The position numbers and the translations under genes were made by a program. A DNA stretch of 64,000 nt from a bacterium (GTDB lineage Bacteria > Hinthialibacterota > Hinthialibacteria > Hinthialibacterales > Hinthialibacteraceae): assembly GCA_041946805.1 (NCBI GenBank), contig JBHGBC010000007.1:18723-82722 (forward strand), written 5' to 3'. This document shows, in pieces, positions 1 through 64,000 of the stretch (positions are counted from its first letter, which is position 1; each line of letters opens with the position of its first letter). A model generated the notes under the pieces. It was given only the letters and a program-made list of their open reading frames with translations, was not told the origin of the DNA and ran no database searches.

Positions 1-4
1 CCCC

Positions 5-1249
5 ATGATCGCCCTGGGCCTGGTTCTGAAACTCCCTATTTCATTTTACCTCGCTTACCTGGCGGCGGTGATGGCCTTTTCCGGCATCGCCGTCAGCCTG
101 GGCGTATGGGTGGCCATGGTCATGGTGGCCGTTTTTCCCGTGAAACGGATGCACCAGACGGTGGCGTTTTTGGGATTGAGCCTGGCGGTGTTTTTGATCA
201 CCGTGTTGCGTTTTCTGCACCTCGAAACCTTGTGGAGCGATGCCGCCGCCAGCAATCCGTTGATCCTGTTCCTGCGGTACGAACCGGGCGGGTGGATCCG
301 CTACGCGCCCGGGCTGTTCTTCTCGCGCGCCATTCAACCGTTCGTTCTGGCGGAGGCGGGATCCGTCACCGGGTTGTTGCTGCTGTCCGCGCTCAGCGGA
401 GTGGCAATCACCGGCACGGTGTGGCTTCCGAAGCGTTTATTTCTCCGGGGGTGGTGGAAAAACCAGGAGCAGGCCGATCCCGAGGTTCATCCCCGGGGCT
501 GGACACGGAAAAGCGGCTCCCGTGTTCCTTCGAGGCCCCTGCGGGTGCTGATCAGGAAGGACTGGCTGATATTCAAGCGGGATCCATCGATTTGGACGCA
601 GTTATTCATGATGGTTCCGCTGGCCGCCTTGTATTTGTTGAATCTTTCGTTTCTGCCATTGCAGGGAGAGGTGCTGGCGCCGTTTTTCGCTTTGGCGGAC
701 GTGGGCATGATCGGCCTCATCATTGCGGCGGTGGGGGCGCGGTTTTTGTTTCCCGCGGCCAGCCGGGAAGGCCGGCCGGTCTGGATTCCCGCGGTATCGC
801 CGGTACCGCCGGGAACGATCATCTGGCAAAAAGTGATCTTTTTGATCCCGCCGGTGATGGTGTTGAGCGCGGTGATGCTGATTTTCTCCAGCCGGATTCT
901 CCGGCTGCCCCCCGCCCTGGCCCGCTGGTGCTTCGGCTATGGGCTGCTCGTCTCGTTGCAGATCTGCCTGATGGCGGTGTTTTTGGGATTCTGTTTACCC
1001 TCGTACAAATTCCGGCATGTGCTGGAAGTGTCATTGGGCAAGGGGGCGTTTTTGTTTATGATGCTGGCCTTGGCGCAAATCATGCTGCTGATGTATGGAG
1101 CCTGGAGCCGGTTGATGATCAGCCCCGAACCGGTTTTGCCGCTGTGGGACGGACGTTTTATGATCTGGCTGGCGGGGTGGAGCGGAGTGACCGCGTTTTG
1201 CTATTGGGCCGGGCGGCGCAGATGGGCCGCCGCCGGAGAAGGGGAATAA
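5..1249 (+). CDS. ABC-2-type exporter permease-like multi-TM membrane protein (probably 5'-truncated by the window)
   Basis: About 10 hydrophobic segments; 'LIRKDWLIFKRDP' and 'SREGRPVWIPAVSPV...IIWQK' motifs typical of putative ABC exporter permeases. Confidence 0.7.
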   Translation: MIALGLVLKLPISFYLAYLAAVMAFSGIAVSLGVWVAMVMVAVFPVKRMHQTVAFLGLSLAVFLITVLRFLHLETLWSDAAASNPLILFLRYEPGGWIRYAPGLFFSRAIQPFVLAEAGSVTGLLLLSALSGVAITGTVWLPKRLFLRGWWKNQEQADPEVHPRGWTRKSGSRVPSRPLRVLIRKDWLIFKRDPSIWTQLFMMVPLAALYLLNLSFLPLQGEVLAPFFALADVGMIGLIIAAVGARFLFPAASREGRPVWIPAVSPVPPGTIIWQKVIFLIPPVMVLSAVMLIFSSRILRLPPALARWCFGYGLLVSLQICLMAVFLGFCLPSYKFRHVLEVSLGKGAFLFMMLALAQIMLLMYGAWSRLMISPEPVLPLWDGRFMIWLAGWSGVTAFCYWAGRRRWAAAGEGE

Positions 1250-1346
1250 AGGCTCTCCCGGTTTGAACTCCCGCGCCGGGTATAGTAGGATAACTCCGGC
1301 AATCCGACGGATTTTCCACGGCTAAAACAGGGAAAGGAGAAGGAGA

Positions 1347-2129
1347 ATGAAAACGGGTTTTGTATCAGGAGCCGTCATGTTGGCCATCGGAGCGATGTGG
1401 CTGACTCCCGCCACGTTCGCGGAGGAGCCGGTCAAGGTGCTGTTCTTGACCAAGTCCTCCGGTTTTGAGCATTCGGTGGTGCAACGGGAAAAGGGCGAGC
1501 TGGGCTTCGCGGAAAAAGTCATGTTGGACCTCGCCAAGGACAACAACTTGTTGGTGGTGGTCACCAAGGACGCCGGCATGATCAACGAGAAGCAATTGGC
1601 CGCTTTCGACGTGGTGCTGTTCTACACCACCGGCGATTTGACCCAGCCCAGCAAGGACAACGGCACCCCCATGGGCGCGAAAGGCGTGGACGCGCTGGTG
1701 AACTGGGTGAAAAACGGCGGCGGATACGTGGGATCCCACACCGCGTCGGACACGTTCCATGAGAACCTTGAATACCGCAGACTGTCCGGCGGAGTCTTCA
1801 AAACCCACGGTCAGCAGGAAACCGCCACGATGAAGGTGGTGGAGCATCCCATCACCAAGCATTTGGGGGATACGTTGACCCTTCAGGACGAGTTCTACAT
1901 GTTCAAGGACACGACGAACACTTTCCAACCGTTGCTGATTCTGCAGACCAAGGGCATGAAGCAGGAAATGTACAACCAGGTGGAACCGTATCCCAACACG
2001 TGGATCGAGGAATTGGGCCAGGGGCGGATCTTCAACTGCGCCCTGGGCCACCGCGAGGACGTCTGGACGAATCCCGGTTTTCAGAAGCTGCTCATCAATG
2101 GAATCAAGTGGGCGGCGAAGAAATTGTAA
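1347..2129 (+). CDS. ThuA-like (class I glutamine amidotransferase-like fold) secreted protein
   Basis: Signal peptide; 'KVLFLTKSSGFEHS', 'GGGYVGSHTASDT', 'DEFY', 'GQGRIFNCALGH' motifs; AAGGAG RBS. Confidence 0.85.
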   Translation: MKTGFVSGAVMLAIGAMWLTPATFAEEPVKVLFLTKSSGFEHSVVQREKGELGFAEKVMLDLAKDNNLLVVVTKDAGMINEKQLAAFDVVLFYTTGDLTQPSKDNGTPMGAKGVDALVNWVKNGGGYVGSHTASDTFHENLEYRRLSGGVFKTHGQQETATMKVVEHPITKHLGDTLTLQDEFYMFKDTTNTFQPLLILQTKGMKQEMYNQVEPYPNTWIEELGQGRIFNCALGHREDVWTNPGFQKLLINGIKWAAKKL

Positions 2130-2161
2130 CGCCTCCACCTCCAGCACCAGATGATTCAAAC

Positions 2162-2198
2162 AAACCGGGGCAGGGGGATGATCCTGCCCTGGTTTTTT
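2162..2198 (+). terminator. Intrinsic terminator after the ThuA-like gene
   Basis: ACCGGGGCAGG/CCTGCCCTGGT stem (one G-U pair) followed by a T-run. Confidence 0.7.
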
Positions 2199-2258
2199 CA
2201 TTTTTTAGAGCAACTTTTTTTGCTACTGTTTACTGAATTGCAGCGAAGGGATGAATTT

Positions 2259-2308
2259 CGCCCTTTCAGGGCTTCCCTCACCCTGACCCTCTCCCAGAGG
2301 GAGAGGGA
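2259..2308. repeat. REP-like palindrome (CCCTCACCC..CCCTCTCCC..GGGAGAGGG family) preceded by CGCCCTTTCAGGGC
   Basis: CCCTCACCCTGACCCTCTCCCAGAGGGAGAGGGA; about 10 similar copies in this window. Confidence 0.85.
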
Positions 2309-2380
2309 ATCGTTTCGCGTTCCCATCAATACTCGTATCACGAATTAGTCATTATGAAAGTTCGGCATTCGGGTAAATAG

Positions 2381-2872
2381 TTACCTTTTTATTAAACCAC
2401 GCGGCCACCAGCGGTTCACGCGCCCGCAATATTCGATGTACGCCTCGCCGAAGGTCCGCCGCAAGGCCGGTTCTTCATAAAGAACGGTAAAGAGATGGCA
2501 TCCGGTCACCAGCAGGAGCGCGTACACGAGAAGCGTGCCGGATTCAAAAAAGACGGATTCGCCCAGGATTACCAGGAACATCCCCCAATACATGGGATTC
2601 CGGACATATTGATACGGGCCTTGCACCACCAGGTGCTTGGGAGGATCGATGGGCGCCGGAGTTCCCTGTCCATACATCACGAAATTCAGGGCGCACCAAC
2701 CGGCCAACGCGGTTCCGGCTAGAAACACGGGTAGTCCCAGCCAACGCAGCGGTCCCAACTCCGCTTGGTATAGTTCGCGATGAGTTGAAATAAACCAATA
2801 CGGAATCCATCCGGCCACCGTTCCTGGGATCAATACCGCGAAACAGAGGGTTTTAAGCCATATCTTGGTCAT
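2381..2872 (-). CDS. Isoprenylcysteine carboxyl methyltransferase / PEMT family membrane protein
   Basis: 'GQGTPAPIDPPKHLVVQGPYQYVRNPMYWG' and 'EEPALRRTFGEAYIEYCGRVNRW'; start at 2872 overlaps the upstream stop (ATGA). Confidence 0.85.
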   Translation of the reverse strand: MTKIWLKTLCFAVLIPGTVAGWIPYWFISTHRELYQAELGPLRWLGLPVFLAGTALAGWCALNFVMYGQGTPAPIDPPKHLVVQGPYQYVRNPMYWGMFLVILGESVFFESGTLLVYALLLVTGCHLFTVLYEEPALRRTFGEAYIEYCGRVNRWWPRGLIKR

Positions 2873-4284
2873 TGTTGCCCGTCCGGAGACACGCGCTTCA
2901 AATACAGCACCGCGTCCGCTTTTGCGAAGGGTGATTTCAATTGGCGGGTTTCGCCACCGGAAATGGATTCTCCCTTCTCTGTAGTATCCTGTGACGGATT
3001 GAACCATTCCACCGTGAACGATCCTTCCGCTGGCGTGAGATCCACGGTCACTTCGCCTTCCTCCGGCAGGTAGACCAGATATTCCCGGCCGGGATCGGCC
3101 AGGCAATACCGGCTGGAGGCCAGGTCATCCCGGGGCGTCATGTCCGCGAGGTTCATCCGTTCCGCGTAGCGGAGGGTATATCCCAGGGAGCGTCGGACGG
3201 GATCCCATTGCGGATCGAAGGGATTGCCCAAGGTCACGCCGTCATAGGGATCCATGAAGAGGGGATGGAGGCCGCGGGTGAAGCTCTTCCACACCCAGGC
3301 TTGATGGCCGCCGATGCCCCAGAGGTGGTCGGTGTCGTTGAGGATGACTTTCCGGCCATCGTTGGCCGGAGGATCTTCCCGGTAACCGCCATCGGGATTG
3401 GGGGAGATCCAATCGGCGGGGCTGTCGAACAGAGACTGATTGCCGCCGCCCTTGTACTGGAACGTCATGCCCACGGGATGCTGCAGGGGCTTGGATTTCT
3501 CGTACGCGTGAATCAGGCGGATCATGTGATATTGCCACGGCGTGGAAGGCGGGTGGTTCTCATTCGAGATTTCGTACAGCACGTTGTCCAGATCGTTTAC
3601 CGTGTCGATCACGTGCTTGACGTAGGCTTCCTGAATGGCCGTGACCGCGGGGTTTTTCAGCGTGTGGATTTCCAAGCCCTGGCCGTCGCTGTTCAAGTCG
3701 CCGTTGATGCCGTTGATGTTGTTGTCTTGGTTGAAGGGATGGCCTTTCCAGGCGCCGGGGGCGAATTGCACTCCCCAGCCTTCGAACAGCATGATGGAGA
3801 CATAAATCCCCCGGTCCCGCGCCGCCGCGGTCCGGGAGTGAAGCCGGTCGAAATAATCGGAATTCCAGCGCGCGAGGTCGAACTTGGGCTTGCCGTCCAA
3901 GGCGTTGCCCGGCCCGGTGCGCGCCCAGGGATGCGGCGCCGCGTGGTGCAAGGTAATCGGGGTATGCTGGCTGTTGGCTTCCGTGTTCCACCACACCAGT
4001 TCCCACGTCCACATGCGCATGAAGTTGTGGTTGAGGTTTTTCATCCAATCGAGGTAAGCGATGTAATCGAAAGGTTTGGGGGGATCTTCCGGACCCATAT
4101 CCACCAGGTTGTACCAGACGTGCGAACCAGTGAGATACACCGCTTTCCCGCTGCCGTCGGTGAAATAGCGGGGATTTTTCTCCAATACCCGCAACGGGCC
4201 TTTGGCGGGATCTCCCGCGGCGGAAAGGACAAGGACGAGCAGGAAGGCGAAGGCAAAACCGGATTGCGGGATTTTAATCTTCAT
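2869..4284 (-). CDS. Secreted TIM-barrel glycoside-hydrolase-like protein with C-terminal collagen-binding-like domain (DUF4038/DUF6298-like)
   Basis: Signal peptide; 'NPRYFTDGSGK', 'NVLYEISNE' (clan GH-A-like NE motif); C-terminal 'YCLADPGREYLVYLP..VEWFNP..SPF..DAVLYL'. Confidence 0.7.
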   Translation of the reverse strand: MKIKIPQSGFAFAFLLVLVLSAAGDPAKGPLRVLEKNPRYFTDGSGKAVYLTGSHVWYNLVDMGPEDPPKPFDYIAYLDWMKNLNHNFMRMWTWELVWWNTEANSQHTPITLHHAAPHPWARTGPGNALDGKPKFDLARWNSDYFDRLHSRTAAARDRGIYVSIMLFEGWGVQFAPGAWKGHPFNQDNNINGINGDLNSDGQGLEIHTLKNPAVTAIQEAYVKHVIDTVNDLDNVLYEISNENHPPSTPWQYHMIRLIHAYEKSKPLQHPVGMTFQYKGGGNQSLFDSPADWISPNPDGGYREDPPANDGRKVILNDTDHLWGIGGHQAWVWKSFTRGLHPLFMDPYDGVTLGNPFDPQWDPVRRSLGYTLRYAERMNLADMTPRDDLASSRYCLADPGREYLVYLPEEGEVTVDLTPAEGSFTVEWFNPSQDTTEKGESISGGETRQLKSPFAKADAVLYLKRVSPDGQQ

Positions 4285-4448
4285 GAGGGCGCTCCTGAAC
4301 GAGTCGCTTGGTTTCGGCGCAATGCAGGCGTTTACCGAATAACGGCCCTACTGTAGCACAGGGATTGTGGAGAAGGGCAAGGGGAAATGAGAGGCATGGT
4401 GTCAAAGTCAGGCGTTCCCTTGCCCCGGCCAACGGTTTTCCCCGGTTT

Positions 4449-5618
4449 TCAGATTTGATACTGGATATCCCGTTTGGGGGCGGGGGGGCAATCCGTGCCG
4501 AGGTTGTCGATCAGTTTTTGATAGAGGGCTTCATACTGAGTGGTGATGAGATCCACATTGAATTTGCGTTGGACCAGTTCCCGCCCGGCCGCGCCCATTT
4601 GGCGTTGCAGGCCGGGATTGGTCAGGATCTTGACCGCCGCTTCGGCGATGCCCTGAATGCATCCCACCGGATTCAGAAAACCGGTCACGCCGTCTTCCAC
4701 CACTTCCACAACGCCTCCCGCGCGGGTGGCCACCACGGGCGTGCCGCACGACATGGCCTCGGCGATGGTCATCCCGAACGATTCGCGCTCGGAGGTGGAG
4801 ATCAGCAGGTCGGAATCCTGCAGAATCTCCCCCACGCCGAGGCGGGGGCCCCAGAATTCGACCTTGTCCTGCAGCCCCAGCCGGTCCACCAGCATCTCCG
4901 CCTTGAGCCGTTCCGGCCCTTCGCCCACGAACACCAGCCGCGCGGGAACGGCCGAGACGATCAGGTCGAACACCTTGATCACGTCCTCGATGCGTTTGAC
5001 GGGGCGGAAATTGCTGATGTGCACAAGGGTTTTTTTCCGCCGCGCCGGCCGGGGATCATTGGGTGGCGGGGAAAAATACTCGGTGTCAATCGGATTGTAG
5101 ATGACCTGAATATCCTCTTTGATGTCGAATTCCGCCAACGTGGCTTTTTTCAAGTAATGGCTGACCGCCGTGACCGCGTTACACGAGTCGATGCTGAATT
5201 CCACCACCGGTTTGTAGGAGGGCATCTGGCCCACCAGTTCCGTGTCCGTGCCGTGCAGGGTGGCCACCACTTTCAAGGCGGCCTGGTATTGCTTGCAGAG
5301 CATCTGCTTGGCCAGGAAGGCGGAAGTGCAATGCGGGATGGCGTAATGCACGTGCAGGATGTCGAAGGGAGTTTCCTGGAAGATCTGGTAGATGCTCGAG
5401 GCCAGCGCCAGGGTGTAAGGAGGAAACTTGAACAGGGGATAGAGGGGGACATCGACGTGATGGAAATGAAACTGTTCAGTCGCTCCCTGAAGACGCCGGG
5501 GGACGTCGTAGCTGATGAAGTGGACCTGGTGGCCCCGGCGCGCCAGCGATTTGCCCAGTTCGGTGGCGACGATTCCGCTGCCGCCCACGGAGGGATAGCA
5601 TACTATGCCGATTCGCAT
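4449..5618 (-). CDS. bshA: N-acetyl-alpha-D-glucosaminyl L-malate synthase (GT4)
   Basis: 'IGIVCYPSVGGSGIVATELG', 'HVHYAIPH', 'TLHGTD', 'HISNFRPVKR', 'ESFG' are BshA signatures. Confidence 0.88.
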   Translation of the reverse strand: MRIGIVCYPSVGGSGIVATELGKSLARRGHQVHFISYDVPRRLQGATEQFHFHHVDVPLYPLFKFPPYTLALASSIYQIFQETPFDILHVHYAIPHCTSAFLAKQMLCKQYQAALKVVATLHGTDTELVGQMPSYKPVVEFSIDSCNAVTAVSHYLKKATLAEFDIKEDIQVIYNPIDTEYFSPPPNDPRPARRKKTLVHISNFRPVKRIEDVIKVFDLIVSAVPARLVFVGEGPERLKAEMLVDRLGLQDKVEFWGPRLGVGEILQDSDLLISTSERESFGMTIAEAMSCGTPVVATRAGGVVEVVEDGVTGFLNPVGCIQGIAEAAVKILTNPGLQRQMGAAGRELVQRKFNVDLITTQYEALYQKLIDNLGTDCPPAPKRDIQYQI

Positions 5619-5637
5619 CGTGGTTTCCCCTTCTTTC

Positions 5638-5845
5638 GGGATTTTTCCGAGACGTGGTCCGCGTAGGTGATAAGGGTATTTCTGCTGGCTGGTTCAGGCG
5701 GGCCCCAAGGTCCGTCCCTGCCAAAATTCCCTCACCCTGGCCCTCTCCCCGAGGGAGAGGGGATTTTGGGTTGATCTCTCAAACCAGACTGTTAGAAGAC
5801 CAGCCGAGCTATCTGGAAAATAAGTGCGCGCTTACCGGGTGAACT
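5638..5845 (-). mobile_element. Degenerate ~210-bp TIR/REP composite element, reverse orientation
   Basis: Internal REP 5729-5763 plus a GGACC-type hairpin near 5698-5720; TIR GTGCGCGCTTACCGGGTGAACT at 5824-5845; the other end is poorly conserved so the left coordinate is approximate. Confidence 0.5.
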
Positions 5846-5848
5846 TAT

Positions 5849-7804
5849 TTATTCATGGGACATGGATTGAATGGATAATCGGGCCAGTTCGACGCATCGC
5901 GCGAAATGGTCCACGATGGTTTTCAATTCCGTGACAATGGATTCGTATTTCGGGATCATGACCTCCAGAAAGGCGTTGCCCGTGTTGTCCCGGGGATATT
6001 CGGCCCGCTGCCGGCGGTAGTAAAGGTGCTGGACCGAATTTCCCAAAAACGCGTCGAACAGCTCGTCGCCGCACATTTCCACCCACAGCGCCTCGAATTC
6101 CCGCCACCGGCTTTGCGCTTCCGCCCCGCTCACGGCCTGGTTCCGGACAAGGTGTTTCCACTGGTTGAGCATTGCCTGCAGCCGGTCACATATCCCCCTG
6201 GATACCAGGAGGCGTTCATAACCTTGGCTCAGCCTGCCGGTCAGTTCGGTGACCTGAGCGGCGCGGCGCATCCCGCGGAACGTATCCAACCGTTCGGGGA
6301 CACCGGGCGTTACGAGATATTTTCGCATCGCATCCCGCAGCGGCAAGCGGACCGTGCCTTCAAAGCGCGCGCCGCCCTCGGTCGCGTCGACGACCTCCAC
6401 CCCGCATTCCGCCACGGTTTTTTCCAGGGCCTTGATGTAGAGCGAGAAGGGAACCGTGGTCGGCACTTCGTCTCCGTAATAGCCGGGGACGAGCATCATC
6501 TTGCCGGATTCGGCCGCGGCCTTGCCTTCTTTTCCGCCGATGACCACCGTCCCGTCCTCACGCATGGGTTCGATTTGGCGGGACAAGGCGGCCGAGGCGG
6601 CGTGGGTGGCGCCGCCGCTCCGGGGGAAGGCGAAGTCAAAACCCGCGAGCAGAATGGGCGCGCACCCCATGTGCAGGGCCAGGTTCAAGGCGAGATGGCC
6701 GACGTTCATGGCCCGTTTCATCACGCCGTATTCCGATTCGAGATCGAAGAGAAACCGCAGCAGGGGCGAATTCGAGTCAAACAAGGGCAGGAGATAGGGA
6801 TGGCTGGAGTATTTCTGGGTGATCTGCCGGTAAACCTCGGGATGGAACGCCAGAAACGCGTGACCCAGGGAATCGATCTGTTCAAAATGGCTGAAATTCA
6901 GGGGCGTCGGATCGCCGGTGACCACCACATCCGGCGCGACGCCGATGGTTTTCATCGTGTTTTGGGCTGTATCGACGACAAACAGGGCCGCCCGGCCGTT
7001 CACCTCCCGCAGTTGGCGGACGTTCTTGTCCAGGGATGGCCCGGCGGCCGCCACGATGCCGGGAAAACCCCGCAGCAGGCCCGCGCAATCCTTCAAGGCG
7101 TACCCCCGCGCCAGGGATGGCAGGTTCATGAAGATATTGAACTGTCCCCGTCCCTGGTTTTCGATGTTGGTGCGCATGTTGACTTCATCGTAGGTCAGCA
7201 TGTCGAGCAGCGCCTGCTGGGCCGCGGCGTAATAATCGGGGTCATAACGCAGGGAGGCGGGATGAGAGAGGATTTGACAGTTGTGGATCACCAGGTCGCG
7301 GCGGGCGTCTTCCAATATCCGGGACGGGAGGGAAGCCGGGACCGCGTCCACCAGAAACTGGGTTCCGGGCCGTTGGAACAGGCTCCGAAGGTCAAGGACC
7401 GACAGCGCCAGCCGGAGAACGCGCGGATCGCGTTCGATCACGACCAAAAAACGGATCCTCGTGACGTGAGCCTTCAACAGGGTCAACAAATGATATCCCA
7501 GTCCGGCGCCCAGGACCAGCACATTGGTGGGCCGTTCGAGGACGACGCTTTCCGCCCACCGCTGGGCTTCGCGCAAGGGATCGTAGGCGCTATGCAGCAA
7601 AACCGGCTTGTCACGTCCCGGCGGGAGGACGCGGAGCGTGGGAGCGCCGCTTTTGGCGTGCGTCAGTTCGGCCGGGAATCCATCCAGGGACGTGGTTTGG
7701 ATGAGCCGCGCCAGTTCCGGGTGGGTTTGTTGGACCGCGGCGAGGTTGGCCTCCAGGATCGATGCTGACAAAACGCGCCTCCGGGGGATGGATGATGACG
7801 GCAT
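5849..7804 (-). CDS. maf: Motility-associated factor (Maf/DUF115) flagellin glycosyltransferase
   Basis: 'LHSAYDPLREA', 'VLGAGLGYHL', 'AAAGPSLDKN', 'MGCAPILLAGFDFAF', 'DATEGGARFEG'; last gene of the flagellar cluster; start uncertain. Confidence 0.8.
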   Translation of the reverse strand: MPSSSIPRRRVLSASILEANLAAVQQTHPELARLIQTTSLDGFPAELTHAKSGAPTLRVLPPGRDKPVLLHSAYDPLREAQRWAESVVLERPTNVLVLGAGLGYHLLTLLKAHVTRIRFLVVIERDPRVLRLALSVLDLRSLFQRPGTQFLVDAVPASLPSRILEDARRDLVIHNCQILSHPASLRYDPDYYAAAQQALLDMLTYDEVNMRTNIENQGRGQFNIFMNLPSLARGYALKDCAGLLRGFPGIVAAAGPSLDKNVRQLREVNGRAALFVVDTAQNTMKTIGVAPDVVVTGDPTPLNFSHFEQIDSLGHAFLAFHPEVYRQITQKYSSHPYLLPLFDSNSPLLRFLFDLESEYGVMKRAMNVGHLALNLALHMGCAPILLAGFDFAFPRSGGATHAASAALSRQIEPMREDGTVVIGGKEGKAAAESGKMMLVPGYYGDEVPTTVPFSLYIKALEKTVAECGVEVVDATEGGARFEGTVRLPLRDAMRKYLVTPGVPERLDTFRGMRRAAQVTELTGRLSQGYERLLVSRGICDRLQAMLNQWKHLVRNQAVSGAEAQSRWREFEALWVEMCGDELFDAFLGNSVQHLYYRRQRAEYPRDNTGNAFLEVMIPKYESIVTELKTIVDHFARCVELARLSIQSMSHE

Positions 7805-7847
7805 TGTACCGCCGGCCGGGCCGGGGGATAAGCGTCCACCGGCGGGA

Positions 7848-8714
7848 TCACCGGGACCTTCCGGATGGCCTGTTGCTCCGGTTTCCATTGGTGTTGCGGG
7901 GCACGAAGTCTTTTTCATCCGGCGCGATCTTGGGATCACCATTTCCCGCCAGGATGCCCGTGAAGGTTTCGGACTGGCCGCCTTGCAAGAGCAAGATCTC
8001 CACCCGGCGGTTCAAGGCCCGGTGTTCCTCGGAATCGTTGGGAAAACGGGGCCGGTTGTCTCCACAGGACATGACGCTGAACCGGTCCTCCGGCACGCGG
8101 TTTTGGGGAGGCTCCAGCTGGACGCTCAGGTAGGTCATGGTTTCGAAAGCGCGCGCCTGCGCCAGCCGCCAACGGTCCTGGAAGGGGGAGTTGCCGGGCA
8201 GGGGCGTGTCATCGGCATGGCCTTCCACCCGTATGCGCAGATGGGGGAAATCGTTGAGGATACCGGCGAGGGTGTTCAAATACTGCTTGCCCTCCGGTGT
8301 GAGTAAAGCCACGCCCGGGTAGAACAGGATCCGGCCGGCCAGGGTGAAGCGGATGCCTTCTTTCACCCCTTCCACACGGACATCCTGGCTGTCTTGATCG
8401 GTCACCAGCCGGGACCGGGCTTGTTCGACAATGGCTTCCTTGGCCTTTTCGATGGCCGGGTCCCGCTGGACCGGTTCGGCCCGCTGGGGATGGTTGGACG
8501 GAGCCCGGATATACGAGATCGTGAACAGGCCGGGAATGCGGCCCAGCGCGCCCTGGATGGAGCCGATGGCCTGATTGAATTTTTCCTGCTGCATGCTGCA
8601 AATCGAGAAGAGCAGGACAAAAAAGCAAAGCAGCAGCGACATCATGTCGGAGAAGGTGCACATCCATTCCGGCGCGCCGGCCGGTGGATCTTCTTCCTTG
8701 CGTCTGCGAGCCAT
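7848..8714 (-). CDS. motB: Flagellar stator MotB/PomB-family protein (paralogue 2)
   Basis: TM 'WMCTFSDMMSLLLCFFVLLFS' with the conserved Asp; OmpA-like domain 'RVEGHADD...NRRVEI'. Confidence 0.9.
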   Translation of the reverse strand: MARRRKEEDPPAGAPEWMCTFSDMMSLLLCFFVLLFSICSMQQEKFNQAIGSIQGALGRIPGLFTISYIRAPSNHPQRAEPVQRDPAIEKAKEAIVEQARSRLVTDQDSQDVRVEGVKEGIRFTLAGRILFYPGVALLTPEGKQYLNTLAGILNDFPHLRIRVEGHADDTPLPGNSPFQDRWRLAQARAFETMTYLSVQLEPPQNRVPEDRFSVMSCGDNRPRFPNDSEEHRALNRRVEILLLQGGQSETFTGILAGNGDPKIAPDEKDFVPRNTNGNRSNRPSGRSR

Positions 8715-8728
8715 GAGTCGAAACCTCC

Positions 8729-9544
8729 TTAGGGGCGCGGGGAATCCGGCGGCATCAAGGGGGTCCGCGGATCCTTCACGAGCGGTTCGCGGAAGTAGGT
8801 CCCATCGCCTTCATCGGTTTGCAGCAGGGTGATTTCCACCCGGCGGTTTTGTTTGCGGCCGATGGCGGTGGCGTTGTCCGCCCCGGGCACGGGCTGGTAT
8901 TCACCGAACGATTCGTAGACGAACCGGTCTTCACTCACCTGACCGGCGGGGGATCCCATTTCGGAGAGGAATTTCATGACCGTATACGCCCGGTTGGCTC
9001 CCAGCAGCCAGTTCACCCGCCGGTCGCCGCTGGCGTTGGTGTTGTCGGTGTGACCGCCGACCTTGACCGGATTGGTGGGGAATTGGATCAATTCGCCGGC
9101 CACGAATTGCAGGGCCGCGATCCCCTCGGCCTGCAGATGGTATTGCCCCGGCTCGAAAAGCACATCGCCGGAAAGGCGGAACGTGATGCCCAACTCGGTT
9201 CCCGTGACCTGGAGGACATTCTGCAGGTTGAGCGCCTGGATTCGCCGTTGCTCTTCGCGGAGCAGCTCTTCCTTGGCGTAGGATGTCCGTTTTCTGGTCT
9301 GGGCCGGGCGCGAGATCAAGGGATCCGTCTGCCGGAGGGGAAGGGGAGGGACCACGTAGGGGGCGGGGAGTCCGCCGAAAGCCGCCTTCAGGGAACCGGC
9401 CGCTTGGGTCATTTTCTTTTCTTCCATGGTGGACAGGGCAAAGAGCAGAACGAAAAAACACAACAGCAGCGACATCATGTCGGAGAAGGTGCACATCCAT
9501 TCCGGCGCGCCGGACGGAGTATCATCGGTTTTTTTTCTGCGCAT
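8729..9544 (-). CDS. motB: Flagellar stator MotB/PomB-family protein (paralogue 1)
   Basis: TM 'WMCTFSDMMSLLLCFFVLLFA'; 'GGHTDN...NRRVEI'; start re-set to ATG 9544. Confidence 0.9.
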   Translation of the reverse strand: MRRKKTDDTPSGAPEWMCTFSDMMSLLLCFFVLLFALSTMEEKKMTQAAGSLKAAFGGLPAPYVVPPLPLRQTDPLISRPAQTRKRTSYAKEELLREEQRRIQALNLQNVLQVTGTELGITFRLSGDVLFEPGQYHLQAEGIAALQFVAGELIQFPTNPVKVGGHTDNTNASGDRRVNWLLGANRAYTVMKFLSEMGSPAGQVSEDRFVYESFGEYQPVPGADNATAIGRKQNRRVEITLLQTDEGDGTYFREPLVKDPRTPLMPPDSPRP

Positions 9545-9593
9545 CGGGTCGTTGCCGGCCTGGTCCCGGGTCCGGGAAGCCGGATCCTCCTTG

Positions 9594-10358
9594 TCAGTCC
9601 TCCCGCGGGGGGCGCATGGTGGGCGCAAGAAACGCGAGCAGTTTTTGTTCCAGAATGCGGGGATTGTCCCCGGATTGGATCGACATCACGCCTTCGATCG
9701 CCACTTCCTTGACCAGGATTTCTTCCTGGGACCGGGCTTTCAATTTGCCGGCCAGGGGAATGAAGAGCAAGTTGGCCATGAGCGCGCCGTACAGGGTGGT
9801 CAACAGGGCCACGGCCATGGCGGGGCCGATGGCGGAGGGATCGTCGAGGTTTTTCAGCATGGCCACCAGGCCCACCAGGGTGCCGATCATCCCCAGGGCG
9901 GGGGCGACCGTTCCCATGTAGAGCAGGATGGATTGTCCGTTACGGTGCCGGTCTTCGATAAAGGCCAGTTCGGTTTGGAGGATATCCTTGATGAGCTCCG
10001 GTTCCACGCCGTCGACGGCCAGCCGCAGGCCGGAGCGGACGAACTCGTCTTCGATTTCATCCATGGAGGCTTCCAGCGACAGGATGCCTTCCCGCCGCGC
10101 GCGTTCCGCGAAGCTGACCAAGGTGCTGACGGTGTCCAGGGGAGAGGCGGTTTGGGAGAAAAACGCGTTTTTGATGACGCTGGTCAGACTGAGAACGGAG
10201 GGCAGCGGGAAGTTGATCAAGGCGCAGGCAAAAGTTCCTCCCACCACGATCATCACGGAGGGATAGTCGATATAGGTGTTGAGGCTGCCGCCGGTCAAGA
10301 TCGCCGCGATGACCAGTCCGAAGGCGAGTACGAGGCCGACCACAGTCGAAAGATCCAC
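9594..10358 (-). CDS. motA: Flagellar stator MotA/PomA
   Basis: 'ARREGILSLE', 'APALGMIGTLVGLVAML', 'AVALLTTLYG'; GTG start with GGAGG RBS. Confidence 0.95.
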   Translation of the reverse strand: MDLSTVVGLVLAFGLVIAAILTGGSLNTYIDYPSVMIVVGGTFACALINFPLPSVLSLTSVIKNAFFSQTASPLDTVSTLVSFAERARREGILSLEASMDEIEDEFVRSGLRLAVDGVEPELIKDILQTELAFIEDRHRNGQSILLYMGTVAPALGMIGTLVGLVAMLKNLDDPSAIGPAMAVALLTTLYGALMANLLFIPLAGKLKARSQEEILVKEVAIEGVMSIQSGDNPRILEQKLLAFLAPTMRPPRED

Positions 10359-10387
10359 AGGTAAACCTCCTGATTACCGGGGAGTGA

Positions 10388-10582
10388 TTAGGGCCGCGGA
10401 GGCATCCCGATTTCCCGTTTGTAGTCGATGCATTTTTCCCGCACCCGGTCGACCGGTTCCCGGACGAGGTATTTCCGGCCCGTGACCAGGGTGATGACGG
10501 TGTCCGGAGTCGCTTCGACGGTTTCGATCAGTTCGGCGTTCATCATGAAGGGCGTTCCGTTGAGTTTGGTCAGCTGGATCAA
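10388..10582 (-). CDS. flbD: Flagellar protein FlbD/SwrD family
   Basis: 'IQLTKLNGTPFMMNAELIETVEATPDTVITLVTGRKYLVRE'; TTG start preceded by GGAGA; typical position between flgE and motA. Confidence 0.88.
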   Translation of the reverse strand: MIQLTKLNGTPFMMNAELIETVEATPDTVITLVTGRKYLVREPVDRVREKCIDYKREIGMPPRP

Positions 10583-11160
10583 GCCGGATCTCCTATAGAG
10601 AACTCCGGGCATGGCTTGCTGGATCAAGCTGTCCGGAATCGGTTCCTGAAATTTCTTCGTCAGCTCCTGACGGATACGCTGAATCCGATTTGCATCCCAA
10701 GGGCCCATGGTCATGGTATCTAAACGGAAACAGGGGAAAAACCGGCTTTTCCCCATGGATAAATCCTTCCCGGCCGCAGTGGGCCGAACCGCCTTCATTA
10801 TCAGCGTGCCGCCGGGCAAACTTGAGTGGTAGCCCGGTAAACGCCCGCGAGGACAGCGGGGGCTTTGCCCAAAGATATTTGAGTATCCGGAATGATTCGG
10901 CATCCATTTTAAAATCGAGTCCACCCAGACCCAAGGGATGCCGGACCCTCGCCGCGTTATTGCGTGAAGGGATGGGGGCGAACCCCCGGCCGCCTCCTGC
11001 CCCCTCCTGATTCGGATCAAAGCCCCATCGTGCTTTGATCTGAGGATGTATGAGGCGAGCCGGGGCCTGTGGCGTCCTGCTCCTGTTGTCATATGCTGGA
11101 GCCCCATGTGATCGCATTGTCATCCCCGGCCGCAAGCATGCGCCGCAACAGGAAAAGTCA

Positions 11161-11188
11161 GGCCGGAAATTCCAAGAAATTTCCGGCC
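11161..11188 (-). terminator. Hairpin/terminator downstream of flgE
   Basis: Perfect 11-bp stem GGCCGGAAATT/AATTTCCGGCC, 40 nt after the flgE stop, followed on the minus strand by TGACTTTT. Confidence 0.6.
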
Positions 11189-11228
11189 CCCTCAACACGC
11201 AAGATCAATAGGGATCTCGAAAGAGTAT

Positions 11229-14213
11229 TTACCGTTTCAGGGAGACCACCTCGGTCAGAATCTGGTCGCCGGTGGTGATCACCCGGGCGTTGGCCTGATA
11301 AGCCCGCTGGGCGATGATCAGGTTGGTGAATTCCTGCGCCAGATCCACGTTCGACAGCTCCAATGCGCCGGAGTTGATCTCGCCGCCTTCCACGCCCGCT
11401 TCCACGTAAACGCGTTCGCCGGAGTTGGGGCCGGTGGTGAACACGGTGGCCCCGTCCTGGATCAAGCCGCCCTCGTTGGTCACCTTGGCCAGAAGGATCT
11501 TGCCAAGAGACTGTGTGTCGCCATTGGTGAAGATACCCATAATATCACCGTTTTGCGTGACGGTGACACTGTCCAGGCTGCCCGCCGCGCGTCCGTCCTG
11601 GCTTTGAAACTGGGCGGTGTTGGAACCGCTGAAGTAGGTGATCCCATCGAGAGCCATCTGGACGGAAATGGGGGCGACGCCGCTGTTGTTCGGATCCGTG
11701 CTGTCCGGATCGAAGGTGATCACCGGCGCGCCATCTCCGTCGCCGTAGGATTGGAAGCGGCCTTCGCTGTCGAAGATCAAGGTACCGGTGGTCTGGCCGG
11801 CTTGGCCGCGGGGATCGTTGGGAACCACCGCCTGGTAATTGACCGTGTTGCGGATCATACCCGGCTGATGGATGGTGTTGGTGGTGAACGACTGGCCGGA
11901 GCCGTCCCGCGCCACGATTCCCACCGGGACCTGGGGCGCCTGGTCCGCGCCCGGCCGGCCGTCGAAGTTCGTGGGGATGCCGTAGCCTTCTTGATTGAAT
12001 AACGCCCGGAACGCGGTGACCTCGGGTTGGAACGCGGCGTACCCGTCGAATTTCTCCGTGGTCAGACTGGTGTTGGTGGGATACACGCCCGTGCTCAAGG
12101 CCACCAGGTGAACGCCGGAATCGTTGATGCCCGAGGGCAAGGTCGTGGCGGAACTGCCGGAGGCGGAACTGCCGTCGTGGTTGGCCACGCCGAAAGCCTT
12201 GGAGAGGTCGGGATCGAAGGGATCGGCGGATTTGATGAAGCCCGTCGCCTTGCCGCTGTCGGCGGGATTGGCCAGGGGTTCCAGGGGATTGAGGGTGCTG
12301 ACCCGGACGGAGCGGGTTTTCGCGGCCAAGTCCAGGACCAGGCCCAATTTATCCTCGCCTCCGGCGGCGGAGATCAGGTTTTGTGTGAGGGTGGCGTCAT
12401 CCGACACGGACATGCCCAGGCTGCCTCCCTTCGCGCTGAAGGCCAGGCTTCCCTCCGGCGTCAACGTGATCTGAATGGTGGGAATTTCGGCCGGGGCGGA
12501 AAGCGTGGTGATGCCGTTCAGGTTCAGGCCGGTGGCGGCGGGATCGATTTTCGTGAGATTCATGGCCACCTGTTGTATGGCGGCGTTGATCCGGTTCTCG
12601 ATCTGGGTGCGCATCTCATCCAGGGTGGTGGTGGGACTGAATCCCGTGTCACCCAGCAATCCGCCGCCGGAATTGTTGTTGCTGGTCAGATTCAGCATAG
12701 AATCGCCGGTCACATCCAGCCCGGCGGCGGTGAAGTTCGCGTCGATTCCGCCATCGGCCTGGATGGGAACGTTGAAGGTTCCCCCGTTGAAGGAGAGGGC
12801 GCCGTCGGAAAGCCGCAGGGCGATCAGGTTCCCGCCGCCGTCCTTGAAGGTATAGATTCCCTGGGTGGCGACAATGTTGCTGATTTGGCGGGCGGTGAAT
12901 ACGGCGGTGTTGTTGGCCGTGTCGAGCACCGGTTCATTGTATTCCGGTTCCGCGGGGATGACGCCGCCCGGGATAAGCGGACGTCCCTGGCTGTCCTGGA
13001 ACTGGCTGACACGGGTGGCCCCATCCGCGGGCGGGGTTTGGGTGTCCTTCGCCAGGCCGACCGTGATGGTGTGCGTTTTCCCCTGGGAATCGTAGATGTC
13101 GATGGACGTGGTGGTGTCGGCCCGGCGGATTTTGTTGGTCTGTACGACGGAATCCGGATTGACATTGAGTGTCTTGGTGAAATCGGGGTCGTCCTGGTTC
13201 ATGAAGAGATTGCCGATCCGCTGGTTGGCGTCCGCGGGCGGCGTGTCCGAATTGTTCCGGGGGGTCACACCGAGCCGGATGCCTTGGTACGCGTTGTCTC
13301 CGCTGTTGGCCAGTTCGAATTGGCCGGCGCTGGTGAAACTGACCTCCAGTCCGCTGGTCCGAGACGGATCGATGCTCGAGGCCGCCTGGTTGAAGAAATG
13401 GTTCAGGGCGGCCTGCAAATCGGCCACGGTGGTGGTGGAGGTGACGGTCAGGATCACTCCTTTCCCCTTGCCCGTGTCGACACCGGTCAGATCGACCGGA
13501 TTTTGGATACTCTCCGGTGGATTTCCGAGGTTCATGTATCCGGTCTCGAAGCGGATGACATCGCCATTCATCAGGCCGAAGGATTTCCCCGTGGCATCGA
13601 ACAGTCCCAGCAGGTTCGTCGAGTTTTGAGCCATCTGGACCGCATCGCCGCTGTTGGGATCGCCGATCCGGGCGTTGAAGTTGCCAGCCGCCCGGACGGT
13701 ATCCGTCTGTTTGGGCAACGACTGCCGGTTGAAATCGATCTGCAGTTCCGACGGGGCTTCCGTGCTTTGCAACACGCCGTTCGCATCCGCCATCCGCCCG
13801 GTCAACCGGTAACCGGAGCCGGGATCGACGATGTAGCCTTCGTTGTCGAGGGTGAAGTTACCCGCCCGGGTGAGAAATTCCTGCCCGGCCCCATCCTTGA
13901 GGACAAAGAAGCCGTCCCCATTGATGGCCAAATCCAGCAAACGGCCGGTGGTCTGGGGGCTGCCCTGGGTGAAAATAGTATCCACGCTGCCCAGATTCAC
14001 GCCCGTGCCGATTTGCAGCGGATTGATGCCCCCGATGTTGCCCGTGGCGCCCGATCCGTTGAATAAGGTTTGATAGAAAATATCGTTGAAGGTCGGCCGG
14101 CTCGCGCGGAATCCGACCGTGTTGATGTTGGCGATGTTGTTGCCGATGACGTCGATGTTGTGTCCCATGGCGGTGAGGCCGGTGAGACCCATGAAGATGG
14201 ATTGTACTGTCAT
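11229..14213 (-). CDS. flgE: Flagellar hook protein FlgE, unusually long (994 aa)
   Basis: N-terminal 'IGNNIANINTVGF', 'DLAINGDGFF', 'TRAGNF'; C-terminal 'LELSNVDLAQEFTNLIIAQRAYQANAR'; follows flgD. Confidence 0.93.
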   Translation of the reverse strand: MTVQSIFMGLTGLTAMGHNIDVIGNNIANINTVGFRASRPTFNDIFYQTLFNGSGATGNIGGINPLQIGTGVNLGSVDTIFTQGSPQTTGRLLDLAINGDGFFVLKDGAGQEFLTRAGNFTLDNEGYIVDPGSGYRLTGRMADANGVLQSTEAPSELQIDFNRQSLPKQTDTVRAAGNFNARIGDPNSGDAVQMAQNSTNLLGLFDATGKSFGLMNGDVIRFETGYMNLGNPPESIQNPVDLTGVDTGKGKGVILTVTSTTTVADLQAALNHFFNQAASSIDPSRTSGLEVSFTSAGQFELANSGDNAYQGIRLGVTPRNNSDTPPADANQRIGNLFMNQDDPDFTKTLNVNPDSVVQTNKIRRADTTTSIDIYDSQGKTHTITVGLAKDTQTPPADGATRVSQFQDSQGRPLIPGGVIPAEPEYNEPVLDTANNTAVFTARQISNIVATQGIYTFKDGGGNLIALRLSDGALSFNGGTFNVPIQADGGIDANFTAAGLDVTGDSMLNLTSNNNSGGGLLGDTGFSPTTTLDEMRTQIENRINAAIQQVAMNLTKIDPAATGLNLNGITTLSAPAEIPTIQITLTPEGSLAFSAKGGSLGMSVSDDATLTQNLISAAGGEDKLGLVLDLAAKTRSVRVSTLNPLEPLANPADSGKATGFIKSADPFDPDLSKAFGVANHDGSSASGSSATTLPSGINDSGVHLVALSTGVYPTNTSLTTEKFDGYAAFQPEVTAFRALFNQEGYGIPTNFDGRPGADQAPQVPVGIVARDGSGQSFTTNTIHQPGMIRNTVNYQAVVPNDPRGQAGQTTGTLIFDSEGRFQSYGDGDGAPVITFDPDSTDPNNSGVAPISVQMALDGITYFSGSNTAQFQSQDGRAAGSLDSVTVTQNGDIMGIFTNGDTQSLGKILLAKVTNEGGLIQDGATVFTTGPNSGERVYVEAGVEGGEINSGALELSNVDLAQEFTNLIIAQRAYQANARVITTGDQILTEVVSLKR

Positions 14214-14306
14214 TGGTGTATGACCTCCCTGTCCAAGCGTTTGGCGCCTTGGCGCCCGGTTCCTCCTTGAACCGCCGTCAATCCGATTGTGGGTGATTTC
14301 CAGGCT

Positions 14307-14390
14307 CCGGATACACGGGAGCGGAAATCCGGGTGTGGGACCGCGTCCAGCGGTCGGCGGTCCCCAAGGCTTCCTCGGAGAGGTCCAGCC
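14307..14390 (-). promoter_or_regulatory. Candidate structured RNA leader upstream of flgE (two to three hairpins)
   Basis: On the mRNA strand: GGCT-GGA-CCTC-TCC-GAGG-A-AGCC, then GGGACCGC..GCGGTCCC, then CCGGAT..ATCCGG. Confidence 0.5.
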
Positions 14391-14408
14391 TTGCTGAGGA
14401 TCGATTGT

Positions 14409-14822
14409 TTACCCTGGCGTGGGCATGACCACGGTACTGTCGATCTGGGTGAAGACGATTTTTTGCAACTGGGACTGGTCCATCGCGGTGACCACCGTGC
14501 GGTTGTCCACGTTCACCACGAAGGCTTTGCGGTCCATCAGGATGAGGGAGAGGTGGCCCCCCTTCTCCTTGGCCAGGTCGATGGCCTGGTCCAGCTGGGT
14601 CAGGGTTTGGTCATCCAGATCGATGCCCCGGGATTCCACGCGTTGCCGGGCGTGGGCGGAGAGGTTGACGTCCACGCCGGGTGGAACCATTTTCTCACGC
14701 AGAATATCCCCGAATGAACGGCCTTGATTGGCCGCGGGCCGCATGCCCACGATCGGCGGTTGGAGAAAATCGGTGATCGCCGGGGTTGGCAATCCGGCCG
14801 GCGGCAGTTGGATCGAATTCAC
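14409..14822 (-). CDS. Flagellar operon protein, TIGR02530 family
   Basis: 'LSAHARQRVESRGI', 'AKEKGG..SLIL..AFVVNVDNRTVVTAMD..VFTQIDSTV'; located between flgD and flgE. Confidence 0.88.
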   Translation of the reverse strand: MNSIQLPPAGLPTPAITDFLQPPIVGMRPAANQGRSFGDILREKMVPPGVDVNLSAHARQRVESRGIDLDDQTLTQLDQAIDLAKEKGGHLSLILMDRKAFVVNVDNRTVVTAMDQSQLQKIVFTQIDSTVVMPTPG

Positions 14823-15502
14823 GCGGCGTTCCTCCTTTCATAGACGGCTTGCACATCCGATAACGGCGCGGCCTGGCCGTTGATCAGCAAAATGGGAGTT
14901 CCATCCAGGAAGGTGACTCCATCCACCAGATCCCGGATATAAACCGGTATTTCGCTTTCGTTGCCTCCCGCGTCCACGGTGGAGCCGATGGAAATCTGGT
15001 AATTCCCTGCCGTGAGCGTCTGGCCCTTGGCGTTTTTCCCATCGAAGTCGTATTCAACTTCTCCGGGGGCGGGGGCGTTGATCACATCGTTGTAAACAAT
15101 GCGGCCCGAGGCATCCGTCACCTGGACCGGAATTTCGCCCGCCTGGGGCGCCTGAAACACGAAATGGACAGCCTCGTCCGGCTGGAAGGCGAACTGATTG
15201 CCCACCACGGTCGCTTCCTTGCCGATCAAGGAAAGCGCCTGGGCGGTGGCGTTGTTTTGCTGTCCCGCGACCAGTTGCTCCAGGAGTTTGGTTTGCGTTT
15301 GTTGCTGCTCGAGCGAACTGAAGGTCGCCAGTTCCGCCACGAATTCCTGGTTTTCGATGGGATTGAGCGGATCCTGATGCTGCAATTGGGCAATCAACAG
15401 GCGCAGGAAGTCTTCCTTGTTGACGTTGTCCGTGCTCGTGGAGGTCAGCGTGGTTTCGTTTTGGGACACCGGGCTGTTCATGGCGGAAACGGCGGCGGTC
15501 AT
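14819..15502 (-). CDS. flgD: Flagellar hook capping protein FlgD
   Basis: 'EDFLRLLIAQLQHQDPLNP..EFVAELATFSSLEQ', followed by an Ig-like domain with 'FDGKNAKG'. Confidence 0.93.
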   Translation of the reverse strand: MTAAVSAMNSPVSQNETTLTSTSTDNVNKEDFLRLLIAQLQHQDPLNPIENQEFVAELATFSSLEQQQTQTKLLEQLVAGQQNNATAQALSLIGKEATVVGNQFAFQPDEAVHFVFQAPQAGEIPVQVTDASGRIVYNDVINAPAPGEVEYDFDGKNAKGQTLTAGNYQISIGSTVDAGGNESEIPVYIRDLVDGVTFLDGTPILLINGQAAPLSDVQAVYERRNAA

Positions 15503-15528
15503 GGTTCAAGCTCCTTTATCGATCCGCG

Positions 15529-17874
15529 TCATTGGAAATAATCCATCGCGGTAAACCGGTCTTTCCAATACGAATTGTTCCGGCGGGAATGGCGCTCCCC
15601 GGACGAGCGGCGGCCGGACCGGTCATCCTCTCCGGCGGGATCGTGCCGGCTGGACCGGTTGGATTGGGAATCGTTCTTGGCGGAATCCTGTTGTTTGGCG
15701 TCCAGCGTCTCCTTGGAGATGGTCAACCGTTCCACGCGAATGCCTTGATCGTCGAACGCGGAACGCAGGGCGGTGATATTCTGTTCCAGCAAGGCGCGGG
15801 TGGCGTGTTTTTCGGCGCTGATCTGGGCGGACAACAGGTTGTTTTCCAAGGTCATGCGCACGACGATATGGCCGAGCGATTCGGGAACCAGGCGCAAGCT
15901 GACCTGGCTGCGCTGCGAGCCGAGTGATCCTTGCACGGCGCGCACGATCTGGCGGGAAGCGGTTTCCTGCAATTGGGCGATTTTTTCGGTATAGGCCTGG
16001 GCCATGCCGGACGCGGAGGGAGTCTGGGCTGCGTGGGTTTCATTCATCACCGGCGGCGCGGCGTCTGGATGCATGGGCTGGTGGCATTGCGCCTGAACGA
16101 TTTCCGGATGGACCGGGGTTGCCGGGGTGGTGGCCGGACGGGAAGCCGGCGGCAAGGTTTCCACTACCGTGTCCAGGGTGGCGCCAGAAGACGGTGGCGC
16201 AGATTCGGTTTGGGATTCCGGAATCCGCTGGAGCTGGGTGTCCGGTTCGCGGTTGGCGGCTTCACGGTGAAGAGAAGCAGATGCGGTTGTCTTTTTCACA
16301 ACCGGTATGGCTATCTTTTCCATGGATTCGTTCGAGCATTGGTCCGATGGGCCGTCCTCGGCCATGACATCGATCCCAGGGATGAAATTCTTCCGTTTGT
16401 CATCCAGTTTCACCGAGCCGGGATCATGGGATGGGATTGTCTTACGGGCTTGCGGATTCGCGGCGGACAGGAAAACTGTCTGATCATCTTTCATTCCCCA
16501 CTTGGAAGGGATTTCACTGGAGTCCGAAGTGAACAAGAGAGGGGAACGGTCCGGGTACTCCGGGGCTGTGCCCGGGGCGCCGGTTGATGGGAATCCGTTC
16601 TGAAATCCGGAGGGCATTCCCTGAAACGGAGGAAGAGAATTGGCTGATTGGATGGTCTCCCTTGTTGTGGAAGTGTTGATTTCATCCGTACATTCAATGG
16701 GCTCTTCCAAGGTTATTTGAGTGAAAACAGATTCCGCCGGGAGAGACGGTTTCTCAGTTTTCCGCTGCATGTTCATATCTATTGGGGAGGAATGAACCTT
16801 GCCGGCGGCATGCGGCATGGAACCATGGTGGTCCGCGGATATTCTAGAATGCTCCGTCAGAAACGTGGTTTCAGCGGATAGTTGTGCGCCGGACTGGAAG
16901 TGTGTGACTTTCCTGACCGTCTTCTCTGAACTTATCCCTACGGGAATTGCGGTGTTGTCATTATTGGCGCTTTTGATGCCAACCGACTCCTCTTTGATAC
17001 TCCGCTTTGGGGAGTGCTTTGATTCCTGTATTTTATATTTCCCGGTGGGTGCCGGCTGATCAGGGCTGGACTGGATATTCAATGCCATCGGCCTGTCGGG
17101 AGTGGCTAAAAAATGCCGAGAATCGGCAATATTTTCCCACGTTGGGATATCATTTGGGGGGATGGATGGCCCGGATGGAGAAGGGATGGGAATGTCCGTT
17201 CCCTGAGGGTATCCTTGCACGGCAGGTTGGGACGGAAAATCGAAAGAAACACGTGTAGTTTGGCACTCATGCGATGCATTCGAGTCGAGGATGGTTTTTG
17301 ACACATCGATGGAGTTGTATCCGTTTGACTTGGCATCCCCTCGTTTATCCCGGACCAGGCTGCCAGCGTGAATAATCCGGGGGGAGAGAGCCGGGAGTTC
17401 GCCTGTTTCTTGCGGCGCCGATGCGAAGTCCAGCAGCCGTTCCGTCAAAGGGGAATCCGGTTTCGAGGAAATGCGGTTGCCTTCCAGATTTCCGCCCGCC
17501 GGGAGGGCCAGCGGATCCTGAGTGGAATCCGGCGGGGAAAGTATATTTAAGTGAATCGTGGGATTTTTGTCTTGGCCCTCGGTCCGCGTGGATTCGTGGG
17601 ACAAGAAAAGCGCACGGGCAGAGCTTTCCTTTAAGTTCTCTGCCGATATTGCTTTTCGAGACTGGCCAGGCCGGGCCGGGGAGGTTATGGTCACTTCCTG
17701 GCGGGAAGAATGATTGGTTGAAGGACGATGCAGCGCTTCCTGAAACAGGGGGAAGAAGGGGGAAGTGGAGGTTGAGTTCAAAACCGTGGGAGCCTTGGCT
17801 CGAAGCCCGGCCGCCGTATTGGAACGGGAGCGGTCCAAAAAGAAAACAGCGGCGTTTTGTCCCATGTTTACCAT
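15529..17874 (-). CDS. fliK: Flagellar hook-length control protein FliK (~780 aa)
   Basis: Long Pro/Ser-rich low-complexity N-terminal region; C-terminal T3S4 domain 'LRLVPESLGHIVVRM..TRALLEQNITALRSAF'; start uncertain (17907/17874/17865). Confidence 0.85.
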   Translation of the reverse strand: MVNMGQNAAVFFLDRSRSNTAAGLRAKAPTVLNSTSTSPFFPLFQEALHRPSTNHSSRQEVTITSPARPGQSRKAISAENLKESSARALFLSHESTRTEGQDKNPTIHLNILSPPDSTQDPLALPAGGNLEGNRISSKPDSPLTERLLDFASAPQETGELPALSPRIIHAGSLVRDKRGDAKSNGYNSIDVSKTILDSNASHECQTTRVSFDFPSQPAVQGYPQGTDIPIPSPSGPSIPPNDIPTWENIADSRHFLATPDRPMALNIQSSPDQPAPTGKYKIQESKHSPKRSIKEESVGIKSANNDNTAIPVGISSEKTVRKVTHFQSGAQLSAETTFLTEHSRISADHHGSMPHAAGKVHSSPIDMNMQRKTEKPSLPAESVFTQITLEEPIECTDEINTSTTRETIQSANSLPPFQGMPSGFQNGFPSTGAPGTAPEYPDRSPLLFTSDSSEIPSKWGMKDDQTVFLSAANPQARKTIPSHDPGSVKLDDKRKNFIPGIDVMAEDGPSDQCSNESMEKIAIPVVKKTTASASLHREAANREPDTQLQRIPESQTESAPPSSGATLDTVVETLPPASRPATTPATPVHPEIVQAQCHQPMHPDAAPPVMNETHAAQTPSASGMAQAYTEKIAQLQETASRQIVRAVQGSLGSQRSQVSLRLVPESLGHIVVRMTLENNLLSAQISAEKHATRALLEQNITALRSAFDDQGIRVERLTISKETLDAKQQDSAKNDSQSNRSSRHDPAGEDDRSGRRSSGERHSRRNNSYWKDRFTAMDYFQ

Positions 17875-17934
17875 CCGTGGCGACTTTCGCGGCGGCTCCG
17901 GCCGCAATGTGGGAACAGATAATGATCAAGGAAA

Positions 17935-17950
17935 AGCAAAGTCGATGCCA
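17935..17950 (-). promoter_or_regulatory. Sigma-54 (-24/-12) promoter of the fliK-flgD-flgE operon
   Basis: Minus strand TGGCATCGACTTTGCT matches the TGGCACG-N4-TTGCW consensus (GG-N10-GC). Confidence 0.8.
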
Positions 17951-18127
17951 GGTTTGATTTATGGCAAGAAACCAGCGTGAGTATACGGTAATCACTTGAT
18001 TTTGTTGAGCTAAAAACCACAATGGCGAAGGAGGGACGGGCAGGGGAAGTCAGGGAAAGGGGCAATTTTTGCCCAGGATGGGATGGATCGCCAATCGGGC
18101 ATCACAGGGAAGCAAAGGATCAAACGC

Positions 18128-18499
18128 GTGAGTGACCGGATTTATCTGGAAGATGTAGTGGTTATGGCGCGGGTGGGGGCTGGAAAGCGGGAACGGGGAG
18201 AGCCGCAGCCTATCCGTTTGACGATTGTCATGGATTTCGACGCGAGGGCGGCGGGACGATCGGACAACCTGGCCGAAACGTTGAATTATGTGAAAGCCTA
18301 CGAGACCGTGGTGCGGGTGGCTCAATCCCGCCCCTTTGCCTTGTTGGAAGCGCTTGGCGAACGGATCGCGGAGGAGTTGCTGGCCTTGAAAGCCGAGGCG
18401 GTACGTGTCAAGGCGTATAAAGAGAGGAATCCGATTCCCGGAATGCAAGGCCGGGTGGCGGTGGAAATCGTTCGCAACCGTGAACGGATGGGAACATGA
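18128..18499 (+). CDS. folB: Dihydroneopterin aldolase
   Basis: 'DRIYLED..GAGKRERGEPQPI', 'SDNLAETLNY', 'FALLEALGERIA'; GTG start. Confidence 0.88.
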   Translation: MSDRIYLEDVVVMARVGAGKRERGEPQPIRLTIVMDFDARAAGRSDNLAETLNYVKAYETVVRVAQSRPFALLEALGERIAEELLALKAEAVRVKAYKERNPIPGMQGRVAVEIVRNRERMGT

Positions 18500-20781
18500 C
18501 GCGAAATCCAAAGCCTCTCGATAAACTAGCATCCGTCCGGGGATTCAAGGGGGGATTGGAGACGCCTATCCAATTCTGCCCCGGGGTAGGTCCGCAGCGG
18601 GGGGCGATATTTGAAAGGCTGGGGATTTATACGATTCAGGATTTGTTTTGGCATCTTCCCCGGGGATACGAGGATTATCACAGCCGGACGCCGGTGCTAC
18701 GCCTGCGGGCGGGGGAATTGGCCACGGTGTCGGTGGAAGTGACCGCGGTGGAAGAACGGCTTCCCCGTCACGCCGGCAAGGTACGGCATATTCTGGAGGC
18801 GCGGGTCAGCGACCGGACCGCCGACATGATCGTAGTCTGGTTCAATCAGCCTTTTTTACGGGACAAGGTCAAGAGGGGAGTTCGGTTGCTGCTGCACGGC
18901 AAGGTCGAGTTATACAACTCGTTTTTGCAGATGTCTTCTCCAAAATACCAAATTTTGGACCGGGAGGAGCCGGAAACAGGGGAAAGCGGGATACTGCCTC
19001 TGTATCCCTTGAGTGAGGGATTGACGCAAGGCGTGGTGCGCAAGGTGATCCAAAAAGCCTTGGAGCGCTTCGGAGCGTATTGCGAGGAATTCCTCCCCCC
19101 GGAATGGCTGGAACGGCATGGGTATCCCGGCCGCAGGCGGGCGTTTTCCATCTTGCATTGTCCCAAACCAGGTGACGGCGCTCCCACCGATGTAAACGTA
19201 AGGCAGATGAATTTCCTGTGGGAAAGCGGAGAGGAAGAAGCGTTGCCGGTTCCCTGTTTGACCGGCGCGCCGGATTCCATCTGGGAAAAAGCCCGGCGGC
19301 GGCTGGTGTTCGAGGAATTCTGGCTGCACCAGTTGCTGACCCAGAAAAACCGGGCGGCGCGCCAACAACAACGGGGAATCGCGCATCCGTCACCCGATCC
19401 CAGCCCGTGGGGGGAAGACGCGGCCGCCGCGAATCCAAGCAATCCCCGGAGCTGGCCGGCGGTGTTTGTGAACCATCTGCCGTTCCGCCTGACGGAAGAC
19501 CAAATCCGGGTATGCCGGGAATTCGAGCAGGACATGAATTCCTCCCGGCCGATGAACCGGCTGTTGCAAGGGGACGTGGGATCGGGCAAGACGGTGGTAT
19601 CGCTGTATGCGATGGTGGTGGCGGCGGCCGGCGGTGCGCAGGCGGCGCTGATGGCTCCCACGGAATTGCTCGCCCAGCAGCATGCCAACACCGTCCGCAA
19701 ACTGACCGCCGGCCTGCCGGAATTGAAGACGGTTTTGCTGATCGGCAGCGATACTCCTTCGGAACGGCAGGCGCATCTGCAGGCGTTGGCGGATGGATCG
19801 GCGCGGATCGCGGTGGGCACGCACGCCCTGTTTCAGGAACAGGTGGAATTCGCCAACCTGGGCCTGGTGGTCGTGGACGAGCAGCACAAGTTCGGCGTGC
19901 AGCAGCGGCAGCGGTTGATCGAAAAGGGGACTCACCCCGACTTGCTGGTGGCCACGGCTACCCCGATTCCCCGCACCTTGTCGCTGACGATGTTCGGGGA
20001 CATGGATGTCTCGGTGATCCGCTCCCTCCCTCCTGGACGGCCGGCGGTGATCACCCGCTGGACGACCTGGGATAAGGAAACCAAGGTGTGGGAATTCGTG
20101 GAGGAGAAGATCGCGGCGGGCCAGCAGGCTTACGTGGTCTGCCCGATCATTGAACCGTCCGAGAACGTTCCCCATTTGCCTTCCACGGAAGAAGCATTCG
20201 AGAAATTGTCGCGAACCTTCTTGCCCCACCGGCGGGTTGAACTCCTGCATGGGCGGCATTCGGCGGAAACCAAGGCCGGCATAATGGCGCGCATGCAAGC
20301 GGGGGAGGTCGACGTCGTGGTGGCGACCACGGTCATCGAGGTGGGCGTCGATCTGCCTAACGCCACGATCATGGTGGTGCTGGGGGCGGACCGCTTCGGC
20401 CTGGCGCAATTGCATCAGCTCAGGGGACGAGTGGGACGGGGAACTCGGAAGTCCTACTGCATTCTGATCACGCCCGATACGATTTCGCCCTTCGCCCTGA
20501 AACGCATGCAGGCGATGGAAAAGACGCGGGACGGTTTCGTGATCGCCGAGGAAGATCTGCGGCTGCGCGGGCCGGGCGAATCGTTCGGAATCCGACAAAG
20601 CGGGCATCTCAAGTTCCGGCTGGCCGATCCGTTTCATGATTTGGATTTATTGCAGGAAGCGCATGAGGAGGCGAAGAAGCTGTATCAGGAAGATCCCAGC
20701 CTGTCGCTGGCCTCGAATCAGCGGATTCAAAAAGAGCTCGACAAGGCCGGCCATCATTTCGAGGGATTACGGCCTTCGTGA
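18496..20781 (+). CDS. recG: ATP-dependent DNA helicase RecG
   Basis: 'MNRLLQGDVGSGKT', 'DEQHKFGV', 'TATPIPRTL', 'QLHQLRGRVGRG', 'DLRLRGPGE'; OB-fold wedge domain; ATGA overlap with folB. Confidence 0.96.
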   Translation: MTRNPKPLDKLASVRGFKGGLETPIQFCPGVGPQRGAIFERLGIYTIQDLFWHLPRGYEDYHSRTPVLRLRAGELATVSVEVTAVEERLPRHAGKVRHILEARVSDRTADMIVVWFNQPFLRDKVKRGVRLLLHGKVELYNSFLQMSSPKYQILDREEPETGESGILPLYPLSEGLTQGVVRKVIQKALERFGAYCEEFLPPEWLERHGYPGRRRAFSILHCPKPGDGAPTDVNVRQMNFLWESGEEEALPVPCLTGAPDSIWEKARRRLVFEEFWLHQLLTQKNRAARQQQRGIAHPSPDPSPWGEDAAAANPSNPRSWPAVFVNHLPFRLTEDQIRVCREFEQDMNSSRPMNRLLQGDVGSGKTVVSLYAMVVAAAGGAQAALMAPTELLAQQHANTVRKLTAGLPELKTVLLIGSDTPSERQAHLQALADGSARIAVGTHALFQEQVEFANLGLVVVDEQHKFGVQQRQRLIEKGTHPDLLVATATPIPRTLSLTMFGDMDVSVIRSLPPGRPAVITRWTTWDKETKVWEFVEEKIAAGQQAYVVCPIIEPSENVPHLPSTEEAFEKLSRTFLPHRRVELLHGRHSAETKAGIMARMQAGEVDVVVATTVIEVGVDLPNATIMVVLGADRFGLAQLHQLRGRVGRGTRKSYCILITPDTISPFALKRMQAMEKTRDGFVIAEEDLRLRGPGESFGIRQSGHLKFRLADPFHDLDLLQEAHEEAKKLYQEDPSLSLASNQRIQKELDKAGHHFEGLRPS

Positions 20782-20851
20782 ATGGATTTGGAGGTGAAGC
20801 GGGTGTTGCAACCGGTTTCCATCCCCGAACGGAGCATGGTGGGGATTCAAG

Positions 20852-21820
20852 TCAACCGGCCAGATACTCCCGGATCAGCCGGATATTTCCGGGGGGCGTT
20901 TCCAAGGGCAGCGCGCCGGTGCCCATCAGGCAATTGGACCGGTTGCCGGTGATGCCAAGAATAAAATCGATCGCGCGGTAGATGCGTTCCGGTTCGCGGC
21001 AGGCCACGACGCCGGGATCCAGATTGACTCGGATTTGGACCGTGGGGCGGGCGCGTGTGGCGGCTTCGACAAACGCCTGCTGATTAGTTTCGACGTTGCA
21101 GACGACGTATCCGGTGCCGGTGGAAAGAATATCCTCGAGTATCGGATAGGTGTTGCCGCCCATGATGCAGGGCACGGGATGCCCGACGCATTCCGCCGCG
21201 ATTTCCAGGATGCGCCGGAGCGCGGGCAATTCCACCTGGTGGAACATCCGGGGAGACAGCATGGGGGGCGAGGCCGCCGATTCGAAAAACGCGAGGTCGA
21301 GGCCCGCGTCCGCCACGGCGCGGCACAGGACGGCCTGGTTCTCCGCGAGCCGCCGCAGGAAGGCCGCGGTGATCTCGGGGCGAACCGCGACGTCCTCACA
21401 CAATTGATTGATGCCGCGGAGATTGAAGGCGATCGAGAACGGGCCCGCCACGGGGATGCGCACATCGGCCTCGGGGAATTCCCGCTTCAGGCGTTGCCCC
21501 ACGCCGATGACCATCGCGATCCGCCCATCGCGCCGGGGATCGAAAGGCTTCAGCGCCAAGCCATCCTCCAGCGAGTCCAGCAGGGGCTTATGAATGGCGG
21601 GGATGCCGTTGGCGCCCGGCACCTGGATCGTGGCCCCGTACGCTTCGGCCTCGAGGTTGTAGATATCGATTCCCACGGCGATCATCTGGTGGCGGTATTC
21701 CAAGTACGCCGCGCGATGGCCGGCGAAGAGGAGTTCCGGATCGCGGGAGACTTCCCAGGGCGTGTGGCCCGTGAAACGGGCGGCGTGTTCGTAAATAACG
21801 GGCGTGAACGGAATCTTCAT
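20852..21820 (-). CDS. Uroporphyrinogen decarboxylase / MtaA-CmuA methyltransferase-like protein
   Basis: 'EAEAYGA', 'GPFSIA', 'SPPMLSPRMF', 'ALPLETPPGNI' are URO-D fold motifs. Confidence 0.75.
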   Translation of the reverse strand: MKIPFTPVIYEHAARFTGHTPWEVSRDPELLFAGHRAAYLEYRHQMIAVGIDIYNLEAEAYGATIQVPGANGIPAIHKPLLDSLEDGLALKPFDPRRDGRIAMVIGVGQRLKREFPEADVRIPVAGPFSIAFNLRGINQLCEDVAVRPEITAAFLRRLAENQAVLCRAVADAGLDLAFFESAASPPMLSPRMFHQVELPALRRILEIAAECVGHPVPCIMGGNTYPILEDILSTGTGYVVCNVETNQQAFVEAATRARPTVQIRVNLDPGVVACREPERIYRAIDFILGITGNRSNCLMGTGALPLETPPGNIRLIREYLAG

Positions 21821-21879
21821 GGTGATACCTCCCAGGGCGCCAGGGACGCCTTATTTTTCCCAGTTTTCTTTCCGTGTAC

Positions 21880-22090
21880 GGCTCATCCGGCCAGCGCGTA
21901 CTTTTTTTCAAGCATGCCCGGCCGCTTTTCAACCGGGCGGGCCGGGGGACGTAACCACCAAATCCCCTCACCCTCGGGGAGAGGGCCTGGGTGAGGGCCT
22001 ATTTGCAGGGGCGGACCTGGGTGTCCGTCCGAATCCTTGAGTGGATAGTCCGCCTACCTCATTAGCCGGTACGCGCTGGCCGGATGAACC
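21880..22090 (+). mobile_element. ~211-bp MITE-like element with 22-bp TIRs and internal REP hairpins
   Basis: GGCTCATCCGGCCAGCGCGTAC ... GTACGCGCTGGCCGGATGAACC (21/22 inverted match); REP at 21964-21997 and GGGGCGGACCTGGGTGTCCGTCC inside. Confidence 0.75.
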
Positions 22091-22245
22091 CCATGTCAGA
22101 ACCTACCCTATCATGTTTTTCACGGGGATGAAACGAGGGGGACGAAGGTCTGGCGGATGGCGGTTTGGATCGCCCTATCCCTTTCGCCCCGGCCGTGATT
22201 CATTGAGAGGTTGCGTGTCAATTCTTGAGATGCGGGAGAGACTTC

Positions 22246-23742
22246 ATGGATGCCTCCTTGGGATGGTTGGATAGCGGAATTCTGATCGTCTACGCGGTCT
22301 TGATGGTTGGGACAGGAATTTATTCGATGGGGAAAAGCCGCACGGCCGAACAGTTCATGGTCGCCGGGCGGTCCATTCCCGCGTGGGCCGCGGGATTGGC
22401 GATTTTCGGCGCGTACACCAGCAGCATTTCGTACATCGCCACGCCGGGCAAGGCCTTCGACACCAACTGGCACCCGTTCATCTTCTCGCTGACGATTTTT
22501 CCCGTGGCCTGGGTCTCGTGCCGGTACGTGATTCCCCACTACCGGAACTCCGGGCTCATATCCGTGTACGCTTTTTTGGAAGACCGCTTGGGTTCGTGGG
22601 CCCGGTTCTATTCCTCGTTTTCCTTCCTGCTGTACGAGACCAGCCGCACGGCCGTCATCCTGTACCTGGTGGGATTGCTGGTGAGCCATTACCTGCCGCT
22701 GAGCATCGGGACAATCATCATCCTGGTGGGATTCATCACCATCTTGTACACCCTGATGGGGGGCATGGAAGCGGTGGTGTGGACGGATGTGATTCAATCC
22801 CTGGTGATGATCGCCGGCATCGCCTTTTGCGCCTACATGCTGACCATGGCCGTGTTCGCCCCGCCCGCTTATTTGATCCAAACGGCCTGGGACCAACACA
22901 AATTCAGTCTGGGCAGTTGGGATTTGTCCTTGTCCCCGCGGGAGGGCTCCCGGACGGTCTGGGTGATGATCATCTATGGCGTGGTGGAAAATCTCCGCAG
23001 CCTGATCGCCGATCAGAATTACGTGCAAAAGTACGTTTCCGTGGCCACCGAGAAAGAAGCCCGGCGTTCGGTCTGGATCGGCATGCTGGTCTATGCGCCG
23101 CTCACGGTGGTCTTCCTGTACATCGGAACCGCCTTGTTCGCGTTTTATTCCCCCGGGGGACACCCCCTCCCGGACTCCGTCACCAAGGGCGACCAGGTTT
23201 TTCCGTATTTCATCGCCACCCAGGTGCCCATGGGGTTGAAAGGGCTGATCATCGCCGCGATCATGGCCGCCGCCATGAGCACGGTGTCTTCGTCGTTGAA
23301 TTGCGCCGCGACCGTTACCCTGATCGATTTTTGGCAAGTGTATGTCAATCCCCACATCAGCGAGAAACACAGTGTCCGGTTGCTGCGGTGGATGACATTG
23401 GTCTGGGGCGTTCTGGGCACGGGTTTCGCCTTGTTGATGATCAAGGCCGCCAGCGCGCTGGATGTCTGGTGGACGTTCGCGGGCATCTTCGGCGGAGGCA
23501 TGCTGGGCTTGTTCGTGCTGGCGTTGTTTGGAGTCCCGCTGCGTGCCTGGCAGGGAGTGACGATCATCGCCATCAGCATTTTCGTCATCATCTGGGGGAC
23601 TTTTTCCTCCAGTCTGCCGGCGTCCTGGCAATGGGCGGCGCTGTCGGTGGACGATATCCTGCTGGGCTCGATGGGTACCGCCGCCATGCTGGTCTTCGCG
23701 CTGCTGTTTGGATGGAGCAACCGGAAGAGCCACGGGCGATAG
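22246..23742 (+). CDS. Sodium:solute symporter (SSS) family transporter
   Basis: 'FMVAGRSIPAW', 'YTLMGGMEAVVWTDVIQ', 'DQNYVQKY', 'AAAMSTVSSSLN'; about 13 TM segments. Confidence 0.92.
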   Translation: MDASLGWLDSGILIVYAVLMVGTGIYSMGKSRTAEQFMVAGRSIPAWAAGLAIFGAYTSSISYIATPGKAFDTNWHPFIFSLTIFPVAWVSCRYVIPHYRNSGLISVYAFLEDRLGSWARFYSSFSFLLYETSRTAVILYLVGLLVSHYLPLSIGTIIILVGFITILYTLMGGMEAVVWTDVIQSLVMIAGIAFCAYMLTMAVFAPPAYLIQTAWDQHKFSLGSWDLSLSPREGSRTVWVMIIYGVVENLRSLIADQNYVQKYVSVATEKEARRSVWIGMLVYAPLTVVFLYIGTALFAFYSPGGHPLPDSVTKGDQVFPYFIATQVPMGLKGLIIAAIMAAAMSTVSSSLNCAATVTLIDFWQVYVNPHISEKHSVRLLRWMTLVWGVLGTGFALLMIKAASALDVWWTFAGIFGGGMLGLFVLALFGVPLRAWQGVTIIAISIFVIIWGTFSSSLPASWQWAALSVDDILLGSMGTAAMLVFALLFGWSNRKSHGR

Positions 23743-23833
23743 GGAAGCCGATGGATTACGCGCCGCGCGTCAATCCATCCACCCCACGGGACCGCCGCTT
23801 TCTCGAGGATGACATGAGGAGCACGAAATGGAC

Positions 23834-24598
23834 TTACATGCCCCGCTCTCGCAGTAATTCTTCCGCGCGGCGCAGGTCTTCCGGCGTGTCCACGGCAAAG
23901 CCGGTGAAGGTGGAATCCGCGACGGAGGTTTTCACCACCTTGATCTTATAGCCATGCTCCAAGACCCTCAGCTGCTCGAGTGATTCTTCCCGTTCCAAGG
24001 GGGTCGGACTCAGCGTGGCCAGGATCCGCAGGAAATCCCGGCGGTATCCGTAGATGCCGATATGGTCATAGATGGGAATTCCGGTATGCTGGCGGGGATA
24101 GGGAATCAGCGAACGGGAAAAGTAGAGCGCGTAGCCTTGCCGGTCCGTAACGGTCTTGACAATGGCCGGATTGGTGTAATCTTCCGGGCGCTCAATCCGG
24201 TAAATGGAGGTTCCCATGGGAACGGCGGGATCTGCGCGCAGCGCGTCGACGATTTCGTCGATCATGCCGGGATGGACGAACGGCATGTCCCCCTGGATGT
24301 TGATGACGAGTTCCGGGCGGATCCCCTCCTGCTGTTCCAGAATATCCACGGCCTCGGCGATCCGGTCGGTGCCCGATGGATGATCGGGCGAGGTCAAAAC
24401 CGCCTGGCCGCCGATCCTTTCGAGTTCCGCGGCGATCCGGGAATCGTCGGTGGCCACGTACAGCCAATCGAGGGTGCGGCAGCTAGAGGCTTGTTCATAC
24501 ACGCGTTGAATCAGGCTTTTTCCCGCGATGGAAGCCAACGGTTTGCCGGGCAACCGCGTGGATCCAAACCGGGATGGAATGACGCCCAGGACGGCCAT
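23834..24598 (-). CDS. kdsB: 3-deoxy-manno-octulosonate cytidylyltransferase
   Basis: 'IPSRFGSTRLPGKPL', 'SGTDRIAEA', 'NIQGD', 'ALYFSRSLIPY', 'HIGIYGY', 'ESLEQLRVLE'. Confidence 0.93.
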   Translation of the reverse strand: MAVLGVIPSRFGSTRLPGKPLASIAGKSLIQRVYEQASSCRTLDWLYVATDDSRIAAELERIGGQAVLTSPDHPSGTDRIAEAVDILEQQEGIRPELVINIQGDMPFVHPGMIDEIVDALRADPAVPMGTSIYRIERPEDYTNPAIVKTVTDRQGYALYFSRSLIPYPRQHTGIPIYDHIGIYGYRRDFLRILATLSPTPLEREESLEQLRVLEHGYKIKVVKTSVADSTFTGFAVDTPEDLRRAEELLRERGM

Positions 24599-24727
24599 GT
24601 TTTTTCCCCTTTCATGGGACCTCTGGATGAAATGGATCCGGTTCCGCTGTAAAATACAAAAGGGAACACGCCAGGGTAAGTTTGGATGAGGGATTTTTTC
24701 TATTATTTGGGATGAACACCCTTTTTT

Positions 24728-24777
24728 CGCCCTTTCGGGGCTGCCCTCACCCTGGCCCTCTCCCGGAGGGAGAGGGA
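24728..24777. repeat. REP-like palindrome with CGCCCTTTCGGGGC prefix
   Basis: Nearly the same composite as 2259-2308. Confidence 0.85.
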
Positions 24778-24897
24778 ATAGGAGGCCCGCCCATGGGGAG
24801 ACTGATCAACTGGTTTGGACAACAAGCGTGTACAGTGGATGAGGCCAATTTTCTTGGGTGATAGATCTGTCCAATTTCTTTTTAAAAGGAAAATTCC

Positions 24898-26091
24898 ATG
24901 AAACCGGAACGCAAACGAATCGAGGAATGGCGCGCGGCGCTTTCCCCGGAATGCCGCGGCCGGATCGATCAGGCCTGTGACATAATCTGCCGGACGAAGG
25001 AACGGGGCGGCAAAATCGCCGTGGTGACCGGTAGCGGGCCGAACGTGCATGAAGGCGTCACGACGCAGATCGCCGAACTGATGCGGGCGGGAATCGTCGA
25101 TGGGGTCACCACCAGCGCCGCGGTGGTGGCGCACGAAATGGGGGGCGTGCTGGACCGGGTGAAACGGGTGGACGGCCGCGCCTTGGGCATCGCGCCTGAC
25201 CTGCTGCCCCGGGGCGGATTGTTTGAGTTTTCGTTGATCGATAAGACACGGCTGGAAGTGGTCGCCGGCGATCTCCCCATCGATTGGGAACTGTGGAACC
25301 AAGGGGAGAAAGCCAGCGGCGCGGTGATCATCAAGGCCGCGGGCAACATGGGCTATCCCATGGGATTGTGGATCGAGCAGGCGGCGGAGCGCATTCTCCA
25401 TCTGGCCCGGGACCAGAATCAGCCATTCGAAAAAATCGCGGGAGACTATGCCGATGAACGCACCATGACCGGCCAGGGCGCGCGCCGCGGAGTGCCAATG
25501 TTGGTCACGATTCCCCAGTTGGTTGGCGGGGGGATGGTGGGATTGGCCATCGGCGACAGCATCCCCATTTCCCAGCGCGCCCGCCGGATCGCGGAACTGC
25601 TCGAATCGGCCGAGGTCATCATCGAATCCGCCGTGGTTTTGACCCAGGAGATCCACGACGGCCCCTATGAAACCTTTACCGGACACGGCATCTGGGCGGG
25701 CTGGCAAGGCCAATCCACCTACCGGCTGGAAAACAAGCAGCTGATCCGCATCGATCTGGATTCCGCCCTCGACCGCGCCTGGCGGTTCGAACGCGAATCG
25801 CGGACCGTACAGGAGGCGATCGACAAGGGACTTCCAAAAACCAAACTCATGGATATTCCGTTTCGCATGGAAATGTCGGGATTCGCCCGGCTGGAAGGCA
25901 GTTTGCCCATCATCGCCGACATCGGTGTGGTGTGGCCCATTCTCGCGGCGGGCCTGGAGGAACGGCTGGGGATCGAGTTGGACTTTATTTCCGCCCCGCA
26001 ACAGACGCCGGAAGGCCAGCGCATGCGCGCATGGATCGCGGACGAAATCCAGCCGATCCAGCCGGTGCGGGAGAGAACGCTTACCGGATGA
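24898..26091 (+). CDS. Deoxyhypusine-synthase-like (DHS-fold NAD-binding) hypothetical protein
   Basis: 'HEGVTTQIAELMRAGIVDGVTTSAAVVAHE' and 'TMTGQGARRGVPMLV' resemble DHS/homospermidine synthase segments. Confidence 0.5.
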   Translation: MKPERKRIEEWRAALSPECRGRIDQACDIICRTKERGGKIAVVTGSGPNVHEGVTTQIAELMRAGIVDGVTTSAAVVAHEMGGVLDRVKRVDGRALGIAPDLLPRGGLFEFSLIDKTRLEVVAGDLPIDWELWNQGEKASGAVIIKAAGNMGYPMGLWIEQAAERILHLARDQNQPFEKIAGDYADERTMTGQGARRGVPMLVTIPQLVGGGMVGLAIGDSIPISQRARRIAELLESAEVIIESAVVLTQEIHDGPYETFTGHGIWAGWQGQSTYRLENKQLIRIDLDSALDRAWRFERESRTVQEAIDKGLPKTKLMDIPFRMEMSGFARLEGSLPIIADIGVVWPILAAGLEERLGIELDFISAPQQTPEGQRMRAWIADEIQPIQPVRERTLTG

Positions 26092-26159
26092 TCCATTATT
26101 CTTCTGAAAAATACGATCGGTAATCATCCGAATTGACTGGCCAAATTTTTCACCTGATC

Positions 26160-26191
26160 CCCTGTCCTCCGGGAGAGGGTTCGGGTGAGGG
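26160..26191. repeat. Degenerate REP-like palindrome
   Basis: CCCCTGTCCTCCGGGAGAGGGTTCGGGTGAGGG between convergent genes. Confidence 0.7.
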
Positions 26192-26307
26192 AGGTCCTTG
26201 CTTGGGCGTCCCTCACCCGGCTGCTCCCTGATGGGGGGGAGAAGAAAAACAAACTGGCGAGGCATCGGTGTTTCCAAGGAAAATTGGCTAGGGACTGGAA
26301 TCCAGGC

Positions 26308-26655
26308 TTAGCTGGATGACTGGGCTTCGGGCGGCTCGTGTTTCGGCTTCTGAAGTTCCATCATGCGCGACCACACCCAGGTACAGGCTTGGTGATATTC
26401 CTCCTTGCCGGGTGGAATCGAATTCTTGAAGTTCGTGTAATCCATGGTTTGGACATAATCCGCGAGCCATTTTTCCACTTCCGCCACTGGAAGGAACGCG
26501 CGGAAGCGGTAATCGGCTTCAGGGTCCTGAAAAACCTCCGCGTCCGGAAAAGCGGATTCGATATCCCCTTGGCAACGGGCGCGGACCAAGCGGCGCTCCG
26601 GATGGTTCCGGTCTTTCACGATCGAGAGAAAAGCCTGGCTGGTGAAGATCCACAT
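26308..26655 (-). CDS. Conserved hypothetical protein (MWIFT..LSIV..LVRAR..DY.FRA..DY.NFK type)
   Basis: 115 aa, GGAGAAG RBS, 24 nt downstream of the HIRAN-ARPP-1 gene; the motif pattern is recalled from phage/island proteins and not verified. Confidence 0.75.
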   Translation of the reverse strand: MWIFTSQAFLSIVKDRNHPERRLVRARCQGDIESAFPDAEVFQDPEADYRFRAFLPVAEVEKWLADYVQTMDYTNFKNSIPPGKEEYHQACTWVWSRMMELQKPKHEPPEAQSSS

Positions 26656-26679
26656 GTATCTCTTCCTCCGCGCGATGAT

Positions 26680-28170
26680 TTACGATTCCACCGGGAACGC
26701 CGCGAGATGGCAGAGGGAATCCTCGAACCACACGCCGGTCCCGTAGAGGGAGGATTCCCGCACCATCAGTTCGTTGCCCAATCCGATGGACGGATCGCAC
26801 AGATTGACCGATAGGCTGAGCCGGACGAGGAAATCGCGGGCTGCCTGGGGATCGGTTTTCGGCAGGCGGCGGGGATCGAAAGCCGCCTGGGTGAAGTACG
26901 ATCCGGCCAGCTGGTCCCAGCAATCCTTGAAAACGCCGGGATCATGGAAGAAATCCAGGCCGATGATGGCATCCCCGCTGCCCACGAGGACCCCCGCCGC
27001 GTTGTCCGGCAGTACCAATTTTTCCCGGAAGGATTGTGTCTTTTCCTCCGATTGCTGGTAGCCGTCGGTGACCGAGGAGGTGGGGGAGCAGGCGTGCAAC
27101 TCATGCAGGTGCAGATCCACCTCTTCCCAGACCTCGCCCTGATCGCTCATGGCCATCCCGGTGGAGGCCCGGCATTCCTGGACACTGCGCATTTTCTTGC
27201 CGCGCAGCCGGGGGTGGGCGTAATACGCGGATTGGAAGCGGCGGGACGAATACCGCCAGCGCCCCCGCTCCACGCAACTGACGGGGATGCGCAGCGACTG
27301 CTTCGCGGCGACCAGGATCGACACGTTGACCACCCGGTTCTGCTTGGCCCCCACCAGAATTTCCCCCTCGGGGACCAGGAGGGGTTTGGAACCGAGGTTG
27401 TGGACCGTCAGTTCCTGCACCCGGCCTTCTTCGGACACTTCCTCGATCTGCGCCTCGCCGGTTTCCAGGGCCTTGCGCAGCAGGACGAAGGGGGCCTGCG
27501 AGCCGTTGAGCGGATACAGCGGGAACAGGGTGAGGTTTTGGTGATGGATGGCATCGCCCATTTTCAAGCCGCCGATTTTTTCGCGGATCGTGTCCAGCAG
27601 CGAGTAGGTCCGCGAGTGTTTCAGGGCTTCCGCCTTGGCGGGAAAGAGGGCGAGAAGCAGGTGCGTTTCGGGAGCCACGCCGCGCGCCGCGGTTTTCTCC
27701 AGCCGTTTGGACAGACCCCAGATCACGTCCGGATTTTTGTAGGTGTCCAGTTTGACGAACACCTCGCGGATGGTCTCATGCAGCGCCTCGACGTCGGTGG
27801 CGGGATTTTCGATGGGCGCCAGGATCGAAAAACCGTGCCGCGTCAGGAACACCTTGAGTTCCGCGGGAAAGCCCTCGTGCCGGCGGAAGGGATTCGGATT
27901 CCACGAGGCGGGAACCCGGGCCTCGAGCCAGACCGCTCCCCGGTCGATCAAGGGCGCAAGCCACCGCGTCATCTCGCGGGAAAGATAACCGACCCGCGCG
28001 AAATCCGGATTCTTCACCAGAATCGCGTTGGAGTCGTGCGGATTGTAGATGTCCCGCTCCAGATGCAATTCGTCCCCGGGACGGACTTCGCCCGCCACGT
28101 ATTGGCACCCGGTCAGCCTTGTCTGAATCTCACCCAGATACTTTTCTTGTACATCGCCGATGGGGGTCAT
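26680..28170 (-). CDS. HIRAN domain + ARPP-1 (DUF6569) fusion protein
   Basis: N-terminal 'GCQY..LHLERDIYNPHDSNAILV..VGYLSR..LAPLID' (HIRAN); C-terminal 'VHNLGSKPLLVPEGEILVGAKQNRVVN..IPVSCVERGRW..DQGEVW' (DUF6569/ARPP-1); GGGAG RBS before ATG 28170. Confidence 0.8.
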   Translation of the reverse strand: MTPIGDVQEKYLGEIQTRLTGCQYVAGEVRPGDELHLERDIYNPHDSNAILVKNPDFARVGYLSREMTRWLAPLIDRGAVWLEARVPASWNPNPFRRHEGFPAELKVFLTRHGFSILAPIENPATDVEALHETIREVFVKLDTYKNPDVIWGLSKRLEKTAARGVAPETHLLLALFPAKAEALKHSRTYSLLDTIREKIGGLKMGDAIHHQNLTLFPLYPLNGSQAPFVLLRKALETGEAQIEEVSEEGRVQELTVHNLGSKPLLVPEGEILVGAKQNRVVNVSILVAAKQSLRIPVSCVERGRWRYSSRRFQSAYYAHPRLRGKKMRSVQECRASTGMAMSDQGEVWEEVDLHLHELHACSPTSSVTDGYQQSEEKTQSFREKLVLPDNAAGVLVGSGDAIIGLDFFHDPGVFKDCWDQLAGSYFTQAAFDPRRLPKTDPQAARDFLVRLSLSVNLCDPSIGLGNELMVRESSLYGTGVWFEDSLCHLAAFPVES

Positions 28171-28279
28171 GATCGTTCTCCCTGTCTGGACAGTATGGAC
28201 CAGCCTCAATTCCAAGCCTGCCATGCCCGGTTCCTTGGAAATCCCATGAAGAGGATGTCTTCTTGGGATTCCCCTTGAA

Positions 28280-28295
28280 TACAAGAACGATGCCA
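28280..28295 (-). promoter_or_regulatory. Candidate sigma-54 promoter for the HIRAN-ARPP-1 operon
   Basis: Minus strand TGGCATCGTTCTTGTA (GG-N10-GT; the -12 C is replaced by T); shares CCTGGCATCG with the fliK promoter. Confidence 0.6.
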
Positions 28296-28458
28296 GGTTG
28301 CGATGGCGCGGGACTCCCGGGGCGTAATTGTCTGAATCCAGTGATCCTGATGAAGATAAAATTACCAATAGGGTAATATTTCGGCGGGGTTGGGGCCAGG
28401 ATTTGAGTTCAATTATTGCGTGGGAGATTCAATATTTGAGCACGGGGCGGCGGCGGGA

Positions 28459-30033
28459 TCATTCGTCCTGCACCCATTTGCGGACGGTGTTGGGGGAGAT
28501 CCCCAACGCCTCGGCCGCCTGAGAGATGTTGCCGCCGAAAAGCCGGTGGACGTGCCGGATGTAGGTTTTGCGGATTTCCGCCTCGGTCACGACCTCGGCG
28601 GGATGGGATGGACAGAACATACGCCGGCCGGAGGCGTTGTCCTCATCCGCGCGGGCGGTGCCGGCGTGGAACAGGGCGATTTCCTCGGCCAGAATATCCC
28701 GCACCGGCTGTTTCATGTAAGCCGCCCGCCGGAGGATGTTGATGAATTGGCGGATGTTGCCCGGCCAATCGTATTTGTAAATGGCCTCCCAGTCGGCCTT
28801 GGTGATTTCCAGGGCATACCCTTTGTGCTTGAGTTCATAGATCTCGCTGCGGGCGATGGAGGGGAGATCCTCCAGCCGTTCCTTGAGCGGGGGAACGTGC
28901 AAAAACAGGACATTGAGGCGGTGGAACAGGTCCCGGCGGAACGTGCCCGCGCGGACCATGGCCGGCAGGTCCTGATTGGTGGCGGCGATCACGCGCACAT
29001 CCACGTCATGGGATTTCATGGTGCCCAGGGGCGTGACCCGGCGTTCCTCGAGCACGCGCAGCAGCTGGGTTTGCACGGGCAGCGGAAGCTCGCCGGCTTC
29101 GTCAAGGAACAGGGTACCATCGTCAGCCGCGGCGAACGCCCCGGGCTGGGCGTCCTTCGCTCCCGTGTAAGCCCCCGCGGCATGGCCGAACAGCCGGTCG
29201 TGGGCCAGATCGGTGTTGAGGCTGAGGATGGCGCAATTGACCGGAATGAAGGGACCTGGGCGGCCGCTGGCCTCGTGCAGCAGCCGGGCGGCGATTTCCT
29301 TGCCGGATCCCGTGGGACCGATCACCAGCACGGGCTCGGGGACCGGTCCCAGGCGGGCGATCTGAGTGCGCATGCGCTGCATGGCCTTGCTGTTGCCCAA
29401 GGGAATGGCGTAGCGCCCCTCTTTCCGGTAGGATACGGCTACGCGGCGGTCGGCTTCGGTGAAGGGAACCAGCCCCGCGAGTTTTTGGATGACATGGATG
29501 TAACTGGACTTGTCCTCGTATTTGAAATACCGGCTGGCGCCGGCCGCGATCAAATCGTGCCAAAGGGCATCGGTTTCCGACCGCTTCAGGTCGCGGTTCA
29601 CAAATTGCCGGGCCAGGGTCAACAAAGTTCCCGTGATCTCGGTGTCCCGGATTTTGAGATGCTGATACACCGCCTCGGTGTTGCTCGAACAGGGTATAAA
29701 CACCGGCACGCACACTGGGATCAACAAGGTCCGGTATTCATCCAGGTATCCCCGCCCGCAGTACCACAAGACCTTGATCCGCTTTTTTACAAACGCTCCG
29801 AGGACGGTGGTCACCCCCGCGATGTTATCATACACACCCACGCCGCAGATATGGATGATGCCCGGCGGGGGATCCAGTCCGGCGATTTCCTCCAGGGTCA
29901 GGGCGATCCGTTGCGCGCTGGTGGTGACGATCTGGGCCTTGGGGAAGCGCTGCAACACCATGGCGGCGGCGCATGCCCCATCCGTGCCGTTGGTGGTGAG
30001 AATCAAATGCGGCTGATTTTGGGAATACGGCAT
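28459..30033 (-). CDS. Sigma-54-dependent transcriptional activator (bEBP) with N-terminal DHH-like domain
   Basis: 'GPTGSGKE', 'VNCA', 'GAYTGA', 'LFLDEAGEL', 'FRRDLFHRL', 'WPGNIRQ' and a Fis-type HTH; N-terminal ~220 aa is not a REC, PAS or GAF domain. Confidence 0.9.
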   Translation of the reverse strand: MPYSQNQPHLILTTNGTDGACAAAMVLQRFPKAQIVTTSAQRIALTLEEIAGLDPPPGIIHICGVGVYDNIAGVTTVLGAFVKKRIKVLWYCGRGYLDEYRTLLIPVCVPVFIPCSSNTEAVYQHLKIRDTEITGTLLTLARQFVNRDLKRSETDALWHDLIAAGASRYFKYEDKSSYIHVIQKLAGLVPFTEADRRVAVSYRKEGRYAIPLGNSKAMQRMRTQIARLGPVPEPVLVIGPTGSGKEIAARLLHEASGRPGPFIPVNCAILSLNTDLAHDRLFGHAAGAYTGAKDAQPGAFAAADDGTLFLDEAGELPLPVQTQLLRVLEERRVTPLGTMKSHDVDVRVIAATNQDLPAMVRAGTFRRDLFHRLNVLFLHVPPLKERLEDLPSIARSEIYELKHKGYALEITKADWEAIYKYDWPGNIRQFINILRRAAYMKQPVRDILAEEIALFHAGTARADEDNASGRRMFCPSHPAEVVTEAEIRKTYIRHVHRLFGGNISQAAEALGISPNTVRKWVQDE

Positions 30034-30446
30034 GATTTGTAAGAACAAGCATCTCTATTCGGGTGATCAAGCTTCTATACTATATTATTCCAGGACGGGT
30101 CATGGTAGATCTCATGGAACACGCATCCGGATTTTCGATGAGTGTTGACGATCCATGGTTATATATTTCTGGGGGAGAAATAGGGATGTTGTCCGAGAGG
30201 TCTCCCCATCGATTGGTTACGCGAAGGGTGTCATCCAGGCGAAACGGGGTTCTGGCGATTGTCCAGGATTGAAACTCCGGATGCCAGAGGATCCTCCAAT
30301 ATTATGGAAGGGAGGCGCGTTGCCGCGTGCCCCCATTATTTGAATTGGACATCCCTCCCTCCTCTCCCAGAGAAATTGGTTCCTCGATTTGATTCAGTTG
30401 CGGGATGCAACGCATCAAAACCGAACAATTCCCGGATGGCCCATTT

Positions 30447-33400
30447 TTAATGCGTCCCTTTCCACCTATCCGAGAAGAGCAGCAAGTCTTTCCGGTCGAT
30501 CCGGCCGTCCTGGTTGAGATCGGCGGCGGATGATCCATGCCAGTTGTGGATGAGGATCAGCAGGTCCACGCGGTTGACGAACCCGTCCTGGTTCAGATCA
30601 CCGAATAGTGAATGAGCCTTCGTCGTAAACCAGGCGAACTCGGACCACTCGCTCCATTGTTCGTTGGCGTCCTGGTACCGGACGCGCCATTCGTAGTTTT
30701 GGCCGCTTTGGAGTGGACCTAACGGGATCTTGGTTTGGGAGGTGGGAGCGAGGGATCCGCTTTCCCAAACCAATGTGCCGAAGGTGTACTCGCGGATTTC
30801 GAATTGCGCCGCCTTCCGCGGAGTGCCCAGGGGATGCGCGTATTCCGAGGCTTGCAGGACCGGGGTCAAGGCGGGCGAATACGCGCCGGCCACGGGAGAA
30901 AGAGCCTCGGGCGGGTTGGGCGGCTGCGTGGCGAGAGTATGGATGGTTTCGTTGGTGACGATCGCCGCGTTTGCGTCGAACACGATGGATGCCTGGTTGC
31001 GGATGGCGGTCCCCGGCTGCAATCCGGCCGCGGGATCGATCCGGAACGTGACATGGCCCTCGCCGCGGCCCGTGGCGGAGTCGTTGGGCGGCAGGAAGCC
31101 CGCGGTCCCGTCCAGGGGGATCGCGCCGGTTTCGGGATCGATCAGGGTCAACGTCCACCGCGCCCGGCCGGTGTAGGGATTCAGGCGCGCCTCGATGTCC
31201 ACCGCGTATTCATCCCAGGCCACACGTTGATAGTGATCGGTATGCCCCGCCGGGATGGGAATGATCCGGCCGCCGATGGCCACCTCGGACAGCTCGAAGG
31301 AAGTCCAGTCCAATTGGTTGCTCAGATCGTCGGTGAGGATGACCTGTTGGACCGAGGCCGTGGCTTCCGGGGTGTTTTCGAAGAAGATGGTGTAGGTCAG
31401 GGGATCCTGGCCGGAGATGACCGCCTCCTTGCCGCCGGGACCGGTCTTCTCGTTGGGATCGCGAGTGACGACCACAGGGGAGTTGGTTTGCTGGACGGGG
31501 GTCGTGGGCGGCTGGGGGAAGGGAGATTTTTCGCCCGTGCAATCGAGATACTTTTGAAACGCCTTTTGCGCCCGCGCGACGTACAACTGATACGCGTGGT
31601 AGCGTCCGGAGGCGGCGTTGGTGTTATCGCGGATGCTGCGGACCGCATCGATGGTGGATTCGACCAGTTTGATCGATTCGTTGACGATCCCGATCAGGTT
31701 GAGGACCGGTTCGAAGGCGCGCTTGAATTCTTCACTCTTAATCATATTCATAAGTGGTTTCAACTTGGCCAGGAGACCCAGGAAGGTATGAAATTCCTCG
31801 GCGATGGAGCGCCAAGTCAGCTCGTTGTTCCGTGCGTCTTTCAAGAAGGTGAGCCGGCCCTTGTATTGTTCGATGTAGGAAAGCACCTTGAGCAGCCGCT
31901 GCCCCCAGACTTTGCCTTCCTTCAGTTTCTGGATGGCGGCGATGATCTTGGGGCCGTTGACCACGGCGGCGGCTCCGGCTTCGTAAGCGGCCAGTTCGAG
32001 CTCGGCGATCTTCCCGGCCAGCACCGCGGCCTGCAGGCCTACTTCGCCACCGCTGGCCAGCCAGGTGAAATTGGCGTTGCCCTTGGCCTTCCAGGCGTCC
32101 ATGTAGACATATTCCGATTGCGCGAGCAGTTTGCCCACGTTTTTCGCTTCATTACGGCATTGGGCATCGGGATTTTTGACGATGGCGTTCCAGTTTTGCA
32201 ATCCGCCCGCGTGGTTGATCATCTCCATCACGCGGGGATCGCGGGCCAGGCCGCTGCGTTCGGTCACGAACAGACGGTAATCCGCGGGAATGTTGGTGTT
32301 GGAAAGCCAATCGAGGAATCCATCGAGATATTCTTGAAAGCCCCGGGCATTCATCAACGATGCGCTTGGATCATCGGCGAGTTTTTTGGTGGTATCGACG
32401 AATTGCGGTGTGATGGGCCAGGGATCGAAGCCCGCGCCCGGCGCGAGCGGCAGTGCTATATCCTTGACGAATGAGCCGGATAGATCGGTGACTTCCACGC
32501 TGTCTTTGGCAACCTGGGAACCGAAAATAATATCCAATTGATAACTTCCGACAGCGAGAGGCGTGGACTGATACACCCCCTCCGCGCTCGCGGTGGAGCG
32601 GGCGGCTTCCAGGCCATCCAGTTTGAAGATCACCACCGCGCCCGCCAGTGGCAACAGGGATGCGCTGTCCCGGATCGTGCCGGTTACGGTTTGGTCTTCA
32701 CTGGGCAGGGTGATGCTCAATGGCGGTGTCGCGCCACTCTCCAGCACCGCAAATCCGGACTGCTTGTACCGGGGGAATCCCGCGGCTTGCACGTGGACCT
32801 CATAGGTTCCGGCGGCCATCCCTGCCATGGTGAAAGTTCCATCCCCGGCGCTGAAAGATTTGAGTCCGGGATCCCCGGCCGCTTCTTTGAATAGGACCAC
32901 TGCGTCCGAGACGGGATCTCCGGTCCGCGCGGAGACGATTTTGCCCGTGACCAGGCTCTCCGCGGGCAGGGCGAAATCCAGGGATAATGCGGAATCGCCC
33001 AGCGTGACTTGTTGCGTCATCCGGCCCAGGCCGGGTGCGATGACCGCCAGCAGGTAGTTCCCCGGAACCAGGTGGTTCAACTCATACTGGCCGTCCGCGC
33101 CGGATGAGGCCATCGATCCCTGCCGTACCTCCGCGCCGGGATCGAGAGGAACCGCCTCGATGATGGCGTTCTCCACTCCCAGGGCCGAGGTTCCCGCGGT
33201 GATGGTCCCGGCGATCTTTCCCGATGCCGCGATGAGAGTGATTCCATCCATGTTTCCGTTGACCTGGATGGTCTGTCGCGGGAATGTGTAATCGGCCAGC
33301 AAGGCGCTGAGAGTCAGACTGCGTTGGGGCAGGTTATGGAAGGCGAATCCGCCTTGCCCATCACTCATCACCATGCCCAGCACGACTCCATCCACGCTGA

Positions 33401-36400
33401 CCGCCGAGACGAGGCTGTCCGCCAGGGGCGTAATGCCGTCCGCGTCCAGCACCCGGCCGGTGAGGGATCCACCGGGCGGGAGGAGCACGTCGCCCAGCGT
33501 GTTGGCCGCGCCGCTCTGGATTTCGATCATCCGGATTTGCAGTTCATATCCGGTGGCGTTGATCCAGACGCTATGGATTCCCGGCGTAAGCCGGGACACG
33601 GTGAAATTCCCGAGCGCGTTGGTTTGGGCGGTGTCGGACGTTTGCGTGACCAGGTTGGTGAACAGCAGGATGGCATTCTCCAAGGGTGATCCCGCCGCGG
33701 CATCCAAGACCCGGCCTTGGCAGACCGCGCCGCGCTTCATCTGGATCGTCAGGCCGTTGAGTCCCGATTCGGGCACGGTGACCGCGAGCGGCGCGAGGAC
33801 CTGGTACCCGTCCGCCTGGCAGCGCAATTCATAATTACCCGGCGCGAGTTCGGCAATGGAATATGTCCCATCCTCGAATGACCAGGCAGGCAGAAGGCTT
33901 CCCTGGGGAGTTTTGAGATAGATCATCGGGTTGGCGATAGGCTGGCCGGTATCGGCGTCCTGGACCACGCCGTTCAAGTACACGGAAGGCTCGAGCAGGA
34001 AATCCACTTCCTTCAAGGCCCGGCCGTTCCAGACCTGCAGCCCGTCGTAGCGTTTGGCGGCGTACGAGGGATGCAGCGCTTCGAGGCTGTAAAGGCCCGC
34101 GGGCAGGGCGGGGAAGCGGTAGGCCCCTGTTTCATCCGCCACCATGGCGCGGATTCCGCCCAGGCCGTCCTGCAGCGTGAGCATGACGCCCTCGAAGGGC
34201 GTACGGCCGGGCATCTCGAATACGGTTCCCTCGATGATCCCGCCATAGGGAACCCGCCATTCCACGCCGGATACGATTTGCCCTTCGTTCACGTTGATTT
34301 GACCCGGATTGACGCCGGGGTAACCGTTGACCTCGATGGAGTAGATGCCGGAGGGCAGATTGATGAACTCGAATTGCCCTTCGGCGTTGGTATCGGCGGT
34401 GGTGGAGAAGGCGGGAATCCCGGAGCTGGAGATGTTTTGGATCAAGATACTCGCCCCGGTCTGGGGATGGCCGTATTCCTCATCCACCAGCCGGCCGTGG
34501 ATTTCCCCGCCCGGTTTTTGTTGGAGGGGGCCGAGGAGGCGGGCCAGCAGTTCATCCGCGCCGGCCAGGATGACGCCCTGACTCCACAAGCCGGTGGCCA
34601 TTGTGGCGAGGGCGTCTTGGTAATCACCCCAGGTGGGGCCCACCGCGTCCACGTAGGCGGTCCATTCCGGCGCGTCCCACGCCACCAGCGAATTCAAGTC
34701 CTGGATGGCCTCCAGGCTGAACGAAATGCGATTCGCGGCGCCTGACTGGAAATAAACGGCGATGGAACCTTCCGCGCCGGGGGCCAGAATCCCCGCCGGG
34801 CCTTCCCGGGGGACCGCGAGGAACCGGACGGGCTTCGTCTCCAGCGGCGCGTCCGGATCGAGGCCGAGGGGGACATCCGCTTCGGACCGGAGCAGCAACA
34901 CCGGCGCGGTCATGTCCGCGTCGCCGGTATTTTGATACCGGATCAGCAGCGTATACGTACGTCCCGGGCGGATGGCGTTGGGGGCCAGCAATTCCGCTTC
35001 CAGGCGCGGGCCGATACCGGGAGTCACCTGGAACGCGTTTTCGAAGGTAGATTGAGCGATGCCGCCCGGCCATTTCACCTCGAGATTGTACGAACCGATT
35101 GGCGCACCGCGCAGATTCATCCGCGCGTGCAGTTTCGTTGAATCGGGAACCAGGATTTCATAGGCGGAAATGGCCGTCCCGCCCGGTCCCGCCAGGCGTA
35201 CCTCCACGCCGGATTGGAAGAGGGAGCCTTCGAGGGACAATGTGACATCGCCGAGATTGCCACCCTGCGTGGGCGACAGCGAAACGACATATTGGTCCAC
35301 ATAGTCGAATTGGATTTGATACGTTTCCTGGCTGTCAGCCAAACCGATGGCGAAGACGAGGAAATAATAATCCCCCTCCCCGGTTTGGGTCATCAGCAAT
35401 TCATACGCGGGCCGCAGTTGAGGTGTAATAGACCGGCGGTCATACCGCGCGGGAGAAGGTTCGTACCCCAGGGCGGCAAAGATGTGGTACCGGCTGGAAG
35501 CGTTGGCGTGGATCAGACGGCACAACAAGTTGCGCCCGGCTTGCGCGTGGAATTTGTACAATTTCAGGCCATATTTCTCGACGGTTTCGGAATAGGGCGT
35601 ATGGAGCTCCACCTCGCGCGCCACGAGGACCTGATCCGGGACCTGCTCTTCGCTGGTGAACCACGGCTCGAACAGGACTCCCTGCGAGACGGAGTCCCCG
35701 TTCCCCGGGCCGCTTCCCGAGGGGCCGTTCGCGCTGCCCCACCAGTTGAAGGTGGCGTTCACGTTGATCGAGGGCGAGAGGTTGTTCACTCCCGCCTGGT
35801 TGCCCACGATGTGGGAAAACTGCACGGCCGCGTCCATGCCCGATTGCCCGTTGGTTTCCAGCGCCGTCCCGTTGTTCAGAAAGCGGCTGTAGGCGGTGGT
35901 CATGCGGGCGGATTGCAGCACACGCAAGGCAAATTGATTGTATTCGAAACGGCAGCTCTCCAGGCTCACATCCGCCAGGCCCCGCGCTTCCACACCCGCC
36001 CGGCCGATGCCCGCGTTGCGGATCACCGCATGGCGGATCGATCCCTTGCCTTCATCCTGGAGGAGAATGCCGGCATAGACCGACCAGCGCGTCGCGTCGG
36101 GAACCGTGGGTGGAGCGGCCAGCTGGACAGGCTGATTTATCTGGCCGTTGATGCCCAGGAATCCCGAGACCACGAATCCCGCATCCCCTCCTTCGAGGGC
36201 GATGAAAGTCCCCGGCCGGATTTGCAAGGAACCGGTGGGCGCGATGGTCCGCGAACGGTGAATTTCGTAATATCCGCCCAGGAGCGCGTGGAGCGCGCCG
36301 CTTTCTTTCAACTCCCCGCTGCCGATCTCCAATCCGGCCTGGTCTCCGGAGACGATGTTGCCCGGCTCGGATGACGCGGCGGTGAGGAAATTCACCGAAC

Positions 36401-39400
36401 CCGTCCGGTTGTTGCCCAGAAATTGATTGTTGCCGAAGCGGATACGCGATTCATCGCCGTAGGTGAACAACGCGTCCGTGTTTTCCTGGAACACGTTGCC
36501 CCGCAGCGTGAGTTGGGCCTGGTCCCGCACAGCCACGCCCTGCCCGTTTTTTGTGAACCGGCTGGCGGTGATTTCCACCGCGGCCTTCTGATCGCCCCGG
36601 AGGCCGCCCCGGGTGTTATCCTCGAACGACAGGTTGGTGAGCGTGGCGGCGGTGGCTTCGGCGATCATCCCGTAGTTCAGGCTCTCGCGCAGCGTCAGGT
36701 TTTCCAACGTCACATCGGCGCCTGCCATGAGGCGGAACTGAGATTCCAATCCCTCGGACGCGAAATTGGAGCCGCCGTATTCCACCTCCGCCTGGCTGAG
36801 GCGCCCGGACGATCCGGCCGTGAACACCAGCGCGCCCCAATGACCCCGGGCGGGAACTGTCTGGGCCGATGTGAAAAGAATGGGGAGCGTATCGGAACCG
36901 GCCGCATCCAATCTCCCTTTTATGAGAAGATCCGATGAGATTTGCAGAAACTGAATCGTGTTGCCCTTGGCAATGGTAATCCGGGCTTCCGGGGCGATTT
37001 CGACGTCCTCGGAGATCAGGTAGGGAATGCCCGGTTCGATCCACTCGCCGCTGCCGGTCCAGCTGCCGCCCGCGATCTTGATGGCGTTGAAGCGGTTGGC
37101 CACGGCGGCGGCATCCTGAATGACGGGAAACGCGTTGGGGAAAATCTGCGCCGCGAGGCCCTTGTTATTTTGGATGACCGGTTCGATGAACACGGGGGAG
37201 CCGTTCTTGATCCAAATGCCGTCGCTGTTGCTGTATTGAAACACGCAATTTTCCAAGGCGGGCGAGGCTCCGTCACAAAATACCATGGAAGCCTGCGTAA
37301 GGCTGGCGAAGTTGGAACCGCCGTATTCCATCACGCAATGCTGGAGCCGGGTGATGGCGTTGTTGGTGGTGGAGCTGAAATAGATCCCGCCCCAGGATCC
37401 CGGCGCGGGCGTCCGATGGAGCGAAGTGAAACGGATGGGATTGGACACGGTCCCCACGGCCCACAGCGCGCCGTCCACCCGGAGATCGGCCGCGATGTCC
37501 GTGAACTGGAGTTCCGTTCCCGGATCGATGGTCAGCATGGCTTCCGGGGCGATCACCACATCGTTGCGGATCAGGTAGGGGATTTCGGCATAATCCCACC
37601 GCCCGCTGCTATTCATGGTTCCGTTCAGGATCAGGATGCCGTCGAACTGGTTACTCTCCGCCGAGACCGCAGTGAATTGCGGGAAAGATTGGAGGTCCAT
37701 GAAAGCGGCGTAATTGGCGTTGGCTGCGAAACGCACGGATGCCACGTTCGCGCGGGAAGTGATCAGGCTCAATCCGTTGGTATGGGAGTTGGCGATCCAG
37801 CAATCGCTCAGCGTGGGGGATGATGCTTCGCAGCGGATCATGGAATCCACCGTGGCGGAGGCGAAATTGGTTCCACCGTAGCGGATCTGGCAATGTTTCA
37901 AGATCGAGCCATCCGATCCCGAGTTGCTGAAGAGGATTCCTCCCCACGCGTTATCGGGGATGTCTTTCAGGGAGGTGAACACGATGGGCCGGCCGGTTTC
38001 CCCCGCCGCGTACAAGGTTCCCTGGATGATGAAATCCGTGGCGATGTCTCGGGATTGCACCACCGTCCCCGGATCGATGGTCAACGTGGCGCCGGAGGCG
38101 AGGGTGATGTCCGAATCGAGAAGATAGGGGATTTCCGCGTAGTCCCAGCGGCCGCCGGCCAGGATGGTCCCTCCCCGGATCAGGAGCGCGTCGTATCCGT
38201 TGCCCTCGGCCGTGATGCCGGTGAACACGGGGAAACACCGCGCGTCCATGTAGAGGGCGGCCGCCCGGTTGTTCACGAAGTGAATGGAGGTCAATTGGGC
38301 CTGGGAATCGATCAGGCTGATCCCGGCGTTGGCGGAATCCTCAACCCGGCACGCGTTGAACGTGGGCGAGCTGCTTTCGCACCGGATCATGGAATCAATC
38401 GCCGCGGACGCGAAATTGCTTCCCCCGTGGCGGACCGCGCAATGTTCCAAAACCGAGGCGTTGGCCGTGGAACCCGTGAAGAGGATGCCTCCCCAGCGGT
38501 TTTCCGGTTTGTCTCCCATCGATGTAAACAATATAGGTTGGTCCGCGCCGCCCACGGCATGCAAGGTTCCCTTGACCAGCAGGTCGACGGCCAGGTCTCC
38601 CGTTTGGATGACCGTGGCGGGATCGATGGTCAACGTCACGCCGGATTCGAGGGTCACATCGCCCGCGAGGAGGTAGGGGAGTTCGGCATAGTCCCAACGC
38701 CCACTGGCAGTCAATGATCCGCTCCGGACCTGGATGGCGTCGAAACCGTTGCCCTCGGCGGTGACGGACGTGAACACGGGAAACGAGGCGGTGTCCATGG
38801 TGACCGCCGCGCGGGGATTCCCCTTGAACAGGACCGATGAGATCACGGCGGCTGAATTCACCAGGCACATCCCGTGATTCTTTGAAGCCTCCATCCGGCA
38901 ATTGCGGAACAGGGGGGAGGCGTTTTCGCAGCGGATCATGGCGTCCTGGGTGGCCGAGGCGAAATTGCTGCCCCCGTGGCGGAGCTCGCAATATTCCAGC
39001 AGGGACGCGTTGGTTTCATTGCCTGAAAATAGAATACCGCCCCAACTGTTCGCGGCCTCGTCGTTCAGGGAGGTGAAAACAATCGGATTGCCGCTGGCGC
39101 CCACCGCCGTCAGTTTGCCGGCCGCGATCAGGTCGTCTTCGATTCCGGCAAACTGGATGACGGCGCCCGCCTCGATGGTCAACGCCGCGCCGCTGTCGAT
39201 CTGGATATCATGGTCAACCAGGTACGGCAGGTTCGAAAACCGCCAGACATTCGTTTCCAGGATATGGCCCCCATCGATACGGAGGCCATCGAAGCGGTTG
39301 CCCGTGGCGCTGTTGTTGGACAAGGCGGGGGAGCAGGAGGGAGTCATCTGGACCGCGTCTTGCGCGTTGGCGGTAAAGACGCAATCGGAAAGGACCGCTT

Positions 39401-39905
39401 CCGAATTTTCCATGCGGAGCCCGTTCGAGTGGCTGTTCCGGAACGTGCAATGCCGGAACCGGGGGGAGGCGTCAAGCACGCGGAACTGGGTGGCCGCCGT
39501 GGAGGAGGCGAAATTGGATCCTCCGCCTTCAATGACGGCGTATTCCAGGCTGCTGGGCCGCCCGGGCGATTCACCGTTGATGAATATCCCGCCCCAGGTG
39601 TTGACGCCTGCCGCGGGCTGGAAGGTGACCGGCGCGTTCGTTGTTCCTTGCGCATCCAAAACGCCTAGGACTTCCATATCCACGCTGATATCGGCGAATT
39701 GTATGACGCAGCCGGGAAGGATGGTGAGAGTGATATTTTCCGGCACCGTCAGGTCGCCTTTCACCAGCACCGCCTGGTTGGGTCCCCAGGTGGTATCCGA
39801 GGGCAAGACGCCGGAGATTTCAAGAACTTGTCCCCAACTGGAGAGTACCAAGCTCCCGGACACAAAAAGCCACCCCATCCGACGAATCAAGAGATTGATT
39901 TTCAT
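30447..39905 (-). CDS. Giant secreted surface protein (3152 aa): beta-helix repeats, carboxypeptidase-regulatory-like/Cna-B repeats, DUF7619-like domain, FN3-like domain, dockerin-like C-terminus
   Basis: Signal peptide; six ~183-aa repeats with GG(S/T)NFAS; 'G.V.D..G.P...A' repeats; 'RDPNEKTGP..YTIFFEN..GFLPPN..IRNQASIVFD'; 'GDLNQDGFVN..DLNQDGRID'. Confidence 0.85.
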   Translation of the reverse strand: MKINLLIRRMGWLFVSGSLVLSSWGQVLEISGVLPSDTTWGPNQAVLVKGDLTVPENITLTILPGCVIQFADISVDMEVLGVLDAQGTTNAPVTFQPAAGVNTWGGIFINGESPGRPSSLEYAVIEGGGSNFASSTAATQFRVLDASPRFRHCTFRNSHSNGLRMENSEAVLSDCVFTANAQDAVQMTPSCSPALSNNSATGNRFDGLRIDGGHILETNVWRFSNLPYLVDHDIQIDSGAALTIEAGAVIQFAGIEDDLIAAGKLTAVGASGNPIVFTSLNDEAANSWGGILFSGNETNASLLEYCELRHGGSNFASATQDAMIRCENASPLFRNCRMEASKNHGMCLVNSAAVISSVLFKGNPRAAVTMDTASFPVFTSVTAEGNGFDAIQVRSGSLTASGRWDYAELPYLLAGDVTLESGVTLTIDPATVIQTGDLAVDLLVKGTLHAVGGADQPILFTSMGDKPENRWGGILFTGSTANASVLEHCAVRHGGSNFASAAIDSMIRCESSSPTFNACRVEDSANAGISLIDSQAQLTSIHFVNNRAAALYMDARCFPVFTGITAEGNGYDALLIRGGTILAGGRWDYAEIPYLLDSDITLASGATLTIDPGTVVQSRDIATDFIIQGTLYAAGETGRPIVFTSLKDIPDNAWGGILFSNSGSDGSILKHCQIRYGGTNFASATVDSMIRCEASSPTLSDCWIANSHTNGLSLITSRANVASVRFAANANYAAFMDLQSFPQFTAVSAESNQFDGILILNGTMNSSGRWDYAEIPYLIRNDVVIAPEAMLTIDPGTELQFTDIAADLRVDGALWAVGTVSNPIRFTSLHRTPAPGSWGGIYFSSTTNNAITRLQHCVMEYGGSNFASLTQASMVFCDGASPALENCVFQYSNSDGIWIKNGSPVFIEPVIQNNKGLAAQIFPNAFPVIQDAAAVANRFNAIKIAGGSWTGSGEWIEPGIPYLISEDVEIAPEARITIAKGNTIQFLQISSDLLIKGRLDAAGSDTLPILFTSAQTVPARGHWGALVFTAGSSGRLSQAEVEYGGSNFASEGLESQFRLMAGADVTLENLTLRESLNYGMIAEATAATLTNLSFEDNTRGGLRGDQKAAVEITASRFTKNGQGVAVRDQAQLTLRGNVFQENTDALFTYGDESRIRFGNNQFLGNNRTGSVNFLTAASSEPGNIVSGDQAGLEIGSGELKESGALHALLGGYYEIHRSRTIAPTGSLQIRPGTFIALEGGDAGFVVSGFLGINGQINQPVQLAAPPTVPDATRWSVYAGILLQDEGKGSIRHAVIRNAGIGRAGVEARGLADVSLESCRFEYNQFALRVLQSARMTTAYSRFLNNGTALETNGQSGMDAAVQFSHIVGNQAGVNNLSPSINVNATFNWWGSANGPSGSGPGNGDSVSQGVLFEPWFTSEEQVPDQVLVAREVELHTPYSETVEKYGLKLYKFHAQAGRNLLCRLIHANASSRYHIFAALGYEPSPARYDRRSITPQLRPAYELLMTQTGEGDYYFLVFAIGLADSQETYQIQFDYVDQYVVSLSPTQGGNLGDVTLSLEGSLFQSGVEVRLAGPGGTAISAYEILVPDSTKLHARMNLRGAPIGSYNLEVKWPGGIAQSTFENAFQVTPGIGPRLEAELLAPNAIRPGRTYTLLIRYQNTGDADMTAPVLLLRSEADVPLGLDPDAPLETKPVRFLAVPREGPAGILAPGAEGSIAVYFQSGAANRISFSLEAIQDLNSLVAWDAPEWTAYVDAVGPTWGDYQDALATMATGLWSQGVILAGADELLARLLGPLQQKPGGEIHGRLVDEEYGHPQTGASILIQNISSSGIPAFSTTADTNAEGQFEFINLPSGIYSIEVNGYPGVNPGQINVNEGQIVSGVEWRVPYGGIIEGTVFEMPGRTPFEGVMLTLQDGLGGIRAMVADETGAYRFPALPAGLYSLEALHPSYAAKRYDGLQVWNGRALKEVDFLLEPSVYLNGVVQDADTGQPIANPMIYLKTPQGSLLPAWSFEDGTYSIAELAPGNYELRCQADGYQVLAPLAVTVPESGLNGLTIQMKRGAVCQGRVLDAAAGSPLENAILLFTNLVTQTSDTAQTNALGNFTVSRLTPGIHSVWINATGYELQIRMIEIQSGAANTLGDVLLPPGGSLTGRVLDADGITPLADSLVSAVSVDGVVLGMVMSDGQGGFAFHNLPQRSLTLSALLADYTFPRQTIQVNGNMDGITLIAASGKIAGTITAGTSALGVENAIIEAVPLDPGAEVRQGSMASSGADGQYELNHLVPGNYLLAVIAPGLGRMTQQVTLGDSALSLDFALPAESLVTGKIVSARTGDPVSDAVVLFKEAAGDPGLKSFSAGDGTFTMAGMAAGTYEVHVQAAGFPRYKQSGFAVLESGATPPLSITLPSEDQTVTGTIRDSASLLPLAGAVVIFKLDGLEAARSTASAEGVYQSTPLAVGSYQLDIIFGSQVAKDSVEVTDLSGSFVKDIALPLAPGAGFDPWPITPQFVDTTKKLADDPSASLMNARGFQEYLDGFLDWLSNTNIPADYRLFVTERSGLARDPRVMEMINHAGGLQNWNAIVKNPDAQCRNEAKNVGKLLAQSEYVYMDAWKAKGNANFTWLASGGEVGLQAAVLAGKIAELELAAYEAGAAAVVNGPKIIAAIQKLKEGKVWGQRLLKVLSYIEQYKGRLTFLKDARNNELTWRSIAEEFHTFLGLLAKLKPLMNMIKSEEFKRAFEPVLNLIGIVNESIKLVESTIDAVRSIRDNTNAASGRYHAYQLYVARAQKAFQKYLDCTGEKSPFPQPPTTPVQQTNSPVVVTRDPNEKTGPGGKEAVISGQDPLTYTIFFENTPEATASVQQVILTDDLSNQLDWTSFELSEVAIGGRIIPIPAGHTDHYQRVAWDEYAVDIEARLNPYTGRARWTLTLIDPETGAIPLDGTAGFLPPNDSATGRGEGHVTFRIDPAAGLQPGTAIRNQASIVFDANAAIVTNETIHTLATQPPNPPEALSPVAGAYSPALTPVLQASEYAHPLGTPRKAAQFEIREYTFGTLVWESGSLAPTSQTKIPLGPLQSGQNYEWRVRYQDANEQWSEWSEFAWFTTKAHSLFGDLNQDGFVNRVDLLILIHNWHGSSAADLNQDGRIDRKDLLLFSDRWKGTH

Positions 39906-40027
39906 GGCTTCCCACCTTTTCCCGCCTGGAACCGGGAGCCCGATTGGTAAGGATATGGAGGAGCTATAAAGGATGTGTAATTTTAGCCAAATTCTGGTTA
40001 ATTTTCTATCTATTTTTTAAAAAAAGG

Positions 40028-40237
40028 GGTTCATCCGGCAAGTGCGTACTTTTCATCAAATGGCCAACCCGCGACTCGTTGAAGGGACCCATGAAAACCA
40101 CCCCCAAAATCCCCTCTCCCTCTGGGAGAGGGCCAGGGTGAGGGAATTCAGGTCGGTGCGGACCTGGAAGTCCGCCCTCATCCCGGGGTGAATGAAATCA
40201 ATTTTACAACATCCGGTACGCACTTATCGGATGAACC
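40028..40237 (+). mobile_element. 210-bp MITE-like element with TIRs and an apparent 8-bp target duplication
   Basis: GGTTCATCCGGCAAGTGCGTAC ... GTACGCACTTATCGGATGAACC; AAAAAAGG on both flanks; REP 40111-40145 inside. Confidence 0.8.
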
Positions 40238-40435
40238 AAAAAAGGGATATAACAAGCGCTTGCTGTGCTTTGAAAAAGGAGCGGTGCACAGTTTTTGAAT
40301 CCTTGACAACTCGGGAAGATCATGTCCGTTCCGGCCCGGGATACTCATTATTTCAATTGTTCACAATCACTTCACACCGCGGACCGGTTCCAGCACAATG
40401 ATGTTCATAACAAAATAGCAAAGGCTGAATTAGCC

Positions 40436-42943
40436 ATGACCCAAGTTTTCAGTTTCAAATTCCCTAGGCCTTGGTTAATTTTCTGTTTCATGGTGTGGTT
40501 TACAATGGGGCCCGATGCCTCCATGGCTCAAGAATCCGTTCCCCGGTCCATCGGCGGGATCTATCCGCATCTGGCGTACTGGAATCCCAACGACGAATGC
40601 GGCACGGGCGCGGTCGTCCCCTGGGCCGGAAAACTCTGGGTGATCACCTACTCCCCGCACTTTCCTCAGGGATCCGAAGACAAACTGTATGAAATCACGC
40701 CGGATTTACACGTCACGGCCTTTACCGGCAGCGTGGGCGGAACCCCGGCCAACCGCATGATTCACCGGGAAACCAATCAACTCCTCATCGGGCCGTATGT
40801 CATCGATCAGGAAGGCACTGTCCGCGTCATCCCCCCCGCCCAGATGTTCGGACGCCTCACCGGCAACGCCCGTCATCTCTTCGAGCCCGAAAGAAAAATT
40901 TACTACGCCACGATGGAAGAAGGTTTTTATGAAGTCGATCTGGTCACGCTGGAAGTCAACGAGCTGTTCCGCGACGATCAGGGAAGCATCCAAGGCGGAC
41001 ATCTGGCTGATAGCGTGACGGCGAAACCGTTGGCGGATTTGCCGGGCTATCATGGCAAAGGCTTTTATTCGGGCCAAGGCCGGGTGATCTACGCGAACAA
41101 CGGCGATCCATCGGCCGAGGCCCGCCGCCGTCCCGACGTCCCCTCGGGTTGCCTGGCGGAATGGGATGGCCAAAGCGCGAAATGGAACATCGTCCGCCGC
41201 AACCAATTCTGCGATGTGCGCGGCCCCGGCGGAATTCATGGCAATCCGAATCCGGACACCGATCCGGTGTGGGCAATCGGCTGGGATCACCGTTCCTTGA
41301 TCCTGATGTTGTTGGATGGCGGGCAATGGCACGCCTACCGGCTGCCCAAGGCGTCGCATACCTATGACGGCGCGCATGGCTGGAACACCGAATGGCCGCG
41401 GATCCATGACATCGGGGAAGAAGACCTGGTCATGAACATGCACGGGATGTTCTGGCGGTTTCCACGTACCGTTTCGCACAAGAACTCCGCGGGTCTCCGG
41501 CCCCGGTCCACTTATTTGAAAGTCGTGGGGGATTATGGCCGCTGGGGGGACCGGCTGGTGTTCGGCTGTGACGACACGGCCAAAAGCGCGTTTCTCAATA
41601 CCTGCCGCGCGAAGGGGAAACTGGCCGCCCCCGGGCAGTCCAATTCCAACCTGTGGTTCGCCAAGCCCTCCATTCTAGATGAACTGGGCCCCCCGCTGGG
41701 ACGCGGCGGAGTATGGGCCAACGAGGACGTCAAAGCGAATCAGCCCTCGGATTCGTACCTGTTCCAGGGATTCCAACGACGTGGAGTCCACGTCGAGCAC
41801 AACACGGACGCGCCGGTGAAGTTTACTTTCGAAATCGACCGCGAAGGCAATGGGCAATGGCAATTCTTCCGGGACGTGACCGTCCCGGGGCAATCGGCCA
41901 CCTGGTGGTCATTTGATTCGGATGCCCCCGGCATATGGATTCGTGTGTCAACGGATAGAGACTGTCTGGGCGCGTCGGTTCAGTTCGCCTACTCGAACGC
42001 GGACACCCGGAGCATGGAAGCCGATCCAATTTTTAATGGCCTGGCCGGGCTGGGATCGCGCAATCTCTCCGGTGGCATCGTGCACGTGCGCGGCCATGAT
42101 CTGAAAACGTTGGCTTTCGCGGCCGTGCGGGCATCCGAGGGCAAAATCTCCGAACCCCGCTTTTATGAGTTGGATGGAAACCTGGTTCTAAAACGGGTTG
42201 ATGATCAACCGGCATTGCAATGGACGCTGGACAACTGCGCGATCCCCGAAAATATCCTGATTCATGACGCGGCATCCATAATTTACATTGACGATGACGG
42301 CAACCGGTGGCGGTTGCCCAAGGGCCATCGTGCATTCGACACCAATGGATGCCTGGGGCCCGCGCGGATCGACCGCGAGGTGGTCACGGAACGGGATCTG
42401 TTCCATTGCGGCGGGATCTTTTATGAACTGCCCGCGCGCAACGCGGGCGGTTTCGCCAAAATCCGGCCGATTGGCCATCACCATTTCCGGATTCATGATT
42501 ATTGCAGCTACCGGGGCATGCTGATCCTGACCGGTGTGGAGACTGATTTTCCGTCCGGTAATCCGCATATCATCCGTTCGGATGACGGCCGTGTGGCGCT
42601 ATGGGCGGGCGTGATCGATGATCTGTGGAAGCTGGGCAAACCCGCCGGCGTGGGCGGCCCTTGGAATGACAGCGAAGTTCAAGCGAAGGTTCCATCCGAT
42701 CCCTACTTGATGACCGGCTTTGACAACAAGTCCGTTACCCTGTCCCATCGTTCCCCAAGGCCGGTTACTTTCACCCTGCAGGTAGAAATCGATGGCGCGG
42801 GCACCTGGGTGGATTACCGATCGTTCACCGTTCCGGCGGGTGAAACCGTGACATATCAATTCCCGCCGGAATTCTCGGCCTATTGGATCCGCGCGGTCAG
42901 CGATCAGGATACCCAGGCCGGCGTACTATTCACGTACCGGTAA
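40436..42943 (+). CDS. Large secreted hypothetical protein (beta-rich, possibly beta-propeller) with a duplicated 'PSDxYL..GF' C-terminal module
   Basis: Signal peptide, Trp/Gly-rich; 'GGVW...PSDSYLFQGF...AGIWIR-like' and 'GGPW...PSDPYLMTGF...AYWIR' modules. Confidence 0.75.
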   Translation: MTQVFSFKFPRPWLIFCFMVWFTMGPDASMAQESVPRSIGGIYPHLAYWNPNDECGTGAVVPWAGKLWVITYSPHFPQGSEDKLYEITPDLHVTAFTGSVGGTPANRMIHRETNQLLIGPYVIDQEGTVRVIPPAQMFGRLTGNARHLFEPERKIYYATMEEGFYEVDLVTLEVNELFRDDQGSIQGGHLADSVTAKPLADLPGYHGKGFYSGQGRVIYANNGDPSAEARRRPDVPSGCLAEWDGQSAKWNIVRRNQFCDVRGPGGIHGNPNPDTDPVWAIGWDHRSLILMLLDGGQWHAYRLPKASHTYDGAHGWNTEWPRIHDIGEEDLVMNMHGMFWRFPRTVSHKNSAGLRPRSTYLKVVGDYGRWGDRLVFGCDDTAKSAFLNTCRAKGKLAAPGQSNSNLWFAKPSILDELGPPLGRGGVWANEDVKANQPSDSYLFQGFQRRGVHVEHNTDAPVKFTFEIDREGNGQWQFFRDVTVPGQSATWWSFDSDAPGIWIRVSTDRDCLGASVQFAYSNADTRSMEADPIFNGLAGLGSRNLSGGIVHVRGHDLKTLAFAAVRASEGKISEPRFYELDGNLVLKRVDDQPALQWTLDNCAIPENILIHDAASIIYIDDDGNRWRLPKGHRAFDTNGCLGPARIDREVVTERDLFHCGGIFYELPARNAGGFAKIRPIGHHHFRIHDYCSYRGMLILTGVETDFPSGNPHIIRSDDGRVALWAGVIDDLWKLGKPAGVGGPWNDSEVQAKVPSDPYLMTGFDNKSVTLSHRSPRPVTFTLQVEIDGAGTWVDYRSFTVPAGETVTYQFPPEFSAYWIRAVSDQDTQAGVLFTYR

Positions 42944-43134
42944 ATCCGTGTCCATTCGATAAAACGGACTTTCCTCGATGGCCGGGATCTCTGCTCGTAT
43001 TTCATTGTCATCCTTCCCGCCTGAAAATGGGAATTCACTTGGCATGATTCCATGTTCGCCGATATGGTATAGAGGGCAAGAGGATTTTCCTCCAGGAATT
43101 TCTGATAATAAGCGTACAGGCGAGAGAAAATCAC

Positions 43135-43488
43135 ATGTCTATTCAAATCAAACGCGCGTATGATCCGCCGGATCCCGGCGATGGATTCCGGATTCTGGTG
43201 GACCGGATCTGGCCCCGGGGACTGAAAAAGGAAGAGGCGAAAATTGACCTGTGGCTTAAGGACGCCGCTCCCAGCACGGAACTGCGCAGGTGGTTCGATC
43301 ATCAATCCGAACGCTGGGAGGGATTTCAAGAAAAATACCTCGCCGAGTTGAAAGCGCGCCCCGCGGTTCTCGAACCGTTACGGGAAACGTTGCGAAGGGA
43401 AAAAAACGTCACGTTGGTTTTTGCCGCCAAGGATGCCGAACATAACAACGCCGTGGTGCTGCGGGATTATCTGGCGCGTGGACACTAA
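43135..43488 (+). CDS. yeaO: DUF488 family protein (YeaO-like)
   Basis: 'IKRAYDPP...DGFRILVDRIWPRGLKKE', 'APSTELRRWF', 'HNNAVVLRDYL'. Confidence 0.88.
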   Translation: MSIQIKRAYDPPDPGDGFRILVDRIWPRGLKKEEAKIDLWLKDAAPSTELRRWFDHQSERWEGFQEKYLAELKARPAVLEPLRETLRREKNVTLVFAAKDAEHNNAVVLRDYLARGH

Positions 43489-43510
43489 CCGTGGCTCCTC
43501 GTAAAATTAT

Positions 43511-43545
43511 TCCCACTCCCTCTGGGAGAGGGCCAAGGTGAGGGA
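43511..43545. repeat. REP-like palindrome
   Basis: TCCCACTCCCTCTGGGAGAGGGCCAAGGTGAGGGA just after the yeaO stop. Confidence 0.8.
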
Positions 43546-43813
43546 ATACCTTTTCAAAGTGTTTTTACTTCCCAAATCACGCAAATGCCCCTGGTGATCA
43601 ATCATGGATGTTTCCTTTCGGGAAAGGCTCTTCCGTTGCCCGGGTTTTCAACCCCAAATTCCCGGCTCACCTGCTCAAAAGCCGGGGAACATGATATGAT
43701 TTCTGGATTCGGCCGCGCGCGGGGGCGAGAAGATATTTCGTACATTTCCCAGGCCCCGGCGGGCGGACACAATCCGCAACGAGAAACGCAGTTGGTCAGG
43801 GGAATACCGAATA

Positions 43814-45193
43814 GTGGATGAAATGGTCCATATCGAAATACAGAATGCCAAAGCCATAACGCTCCCCGCATGGCATCCCGGCGGTTGGCGGTCGCGGCCG
43901 GTTCTGCAACAGCCCGAGTACGAGGATCCCGCGCGGCTGGAGCAGTGCGTCGACGTGTTGCGCGAGAAACCGCCGCTGGTCGCCCGGGGCGAAGTGGACC
44001 GGCTCCGTTCGATCCTGGCCGAAGCGGTGCGGGGGAAACGGTTCGTCCTGCATGGCGGGGATTGCGCGGAACGGTTCACGGATTGCACCAGCGCGGCCTT
44101 GACCGCCAAACTCCAGGTCCTTTTGCAAATGAGCCTGGTGTTGACGTACGCCACCCGCAAACCGGTGATCCGCATCGGGCGTCTGGCCGGCCAATACGCC
44201 AAGCCCCGCAGCGAACCCTACGAGCGGATCGGACAGGCGCAACTGCCGGTTTACCGCGGCGATCTGGTCAATTCCCATGAAGCGAATCCCGAGGCGCGCC
44301 GGGCGGATCCCGGCCGGATCATCGAGGGGTACCATCACGCGGCCGCCAGCCTGAATTTCATCCGCGCCCTGATCGAGGGCGGTTTCGCCGATTTGCATCA
44401 TCCCGAGCAATGGAACCTGGATTTCGTCAAGAACGGCGCGTACAACCAATCCTACCGCCGGGTGGTCGACGCCATCACCGACGCCATCGCCTTCATGGAA
44501 ACCGTGGGAGTGTCCGATTCCGCCGAGCATCTCAAACGCATCGAATTTTACACGTCGCATGAGGCGCTGCTGCTTCCGTACGAGGAAGGCCTGACCCGTG
44601 GATTCGGAGAACGGGACTTCTACAATCTGGGCGCGCACTTCCTCTGGCTGGGGTACCGGACCAGTATCCCGGACGGCGCACATGTGGAATACCTGCGGGG
44701 GATCCGCAATCCGGTGGGCATCAAGGTGGGGCCGCGGACGAAACTGGACAACCTGTTGGAAATTCTCGAGCGGCTCGATCCGGAGCGAGAACCGGGGCAG
44801 GTTACGCTCATCACCCGCTTCGGGGCCGCCCAGGTCGATGCCGGCCTGCCCCTTCTCCTCCACGCCGTCGCGGAGAGCGGCCACCCGGTGTTGTGGAGTT
44901 GCGATCCCATGCACGGGAACCTCGAATATACCCGCGAGGGACGCAAAACCCGCCGTCTCGGTTCTATCTTTTCCGAGTTGGAACAGACCTTTGCCATCCA
45001 CAACCGCCTGGGTTCGTGCCTGGGGGGGGTCCATTTCGAACTCACCGGCGAGGCGGTCACCGAGTGTGTCGGGGGATCCAGCGGATTGACGGAATCGGAC
45101 CTGTCGCAATGCTACGAAACCGCCTGCGATCCCCGGCTCAATGGCGCTCAGGCCCTGGAGATGGCCTTTTTAATCGCGGACCTGCTGCGGTGA
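43814..45193 (+). CDS. Class II 3-deoxy-7-phosphoheptulonate (DAHP) synthase
   Basis: 'GGDCAERF', 'GRLAGQYAKPRS', 'SHEALLLPYE', 'CDPMHGN', 'GGVHFELTG', 'CDPRLN'; exact start uncertain. Confidence 0.95.
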   Translation: MDEMVHIEIQNAKAITLPAWHPGGWRSRPVLQQPEYEDPARLEQCVDVLREKPPLVARGEVDRLRSILAEAVRGKRFVLHGGDCAERFTDCTSAALTAKLQVLLQMSLVLTYATRKPVIRIGRLAGQYAKPRSEPYERIGQAQLPVYRGDLVNSHEANPEARRADPGRIIEGYHHAAASLNFIRALIEGGFADLHHPEQWNLDFVKNGAYNQSYRRVVDAITDAIAFMETVGVSDSAEHLKRIEFYTSHEALLLPYEEGLTRGFGERDFYNLGAHFLWLGYRTSIPDGAHVEYLRGIRNPVGIKVGPRTKLDNLLEILERLDPEREPGQVTLITRFGAAQVDAGLPLLLHAVAESGHPVLWSCDPMHGNLEYTREGRKTRRLGSIFSELEQTFAIHNRLGSCLGGVHFELTGEAVTECVGGSSGLTESDLSQCYETACDPRLNGAQALEMAFLIADLLR

Positions 45194-45294
45194 AGCTGCG
45201 GGGTTGCTCTCCAGATTCCTAAGCGGAAGCAGGTTGAGACACTAACGGTTTTTTCTCCTTCCGCCGGCGGCGGAGTGGATCGTCTGAGAAAGTC

Positions 45295-45648
45295 ATGAAT
45301 CCGATCCCCATTCCCCCTCTGGATGAAGATCTGTTGGCTGAATGTGACCTGGAAACCTTCCGTTCCAGCGGCAAGGGCGGCCAGAATGTCAACCGGAGGG
45401 AAACGGCCGTGCGGCTGCGCCACCGCCCCAGCGGGATAGTCGTCGCCTGCCAGCAGGAACGCACGCAATTCCGCAACAAGCAGATCGCCCTGATGATTCT
45501 CCGGCGCAAACTGGAACGCCTGAATCAGCGGCGGCGGCCCCGGGTTGCCACCGCCATGCCCCGCAATGTCCGGGAACGGATTCTGGAATCCAAAAAACGC
45601 CACTCGATCAAAAAACAACTCCGAACCAAACCGGACAGGGACGATTAA
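45295..45648 (+). CDS. Short peptide-chain-release-factor-like protein (GGQ; ArfB/ICT1-like ribosome rescue factor)
   Basis: '[37 protein letters not shown]'; basic C-terminal tail '[16 protein letters not shown]'. Confidence 0.85.
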
Positions 45649-45896
45649 GATTTTTCCAATTCCTTTTTGCCGAGGGCTGGGAGCAGGGAATTGGCCCGGG
45701 ATGGATTTTGTGTCCGCCCCGGCCATCCGGTTTTCCTGCTTGGGAATAGGTTTTTTTTCAATTCCCTGTGAGTTTTGTTTGATTTTTCCCTTTGAATATG
45801 ATATAGACGATACGTGCCAGCCAAGGGAAAACCAAATCAGTCGCATTTTTCGGTATCCCGTATCCACGGTCATCGTGCCGGTCCGGATTTCTTTTC

Positions 45897-46823
45897 ATGA
45901 TCCAGGTGGAAAATCTCCAGAAAAGTTACGGCAATCTCCGGGCGGTGGATGGGATCTCGTTCGAAGTCCCGGAAGGCGAGTTGTTCGGTTTCTTGGGGCC
46001 GAACGGGGCGGGGAAAACCACCACCATTTCCATGATATCCGGCTTGTTGAAGCCCGATGCCGGCAGTATCCGGATCGGCGACATCGATGTCTGGCACACG
46101 CCCAAGGCCGCCAAACGGATCTTGGGGCTGGTTCCTCAAGATGTTTCCTTGTACGAGGAACTGACCGGGTGGGAGAACCTCCAGTTCTGGGGCAGCCTGT
46201 ACGATCTGCCGCGCGCCGAATTGAAGGCGAACATTGGTGAATGGCTGGAACGGGTGGGACTGTCCGACCGCGCGCGCGATCCGGTCGCGAAATATTCCGG
46301 CGGCATGAAGCGGCGGCTGAATCTGGCTGTGGGATTGGTTCATAATCCCAAAGTGGTGCTGCTGGACGAACCGACCGTGGGCATCGATCCCCAGGCGCGC
46401 AACGCCATCATGGAAATCATCCGCGAGATCGCCCGGTCGGGTGTGACGATCTTGTTCACCACGCATCATCTGGAAGAGGCGGAAAGCCTGTGCCAGCGGA
46501 TCGCCATCATGGATCACGGCCAGATCCTGGTGACCGGCAGCGTGGCCGAGTTGGCGAAAGTGGTGGGTGACGGCGACATCGTCACCGTGCGCGGCCCCTT
46601 TACCTCCGTGCAACTCAAAACGGTTTTTGAAAACGATGCCCTCCGCTTTTTGAGCCTGGCGGATGGTGAGGCGGTGATCAGTGTGCCCTCCGTGGGCAGC
46701 GGTCTGGCCTTGATCACCCAGCGGCTCAGCGAGGCGGGCATCGAGATCGCTAATTTAACGATCCAAAAACCTACCTTGGAAAGCGTGTTTCTCAAACTGA
46801 CCGGAAGAGAGTTGCGCGATTGA
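45897..46823 (+). CDS. ABC-2 exporter ATP-binding subunit (LnrL/YfiL-like)
   Basis: 'GPNGAGKTT', 'YSGGMKRRL', 'LLDEPTVGIDPQAR', C-terminal 'LESVFLKLTGRELRD'. Confidence 0.92.
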   Translation: MIQVENLQKSYGNLRAVDGISFEVPEGELFGFLGPNGAGKTTTISMISGLLKPDAGSIRIGDIDVWHTPKAAKRILGLVPQDVSLYEELTGWENLQFWGSLYDLPRAELKANIGEWLERVGLSDRARDPVAKYSGGMKRRLNLAVGLVHNPKVVLLDEPTVGIDPQARNAIMEIIREIARSGVTILFTTHHLEEAESLCQRIAIMDHGQILVTGSVAELAKVVGDGDIVTVRGPFTSVQLKTVFENDALRFLSLADGEAVISVPSVGSGLALITQRLSEAGIEIANLTIQKPTLESVFLKLTGRELRD

Positions 46824-47500
46824 AAACCATCTGGATCCTGGTCCAAAAAGATTTGCTGCGGGACCTGAAACGCCCGTGGGGGGTGATCGTGCTCATGTGC
46901 ATCCCGGTGATCACGGGATGGTTCATGTCCCTGGCCTTCGGAGGCGGGGAGGGAACCGAATCCGCGATCGTGATCCACGTCGCGGTCCTCGATCAGGACG
47001 AGAATTTCTTTGGCGGCATGATGCGGTCCATGGGATCGCAGGGAGATTCCCGGCAAAATCTGCAAATTCATCCCGTCACAACGGTGGAGGAAGGCATCCG
47101 CATGTTGGAGCGGCGCAAGGCCTCGGCGTTTTTGGTCCTGCCCGAAAATCTGACGAATGATTTGATCGGCGGAGTGACCGCCGCTGTTCAATTGTACAAA
47201 AATCCCGCGGAGGCCATGCTGCCCAAGGTGGTGGAGCAGGGAACCGGCCTGCTGGCGGTGGGCATATCGGAGTTTATGGACCTGATCGGGCCGCAAGTCA
47301 AAGATGTGGTGGACATGCTGGAAAGCGACACCGCGCCGTCCAACTGGGTGTTGGCCATGCGGTTTTATCAAGGTCTTCAGAAATTGGACACCGTGCGTGA
47401 TTATGTGTTCCCGCCCCTGATTGGGTTCGAGACGGTGGCCGCCAAGGAATATATCCCCAGCGCCTCCCGGATCGCGTCCGGCACGGGAGGCGCGCCATGA
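46820..47500 (+). CDS. ABC-2 permease, N-terminal half (TM1 + extracytoplasmic domain)
   Basis: 'KDLLRDLKRP', one TM, 'IHVAVLDQD', 'LVLPENL'; lacks the C-terminal TM bundle. Confidence 0.75.
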   Translation: MKTIWILVQKDLLRDLKRPWGVIVLMCIPVITGWFMSLAFGGGEGTESAIVIHVAVLDQDENFFGGMMRSMGSQGDSRQNLQIHPVTTVEEGIRMLERRKASAFLVLPENLTNDLIGGVTAAVQLYKNPAEAMLPKVVEQGTGLLAVGISEFMDLIGPQVKDVVDMLESDTAPSNWVLAMRFYQGLQKLDTVRDYVFPPLIGFETVAAKEYIPSASRIASGTGGAP

Positions 47501-48108
47501 ATGAAATATTCACGTATATGTTTCCCGGATTGATGATGATGTGGATGATCTTCATCGGGCAGAATATCATGGCCGATGTCTATACGGAGTCGGAGAGGAA
47601 AACCCTGCCGCGGATGCTGGGGACTCCCGTGACTTTAAATCAATTCCTTCTGTCCAAGATCATTCGTTGCGTTCTCGTTTGCTTGATCGCCGAGGGGCTG
47701 CTGATTGTCTTCACCGCGGTGGTTTTTCGCGTGCGCTGGGGCAATCCCTTTTGGTTGATCCTGGTAATCGGGGCGGCCAATCTCTCGATTACCGGGCTTC
47801 TGGCGGCCGTGTACGGCCGGGCGAAAACCAAAACCCTGGCGGACGCCATCACCGTGGTGGTGGCTTTGCTGACCTCCATCGTGGGGGGAGGCATGATACC
47901 CTACGACGAGATGCCCACCTTCATGAAGACCATCGGAGCGTGGAGCTTTGTCCACTGGAGCGTGCAGGGGATTCAATCGGTCATGAACGCCCGGCCGCTG
48001 GGGGAGACCGCCGTGCCGGTGATGAAGTTGTTGCTCTTCGGCGCGGTGAGCATCTCCTTGGGAATTTATTGGATGAAACACCGCTTTCAGGCAGGCCGTG
48101 TCTCATGA
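47497..48108 (+). CDS. ABC-2 permease, C-terminal TM half
   Basis: 'YMFPG', 'ESERKTLPRMLGTPV..FLLSK', 'GGGMIPYDEMP'; own GGAGG RBS and ATGA overlap. Confidence 0.8.
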   Translation: MNEIFTYMFPGLMMMWMIFIGQNIMADVYTESERKTLPRMLGTPVTLNQFLLSKIIRCVLVCLIAEGLLIVFTAVVFRVRWGNPFWLILVIGAANLSITGLLAAVYGRAKTKTLADAITVVVALLTSIVGGGMIPYDEMPTFMKTIGAWSFVHWSVQGIQSVMNARPLGETAVPVMKLLLFGAVSISLGIYWMKHRFQAGRVS

Positions 48109-49250
48109 ATATTCTCCGCATAGCCCTGTGCGACATGCGCCGGGTCCTCAAGGACCGGCAGATCCTCTTCTGGTGGGTGGCCATGCCCATGGGATTCGTA
48201 TTGCTGTTCGGTTCGCTGGGTGGCAATCCCATGCAGCGGCAAGTCTGGATTCCTGTAGTGAACCGGGACGATCATGAATTGTCACGGATTTTCTGTGAGC
48301 AACTCCAGGCGGCAGGTTTCAACGTGGACATCCGTTCCGCCACGGACGAGGCCTACGTGAAAAACTGGTCCCGCGCCATTGTCATACCGGCTGCCTTTTC
48401 GGCGGATGTCCTGAGCGGGACGCCGGCGGGTTTCACGTTCCTGAGGGGCCAGGGGGACATGGAGCAAACCCTCACGGCTCAGGCGCGGGTGCTGCACACC
48501 ATTGTCAAATTTACGGGCGCGATGGCCGCGGCGGACGTTATTCGCAACAAATGGAACGAAGCCACGAAGGAGAAACTCCTGGCTGAATTGAGCAAGCCCC
48601 AGTTGCTGTCCGTGGAGACGCCGAGTCACCCGTCCTTGCGTCCCCCGCCTTCCGGCCGGGCTTTTACCTTGCCGGCCTATCTGATCATGTTCGTCCTCGT
48701 GAATACCCTCATGTTCGGGGGAGTGACGCTGGTTAATGAGCGCGCCCAGAAGCAGCTGATCCGGCTGATGGCCTCTCCCACCCGCGCCGTGGATATTTTC
48801 TTGGGCAAGATTCTAGGCCGCATGCTGCAACCTATGCTGCAGATTTTGATCTTGCTGCTGCTCGGCAATTTCCTCATGCATGTCTCCCTGGGGGATCATC
48901 CCCTGACTCTCTTGCCCGTCATTTTGTGTTTCGCCCTATGCTGCGGAAGCCTCAGCGTCCTGCTGGGTTCGGTCTGTTCCACCGAGCAACAGATCAGCAG
49001 CATCGGATTGTTGCTGACCATGGTCCTGTCGGCTTTGGGCGGCTGCTGGTGGCCCATGGAGCTGGTTCCGCCTTTTCTTCAGTCCATCGCGATGTTCACG
49101 CCCACCTTTTGGGGACTGCACGGTTTTCACCAAGTCATGTATTTCGGCAAATCGTTCCCTGACATCCTGATGGATTGCGCCCTTCTGCTGGGATACGCCG
49201 CCGCCTTCATTCTCATCGCCATCCCGCTGTTTCGGTTTGAAAGAAATTGA
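48105..49250 (+). CDS. ABC-2 permease (full length, LnrN-like)
   Basis: 'ERAQKQLIRLMASP..FLGKILG', 'LGGCWWPMELVP'; ATG at 48105 overlaps the upstream stop. Confidence 0.88.
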   Translation: MNILRIALCDMRRVLKDRQILFWWVAMPMGFVLLFGSLGGNPMQRQVWIPVVNRDDHELSRIFCEQLQAAGFNVDIRSATDEAYVKNWSRAIVIPAAFSADVLSGTPAGFTFLRGQGDMEQTLTAQARVLHTIVKFTGAMAAADVIRNKWNEATKEKLLAELSKPQLLSVETPSHPSLRPPPSGRAFTLPAYLIMFVLVNTLMFGGVTLVNERAQKQLIRLMASPTRAVDIFLGKILGRMLQPMLQILILLLLGNFLMHVSLGDHPLTLLPVILCFALCCGSLSVLLGSVCSTEQQISSIGLLLTMVLSALGGCWWPMELVPPFLQSIAMFTPTFWGLHGFHQVMYFGKSFPDILMDCALLLGYAAAFILIAIPLFRFERN

Positions 49251-49457
49251 GGTTCATCCGGCAGGAGTTTACTATTTTACCCGGCCGCCGGCACGCGTTG
49301 CCTCGCACTGACCGGCGAAAACCTCCGCCAAACTGCCCTCTCCCTCTGGGAGAGGGCCAGGGTGAGGGCATCTGGTCAGGAGAGTACCTTTGGATTCGTT
49401 GCCTCATTCAAGTGATGATGCCTTTATCAGGCTCGCGCGCGCATTACCGGATGATCC
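49251..49457 (+). mobile_element. Degenerate ~207-bp TIR/REP element
   Basis: GGTTCATCCGGCAGG.. begins right after the permease stop; REP 49336-49368; right end ..GCGCATTACCGGATGATCC. Confidence 0.6.
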
Positions 49458-49484
49458 CGAGGCGATGAGAATAGCCCCGCCATC

Positions 49485-50759
49485 ATGACCGGAATCCACT
49501 CGATTCCCATAATCGCTTTCGCCGGCCTGCTTGGAATTCTGGCGTGCAGTCCCCCGAATCCTGAGCAAGGTGGAGTCCCCCATTCCTTGTCCACTGGGGA
49601 AGAAGAAATCCCCTTGGAGCCGATGGAGGCGGTTCCCGCGATCGACCCCGCCGTCAAACAACAACTCGAGGCCATTGGCTACACGGCCTCCGCGCATCCC
49701 GCCCCGCCCCAAGCCAATGTTACAATTTACGACCCCGCACGGGCCGGGAATGGATTGAACCTCTACGCCTCCTGGCACGCCCCGGAAGCGATGCTCATGG
49801 ACATGCGCGGCCGGGTGCTGCACACCTGGCGGTACGCGTTCGAGGAGGTCTGGCCCGCGCCTGAAAGCCGCGCCGAGATCGACCATCCCGATTTCTGGCG
49901 GCGCGCGCGCCTGCTCGGGAACGGGCATCTGCTGGCCATTTACGAAGGTTACGGCTTGATCCGAGTGGACGCCGCGTCACGTATCGTCTGGGTTTATCCC
50001 GGAAAATGCCATCATGACCTGGACGTGACGGGGGAAGGGAAGATCTACGTGCTCACCCGCGAAGCCAAGCTGTTGCCACAAATCCATCCCAGCGAGCCGG
50101 TTTTGGAGGACGGCATCGCGGTTTTGGATTTGGACGGGCGGGAACTCGCGAAGTACTCCATCCTCGAATGCTTCGAAAATTCGAATTACGCGCCTCTGCT
50201 GCGCAATCTGCCTAGGCGGGAAGGGGATATATTCCATACCAACACCATCCGGGTATTCGATGGGACTTTGGTGCACCGGTCGTCCTTGTTCAAAAAAGGC
50301 AATGTGCTGATTTCCATCCTGCATACCGATACCATCGCCATTCTGGATCTGGAAAAGCGAAGCGTGCTGTGGGCGCTTTCGGGGATGTGGGATGCGCAGC
50401 ACGATCCTTCGCTGCTGCCCAACGGCCGCATGTTGATTCTGGATAACCTGGGCAATGGGGGCCAATCGCGCGTGCTGGAGTTCGATCCCTTCACCCAGGC
50501 GGTGGTATGGATGTACACGGGCGAGCCGGACAAGCCTTTTTTCACCCAAGGCTGCGGGACCTGCGCGCGGCTGCCCAACGGCAACACCTTGATCACCGAG
50601 ACCGATTTCGGCCGGGCCTTCGAGGTGACGCCGGATCGAACCATCGTGTGGGAATTCATCAATCCCCACCGGGCCGGGCCCAACCAGGATCAAATCGCCA
50701 AGATCGCCGAAATGATCCGCCTGGATTCATCCACCTCCTTGGATTGGATACCCAGGTAG
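49485..50759 (+). CDS. Arylsulfotransferase (ASST)-family lipoprotein
   Basis: Lipobox-like 'ILAC'; 'HHD', 'DIFHTN', 'QHDP', 'RLPNGNTLITE..GRAFEVT..IVWEF'. Confidence 0.8.
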   Translation: MTGIHSIPIIAFAGLLGILACSPPNPEQGGVPHSLSTGEEEIPLEPMEAVPAIDPAVKQQLEAIGYTASAHPAPPQANVTIYDPARAGNGLNLYASWHAPEAMLMDMRGRVLHTWRYAFEEVWPAPESRAEIDHPDFWRRARLLGNGHLLAIYEGYGLIRVDAASRIVWVYPGKCHHDLDVTGEGKIYVLTREAKLLPQIHPSEPVLEDGIAVLDLDGRELAKYSILECFENSNYAPLLRNLPRREGDIFHTNTIRVFDGTLVHRSSLFKKGNVLISILHTDTIAILDLEKRSVLWALSGMWDAQHDPSLLPNGRMLILDNLGNGGQSRVLEFDPFTQAVVWMYTGEPDKPFFTQGCGTCARLPNGNTLITETDFGRAFEVTPDRTIVWEFINPHRAGPNQDQIAKIAEMIRLDSSTSLDWIPR

Positions 50760-50766
50760 GCTCGAT

Positions 50767-52725
50767 TTACTTCAATTCACCGGTGACGGATTCAATCTCC
50801 GCTTGACCGGCCGGGAGTGCGTTCGCGGAAGGCGTTTCGGTGGGGACCGTCCCTTCCGGTTCCGGCCCGATGATTTGGATGGATTGAAATTCGGCCCGCG
50901 TGTTCCAAGTTCCCACGCCCAGGCGGCCTTCGAGGGGAAGATCGAGTTGGGTGGTAATCACTTTCCGGCCGTCCACATATCCCTCAAACCGGCTGGTGTC
51001 TGAGTCGATGACCGCGCGGATATCATGCCAGAGGCCATGGATGAACGAATAACGCACCGGTTGATTTTTCATGCCTTGGGGAAATGGATTCAAGCCGCTC
51101 CATAGTTCGATACTGGGGTACTTGTAGTTCCATTCTCCGATATTCCACGAGTGAAATTGATTGAACGACGCGAAGCCGAAGATGATCTGGGCTCTCTCCG
51201 CTCCCCCGCTGGTTTTCACCCGCAGGCGGATCTCGCCGGTTAGCATATAAGGGCTGAAAAGCAACACCGCGGGCTGGACGGCCGTTTCGGTTTGCTCGAA
51301 GGTCTCCCCGTTTTGGAGCCATCCCCCCCGCAACGGCAGGTAATGCTCCTCGGAGCGAAGGGTCAGGGATCCGGTCCAAGGCGTATCTTCCCATTGTTTA
51401 TCCGCGATCATCCGATCTTCCCGGAGGGTGATGGGAGGGCCGGGCATGATGCCACCCGGTCCGCGCGGTCCGCCCGGTCCGCCAAAGCCATACCCGCCCA
51501 TCCCCATCATCCCCATCCCGCCGATGAATCCTCCAGGACCATTGGGTGGATAAATCTTCGAAGGAGTAATCCGGGGGATCGTCGATAGGGTCACGGTCCG
51601 GGACTCCGGCGCGCCGCTCCGGGTAATGGTGAGAGTGATCGTGGAGCGGCCTTCTCCGGAGGCAAGCGCAAGGGCCTTTTCAATGAGGGAGCGGTATTGT
51701 GAGGGATCATCCAGCGGGATGCCTTCCACGGCGGTGATGAGGTCATCGCTTTGCAGGCCGGCCACAAACGCGGGTGAATTGTACACGACGGCATGGATGG
51801 GGATTCCGGGCCGGCCGGTTGATTCCCACACCACGCGGATTCCCAACTTGTTGAAGAATTCCTTCGGGTTCGTGAGGGTAGCGGGATAGACCGGGCCGGA
51901 AGAACCCGTTCCCGTGACGCGGATGGACTTGAAACTGGCGTGGGTCAACCATGTTCCGATACCCAACCGCCCCTCGAAGGTATCGGGAATTACGCATTCC
52001 AGGATTTGTGCGCCGTCAACATACCCTTCCACCCGTTTCTCGCTGGAATCGAGCACCAGACGGATGTCGTGCCATTGCCCGTGGGATAGTTGGAAGGGTA
52101 CGCGCGGCGTGATTTCCTCCAAGATCCGTTCGTGCAAGTGAGACCATTTTTCCACCATGCTGCACGTGTTGTCCCACCCGCCGAGGTTCCATACGAAATA
52201 CCGAGTGGGGGAATTATACCCGAAGACTACCCGCACGCCTTCCTGCCCGGCGTCCGGCCGCGCTTGGAAGTGGATCTCTCCATTGGCCATCACCGGGCTG
52301 AAGAGCAGGATCGTTTGCGTGAAGCCAGGATTCGCCTGCTCGATCTCCCCGTTCTTCCAGTTCCAGTGTCCCCGGAGGGGAAGCACCTGGTTGGGTGTCT
52401 CGATGTCCAGCGGACCCGCGATCAGGTTGGAAAGCCATCCTTGATCCCGGAGGGCTTGTTCTTCCTCACCCTGGGGCACATGCTTGCCCAGGGAGTATCC
52501 CATTCCCTCGTCGATATACAGCCAGCCATCGTTTTCCGATTCAGCCCCGGTGTCTCCGGGATTGGGGGATGCAGCCGCGGTTGGGGTGGAACTATCCACT
52601 TCGGCGGGACTGTTCAGACCGGTTCCCATGAAACCCAAGAGAAAAGGGATCAGAAGAAAAACCGGAACGGTCCAGTAAGTGGCGTCATGGAACGTGCGTT
52701 GGAAATGGGGTGTGGACTTCGGCAT
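50767..52725 (-). CDS. Exported protein with two concanavalin/DUF1080-like domains flanking a PDZ domain
   Basis: Duplicated 'LPLRG.W...QT..LLFSP...GEI...WHDIR...EGYVDG...EGRLG.GTW'; central 'NSPAFVAGLQSDDLITAVEG' PDZ. Confidence 0.7.
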   Translation of the reverse strand: MPKSTPHFQRTFHDATYWTVPVFLLIPFLLGFMGTGLNSPAEVDSSTPTAAASPNPGDTGAESENDGWLYIDEGMGYSLGKHVPQGEEEQALRDQGWLSNLIAGPLDIETPNQVLPLRGHWNWKNGEIEQANPGFTQTILLFSPVMANGEIHFQARPDAGQEGVRVVFGYNSPTRYFVWNLGGWDNTCSMVEKWSHLHERILEEITPRVPFQLSHGQWHDIRLVLDSSEKRVEGYVDGAQILECVIPDTFEGRLGIGTWLTHASFKSIRVTGTGSSGPVYPATLTNPKEFFNKLGIRVVWESTGRPGIPIHAVVYNSPAFVAGLQSDDLITAVEGIPLDDPSQYRSLIEKALALASGEGRSTITLTITRSGAPESRTVTLSTIPRITPSKIYPPNGPGGFIGGMGMMGMGGYGFGGPGGPRGPGGIMPGPPITLREDRMIADKQWEDTPWTGSLTLRSEEHYLPLRGGWLQNGETFEQTETAVQPAVLLFSPYMLTGEIRLRVKTSGGAERAQIIFGFASFNQFHSWNIGEWNYKYPSIELWSGLNPFPQGMKNQPVRYSFIHGLWHDIRAVIDSDTSRFEGYVDGRKVITTQLDLPLEGRLGVGTWNTRAEFQSIQIIGPEPEGTVPTETPSANALPAGQAEIESVTGELK

Positions 52726-52973
52726 GGTTCGCCAGGCTCCCCTGTGTTCTCGATCAGTTTTTCCAGTTTAAAGAGACTTCTACGCACGGCCGGATTCAGC
52801 TCATTTCCGTCTGCCGATCTTTTACACGGTCTCCCGATCAAAGAGTAACACAATTGCGCTTGCCGCAACAACCGGATCGAGGAGCCGCCTGCCGTTTGAG
52901 CAGTGGCCGATCTTTGGAATTAAGAGCCCGCTTTTCTTTTCAGGCCGCTTGAATTCCCGTATTCTATTTTTTA

Positions 52974-53174
52974 GGCTCATCCGGCAAGTGCGTACTTTTT
53001 TCAGATGGTCTGTTTGCGTCTTTTCGAAGAGATCGAAGATAACTACCCCCATAAAATTCCCTCTCCCTCTGGGAGAGGGCCAGGGCGAGGGAATCTTTTT
53101 TGGGGCGGATCCGGGTGTCCACCCTCAACCAGGAGCGAATTTACTTCATCAGGTACGCACTTCGCGGATGAACC
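52974..53174 (+). mobile_element. 201-bp MITE-like element with TIRs and internal REPs
   Basis: GGCTCATCCGGCAAGTGCGTAC ... GTACGCACTTCGCGGATGAACC; REP 53059-53092; GGGGCGGATCCGGGTGTCCACCC. Confidence 0.75.
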
Positions 53175-53230
53175 AATAACCGGTAAAGCGGTAAAAAATC
53201 ACCGCCATAGAATACTCAAGGGAGAAAACC

Positions 53231-54178
53231 ATGTCATTCAGAATATCCTGCATGCCCACAGTTCTTTGTTTGTTGATGCTGGCCGGATGCGGTTCCCCGG
53301 TCAGCGATGAGACGCAATCCGCGGCCCCGGCGAAGAGCCGCGTGATCGGCGTCAGCTTCCAGTCCATGAACAATCCCTTCTTCGTGGACCTGAATGAGGG
53401 CCTCCAGGAGGTGATCGAGGCCCACGGCGACAAACTGGTCACCCTCGATGCGCAATGGAACAGCATGAAGCAGATGAACGATCTCTCCGACCTGATACTC
53501 CAAGGCGCGGCGTGCGTGTTCGTCAATCCCGTCAATTGGGAAGGGATCCGGGGCAGTCTGGAAAAAGCCAAGCAGAACAACGTGCCGGTCATCGTGGTGG
53601 ACGCGCCCGTCCGCGACCAGGAACTGATCCTCAGCACCGTGGCTTCGGACAACGTGGAGGCCGGCCGCCTGGCCGCCAAGGCGATGGCCGAAGCCGTCCG
53701 GCCCGCCAAAATCGGCATCCTGGCCCTGTCGATCAACAAGGCCTGCATCGACCGGGTGGCGGGATTCAAGGAAGTGATTGCCCAGTATCCGGACATGATC
53801 ATCGTGGATGAGCAGGAGGTGAAGGGCACCACGGAAAGTTCCCGCCCGGTCATGCGCGACATGATCGGCCGCCATCCGGAGATCAACGCTCTGTTCGCCA
53901 TCAACGATCCCACCGCCCTGGGCGCGATATCCGCCCTGGAATCCGCGGGCCAGCTCAAGGGAGTGAAGATATGCTCGGTGGATGGCGCGCCGGAAGCGGT
54001 GCAAGCCATCCGGGAGGGCCAACTGCTCGCCACCTCAGCCCAGTTCCCTTATGAAATGGGTAAAGCCTCCGCCCAGCTGTTTTACGATCATTTGGAGGGA
54101 AAGACCGTCGAAAAGGATTTGAAAATCCGGGTGGAACTGATCACCGCCGCCAACGCGGAGCAATTTTTGAAGAAATAA
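53231..54178 (+). CDS. Sugar ABC transporter substrate-binding lipoprotein (RbsB-like)
   Basis: 'LAGC' lipobox; 'NNPFF', 'VASDNVEAG', 'FAINDPTALGA', 'SVDG', 'AQFP'. Confidence 0.9.
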   Translation: MSFRISCMPTVLCLLMLAGCGSPVSDETQSAAPAKSRVIGVSFQSMNNPFFVDLNEGLQEVIEAHGDKLVTLDAQWNSMKQMNDLSDLILQGAACVFVNPVNWEGIRGSLEKAKQNNVPVIVVDAPVRDQELILSTVASDNVEAGRLAAKAMAEAVRPAKIGILALSINKACIDRVAGFKEVIAQYPDMIIVDEQEVKGTTESSRPVMRDMIGRHPEINALFAINDPTALGAISALESAGQLKGVKICSVDGAPEAVQAIREGQLLATSAQFPYEMGKASAQLFYDHLEGKTVEKDLKIRVELITAANAEQFLKK

Positions 54179-54188
54179 ACTTGAATCC

Positions 54189-55724
54189 ATGAATACCCAC
54201 TCAGCCTTGTCTTCGGCGCGGTCCATTCCCTTGCTGGAATTGAAGGGAATCACCAAGCGCTTCGGCGGCGTTACCGCTCTCGACCACGTGGATTTTGAAC
54301 TGTGGGCGGGCGAAATCCATGCGCTGCTGGGTGAAAACGGCGCGGGGAAATCCACTCTCATCAAAATCCTGGCGGGCATCTATCACCCGGATGAGGGCAC
54401 CGTTTGGATCGACGGCCGGCCGGTGACCATCGCCGAAGTGGCCAGAGCCGACCGCCTGGGCATCCGCGTGATCCACCAGGAGCTCTCGCTGGCGCCCAAT
54501 CTCTCCATCGCTGAGAATCTTTTCCTGGGCCGCGAACCCACCCGTTGGGGCTGGCTCGACCGCCGCGCCATGGAAGAACAGGCCGCGCAATGGATTGTCG
54601 AGTTGGGTTTGGACAGCATTCAGGATGTCCGGATCCGGGTGCGGGACCTGAACGTGGCGCGCCGCCAGATGGTGGAGATCGCCCGCGCCCTGTCCCGGCA
54701 GGCGCGTATCCTTATCCTCGACGAACCGACCTCCTCGCTGGCCGAAGCCGAGACGGAGGCGTTGTTTACGGTCTTGCGGCGATTGCGCGGCCAGGGCGTG
54801 GGGATCATCTATATTTCTCACCGGCTGGAAGAAATCATCCGCCTGGCCGACCGCATCACCGTGTTGCGCGACGGCTGCTCCATGGGAACCCAGCCGGTCT
54901 CCAACTTCGACCAGAAAGAGCTCATCCGGTGGATGGTGGGCCGGGAGATTATTGACCGCTTCCATCGTCCGGCCTGGAATCCCGGCGCGGTGGCCTTGGA
55001 AGTGCGGAATCTGCGGAATCCCAAAATCCGGGATGTCAGTTTTGAATTGCGGTATGGCGAAATCCTGGGTTTGGCGGGCCTGGTGGGCGCGGGCCGTACT
55101 GAACTGGCGCGCGCCCTCTTCGGCATCGATCCCCGTGACCATGGCGAAATTCTCGTGGACGGCCGCCCCGTGCGTGTGACACATCCCACCGATGCCCTGA
55201 ACGCGGGAATCGTCCTGGTGCCCGAAGAACGGCGGCAGGAAGGGCTGGTCATGATCCAATCGGTGGCCTTCAACATCGCTCTGCCCTGGACGGCCGATTG
55301 GAATCCCTCGTTCCGTCCCGATCTCCGCAAGCGGGACGCGATCGTCCGCCGCGCCCTGGACGCCTTTCATATCAAGGCCACCCATCCCGCGCAATGCGTG
55401 AGCGACCTCTCCGGCGGCAATCAGCAGAAAACCCTGGTGGGCCGCTGGATGGAACACCGGCCCAAGGTTCTCATTCTTGACGAACCCACCCGCGGCGTGG
55501 ATGTCGGCTCGCGCGAGGAGATGTTCCGGATTGTGGGTTCGCTGGTCGAGCAGGGCATGGCGGTTTTGTTGATCTCGTCGGACCTGGTGGAAGTGATGAA
55601 CGTGGCGCACCGCATCGCCCTGTACCGCGACGGGCGGATTTTGCGGATCGTGGACGCGGACCGGATCACCCCGGAAGATCTCATGATGGAACTGACAGGA
55701 GCCCGCGAGCATGAGATTGCTTAA
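54189..55724 (+). CDS. Sugar ABC transporter ATP-binding protein (RbsA-like, two NBDs)
   Basis: 'GENGAGKSTL', 'GLVGAGRTEL', 'LSGGNQQK', 'DEPTRGVDVG'. Confidence 0.93.
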   Translation: MNTHSALSSARSIPLLELKGITKRFGGVTALDHVDFELWAGEIHALLGENGAGKSTLIKILAGIYHPDEGTVWIDGRPVTIAEVARADRLGIRVIHQELSLAPNLSIAENLFLGREPTRWGWLDRRAMEEQAAQWIVELGLDSIQDVRIRVRDLNVARRQMVEIARALSRQARILILDEPTSSLAEAETEALFTVLRRLRGQGVGIIYISHRLEEIIRLADRITVLRDGCSMGTQPVSNFDQKELIRWMVGREIIDRFHRPAWNPGAVALEVRNLRNPKIRDVSFELRYGEILGLAGLVGAGRTELARALFGIDPRDHGEILVDGRPVRVTHPTDALNAGIVLVPEERRQEGLVMIQSVAFNIALPWTADWNPSFRPDLRKRDAIVRRALDAFHIKATHPAQCVSDLSGGNQQKTLVGRWMEHRPKVLILDEPTRGVDVGSREEMFRIVGSLVEQGMAVLLISSDLVEVMNVAHRIALYRDGRILRIVDADRITPEDLMMELTGAREHEIA

Positions 55725-56661
55725 GGAAATCGGTCCGCTGCTGGCGGCCATGGCCTTATTGCTGGTATTGTTCGGCCTGTGGGCGCCGGTCTTTTTGACC
55801 CTGCCCAACCTGATCGATCTGCTCCAGCAAGTGACCGTCAACGCCATCCTGGCTTTCGGCATGACGTTTACCATCCTGATCGGGGGGATCGATCTCTCGG
55901 TGGGGGCGGTGCTGGCGCTGGTGGGGACCACCACGGTGTATGTGTTGACGTTGGGCGCGCCGGAATCTCCTCCATTGGTCTGGCTGGGTCTGGCCGGTTT
56001 GGCGGGCCTGACGGTATCCGCCGTTTTTGGATTCTTCAACGGCCTGTGCGCCGCCCAGACCAAGATGCCGGCCTTCATCATCACCCTGGCCACGATGCTC
56101 ATCGCCCGGGGCGGGGCGTATTGCTTCAACCAGGCCCGGCCCATCCGCGTGCCCACGCACCAGGAAGCCTTTCTGGCGCTGGGGAACGGACGGCTGTCCG
56201 GCGTGATCCCCGTACCGGTGATCGTCATGCTCCTGCTCTTCGCGGCGTCGTCGGTATTACTTCACCGCACGCGATTCGGCCAGCATCTCTATGCCATCGG
56301 CGGCAACCGCGAGGCCGCCCGGTTCACCGGCATCCGCCTGGCCCGCTGCGAGATCGCGGTGTACGTGATCTGTTCGATGCTGACCGGCGTGGCCGGGATG
56401 ATCCACACCTCCCAACTCTATTCCGCCGAGCCGGCGTCGGGCATCGGCTTTGAGTTGAACGCCATCGCCGCCGCCGTGGTGGGGGGAACCAGTTTCACCG
56501 GGGGCGTGGGGACGCTCCACGGCACGCTGATCGGGGCCATCATCATCGGCATCCTTGACAAGGGATTGAACCAGGCGGGAGTGCATTTTTCATTGCAATA
56601 CATCGTCAAAGGATTCGTGGTGCTGGCGGCGGTGTACCTCGATGTACGCCGGAGAACCTGA
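55711..56661 (+). CDS. Sugar ABC transporter permease (RbsC-like)
   Basis: 'GGIDLSVG', 'YAIGGNREAARFTGI', 'ELNAIAAAVVGGTSFTGG'. Confidence 0.93.
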   Translation: MRLLKEIGPLLAAMALLLVLFGLWAPVFLTLPNLIDLLQQVTVNAILAFGMTFTILIGGIDLSVGAVLALVGTTTVYVLTLGAPESPPLVWLGLAGLAGLTVSAVFGFFNGLCAAQTKMPAFIITLATMLIARGGAYCFNQARPIRVPTHQEAFLALGNGRLSGVIPVPVIVMLLLFAASSVLLHRTRFGQHLYAIGGNREAARFTGIRLARCEIAVYVICSMLTGVAGMIHTSQLYSAEPASGIGFELNAIAAAVVGGTSFTGGVGTLHGTLIGAIIIGILDKGLNQAGVHFSLQYIVKGFVVLAAVYLDVRRRT

Positions 56662-56824
56662 ATCGGACGGTTTCCCCGGCAAAAGGATGGCCTTGATCCT
56701 GTTACAGTGCGGGAAGGCAGAACTGGGGCCGATCAAGCCTGTCTAGTAAAGTAAAAAGCGATCGAGGAAATGGAGTTAACCATCTCGCGGATTGCGATTG
56801 CCCGATACCGAAACACTCCACTAT

Positions 56825-59128
56825 TTACCGCGGCCGGCCGGGTTTCACCACGTCGTTGCCGCGCTCGGGAGGCGTGACCTCCAGGCGGGTGATTTTGCCG
56901 TCCCGGTATTCGCATTCCACCACGGTTCGCCGCGGAGCGCGCAGTTTGAAGCGCACGTTCCAGTCCTTGGGCCAGGCGGGCAGAAGATGAATCTTGTTGC
57001 CATCGGTCTGCAGCGCCATGGCCTGGAGCGTCTTGATCAGGATGGACCCATGATCCTGATCGGGCACCCAGTCGTAATTCGGCCCCCAGAACGCCGGAAA
57101 GCGTGATGCCTCGTGCTTGCTGCGCGCGCGGGCCACGAGGTTTTGCCGCGCGTCTTGAGCCAATCCCAGGTACGCCATGAACACGTCATCCTGCCGCCAG
57201 CCGGAGTTGCCTTTGTCCCCGCGGTGGTTCAAAGCCTGCACCGCCAGTTCCGCGTTGGGCTTGTCGAAGGCGAAAAGCCGGAAGGGAAATACGGCGTAGA
57301 GTTCGGGATTCTCGATGTTGCGCTTGTCCTCGAACTTCTCCGCCGGGGCGAGCATGCGGACGCCGTTCTCCACGCGCGTGGGGAGATCAGGCAGCTTCTG
57401 GCGCAAGGCCGTCCAGGCGGAACGTTGCTCCGTGGAGGCCAGTTTCTGAGGCAATGCCAACAACCGCGCGCTCAAGGCATGCAGGCCGGCCAGTTCGGGC
57501 ATGGGATTGGTGCATTTCCACCAGGTTTCCACCGCCTGGGAGGGATGCATGACCAGTTTGCCGTCCGGGCCGGTTTTGTAGTACTTATCGAAGAACGTCA
57601 TGACCGCATTGGCCAAGGGAATGGCCTTGGCGGTGAGAAAGGCCTCGTCCTGGGTGTACTCGTAATAATCAAGCGCCAGCCAGGCCAGTTCGAGCCCCCC
57701 GACCCACTCCCATTTGTGATACCCGGAATCCTGCAGCGGATCCGGGCGTTGTTCGTAGGGCGTCCAGCCGTAGGTATCGCTGAACACCGCGCCCCAGAAA
57801 TAGATGCATTCGGGATAGAACGCGCCCGCGTGCTTGAAATACAGCCGGGTCCGTTCCTGGCAGAAGGGCAGCAGGGCATCGATGTACATCCGGAACAACG
57901 GCTCCATCAAGTCGAAATCGCCGGACGCGCACATGCCGTAATAGGGCAGGCGGGTGTTTTGCCACCAGTAGCCCGGCCCCCAGCGGCGGTAATCGGGACC
58001 GCCCGGCCCCTCCTCCGGCCAGTCCACTGTGAAGAGCGTCCCGTTGAACTTGATCGGATACTCTCCCCGGCCCGCGCAGGCGTTGATGAAGCGCTGCAGG
58101 GCATATCCCCGGCTGACCACGAACGCGTCGTTTTTTTCATCATCGGCGGATCGATCCGTTCCGGCGGCGGTGACATGAATCCAGCTGCGGTCCCAGAACT
58201 CGCGCCACCATTGTTCATGAGCCTGGCGGCGTGGCTCGAAAGGAACCTGGCGCGCCTCGTCCATGGCCTGATCCAGTGCCTGCAGCCATTCCTCCGGCGT
58301 GGCGGGATGTCTCGTCATGACACCTATATCAAACCGGTGCGACATGGCTGCGGGCGAGGCCAGCGTCCGGTCATCGATCCGTTGGCCGTTTTCGGCGCGG
58401 ATCACCGCCCCGAAGATCCGGTTCAGCAGAGGATCGGTTTTCAGTAAACTGGACAATCCTTGGACTTTCAGGGTCAACTCGGGACCCACGGATTTTTTGT
58501 TGTGGTGATACCAGCCGATGCGGTCCCGCAGCCCGGTCAACAGGGTATCCGGTTCCACGATCGTGGAGCCGTGTTTCTGATCGGGCCGGGTATGGTCCAG
58601 CATGACATCGCTGACCTCGATGGAGGGCAGTTCGTAGGGTTCCGTTCGCCACAGTTCGATCTTCGCGGTGGCGGTAACCGATTGCGGGCTGTCGACCGTG
58701 ACATGAATCAGCGGGCGGTTGGCGTCAACCCAGAGAGACAATTGCGTGGCGGCCTCGCCTTTGCCAAACCGGACGTACAAAGTGGCGTCGGCCAGCGACA
58801 ACGTCTGCTTGAAGCCTTCCTTTGCATCGGGGGCGGGATCAAGGTGGACGCGCACCCGGCCGGCTTTCACCAAGCGGCCGTTGTCATCCCAGAAATCGGT
58901 CCGGCTGATATAAAATAACAGATCGCCGCCCGCTTCCACCCAGGCGTTCAAACCGATGGCGCCATTGCCCAAGGGGACCGATCCGGCCGGGCCGCCGCCG
59001 GGCGAATCCCAGACCACGTCATACCGGCCGGCCGAAGCCTCCCCCGCCGCCGGGTCCGCCGCGGCGATTCCCGAAATCCAGAGTGCGGTCAGGATCACAC
59101 TGGCCAATCCCGCGAGTGGTTTCATCAT
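56825..59128 (-). CDS. Secreted GH95-like / DUF5703 six-hairpin glycosidase
   Basis: 'SVPLGNGAIGLNAW', 'PIKFNG', 'WWQNTRLPY', 'ENPELYAVFPF', 'IHLLPAWPKDW'. Confidence 0.8.
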   Translation of the reverse strand: MMKPLAGLASVILTALWISGIAAADPAAGEASAGRYDVVWDSPGGGPAGSVPLGNGAIGLNAWVEAGGDLLFYISRTDFWDDNGRLVKAGRVRVHLDPAPDAKEGFKQTLSLADATLYVRFGKGEAATQLSLWVDANRPLIHVTVDSPQSVTATAKIELWRTEPYELPSIEVSDVMLDHTRPDQKHGSTIVEPDTLLTGLRDRIGWYHHNKKSVGPELTLKVQGLSSLLKTDPLLNRIFGAVIRAENGQRIDDRTLASPAAMSHRFDIGVMTRHPATPEEWLQALDQAMDEARQVPFEPRRQAHEQWWREFWDRSWIHVTAAGTDRSADDEKNDAFVVSRGYALQRFINACAGRGEYPIKFNGTLFTVDWPEEGPGGPDYRRWGPGYWWQNTRLPYYGMCASGDFDLMEPLFRMYIDALLPFCQERTRLYFKHAGAFYPECIYFWGAVFSDTYGWTPYEQRPDPLQDSGYHKWEWVGGLELAWLALDYYEYTQDEAFLTAKAIPLANAVMTFFDKYYKTGPDGKLVMHPSQAVETWWKCTNPMPELAGLHALSARLLALPQKLASTEQRSAWTALRQKLPDLPTRVENGVRMLAPAEKFEDKRNIENPELYAVFPFRLFAFDKPNAELAVQALNHRGDKGNSGWRQDDVFMAYLGLAQDARQNLVARARSKHEASRFPAFWGPNYDWVPDQDHGSILIKTLQAMALQTDGNKIHLLPAWPKDWNVRFKLRAPRRTVVECEYRDGKITRLEVTPPERGNDVVKPGRPR

Positions 59129-59381
59129 CTCGGACCTCCCTGCTCTCGATATCGATCTGAGATCAGACTATCAAAATAAAGCAGATTGGGCTACACCGCT
59201 TGATCCGAACGTGGAGGGAATGCTCATGTTTCCGGTTTTTTTGGATTTATCCCGTAAGCGGGCCGGATTGCGAACCGTTTGGTTCTTCTTGAAAACATGG
59301 ACGCGCCAGCCGGATGAGCCTTATAATCGGATTGGTTGGCGGATCGGACACTTCATCCTTCCCTCGCAAGGGAGAACCACC

Positions 59382-60824
59382 ATGACTGGACGCGCTTGCC
59401 GTTCCCGGATCCCGCATCGTTTTTCATGCCGATGGCTGACAAGCTTCTCTCCCGTACTCTGGATCTGGTTTTTGGTTCTGATCCCCCATTCATCCCTGGC
59501 CCAATCCATCCCTTATCCCGGCGCGTTCGCGTTCATCCAGGTCCCTGTTCCCCTTGCGGGTATCAATCCCACCTTCCCGCTGGTTGACGCTCCTCTGCCC
59601 GCCGCGGGCGCGCCGTTCTGGGATCCGCGCTTCGGCACGCTGCAAACCCGGGTGACCGAGACGGATGGCATCAACAGCCGCCATGAGTATTCCCGCTTCG
59701 ATCCGTTCAATGCGGACGGCTCCATGATCCTGCTGCTCAATGAAGACGGCGGTTTCATCGTGTACCGCACCGCGGCGATGCCCTACAACCAGGAAGCCAA
59801 CCGCGTCCTCAACCTGGACATTCAGGAACCCCGCTGGGACGCCGCCGATCCCCGTCTCGTGTGGGGACTTCAGGACTATCAAATTGTCACTGTGGATGTT
59901 TCCACCGGACAACGCGCCGTCATCAAGGACTTCACCTTGGATCCGGTTATCGGCCCGGTCATCCAAAACTCCACGGTGTACCGGATCACCACCCAGGAGG
60001 AAGGCGAGGCCTCCCAGGATTTCCGTTATTGGGTTTTCATGCTCCAGGGCGATGCCCGGGCCGATTATTTGCCGTTATATTTCTTCACCTGGGACCGGGA
60101 GACCGGCACGGTTCCGGGAGTGTATCCGCTTCCCGAGACCGAGCGGGCGATTGACTGGGTGGGCATGTCGTGTCTGGGGAACTATGTCCTCATCGGCGGG
60201 GACCCGGGGAACACCGGCAACACGAAAGGTTTGACCCTGGCCAACCGCGAGCTGAACCGCTTTCACCAACTCGCTTACGATACGGCGCATTCCGATGTGG
60301 GGCTCGACGCCGGCGGCCGCGAAGTGATCGTCATGCAGAACAGCCGCACGGATTACGTGGACCTGATCCCTCTCGATTGGACCACGCGGCCCGTCCTCGG
60401 GAGCAACGGTTACGCGACATCCGGCATCATCCCCTTGATCCGGCTTTTTTACAGCAGCGATTCCCCGCAGGGATTGCAGAGCGGTGTGCATATATCCTGT
60501 AATTATCCCGGGTACGCCGTCATCTCCACGACCATCGAGCCGGGGCGGCCGGAACAAAATTGGTTGGACCGCTCGATGGTTCTGGCCCGGCTGGACAAGG
60601 CCGAACCGGACGTGTATTACCTGGCCAAGCAGCACAACACCACGGGATCGTATTGGGAAGAAACTCACGCCGCGATCACCCGGGATGGGAGTAAGATCGT
60701 CTGGGCCGACAACTGGGGCCAAAACATCGGAGAAAACCGGATGTTTCTGATGCAGCTGGATATGCCGCCGCGGTGGACATCCATCATTACAGGCATCGGG
60801 GATTGGATGTTGATCGGCGGCTGA
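59382..60824 (+). CDS. Secreted hypothetical beta-propeller-like protein
   Basis: GGAG RBS; signal peptide ending 'SLAQ'; 'RHEYSRFDPFNADGS', 'EETHAAITRDGSKIVWADNW'; C-terminus 'TGIGDWMLIGG'. Confidence 0.75.
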   Translation: MTGRACRSRIPHRFSCRWLTSFSPVLWIWFLVLIPHSSLAQSIPYPGAFAFIQVPVPLAGINPTFPLVDAPLPAAGAPFWDPRFGTLQTRVTETDGINSRHEYSRFDPFNADGSMILLLNEDGGFIVYRTAAMPYNQEANRVLNLDIQEPRWDAADPRLVWGLQDYQIVTVDVSTGQRAVIKDFTLDPVIGPVIQNSTVYRITTQEEGEASQDFRYWVFMLQGDARADYLPLYFFTWDRETGTVPGVYPLPETERAIDWVGMSCLGNYVLIGGDPGNTGNTKGLTLANRELNRFHQLAYDTAHSDVGLDAGGREVIVMQNSRTDYVDLIPLDWTTRPVLGSNGYATSGIIPLIRLFYSSDSPQGLQSGVHISCNYPGYAVISTTIEPGRPEQNWLDRSMVLARLDKAEPDVYYLAKQHNTTGSYWEETHAAITRDGSKIVWADNWGQNIGENRMFLMQLDMPPRWTSIITGIGDWMLIGG

Positions 60825-60858
60825 AGGCCATGGATATGGGATCTTCTGGCCAGTGAAA

Positions 60859-60892
60859 GTAGGATGGATTAGCGCGCAGCGTGTAACCCATC
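60859..60892. repeat. GTAG-type REP
   Basis: GTAG + GATGGATTA..TAACCCATC palindrome, the classic GTAG-tetranucleotide REP architecture. Confidence 0.7.
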
Positions 60893-60916
60893 AACAACTC
60901 TCTCACGCTTTTCCAT

Positions 60917-60951
60917 CCCCTCTCCCTCCGGGAGAGGGCGAGGGTGAGGGA
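60917..60951. repeat. REP-like palindrome
   Basis: CCCCTCTCCCTCCGGGAGAGGGCGAGGGTGAGGGA. Confidence 0.85.
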
Positions 60952-61022
60952 AATAAATAGATTGCAAAATCAAATACACATTTCCTGGAAGAACCCATTT
61001 ATATCACAATAAAGGAGCCATT

Positions 61023-61958
61023 ATGTCCCCTATTTCACGCCGCGGTTTTCTTCGCGTCATCGGAGTGAGCGGCATGGCCGTGAGTGCGAATGGCGCCAGG
61101 ATCACCGCCGCGGAGACGCAACCCTCAACGCCAACCACCCGGTATCTGGCCGCCTACGACACGGAATCGCCCGGCTGCTTGGCCGCCTGCCGGAAAATCG
61201 TTGAAGCGCACAAACGCTTTGCCATGCCCGCGACGTTTTTCATCACCGGGAAAACGTTGGAAGCTAACGCCGCCGAGTACCGGGAACTGTTCGGCCACCC
61301 CCTCTTCGAAGTGGCCTCGCATACGTATTCCCACCGCATGTTGAAGGACAATCCCATCTGCGGCCTGGCCATCGCCCTGGATGAAAAACGGGTGGAAATC
61401 TGCAAGAGCAAAGAAATCATCGAAGGCGTTTTCCAGCGGCCTTGCCTGGGACTGCGGCCCGGCTGCGGATTCGCCGATGGCTTTCGCGGCGCGCCGGAGT
61501 TGCTGGGCCTGATCGCGGAAGCGGGATACGCCTACACCAGCAGCTGGCTCTGGGGGCCGGATTATTCTCTCCCCGCTCTGCTGACCGAACCGTTCCGCTA
61601 TGAAAAGGAAGGTTTTCCGGACCTGTGGGAACTGCCCGGACACGGCTGGCATGAAAATCTACTGAAGAACAATAACAAAATGGGTCCCCGCCGGCTCACG
61701 TTATGGCCTCCCGAGATGCCCGAAGCCATCCCCGGGCATTATCTGACCACTGCCGAGGAAGAATTCGCCGTTAACCGGGTGTTTATCGACAAAGCCGTGA
61801 CGGAAAAAAAGCCGTATGTGACCCTGATCTGGCATCCCTGGTCGCTGAACCTGTTCGATCCCGCCATGAAGATGCTCGAGCTGACGTTTCAATATGTCCG
61901 GGATCAACGCCTGGAGGCATGCACGTTCCAGAACATGTACGAACACCTGTCAACATGA
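61023..61958 (+). CDS. Tat-exported polysaccharide deacetylase (CE4/NodB-like)
   Basis: 'SRRGFL' twin-arginine signal; 'YDTE', 'ATFFITG', 'EVASHTYSH', 'LIWHPW'. Confidence 0.82.
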   Translation: MSPISRRGFLRVIGVSGMAVSANGARITAAETQPSTPTTRYLAAYDTESPGCLAACRKIVEAHKRFAMPATFFITGKTLEANAAEYRELFGHPLFEVASHTYSHRMLKDNPICGLAIALDEKRVEICKSKEIIEGVFQRPCLGLRPGCGFADGFRGAPELLGLIAEAGYAYTSSWLWGPDYSLPALLTEPFRYEKEGFPDLWELPGHGWHENLLKNNNKMGPRRLTLWPPEMPEAIPGHYLTTAEEEFAVNRVFIDKAVTEKKPYVTLIWHPWSLNLFDPAMKMLELTFQYVRDQRLEACTFQNMYEHLST

Positions 61959-62028
61959 ACTCCCTATTTGAATCGGGGATACACGTGGGCGTACGGGAGG
62001 AGGGTTTTTCCATAATGGACAAGAAGAG

Positions 62029-62394
62029 TCAGTCCAGCACGTTTTGAATGGTCTCTTCCAAAATCTGCAGCGTGAAGGGTTTGGGCAGGACGCCCTGAAA
62101 GCCTTTCTCCCGCATTTCCTCCTCGCTGATGGCTGAACCATAACCGCTCGCGATCAACGCGGGAAGGCCGGAATGCTTGCGGATTTGCTCCAGGCATTCA
62201 TATCCGTTCATTTCCGGCATGCTGATGTCCAGGATGACCAGGGATAATTCGTTTTGATGGGTGAGAAACGTCTCGAGCGCTTGCCGTCCGTCCTTGGCGA
62301 GGATGACGTCGAAATCCAGATGATTCAACATGGCCTTCGCCACGTTCCGGACCATTTCCTCATCGTCAGCGAGCAATACTTGACGCTTTTTCAT
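62029..62394 (-). CDS. Single-domain response regulator (REC)
   Basis: 'VLLADDE', 'VILDISMPEMNG', 'ASGY', 'LPKPF'. Confidence 0.92.
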   Translation of the reverse strand: MKKRQVLLADDEEMVRNVAKAMLNHLDFDVILAKDGRQALETFLTHQNELSLVILDISMPEMNGYECLEQIRKHSGLPALIASGYGSAISEEEMREKGFQGVLPKPFTLQILEETIQNVLD

Positions 62395-62720
62395 TATGAA
62401 GCCAGTCAGATGGATGGATTAAAAAAACGGCGCCTCATCAGCAGTCCAAATTGAAGTTAAAATAATTATTATAGTCTCCCATGATGGTCAAGTATAGTTC
62501 GTTTGGTGATTCCGAAAGACAACCGCCGCTGGCGCCGGCCGGGGCGGGATGATTGAATCGCAATACGGAAACACGCTTTCCGCGAACCATGGGAATCCTC
62601 CTGGATTTCCTCCCCTCATCCCCTCGCGTTTTCCGAGGATTGTCAATCGGACAAAGTGCTGTCACCATAGTCCTGGCAGGCATGTTTCAGGCCGGCGATT
62701 CTATCCTCCGGAGGCTCTTC

Positions 62721-63776
62721 GTGTTCCAACCCGCCGTCGTGCAGTACGCCTTGAAGGAACGTTCCGTGGAACTGCGGGAAGTGCCCATCCCCCAACTCAC
62801 GCGGGGCAATGTTTTGCTCAAGATCGCGGCGGCGGGAATTTGTGGAACGGATGTGCATCAATACCTCAATGAACATTCCTGGCCGGTCAATATCCCGGTG
62901 GTCATGGGACATGAATTCAGCGGGATTGTCCATGATACCGGGGATGGAGTGATTTCGTTCGCCCCGGGCGACCGCGTAGTCTGCGAAACCGCCGCTGTCA
63001 TCTGTGGCGATTGCTATTACTGCCGTACCGGCCAGTATCATTTCTGCGAACACCGCAAAGGCTTTGGCCAGCTGCAGGACGGCGGATTCACCCAATACGT
63101 CCAGGTTCCCGTGCGTTGTCTTCACCGCGTGCCCAAGAACCTGCCCCTGCACTTGGCGGCGCTGACCGAGCCCAGCTGCATCGCCTATCACGCCACGGCG
63201 GTCGCGGGCGATATCAAGCCGGGGATGAGCGTGGCCGTCCTGGGATGCGGGGCCGTGGGCTTGATCTGCGTCCGCCTGGCCAAATTGCAGGGAGGGGACC
63301 CGGTCATCCTCACCGGCCTGGCCCGCGATAAGACGCGCCTGCAGGTGGGTAAAAAAATGGGCGCGACTCATACCGTGGACATGGATCAGGACAACCTTTT
63401 CAGCCTGGTCCGCCAAGTTCACGACGGCAACGGCATCGACGTGGTGATCGATGTCTCGGGGCGCAACCGGACCTTGAAGGACGCCATTGACATTGTCCGG
63501 CCGGCCGGACAGATCATCCGCGCCGGCTGGGGGCCGGGGGCCTACAATTTCTCCCTCGATCCCCTGGTGCACAAAGGAGTGCGGTTGCAGGGCGTCTTCA
63601 GTCACAACTGGGAAATGTGGGAACGGGTGCTGCGCCTGCTCGATTCCGGCAAGCTGGACTTGTCTCTTCTGTCGCCGGAACGGCTCCCCCTCGAACGCTG
63701 GCAGGAGGGCTTCGAAGCCATGTGCGAATCACGCCTCATCAAGGCCATCCTCGAACCCAGCGGGAAGATGAAATGA
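62721..63776 (+). CDS. Zinc-dependent MDR alcohol dehydrogenase (sorbitol/threonine DH-like)
   Basis: 'GICGTD', 'GHEFSG', 'CGDCYYC..C', 'GCGAVG'; GTG start after GGAGG. Confidence 0.9.
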   Translation: MFQPAVVQYALKERSVELREVPIPQLTRGNVLLKIAAAGICGTDVHQYLNEHSWPVNIPVVMGHEFSGIVHDTGDGVISFAPGDRVVCETAAVICGDCYYCRTGQYHFCEHRKGFGQLQDGGFTQYVQVPVRCLHRVPKNLPLHLAALTEPSCIAYHATAVAGDIKPGMSVAVLGCGAVGLICVRLAKLQGGDPVILTGLARDKTRLQVGKKMGATHTVDMDQDNLFSLVRQVHDGNGIDVVIDVSGRNRTLKDAIDIVRPAGQIIRAGWGPGAYNFSLDPLVHKGVRLQGVFSHNWEMWERVLRLLDSGKLDLSLLSPERLPLERWQEGFEAMCESRLIKAILEPSGKMK

Positions 63777-63883
63777 GATGACAAGGAGGAGGGGGTAACT
63801 ACTTTTAGGTTTTGTTGAATTTTCGTAATACGGGATTTACTGGAATTCAGTATTGTGAATCAAGAGCCAACGGCGCGCAAAAT

Positions 63884-63906
63884 GCTAGCCCGGGGCAACG
63901 CCCTGG
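63884..63906. repeat. Palindromic repeat TAGCCCGGGGCAACGCCCTGGG
   Basis: Hairpin CCCGGGGC-AAC-GCCCTGGG; probably the same repeat system as the CGCCCTTTCAGGGC elements (inference). Confidence 0.5.
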
Positions 63907-63946
63907 GAAACGGACGAAAGAAGTAATAATCCCCTCTCCCTCGGGG

Positions 63947-64000
63947 CTACTCTCCGTACACAACCGAGGAGGTATATAATGTTACCCCAAAAACGACAAT
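63947..64000 (+). mobile_element. Probable left end of an IS4-family (IS50/Tn5-like) insertion sequence, truncated by the window
   Basis: CTACTCTCCGTACACAACC resembles the IS50 outer end CTGACTCTTATACACAAGT; it interrupts a REP; followed by GGAGG and ATG at 63979. Confidence 0.55.

Follow-up and report, generated by a model that had tools for sequence, protein, structure and literature searches.

Three genes lie together on the minus strand at positions 26308-30033 of the window, by which we mean the whole 64-kb stretch of DNA analysed here. The ORF list gives a sigma-54 activator (bEBP), a HIRAN + ARPP-1 fusion and a protein of 115 residues, the last two genes being separated by 24 nt. All the features described in the original prediction were found in place. 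Together with their parts and the regulatory sites, they are:

28459..30033, minus strand: bEBP of 524 aa, with DHH-fold sensor, AAA+ domain and HTH (ORF, Pfam)
29389..30033, minus strand: sensor domain, aa 1-215, DHH fold without DHH triad and without DHHA1 (AF2, Foldseek, VIA-align)
28900..29397, minus strand: AAA+ sigma-54 interaction domain, about aa 213-378 (Pfam PF00158; residues 218-383 when counted on the 529-aa ORF)
28429..28439, minus strand: candidate UAS site 1, TCAAATATTGA (tandem TCA-N5-TGA pair)
28409..28419, minus strand: candidate UAS site 2, GCAATAATTGA (centred 119 nt 5' of the -24 TGG)
28281..28295, minus strand: sigma-54 type -24/-12 promoter, TGGCAT-N4-CTTGT, TGGCATCGTTCTTGT (pattern and conservation)
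26680..28170, minus strand: HIRAN + ARPP-1 fusion of 496 aa (Pfam, HLTF match, invariant residues)
26308..26655, minus strand: 115-aa accessory protein, MWIFT... (phage-related family, no solved relative)
26157-26221, no strand assigned: dispersed REP-like repeat, directly downstream of the cassette

The genome contains 40 or more copies of the repeat, at 79-92% identity over 35-65 nt, which bears out the boundary proposed on that side. The segment at 30049-30446, previously described as relic-like, occurs only once in the genome. Flanking genes differ even from those of a genome of the same genus.

Activator, effector and small protein

The activator ORF spans 28459..30048 on the minus strand, and its start at ATG 30033, which yields the 524-aa protein, matches the starts of its relatives. 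Pfam recognizes Sigma54_activat (7e-56), AAA_lid_14 and HTH_8, while the translation displays Walker A (GPTGSGKE), Walker B (LFLDEAGEL) and the GAYTGA loop; the intact Walker motifs, loop and HTH announced from the sequence are therefore all present. The sensor, residues 1-215, has no match in the Pfam, NCBIfam or PHROGs models. Its AF2 model (pLDDT 95.5) finds RecJ, NrnA and PAP phosphatase as best Foldseek matches, with E values from 3e-5, and VIA-align superposes about 190 of its 215 residues with Z 15.6 on PAP phosphatase and 15.3 on RecJ-Cdc45; over the DHH/DHHA1 phosphoesterases and the inactive Cdc45, Z ranges from 13 to 15.6. The label 'DHH-like' is thus sustained by the fold (AF2, VIA-align), but not by the sequence, which has no Pfam support. 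Unlike those enzymes, the sensor has no sequence relation to the family, no DHH triad and no DHHA1, the domain that binds the substrate in DHH enzymes, and it is fused to an AAA+ activator. The DHH tripeptide appears in one of 59 members of the activator family, and there off the motif position. The sensor is probably non-catalytic, like Cdc45. Because in a comparison with PDB sequences no DHH protein is similar to it (the best E value being 0.49), ligand binding by this domain would be proposed purely by analogy. The sensor family is rare, with 89 clusters among 1.84 billion representatives; one activator-family member carries an additional N-terminal calcineurin-type phosphoesterase.

The effector ORF runs from 26680 to 28368 on the minus strand; ATG 28170 is the likely start of the 496-aa protein, and a conserved in-frame alternative at ATG 28224 would give 514 aa. 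The HIRAN and ARPP-1 assignments withstood the HMM check, with Pfam matches of 2.5e-17 and 9.8e-78. The HIRAN part matches the solved HLTF HIRAN over the whole domain (profile match 1.1e-15), with predicted binding of 3' ends; it differs from it in being bacterial and fused to ARPP-1, not to a SWI/SNF helicase and RING. All the family-invariant residues (K276, Q277, R279, C299, E301, R304, W305, Q344, W348 and H488) are present. PADLOC returns domain-level matches only for the cassette, among them the candidate family PDC-M03B, which shares the HIRAN region.

The 115-aa protein has no match in the Pfam, NCBIfam, PADLOC or PHROGs libraries, and its family comprises 17 clusters in 5.8e9. Its AF2 model (pLDDT 83) reaches at best Z 4.2 in the PDB, and has a BFVD match at 9e-10. 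Relatives are found in nine phage records at 30-47% identity, with viral clusters in the Atlas too.

A conserved promoter with tandem candidate upstream sites

The spacer between activator and effector has a GC content of 0.535 (28000-28399), versus 0.60-0.68 in its flanks. It contains one of the two matches to the pattern TGGCAYNNNNYTTGY in the window, where 0.22 would be expected; the other is found immediately 5' of a FliK-like flagellar gene. The -12 element reads TTGT, versus the canonical TTGC. In the neighbourhood survey the box, as TGGC[AG]Y-N4-YTTG[TCA], is kept in all 13 related operons of the phylum while the surrounding sequence diverges, as had been anticipated. In 12 of the 13 related promoters the TCA-N5-TGA pair reaches a score of 11/12 or more, versus 0.04 loci in shuffles; the two candidate sites are 20-21 nt apart, and the pair stands 119-122 nt from the box in the same proportion of loci (12/13). 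The composite of candidate sites and box occurs once in the 6.7-Mb genome, in which rpoN was also found. Among more distant members of the activator family, GG-N10-GC boxes are seen in nine of 11 intergenic regions.

In two genomes (G011 and G006) activator and HIRAN-ARPP gene lie on separate contigs and unrelated secreted enzymes follow the activator; the operon nevertheless retains box and palindromes. This conservation, maintained even with the activator on another contig, makes the circuit well supported by comparison, and we hold it very probable, as read from sequence, that the regulator acts through this promoter on this target.

Distribution and closest known systems

Twelve of the phylum's 35 genomes contain the DHH-type N-terminus, with 13 occurrences in all, nine of which have HIRAN-ARPP directly downstream; 11 of these 12 genomes have a Pfam ARPP-1 match and in the twelfth HIRAN-ARPP is cut by a contig end, counts that overstate independence because the compared genomes are kin. 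The same adjacency appears in a Hydrogenedentes record (L025) and in four metagenome loci (L095, L096, L098 and L101). The expected linkage of activator and HIRAN-ARPP does, then, recur together with the box, so that neither of the computable observations on which the original prediction could have failed (genes that do not co-occur, a box that is not conserved) was made. Elsewhere members of the activator family carry ARPP, REase-ARP (5e-31; L097), a DUF2779 nuclease, GGACT or HD_5 as their cargo, and their commonest partner is a 136-aa protein that is absent from this window. Neighbours of the cassette elsewhere include brxA-brxB-brxC (BREX) and NERD-kinase-NACHT, while WYL and Cas3 adjoin a small gene that stands by itself. 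Some activator-family members have non-defence neighbours: CoA ligases, a pentapeptide protein, secreted enzymes.

RtcR and its RtcBA operon resemble the present case in that the receiver of the bEBP is replaced by a nucleotide-handling fold, next to a single sigma-54 operon devoted to nucleic-acid ends. RtcR is also the best NCBIfam bEBP model for the AAA+/HTH part (4.3e-74), and PADLOC RtcR_PspF2 is matched. The model is matched from position 184 on only, however, and its score of 250 bits stays below the cut-off of 650; the sensors differ in fold, DHH here and CARF in RtcR, and the target is HIRAN-ARPP (DNA 3' ends) instead of the RNA repair proteins RtcB/RtcA. The comparison with RtcR made at the outset seems apt as an analogy, in the sense of 'works like', not of 'is a member of', given a nucleotide-enzyme fold for receiver beside a single target operon. 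NorR, PspF and HrpS, which have another sensor fold and other target genes, are likewise single-target bEBPs with non-receiver sensors, a modular sensor-AAA+-HTH architecture and enhancer sites in tandem some 100-150 nt before the promoter; the GAYTGA motif is found in HrpS too (PMC3105312).

ARPP was defined in systems centred on ADP-ribosylglycohydrolase (ARG), and section 3.8 of the paper that did so already reports the pairing of HIRAN and ARPP genes (Iyer, Burroughs, Anantharaman and Aravind, 2022; PMC9503650). The systems described there share with ours an ARPP with conserved Cys and Gln, and a REase-ARP that turns up again among the other cargo of the activators (L097). They differ in that HIRAN-ARPP is there a two-gene neighbourhood and here one polypeptide, and in that this cassette lacks genes for ARG, Macro or rhodanese-phosphatase. 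The five ARG matches of the genome are all on other contigs, and an ARG-like ORF in a related genome (G028) is interrupted and below the Pfam cut-off (19.3 vs 26.2 bits). Regulators named in that paper are WYL and Nudix transcription factors; in its main text the words sigma, DHH and enhancer do not occur. Since the HIRAN-ARPP association has been described computationally there, the undescribed part is confined to the sigma-54/DHH control layer: the literature searched returned no published description of DHH-sensor bEBP control of such genes.

Competing readings and proposed role

Could the adjacency be incidental, the activator controlling other genes and the box being a chance match? With some 27 strong bEBP genes in the genome (G000), to find one beside any particular gene is in itself no rarity; the -12 element departs from the canonical form, and secreted enzymes follow the activator in two genomes. 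These points weigh little against a box kept in every operon, palindromes at fixed distance in nearly all of them, a composite pattern unique in the genome, box and palindromes that travel with HIRAN-ARPP when it is unlinked from the activator, and a window count well above expectation whose other match is a flagellar gene; we regard this explanation as very improbable. What the unit contains is more debatable. The 'MWIFT' gene had been taken for a core member, a claim that does not survive: in only five of the 12 operons that could be followed to their 3' end does it come after HIRAN-ARPP, it stands alone without box or upstream sites at three places (G003, G006, a second G014 site), a distant copy sits in a prophage-like region (L019), and its relatives are mainly viral. 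It is an optional accessory. That it would be a co-transcribed, phage-derived passenger of one sub-lineage without any role, leaving a two-gene unit, is a serious contender, if somewhat short of an even chance. Against it, the gene lies directly 3' of HIRAN-ARPP where present (except in G010, with two small ORFs between), its copies in four genera retain 58-70% identity, and the decayed G002 locus still holds promoter and small gene together. Its phage relatives, moreover, share the biochemical theme of ARPP: in all three of the examined records from Proteobacteria phages the small gene is flanked by a NUDIX gene and a DUF4942-methylase gene, with a giant protein annotated or scoring as ADP-ribosyltransferase encoded upstream, an arrangement that, in related phages of about 90 kb, may have been inherited once and that is absent from an Actinomycetia phage (the tenth context).

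The 24-nt gap might also suggest an abortive-infection type growth arrester (HIRAN-ARPP) with its inhibitor or antitoxin (the 115-aa protein), both silenced by sigma-54 control until a trigger comes; HIRAN proteins have been proposed as partners of HipA toxin-antitoxin modules (PMC11706625), and PDC-M03B shares the HIRAN region. This is improbable: seven of the 12 operons lack the small gene, so that the effector is tolerated without it, and the gene occurs alone and in lytic phages. Somewhat less unlikely is a self-directed response to DNA damage or replication stress, in which the sensor would respond to ssDNA or to short DNA oligonucleotides that damage releases, and HIRAN-ARPP would protect or process 3' ends, abasic or at stalled forks, of the cell's own DNA, in the manner of SRAP/HMCES. 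The HIRAN part is close to that of HLTF, a fork-remodelling 3'-end reader, the sensor's best structural neighbours include the ssDNA handlers RecJ and Cdc45, a SRAP-like covalent reaction with sugars was proposed by the ARPP authors (PMC9503650), and RtcR, going by its NCBIfam model name, is a precedent for a repair operon under bEBP control. Yet the patchy distribution, flanks that vary even within a genus, BREX, NERD-kinase and Cas3 as neighbours, cargo swapped for REase-ARP or DUF2779 nucleases, and a decayed copy (L018) are traits of accessory conflict genes over core repair.

We read the cassette as an RtcR-like inducible module for nucleic-acid conflict or repair. Its gene content, folds, conserved promoter and enhancer, and linkage emerge from comparison of sequences; from these we infer ligand, activation, enzymology and biological role. 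Of the initial interpretation, the circuit, the DHH-like label at the level of the fold and the likeness to RtcR stand, without the 115-aa gene as a core member. The C-terminal HTH of the activator would bind the two palindromes, which start 20 nt past its own stop codon, while the triad-less sensor would hold the ATPase inactive until it meets its ligand; what DHH enzymes act on suggests, as the most likely candidates, nucleotides, short oligonucleotides, single-stranded ends or derivatives of ADP-ribose. The ATPase would then remodel sigma-54 RNA polymerase at the promoter some 120 nt downstream, allowing transcription of the fusion and, in this genome, of the small gene. The effector is expected to dock on 3'-OH DNA ends through HIRAN; there its ARPP domain, in which a Cys, Gln, Lys, Arg, Glu and His are invariant, would act upon a sugar or a moiety of ADP-ribose type, although ADP-ribose-related chemistry at DNA ends is, to our mind, doubtful. 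A role in conflict or defence appears evenly poised, and we give the same balanced weight to circuit and conflict role taken together. Swapped cargo, defence neighbours and the phage relatives of the small gene would place the cassette in phage-host conflict, centred on NAD and ADP-ribose, and not in housekeeping.

The probable activator circuit

The following elements of the window, taken from the upstream end of the cassette, are needed for what follows.

28459-30033, minus strand: gene 1, the activator, a sigma-54 enhancer-binding protein (bEBP) of 524 aa from an ATG common to the relatives, with AAA+ domain, AAA lid and Fis-type HTH (Pfam)
28429-28439 and 28409-28419, window positions: two candidate enhancer palindromes, starting 20 nt past the activator stop codon
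28281-28295: predicted -24/-12 sigma-54 box TGGCATCGTTCTTGT, in the 288-nt spacer separating the activator from HIRAN-ARPP
26680-28170, minus strand: gene 2, a HIRAN + ARPP-1 (PF20208) fusion of 496 aa (Pfam 2.5e-17 and 9.8e-78)
26308-26655, minus strand: gene 3, the 115-aa protein, beginning 24 nt past gene 2
17936-17950, minus strand: another box of sigma-54 type, TGGCATCGACTTTGC, some 29 nt ahead of an ORF (15529-17907, minus) for a 792-aa FliK-like protein (Flg_hook)

Judged from its sequence, gene 1 would be a genuine bEBP: it has the AAA+ domain, the contact loop and an HTH with candidate enhancer sites, and its genome holds both rpoN and a -24/-12 box. The sigma-54 interaction domain (PF00158) is recognized at 7e-56, with 189 bits against a Pfam cut-off of 20.2. 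Walker A (GPTGSGKE) and Walker B (LFLDEAGEL) are both intact in the translation, and the loop that contacts sigma-54 reads GAYTGA, a natural variant of GAFTGA that is present, according to the relevant passage of PMC3105312, in the functional activator HrpS. The C-terminal HTH is of the HTH_8 family (Pfam, 7.8e-6). The source genome (G000; the other G numbers are further genomes of the phylum, the L numbers collected loci) encodes rpoN (DBD, 2.2e-60) and about 27 strong bEBP matches, just one of which has the N-terminus of the cassette type. The domains on which the original prediction was built (Sigma54_activat, HTH, HIRAN and ARPP-1) all pass in Pfam, and the Walker motifs and GAYTGA loop are present as it had described.

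The degenerate pattern of the sigma-54 box has two matches in the window, against 0.22 expected. The FliK-like gene behind the second box is a plausible true sigma-54 target; this box suggests sigma-54 control of flagellar genes in the source organism and provides an internal check on the pattern. The expectation that the cassette box would be conserved in relatives was borne out: TGGC[AG]Y-N4-YTTG[TCA] is found upstream of the HIRAN-ARPP operon in all 13 operons collected from the phylum. Further upstream lie two 11-bp palindromes of the form TCA-N5-TGA, 20-21 nt apart. The pair scores at least 11/12 in 12 of the 13 loci (mononucleotide shuffles of the same promoter regions give a mean of 0.04 loci), and the distance from the centre of the second palindrome to the TGG of the box is 119-122 nt, again in 12 of 13; the stretch separating palindromes from box displays no sequence conservation across the 13 loci. 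As the 6.7-Mb assembly has a single instance of the composite pattern, with both palindromes correctly spaced from TGGCRY, the activator is predicted to have, probably, a single target in this genome.

The most telling genomes are G011 (with two copies) and G006, where activator and HIRAN-ARPP reside on separate contigs. There, unrelated secreted enzymes follow the activator, and the HIRAN-ARPP operons are still preceded by box and palindromes. With these unlinked cases, and an architecture conserved across kin, comparison of sequences makes us confident that regulator, enhancer, promoter and target very probably form a circuit. Distant members (L025 from Hydrogenedentes, and metagenome loci) provide 11 intergenic regions that separate the activator from the adjacent gene; nine of these contain a GG-N10-GC box with a score of 8/10 or more.

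Two side observations concern these promoters. Among the 25 members with an assignable promoter, a -12 element other than GC goes with GAYTGA in 8 of 11 cases (TTGT or TTGA) and with GAFTGA in 4 of 14 (Fisher's exact p = 0.047, kinship ignored), a pattern that recurs in Myxococcota-type loci; a covariation of the sigma-54 contact loop with the -12 element is possible. At locus L084 (G028:C1), two near-identical sigma-54 boxes (TCCTGGCACGCCGATTGCA) lie 2.4 kb apart, at 2402 and 4761 (+). Behind the first come an ORF of 117 aa and an ARPP gene; behind the second comes an ORF whose frame is interrupted and whose match to ADP-ribosylglycohydrolase (ARG) is weak, short of the Pfam cut-off. An ARG gene under the same type of promoter in G028 is a lead only.

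The proposed sensor domain

Residues 1 to about 215 of the activator, its proposed sensor, are without a match in Pfam, NCBIfam, PADLOC or PHROGs. They had been called DHH-like, and this stands for the fold and fails for the sequence. The AF2 model (59 sequences; pLDDT 95.5, pTM 0.91) has 18 Foldseek matches in the PDB at E <=0.001, the best E values starting from 3e-5, with RecJ, PAP phosphatase, RecJ-Cdc45 and NrnA in the lead. VIA-align gives Z 15.6 to 8a8k_B (rmsd 4.0, 182 aligned) and Z 15.3 to 7bih_A; its first 41 rows, judged by their titles, are RecJ, Cdc45/GAN and related entries, and unrelated alpha/beta proteins enter the list at Z 9.2. The sensor profile shows no relation to PDB sequences (best E 0.49), and there is no Pfam DHH match.

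With the DHH phosphoesterase family the sensor thus has the modelled fold in common, but neither the catalytic DHH motif, with its metal-binding Asp/His set, nor the DHHA1 substrate-binding domain: according to Pfam and the AF2 model the sensor ends around residue 215, with the AAA+ domain directly after. Only one of the 59 family members has a DHH tripeptide; it stands at position 204 and is not part of the core sheet. Conservation is highest at columns D18, G19, A20, A24, S39, G64, G66, W90 and Y96. A cysteine cluster (C21, C63, C92) was considered as a redox or metal site and rejected, as its residues are kept in only 35-42 of the 59 sequences. We read the domain as a probably non-catalytic DHH fold serving as a regulatory domain; a nucleotide-like ligand is suggested by analogy only.

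The sensor family comprises 89 clusters at E <=0.001 among 1.84 billion representatives, nearly all matches being N-terminal in proteins of 500-570 aa, and one cluster is named as Myxococcota. One metagenome member, P0077 (812 aa), carries a calcineurin-type metallophosphoesterase fused ahead of the DHH-fold sensor and AAA+ domain. At L099, where the cargo is a gene for a 136-aa protein together with DUF2779, a stand-alone protein of 324 aa (2790-3764, minus), upstream of and divergent from the activator, begins with an HGDLDG-type motif; Pfam has no match for it, and it is possibly related and DHH-like.

Comparison with RtcR is instructive. The NCBIfam RtcR model gives the activator 250 bits against a cut-off of 650, aligned only to model positions 184-503. 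RtcR senses through an N-terminal CARF domain, whereas the fold predicted here is DHH, and in place of the rtcB/rtcA target operon the activator adjoins the HIRAN-ARPP and 115-aa genes. The cassette would work, then, like RtcR-RtcBA, yet without CARF and without rtcBA it falls outside RtcR membership. A literature search leaving out most subscription journals retrieved no paper combining DHH, enhancer-binding protein and sigma-54, and we found no description of a bEBP with a DHH-fold sensor in that role.

The candidate HIRAN-ARPP effector and the 115-aa protein

The HIRAN part of gene 2 scores 62.9 bits on PF08797 (Pfam cut-off 24.7) and aligns over its full length with solved HIRAN chains of HLTF (1.1e-15). 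The HIRAN domain of HLTF binds 3'-OH ends of single-stranded DNA. The start of the gene may be further upstream, at the in-frame ATG at 28224: the 18 extra codons (28171-28224) are conserved at the protein level in the same-genus relative (MAGLELRLVHTVQTGRTIM here, MKRLELRLLHMVQTGRTIM in the relative).

The ARPP-1 part scores 261.9 bits on PF20208 (cut-off 27), with an alignment that spans positions 2-297 of the 297-position profile; by sequence it has no relative among solved structures. Aligning 25 sequences from the loci leaves 20 invariant columns, among which K276, Q277 and R279 (GAKQNR), C299, E301, R304 and W305 (SCVExGRW), Q344 and W348 (DQGEVW), and H488, all present in gene 2. ARPP was defined within ARG-centred systems by Iyer et al. 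(2022, PMC9503650), whose main text proposes an SRAP-like reaction with sugars and points out an absolutely conserved Cys and Gln, here C299 with Q277 and Q344. This computational study is the one paper that we found on ARPP-1/DUF6569/PF20208, and we found no experimental work. Three other two-gene partners of ARPP are named in it: HIRAN, a deacetylase and a WYL regulator. The words sigma, DHH and enhancer are absent from its main text.

The published HIRAN-ARPP pair is present in the cassette, but the ARG core gene is not among its three genes (G000 has five ARG matches, all on other contigs), no coupled phosphatase of the rhodanese-phosphatase, calcineurin-like, HD or HAD kind is found in it, and a bEBP replaces the WYL/Nudix regulators of the ARG systems. 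Phosphatases appear only in other members of the activator family (Metallophos fused in P0077, HD_5 in L105). PADLOC-DB 2.0 yields domain-level matches only, RtcR_PspF2 to the AAA+/HTH and PDC-M03B to the HIRAN part, and none to ARPP or to the 115-aa protein.

The latter, which begins with MWIFT, has no match in Pfam, NCBIfam, PADLOC or PHROGs either, and its family counts 17 clusters in a collection of 5.8 billion proteins. It had been counted as a conserved member of the cassette, and proves not to be a core one: its gene follows HIRAN-ARPP in five of the 12 operons with a visible downstream end (G000, G001, G012, G014 and G010, where two small ORFs come between). G003 (beside WYL and Cas3), G006 and a further site in G014 have solitary copies, without box or palindromes, and a prophage-like stretch of G031 has a copy at 27% identity.

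The AF2 model of the protein (pLDDT 83) has no Foldseek match at E <=0.001 and a best VIA Z of 4.2 over 48,161 chains; it matches predicted viral proteins (9e-10) and large, mostly viral, Atlas clusters. With identities of 30-47%, tblastn locates relatives in nine phage records. Three Proteobacteria-phage records were examined; in each, the relative has a NUDIX gene on one side and a DUF4942-methylase gene on the other, and a giant protein is encoded upstream. One record annotates the giant protein as an ADP-ribosyltransferase, and in another it scores 29 bits on ADPrib_exo_Tox. The phages being alike in size and gene order, this arrangement may be a single inherited one; the NUDIX/DUF4942-methylase context was not seen in an Actinomycetia phage record.

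Several further likenesses of this protein were considered and set aside. An Atlas structural row shows the fold in a 279-aa cluster that is 100% NUDIX (TM 0.84 by query); sequence searches for longer forms turned up just one, a protein of 254 aa whose tail is acidic, and BLASTP against two phage NUDIX proteins returned nothing, so that a NUDIX fusion is a structural row without sequence support and a lead only. Likeness to T3SS/YbjN-type chaperones (compare the TY-chaperones of ARG systems) is weak, at Foldseek E 0.2-0.3 and VIA Z 3.1-3.2, and we do not claim it. The 115-aa protein and the 136-aa protein are unrelated (hhalign probability 0.1).

Distribution and possible role of the cassette

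The sensor-type N-terminus is found in 12 of 35 species genomes of the phylum, at 13 places, and ARPP-1 in 16 of 35; depositors labelled the relatives' records Candidatus Omnitrophota or Candidatus Hinthialibacter. The linkage of activator and HIRAN-ARPP that had been foreseen does recur within the phylum, HIRAN-ARPP lying directly downstream on the same strand at nine of the 13 places (G000, G001, G012, G010, G014, G009, G002, G018, G016). In G028 the ARPP operon is 6.5 kb from the activator, behind a canonical box, and in G017 HIRAN-ARPP is 3 kb away from the end of a contig at which an activator C-terminus stands. ARPP occurs without an activator of the cassette type in five genomes (G024 to G027, and G017 by N-terminal query), and in G001 a second copy of HIRAN-ARPP lacks the box. 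Scanning species genomes with HIRAN-ARPP outside the phylum gave 14 loci: the activator adjoins in three (L022, L023, L025), HIRAN-ARPP stands without any bEBP in two (L024, and L028, where a WYL-WCX regulator follows), and ARPP is alone in nine. In the 34 metagenome loci, 19 of them shorter than 5 kb, the activator adjoins ARPP in six (L091, L095, L096, L098, L101, L111; L101 and L111 look identical and L091 resembles G001) and the 136-aa protein in 12.

The gene for this 136-aa protein lies between box and HIRAN-ARPP in six of the 13 phylum operons (G009, G010, G014, G018 and both G011 copies); the window lacks it, and a search with the 136-aa query did not turn it up in G000 (assembly 96.8% complete). 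Its family, of 135-148 aa (MAINGxRFL...; L023:5499-5909, plus; L014:8902-9309, minus; L095:7296-7742, minus; and others), has no library match and is the commonest neighbour of the activator family, usually right behind the sigma-54 box and often divergent from the activator. By analogy with PspA or HrpV, a role as co-regulator is conceivable. Other cargo beside the activator or the 136-aa gene includes REase-ARP (PF22558, 5e-31; L097), DUF2779 (L099), HD_5 (L105), GGACT between the 136-aa gene and HIRAN-ARPP (L095), DnaB_C-like ATPases (L093, L102) and a pentapeptide protein with CoA ligases (L108). A decayed cassette is visible at L018 (G002:C95, 1240-2300): N- and C-terminal fragments of the activator with intact palindromes and box, HIRAN-ARPP gone, the 115-aa gene broken and then a NERD-kinase gene; another G002 contig has intact activator and HIRAN-ARPP.

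The flanks of the cassette (a KdsB-type gene, a 397-aa ORF and a 3152-aa repeat protein) have no counterpart beside it in the same-genus genome or at 12 other loci. The boundary repeat described earlier is real: a dispersed REP-like element of about 40-65 nt, at 26157-26221, abuts the 3' end and has at least 40 copies on many G000 contigs (287 first-look candidates, 40 scored). After the cassette comes a NERD-kinase-NACHT protein in G009 and, within about 1 kb, brxA, brxB and brxC in G010. As to the flanking genes themselves, the 397-aa ORF (24898-26091, plus) resembles deoxyhypusine synthase and ArgZ-type Rossmann domains only weakly, under the cut-off, and the secreted-looking 3152-aa protein (30447-39905, minus), directly upstream of the cassette, contains long internal repeats.

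What the circuit is for must be argued from such contexts. Patchiness, variable flanks, defence neighbours, swaps of nuclease cargo and the phage kinship of the 115-aa gene all speak for a part in phage-host conflict, and against one in core repair, to the point where we are evenly divided on whether conflict is its role. The main rival, in which the cassette would mend DNA ends of the cell itself, seems unlikely to us. As to the reaction catalysed, the published ARPP contexts and the phage NUDIX/ADP-ribosyltransferase neighbourhood point, by analogy and doubtfully, to chemistry on ADP-ribose or sugar adducts at DNA 3' ends.

Joining the conflict role to this chemistry, the dead-DHH domain would be a new class of bEBP sensor, detecting a nucleotide signal made by phages, either an ADP-ribose derivative or an oligonucleotide arising from the action of phage ADP-ribosyltransferase/NUDIX modules. 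Once activated, it would bring the ARPP enzyme to act on DNA 3' ends, removing or exploiting their sugar or ADP-ribose adducts, and the 115-aa protein, being of phage type, would have been captured as a modulator of that pathway. Taken together, this is improbable. Were it true, this would be the first sigma-54-gated, transcriptionally inducible anti-phage system working on ARPP chemistry.

ARPP-1 is a widespread domain with invariant residues of catalytic appearance, and the cassette offers a compact handle on it: one activator, one predicted promoter mapped with its enhancer sites, and one effector. Should the circuit work as proposed, the DHH fold would be added to the few folds of nucleotide enzymes that bEBPs use as sensors, such as CARF in RtcR; reporter screens of ligands and phages would provide a route to the inducing signal, and there would be a route to the ARPP substrate at DNA ends. 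Sigma-54 control would also be tied to the NAD/ADP-ribose branch of phage-host conflict, a branch that has so far been largely one of computational prediction.
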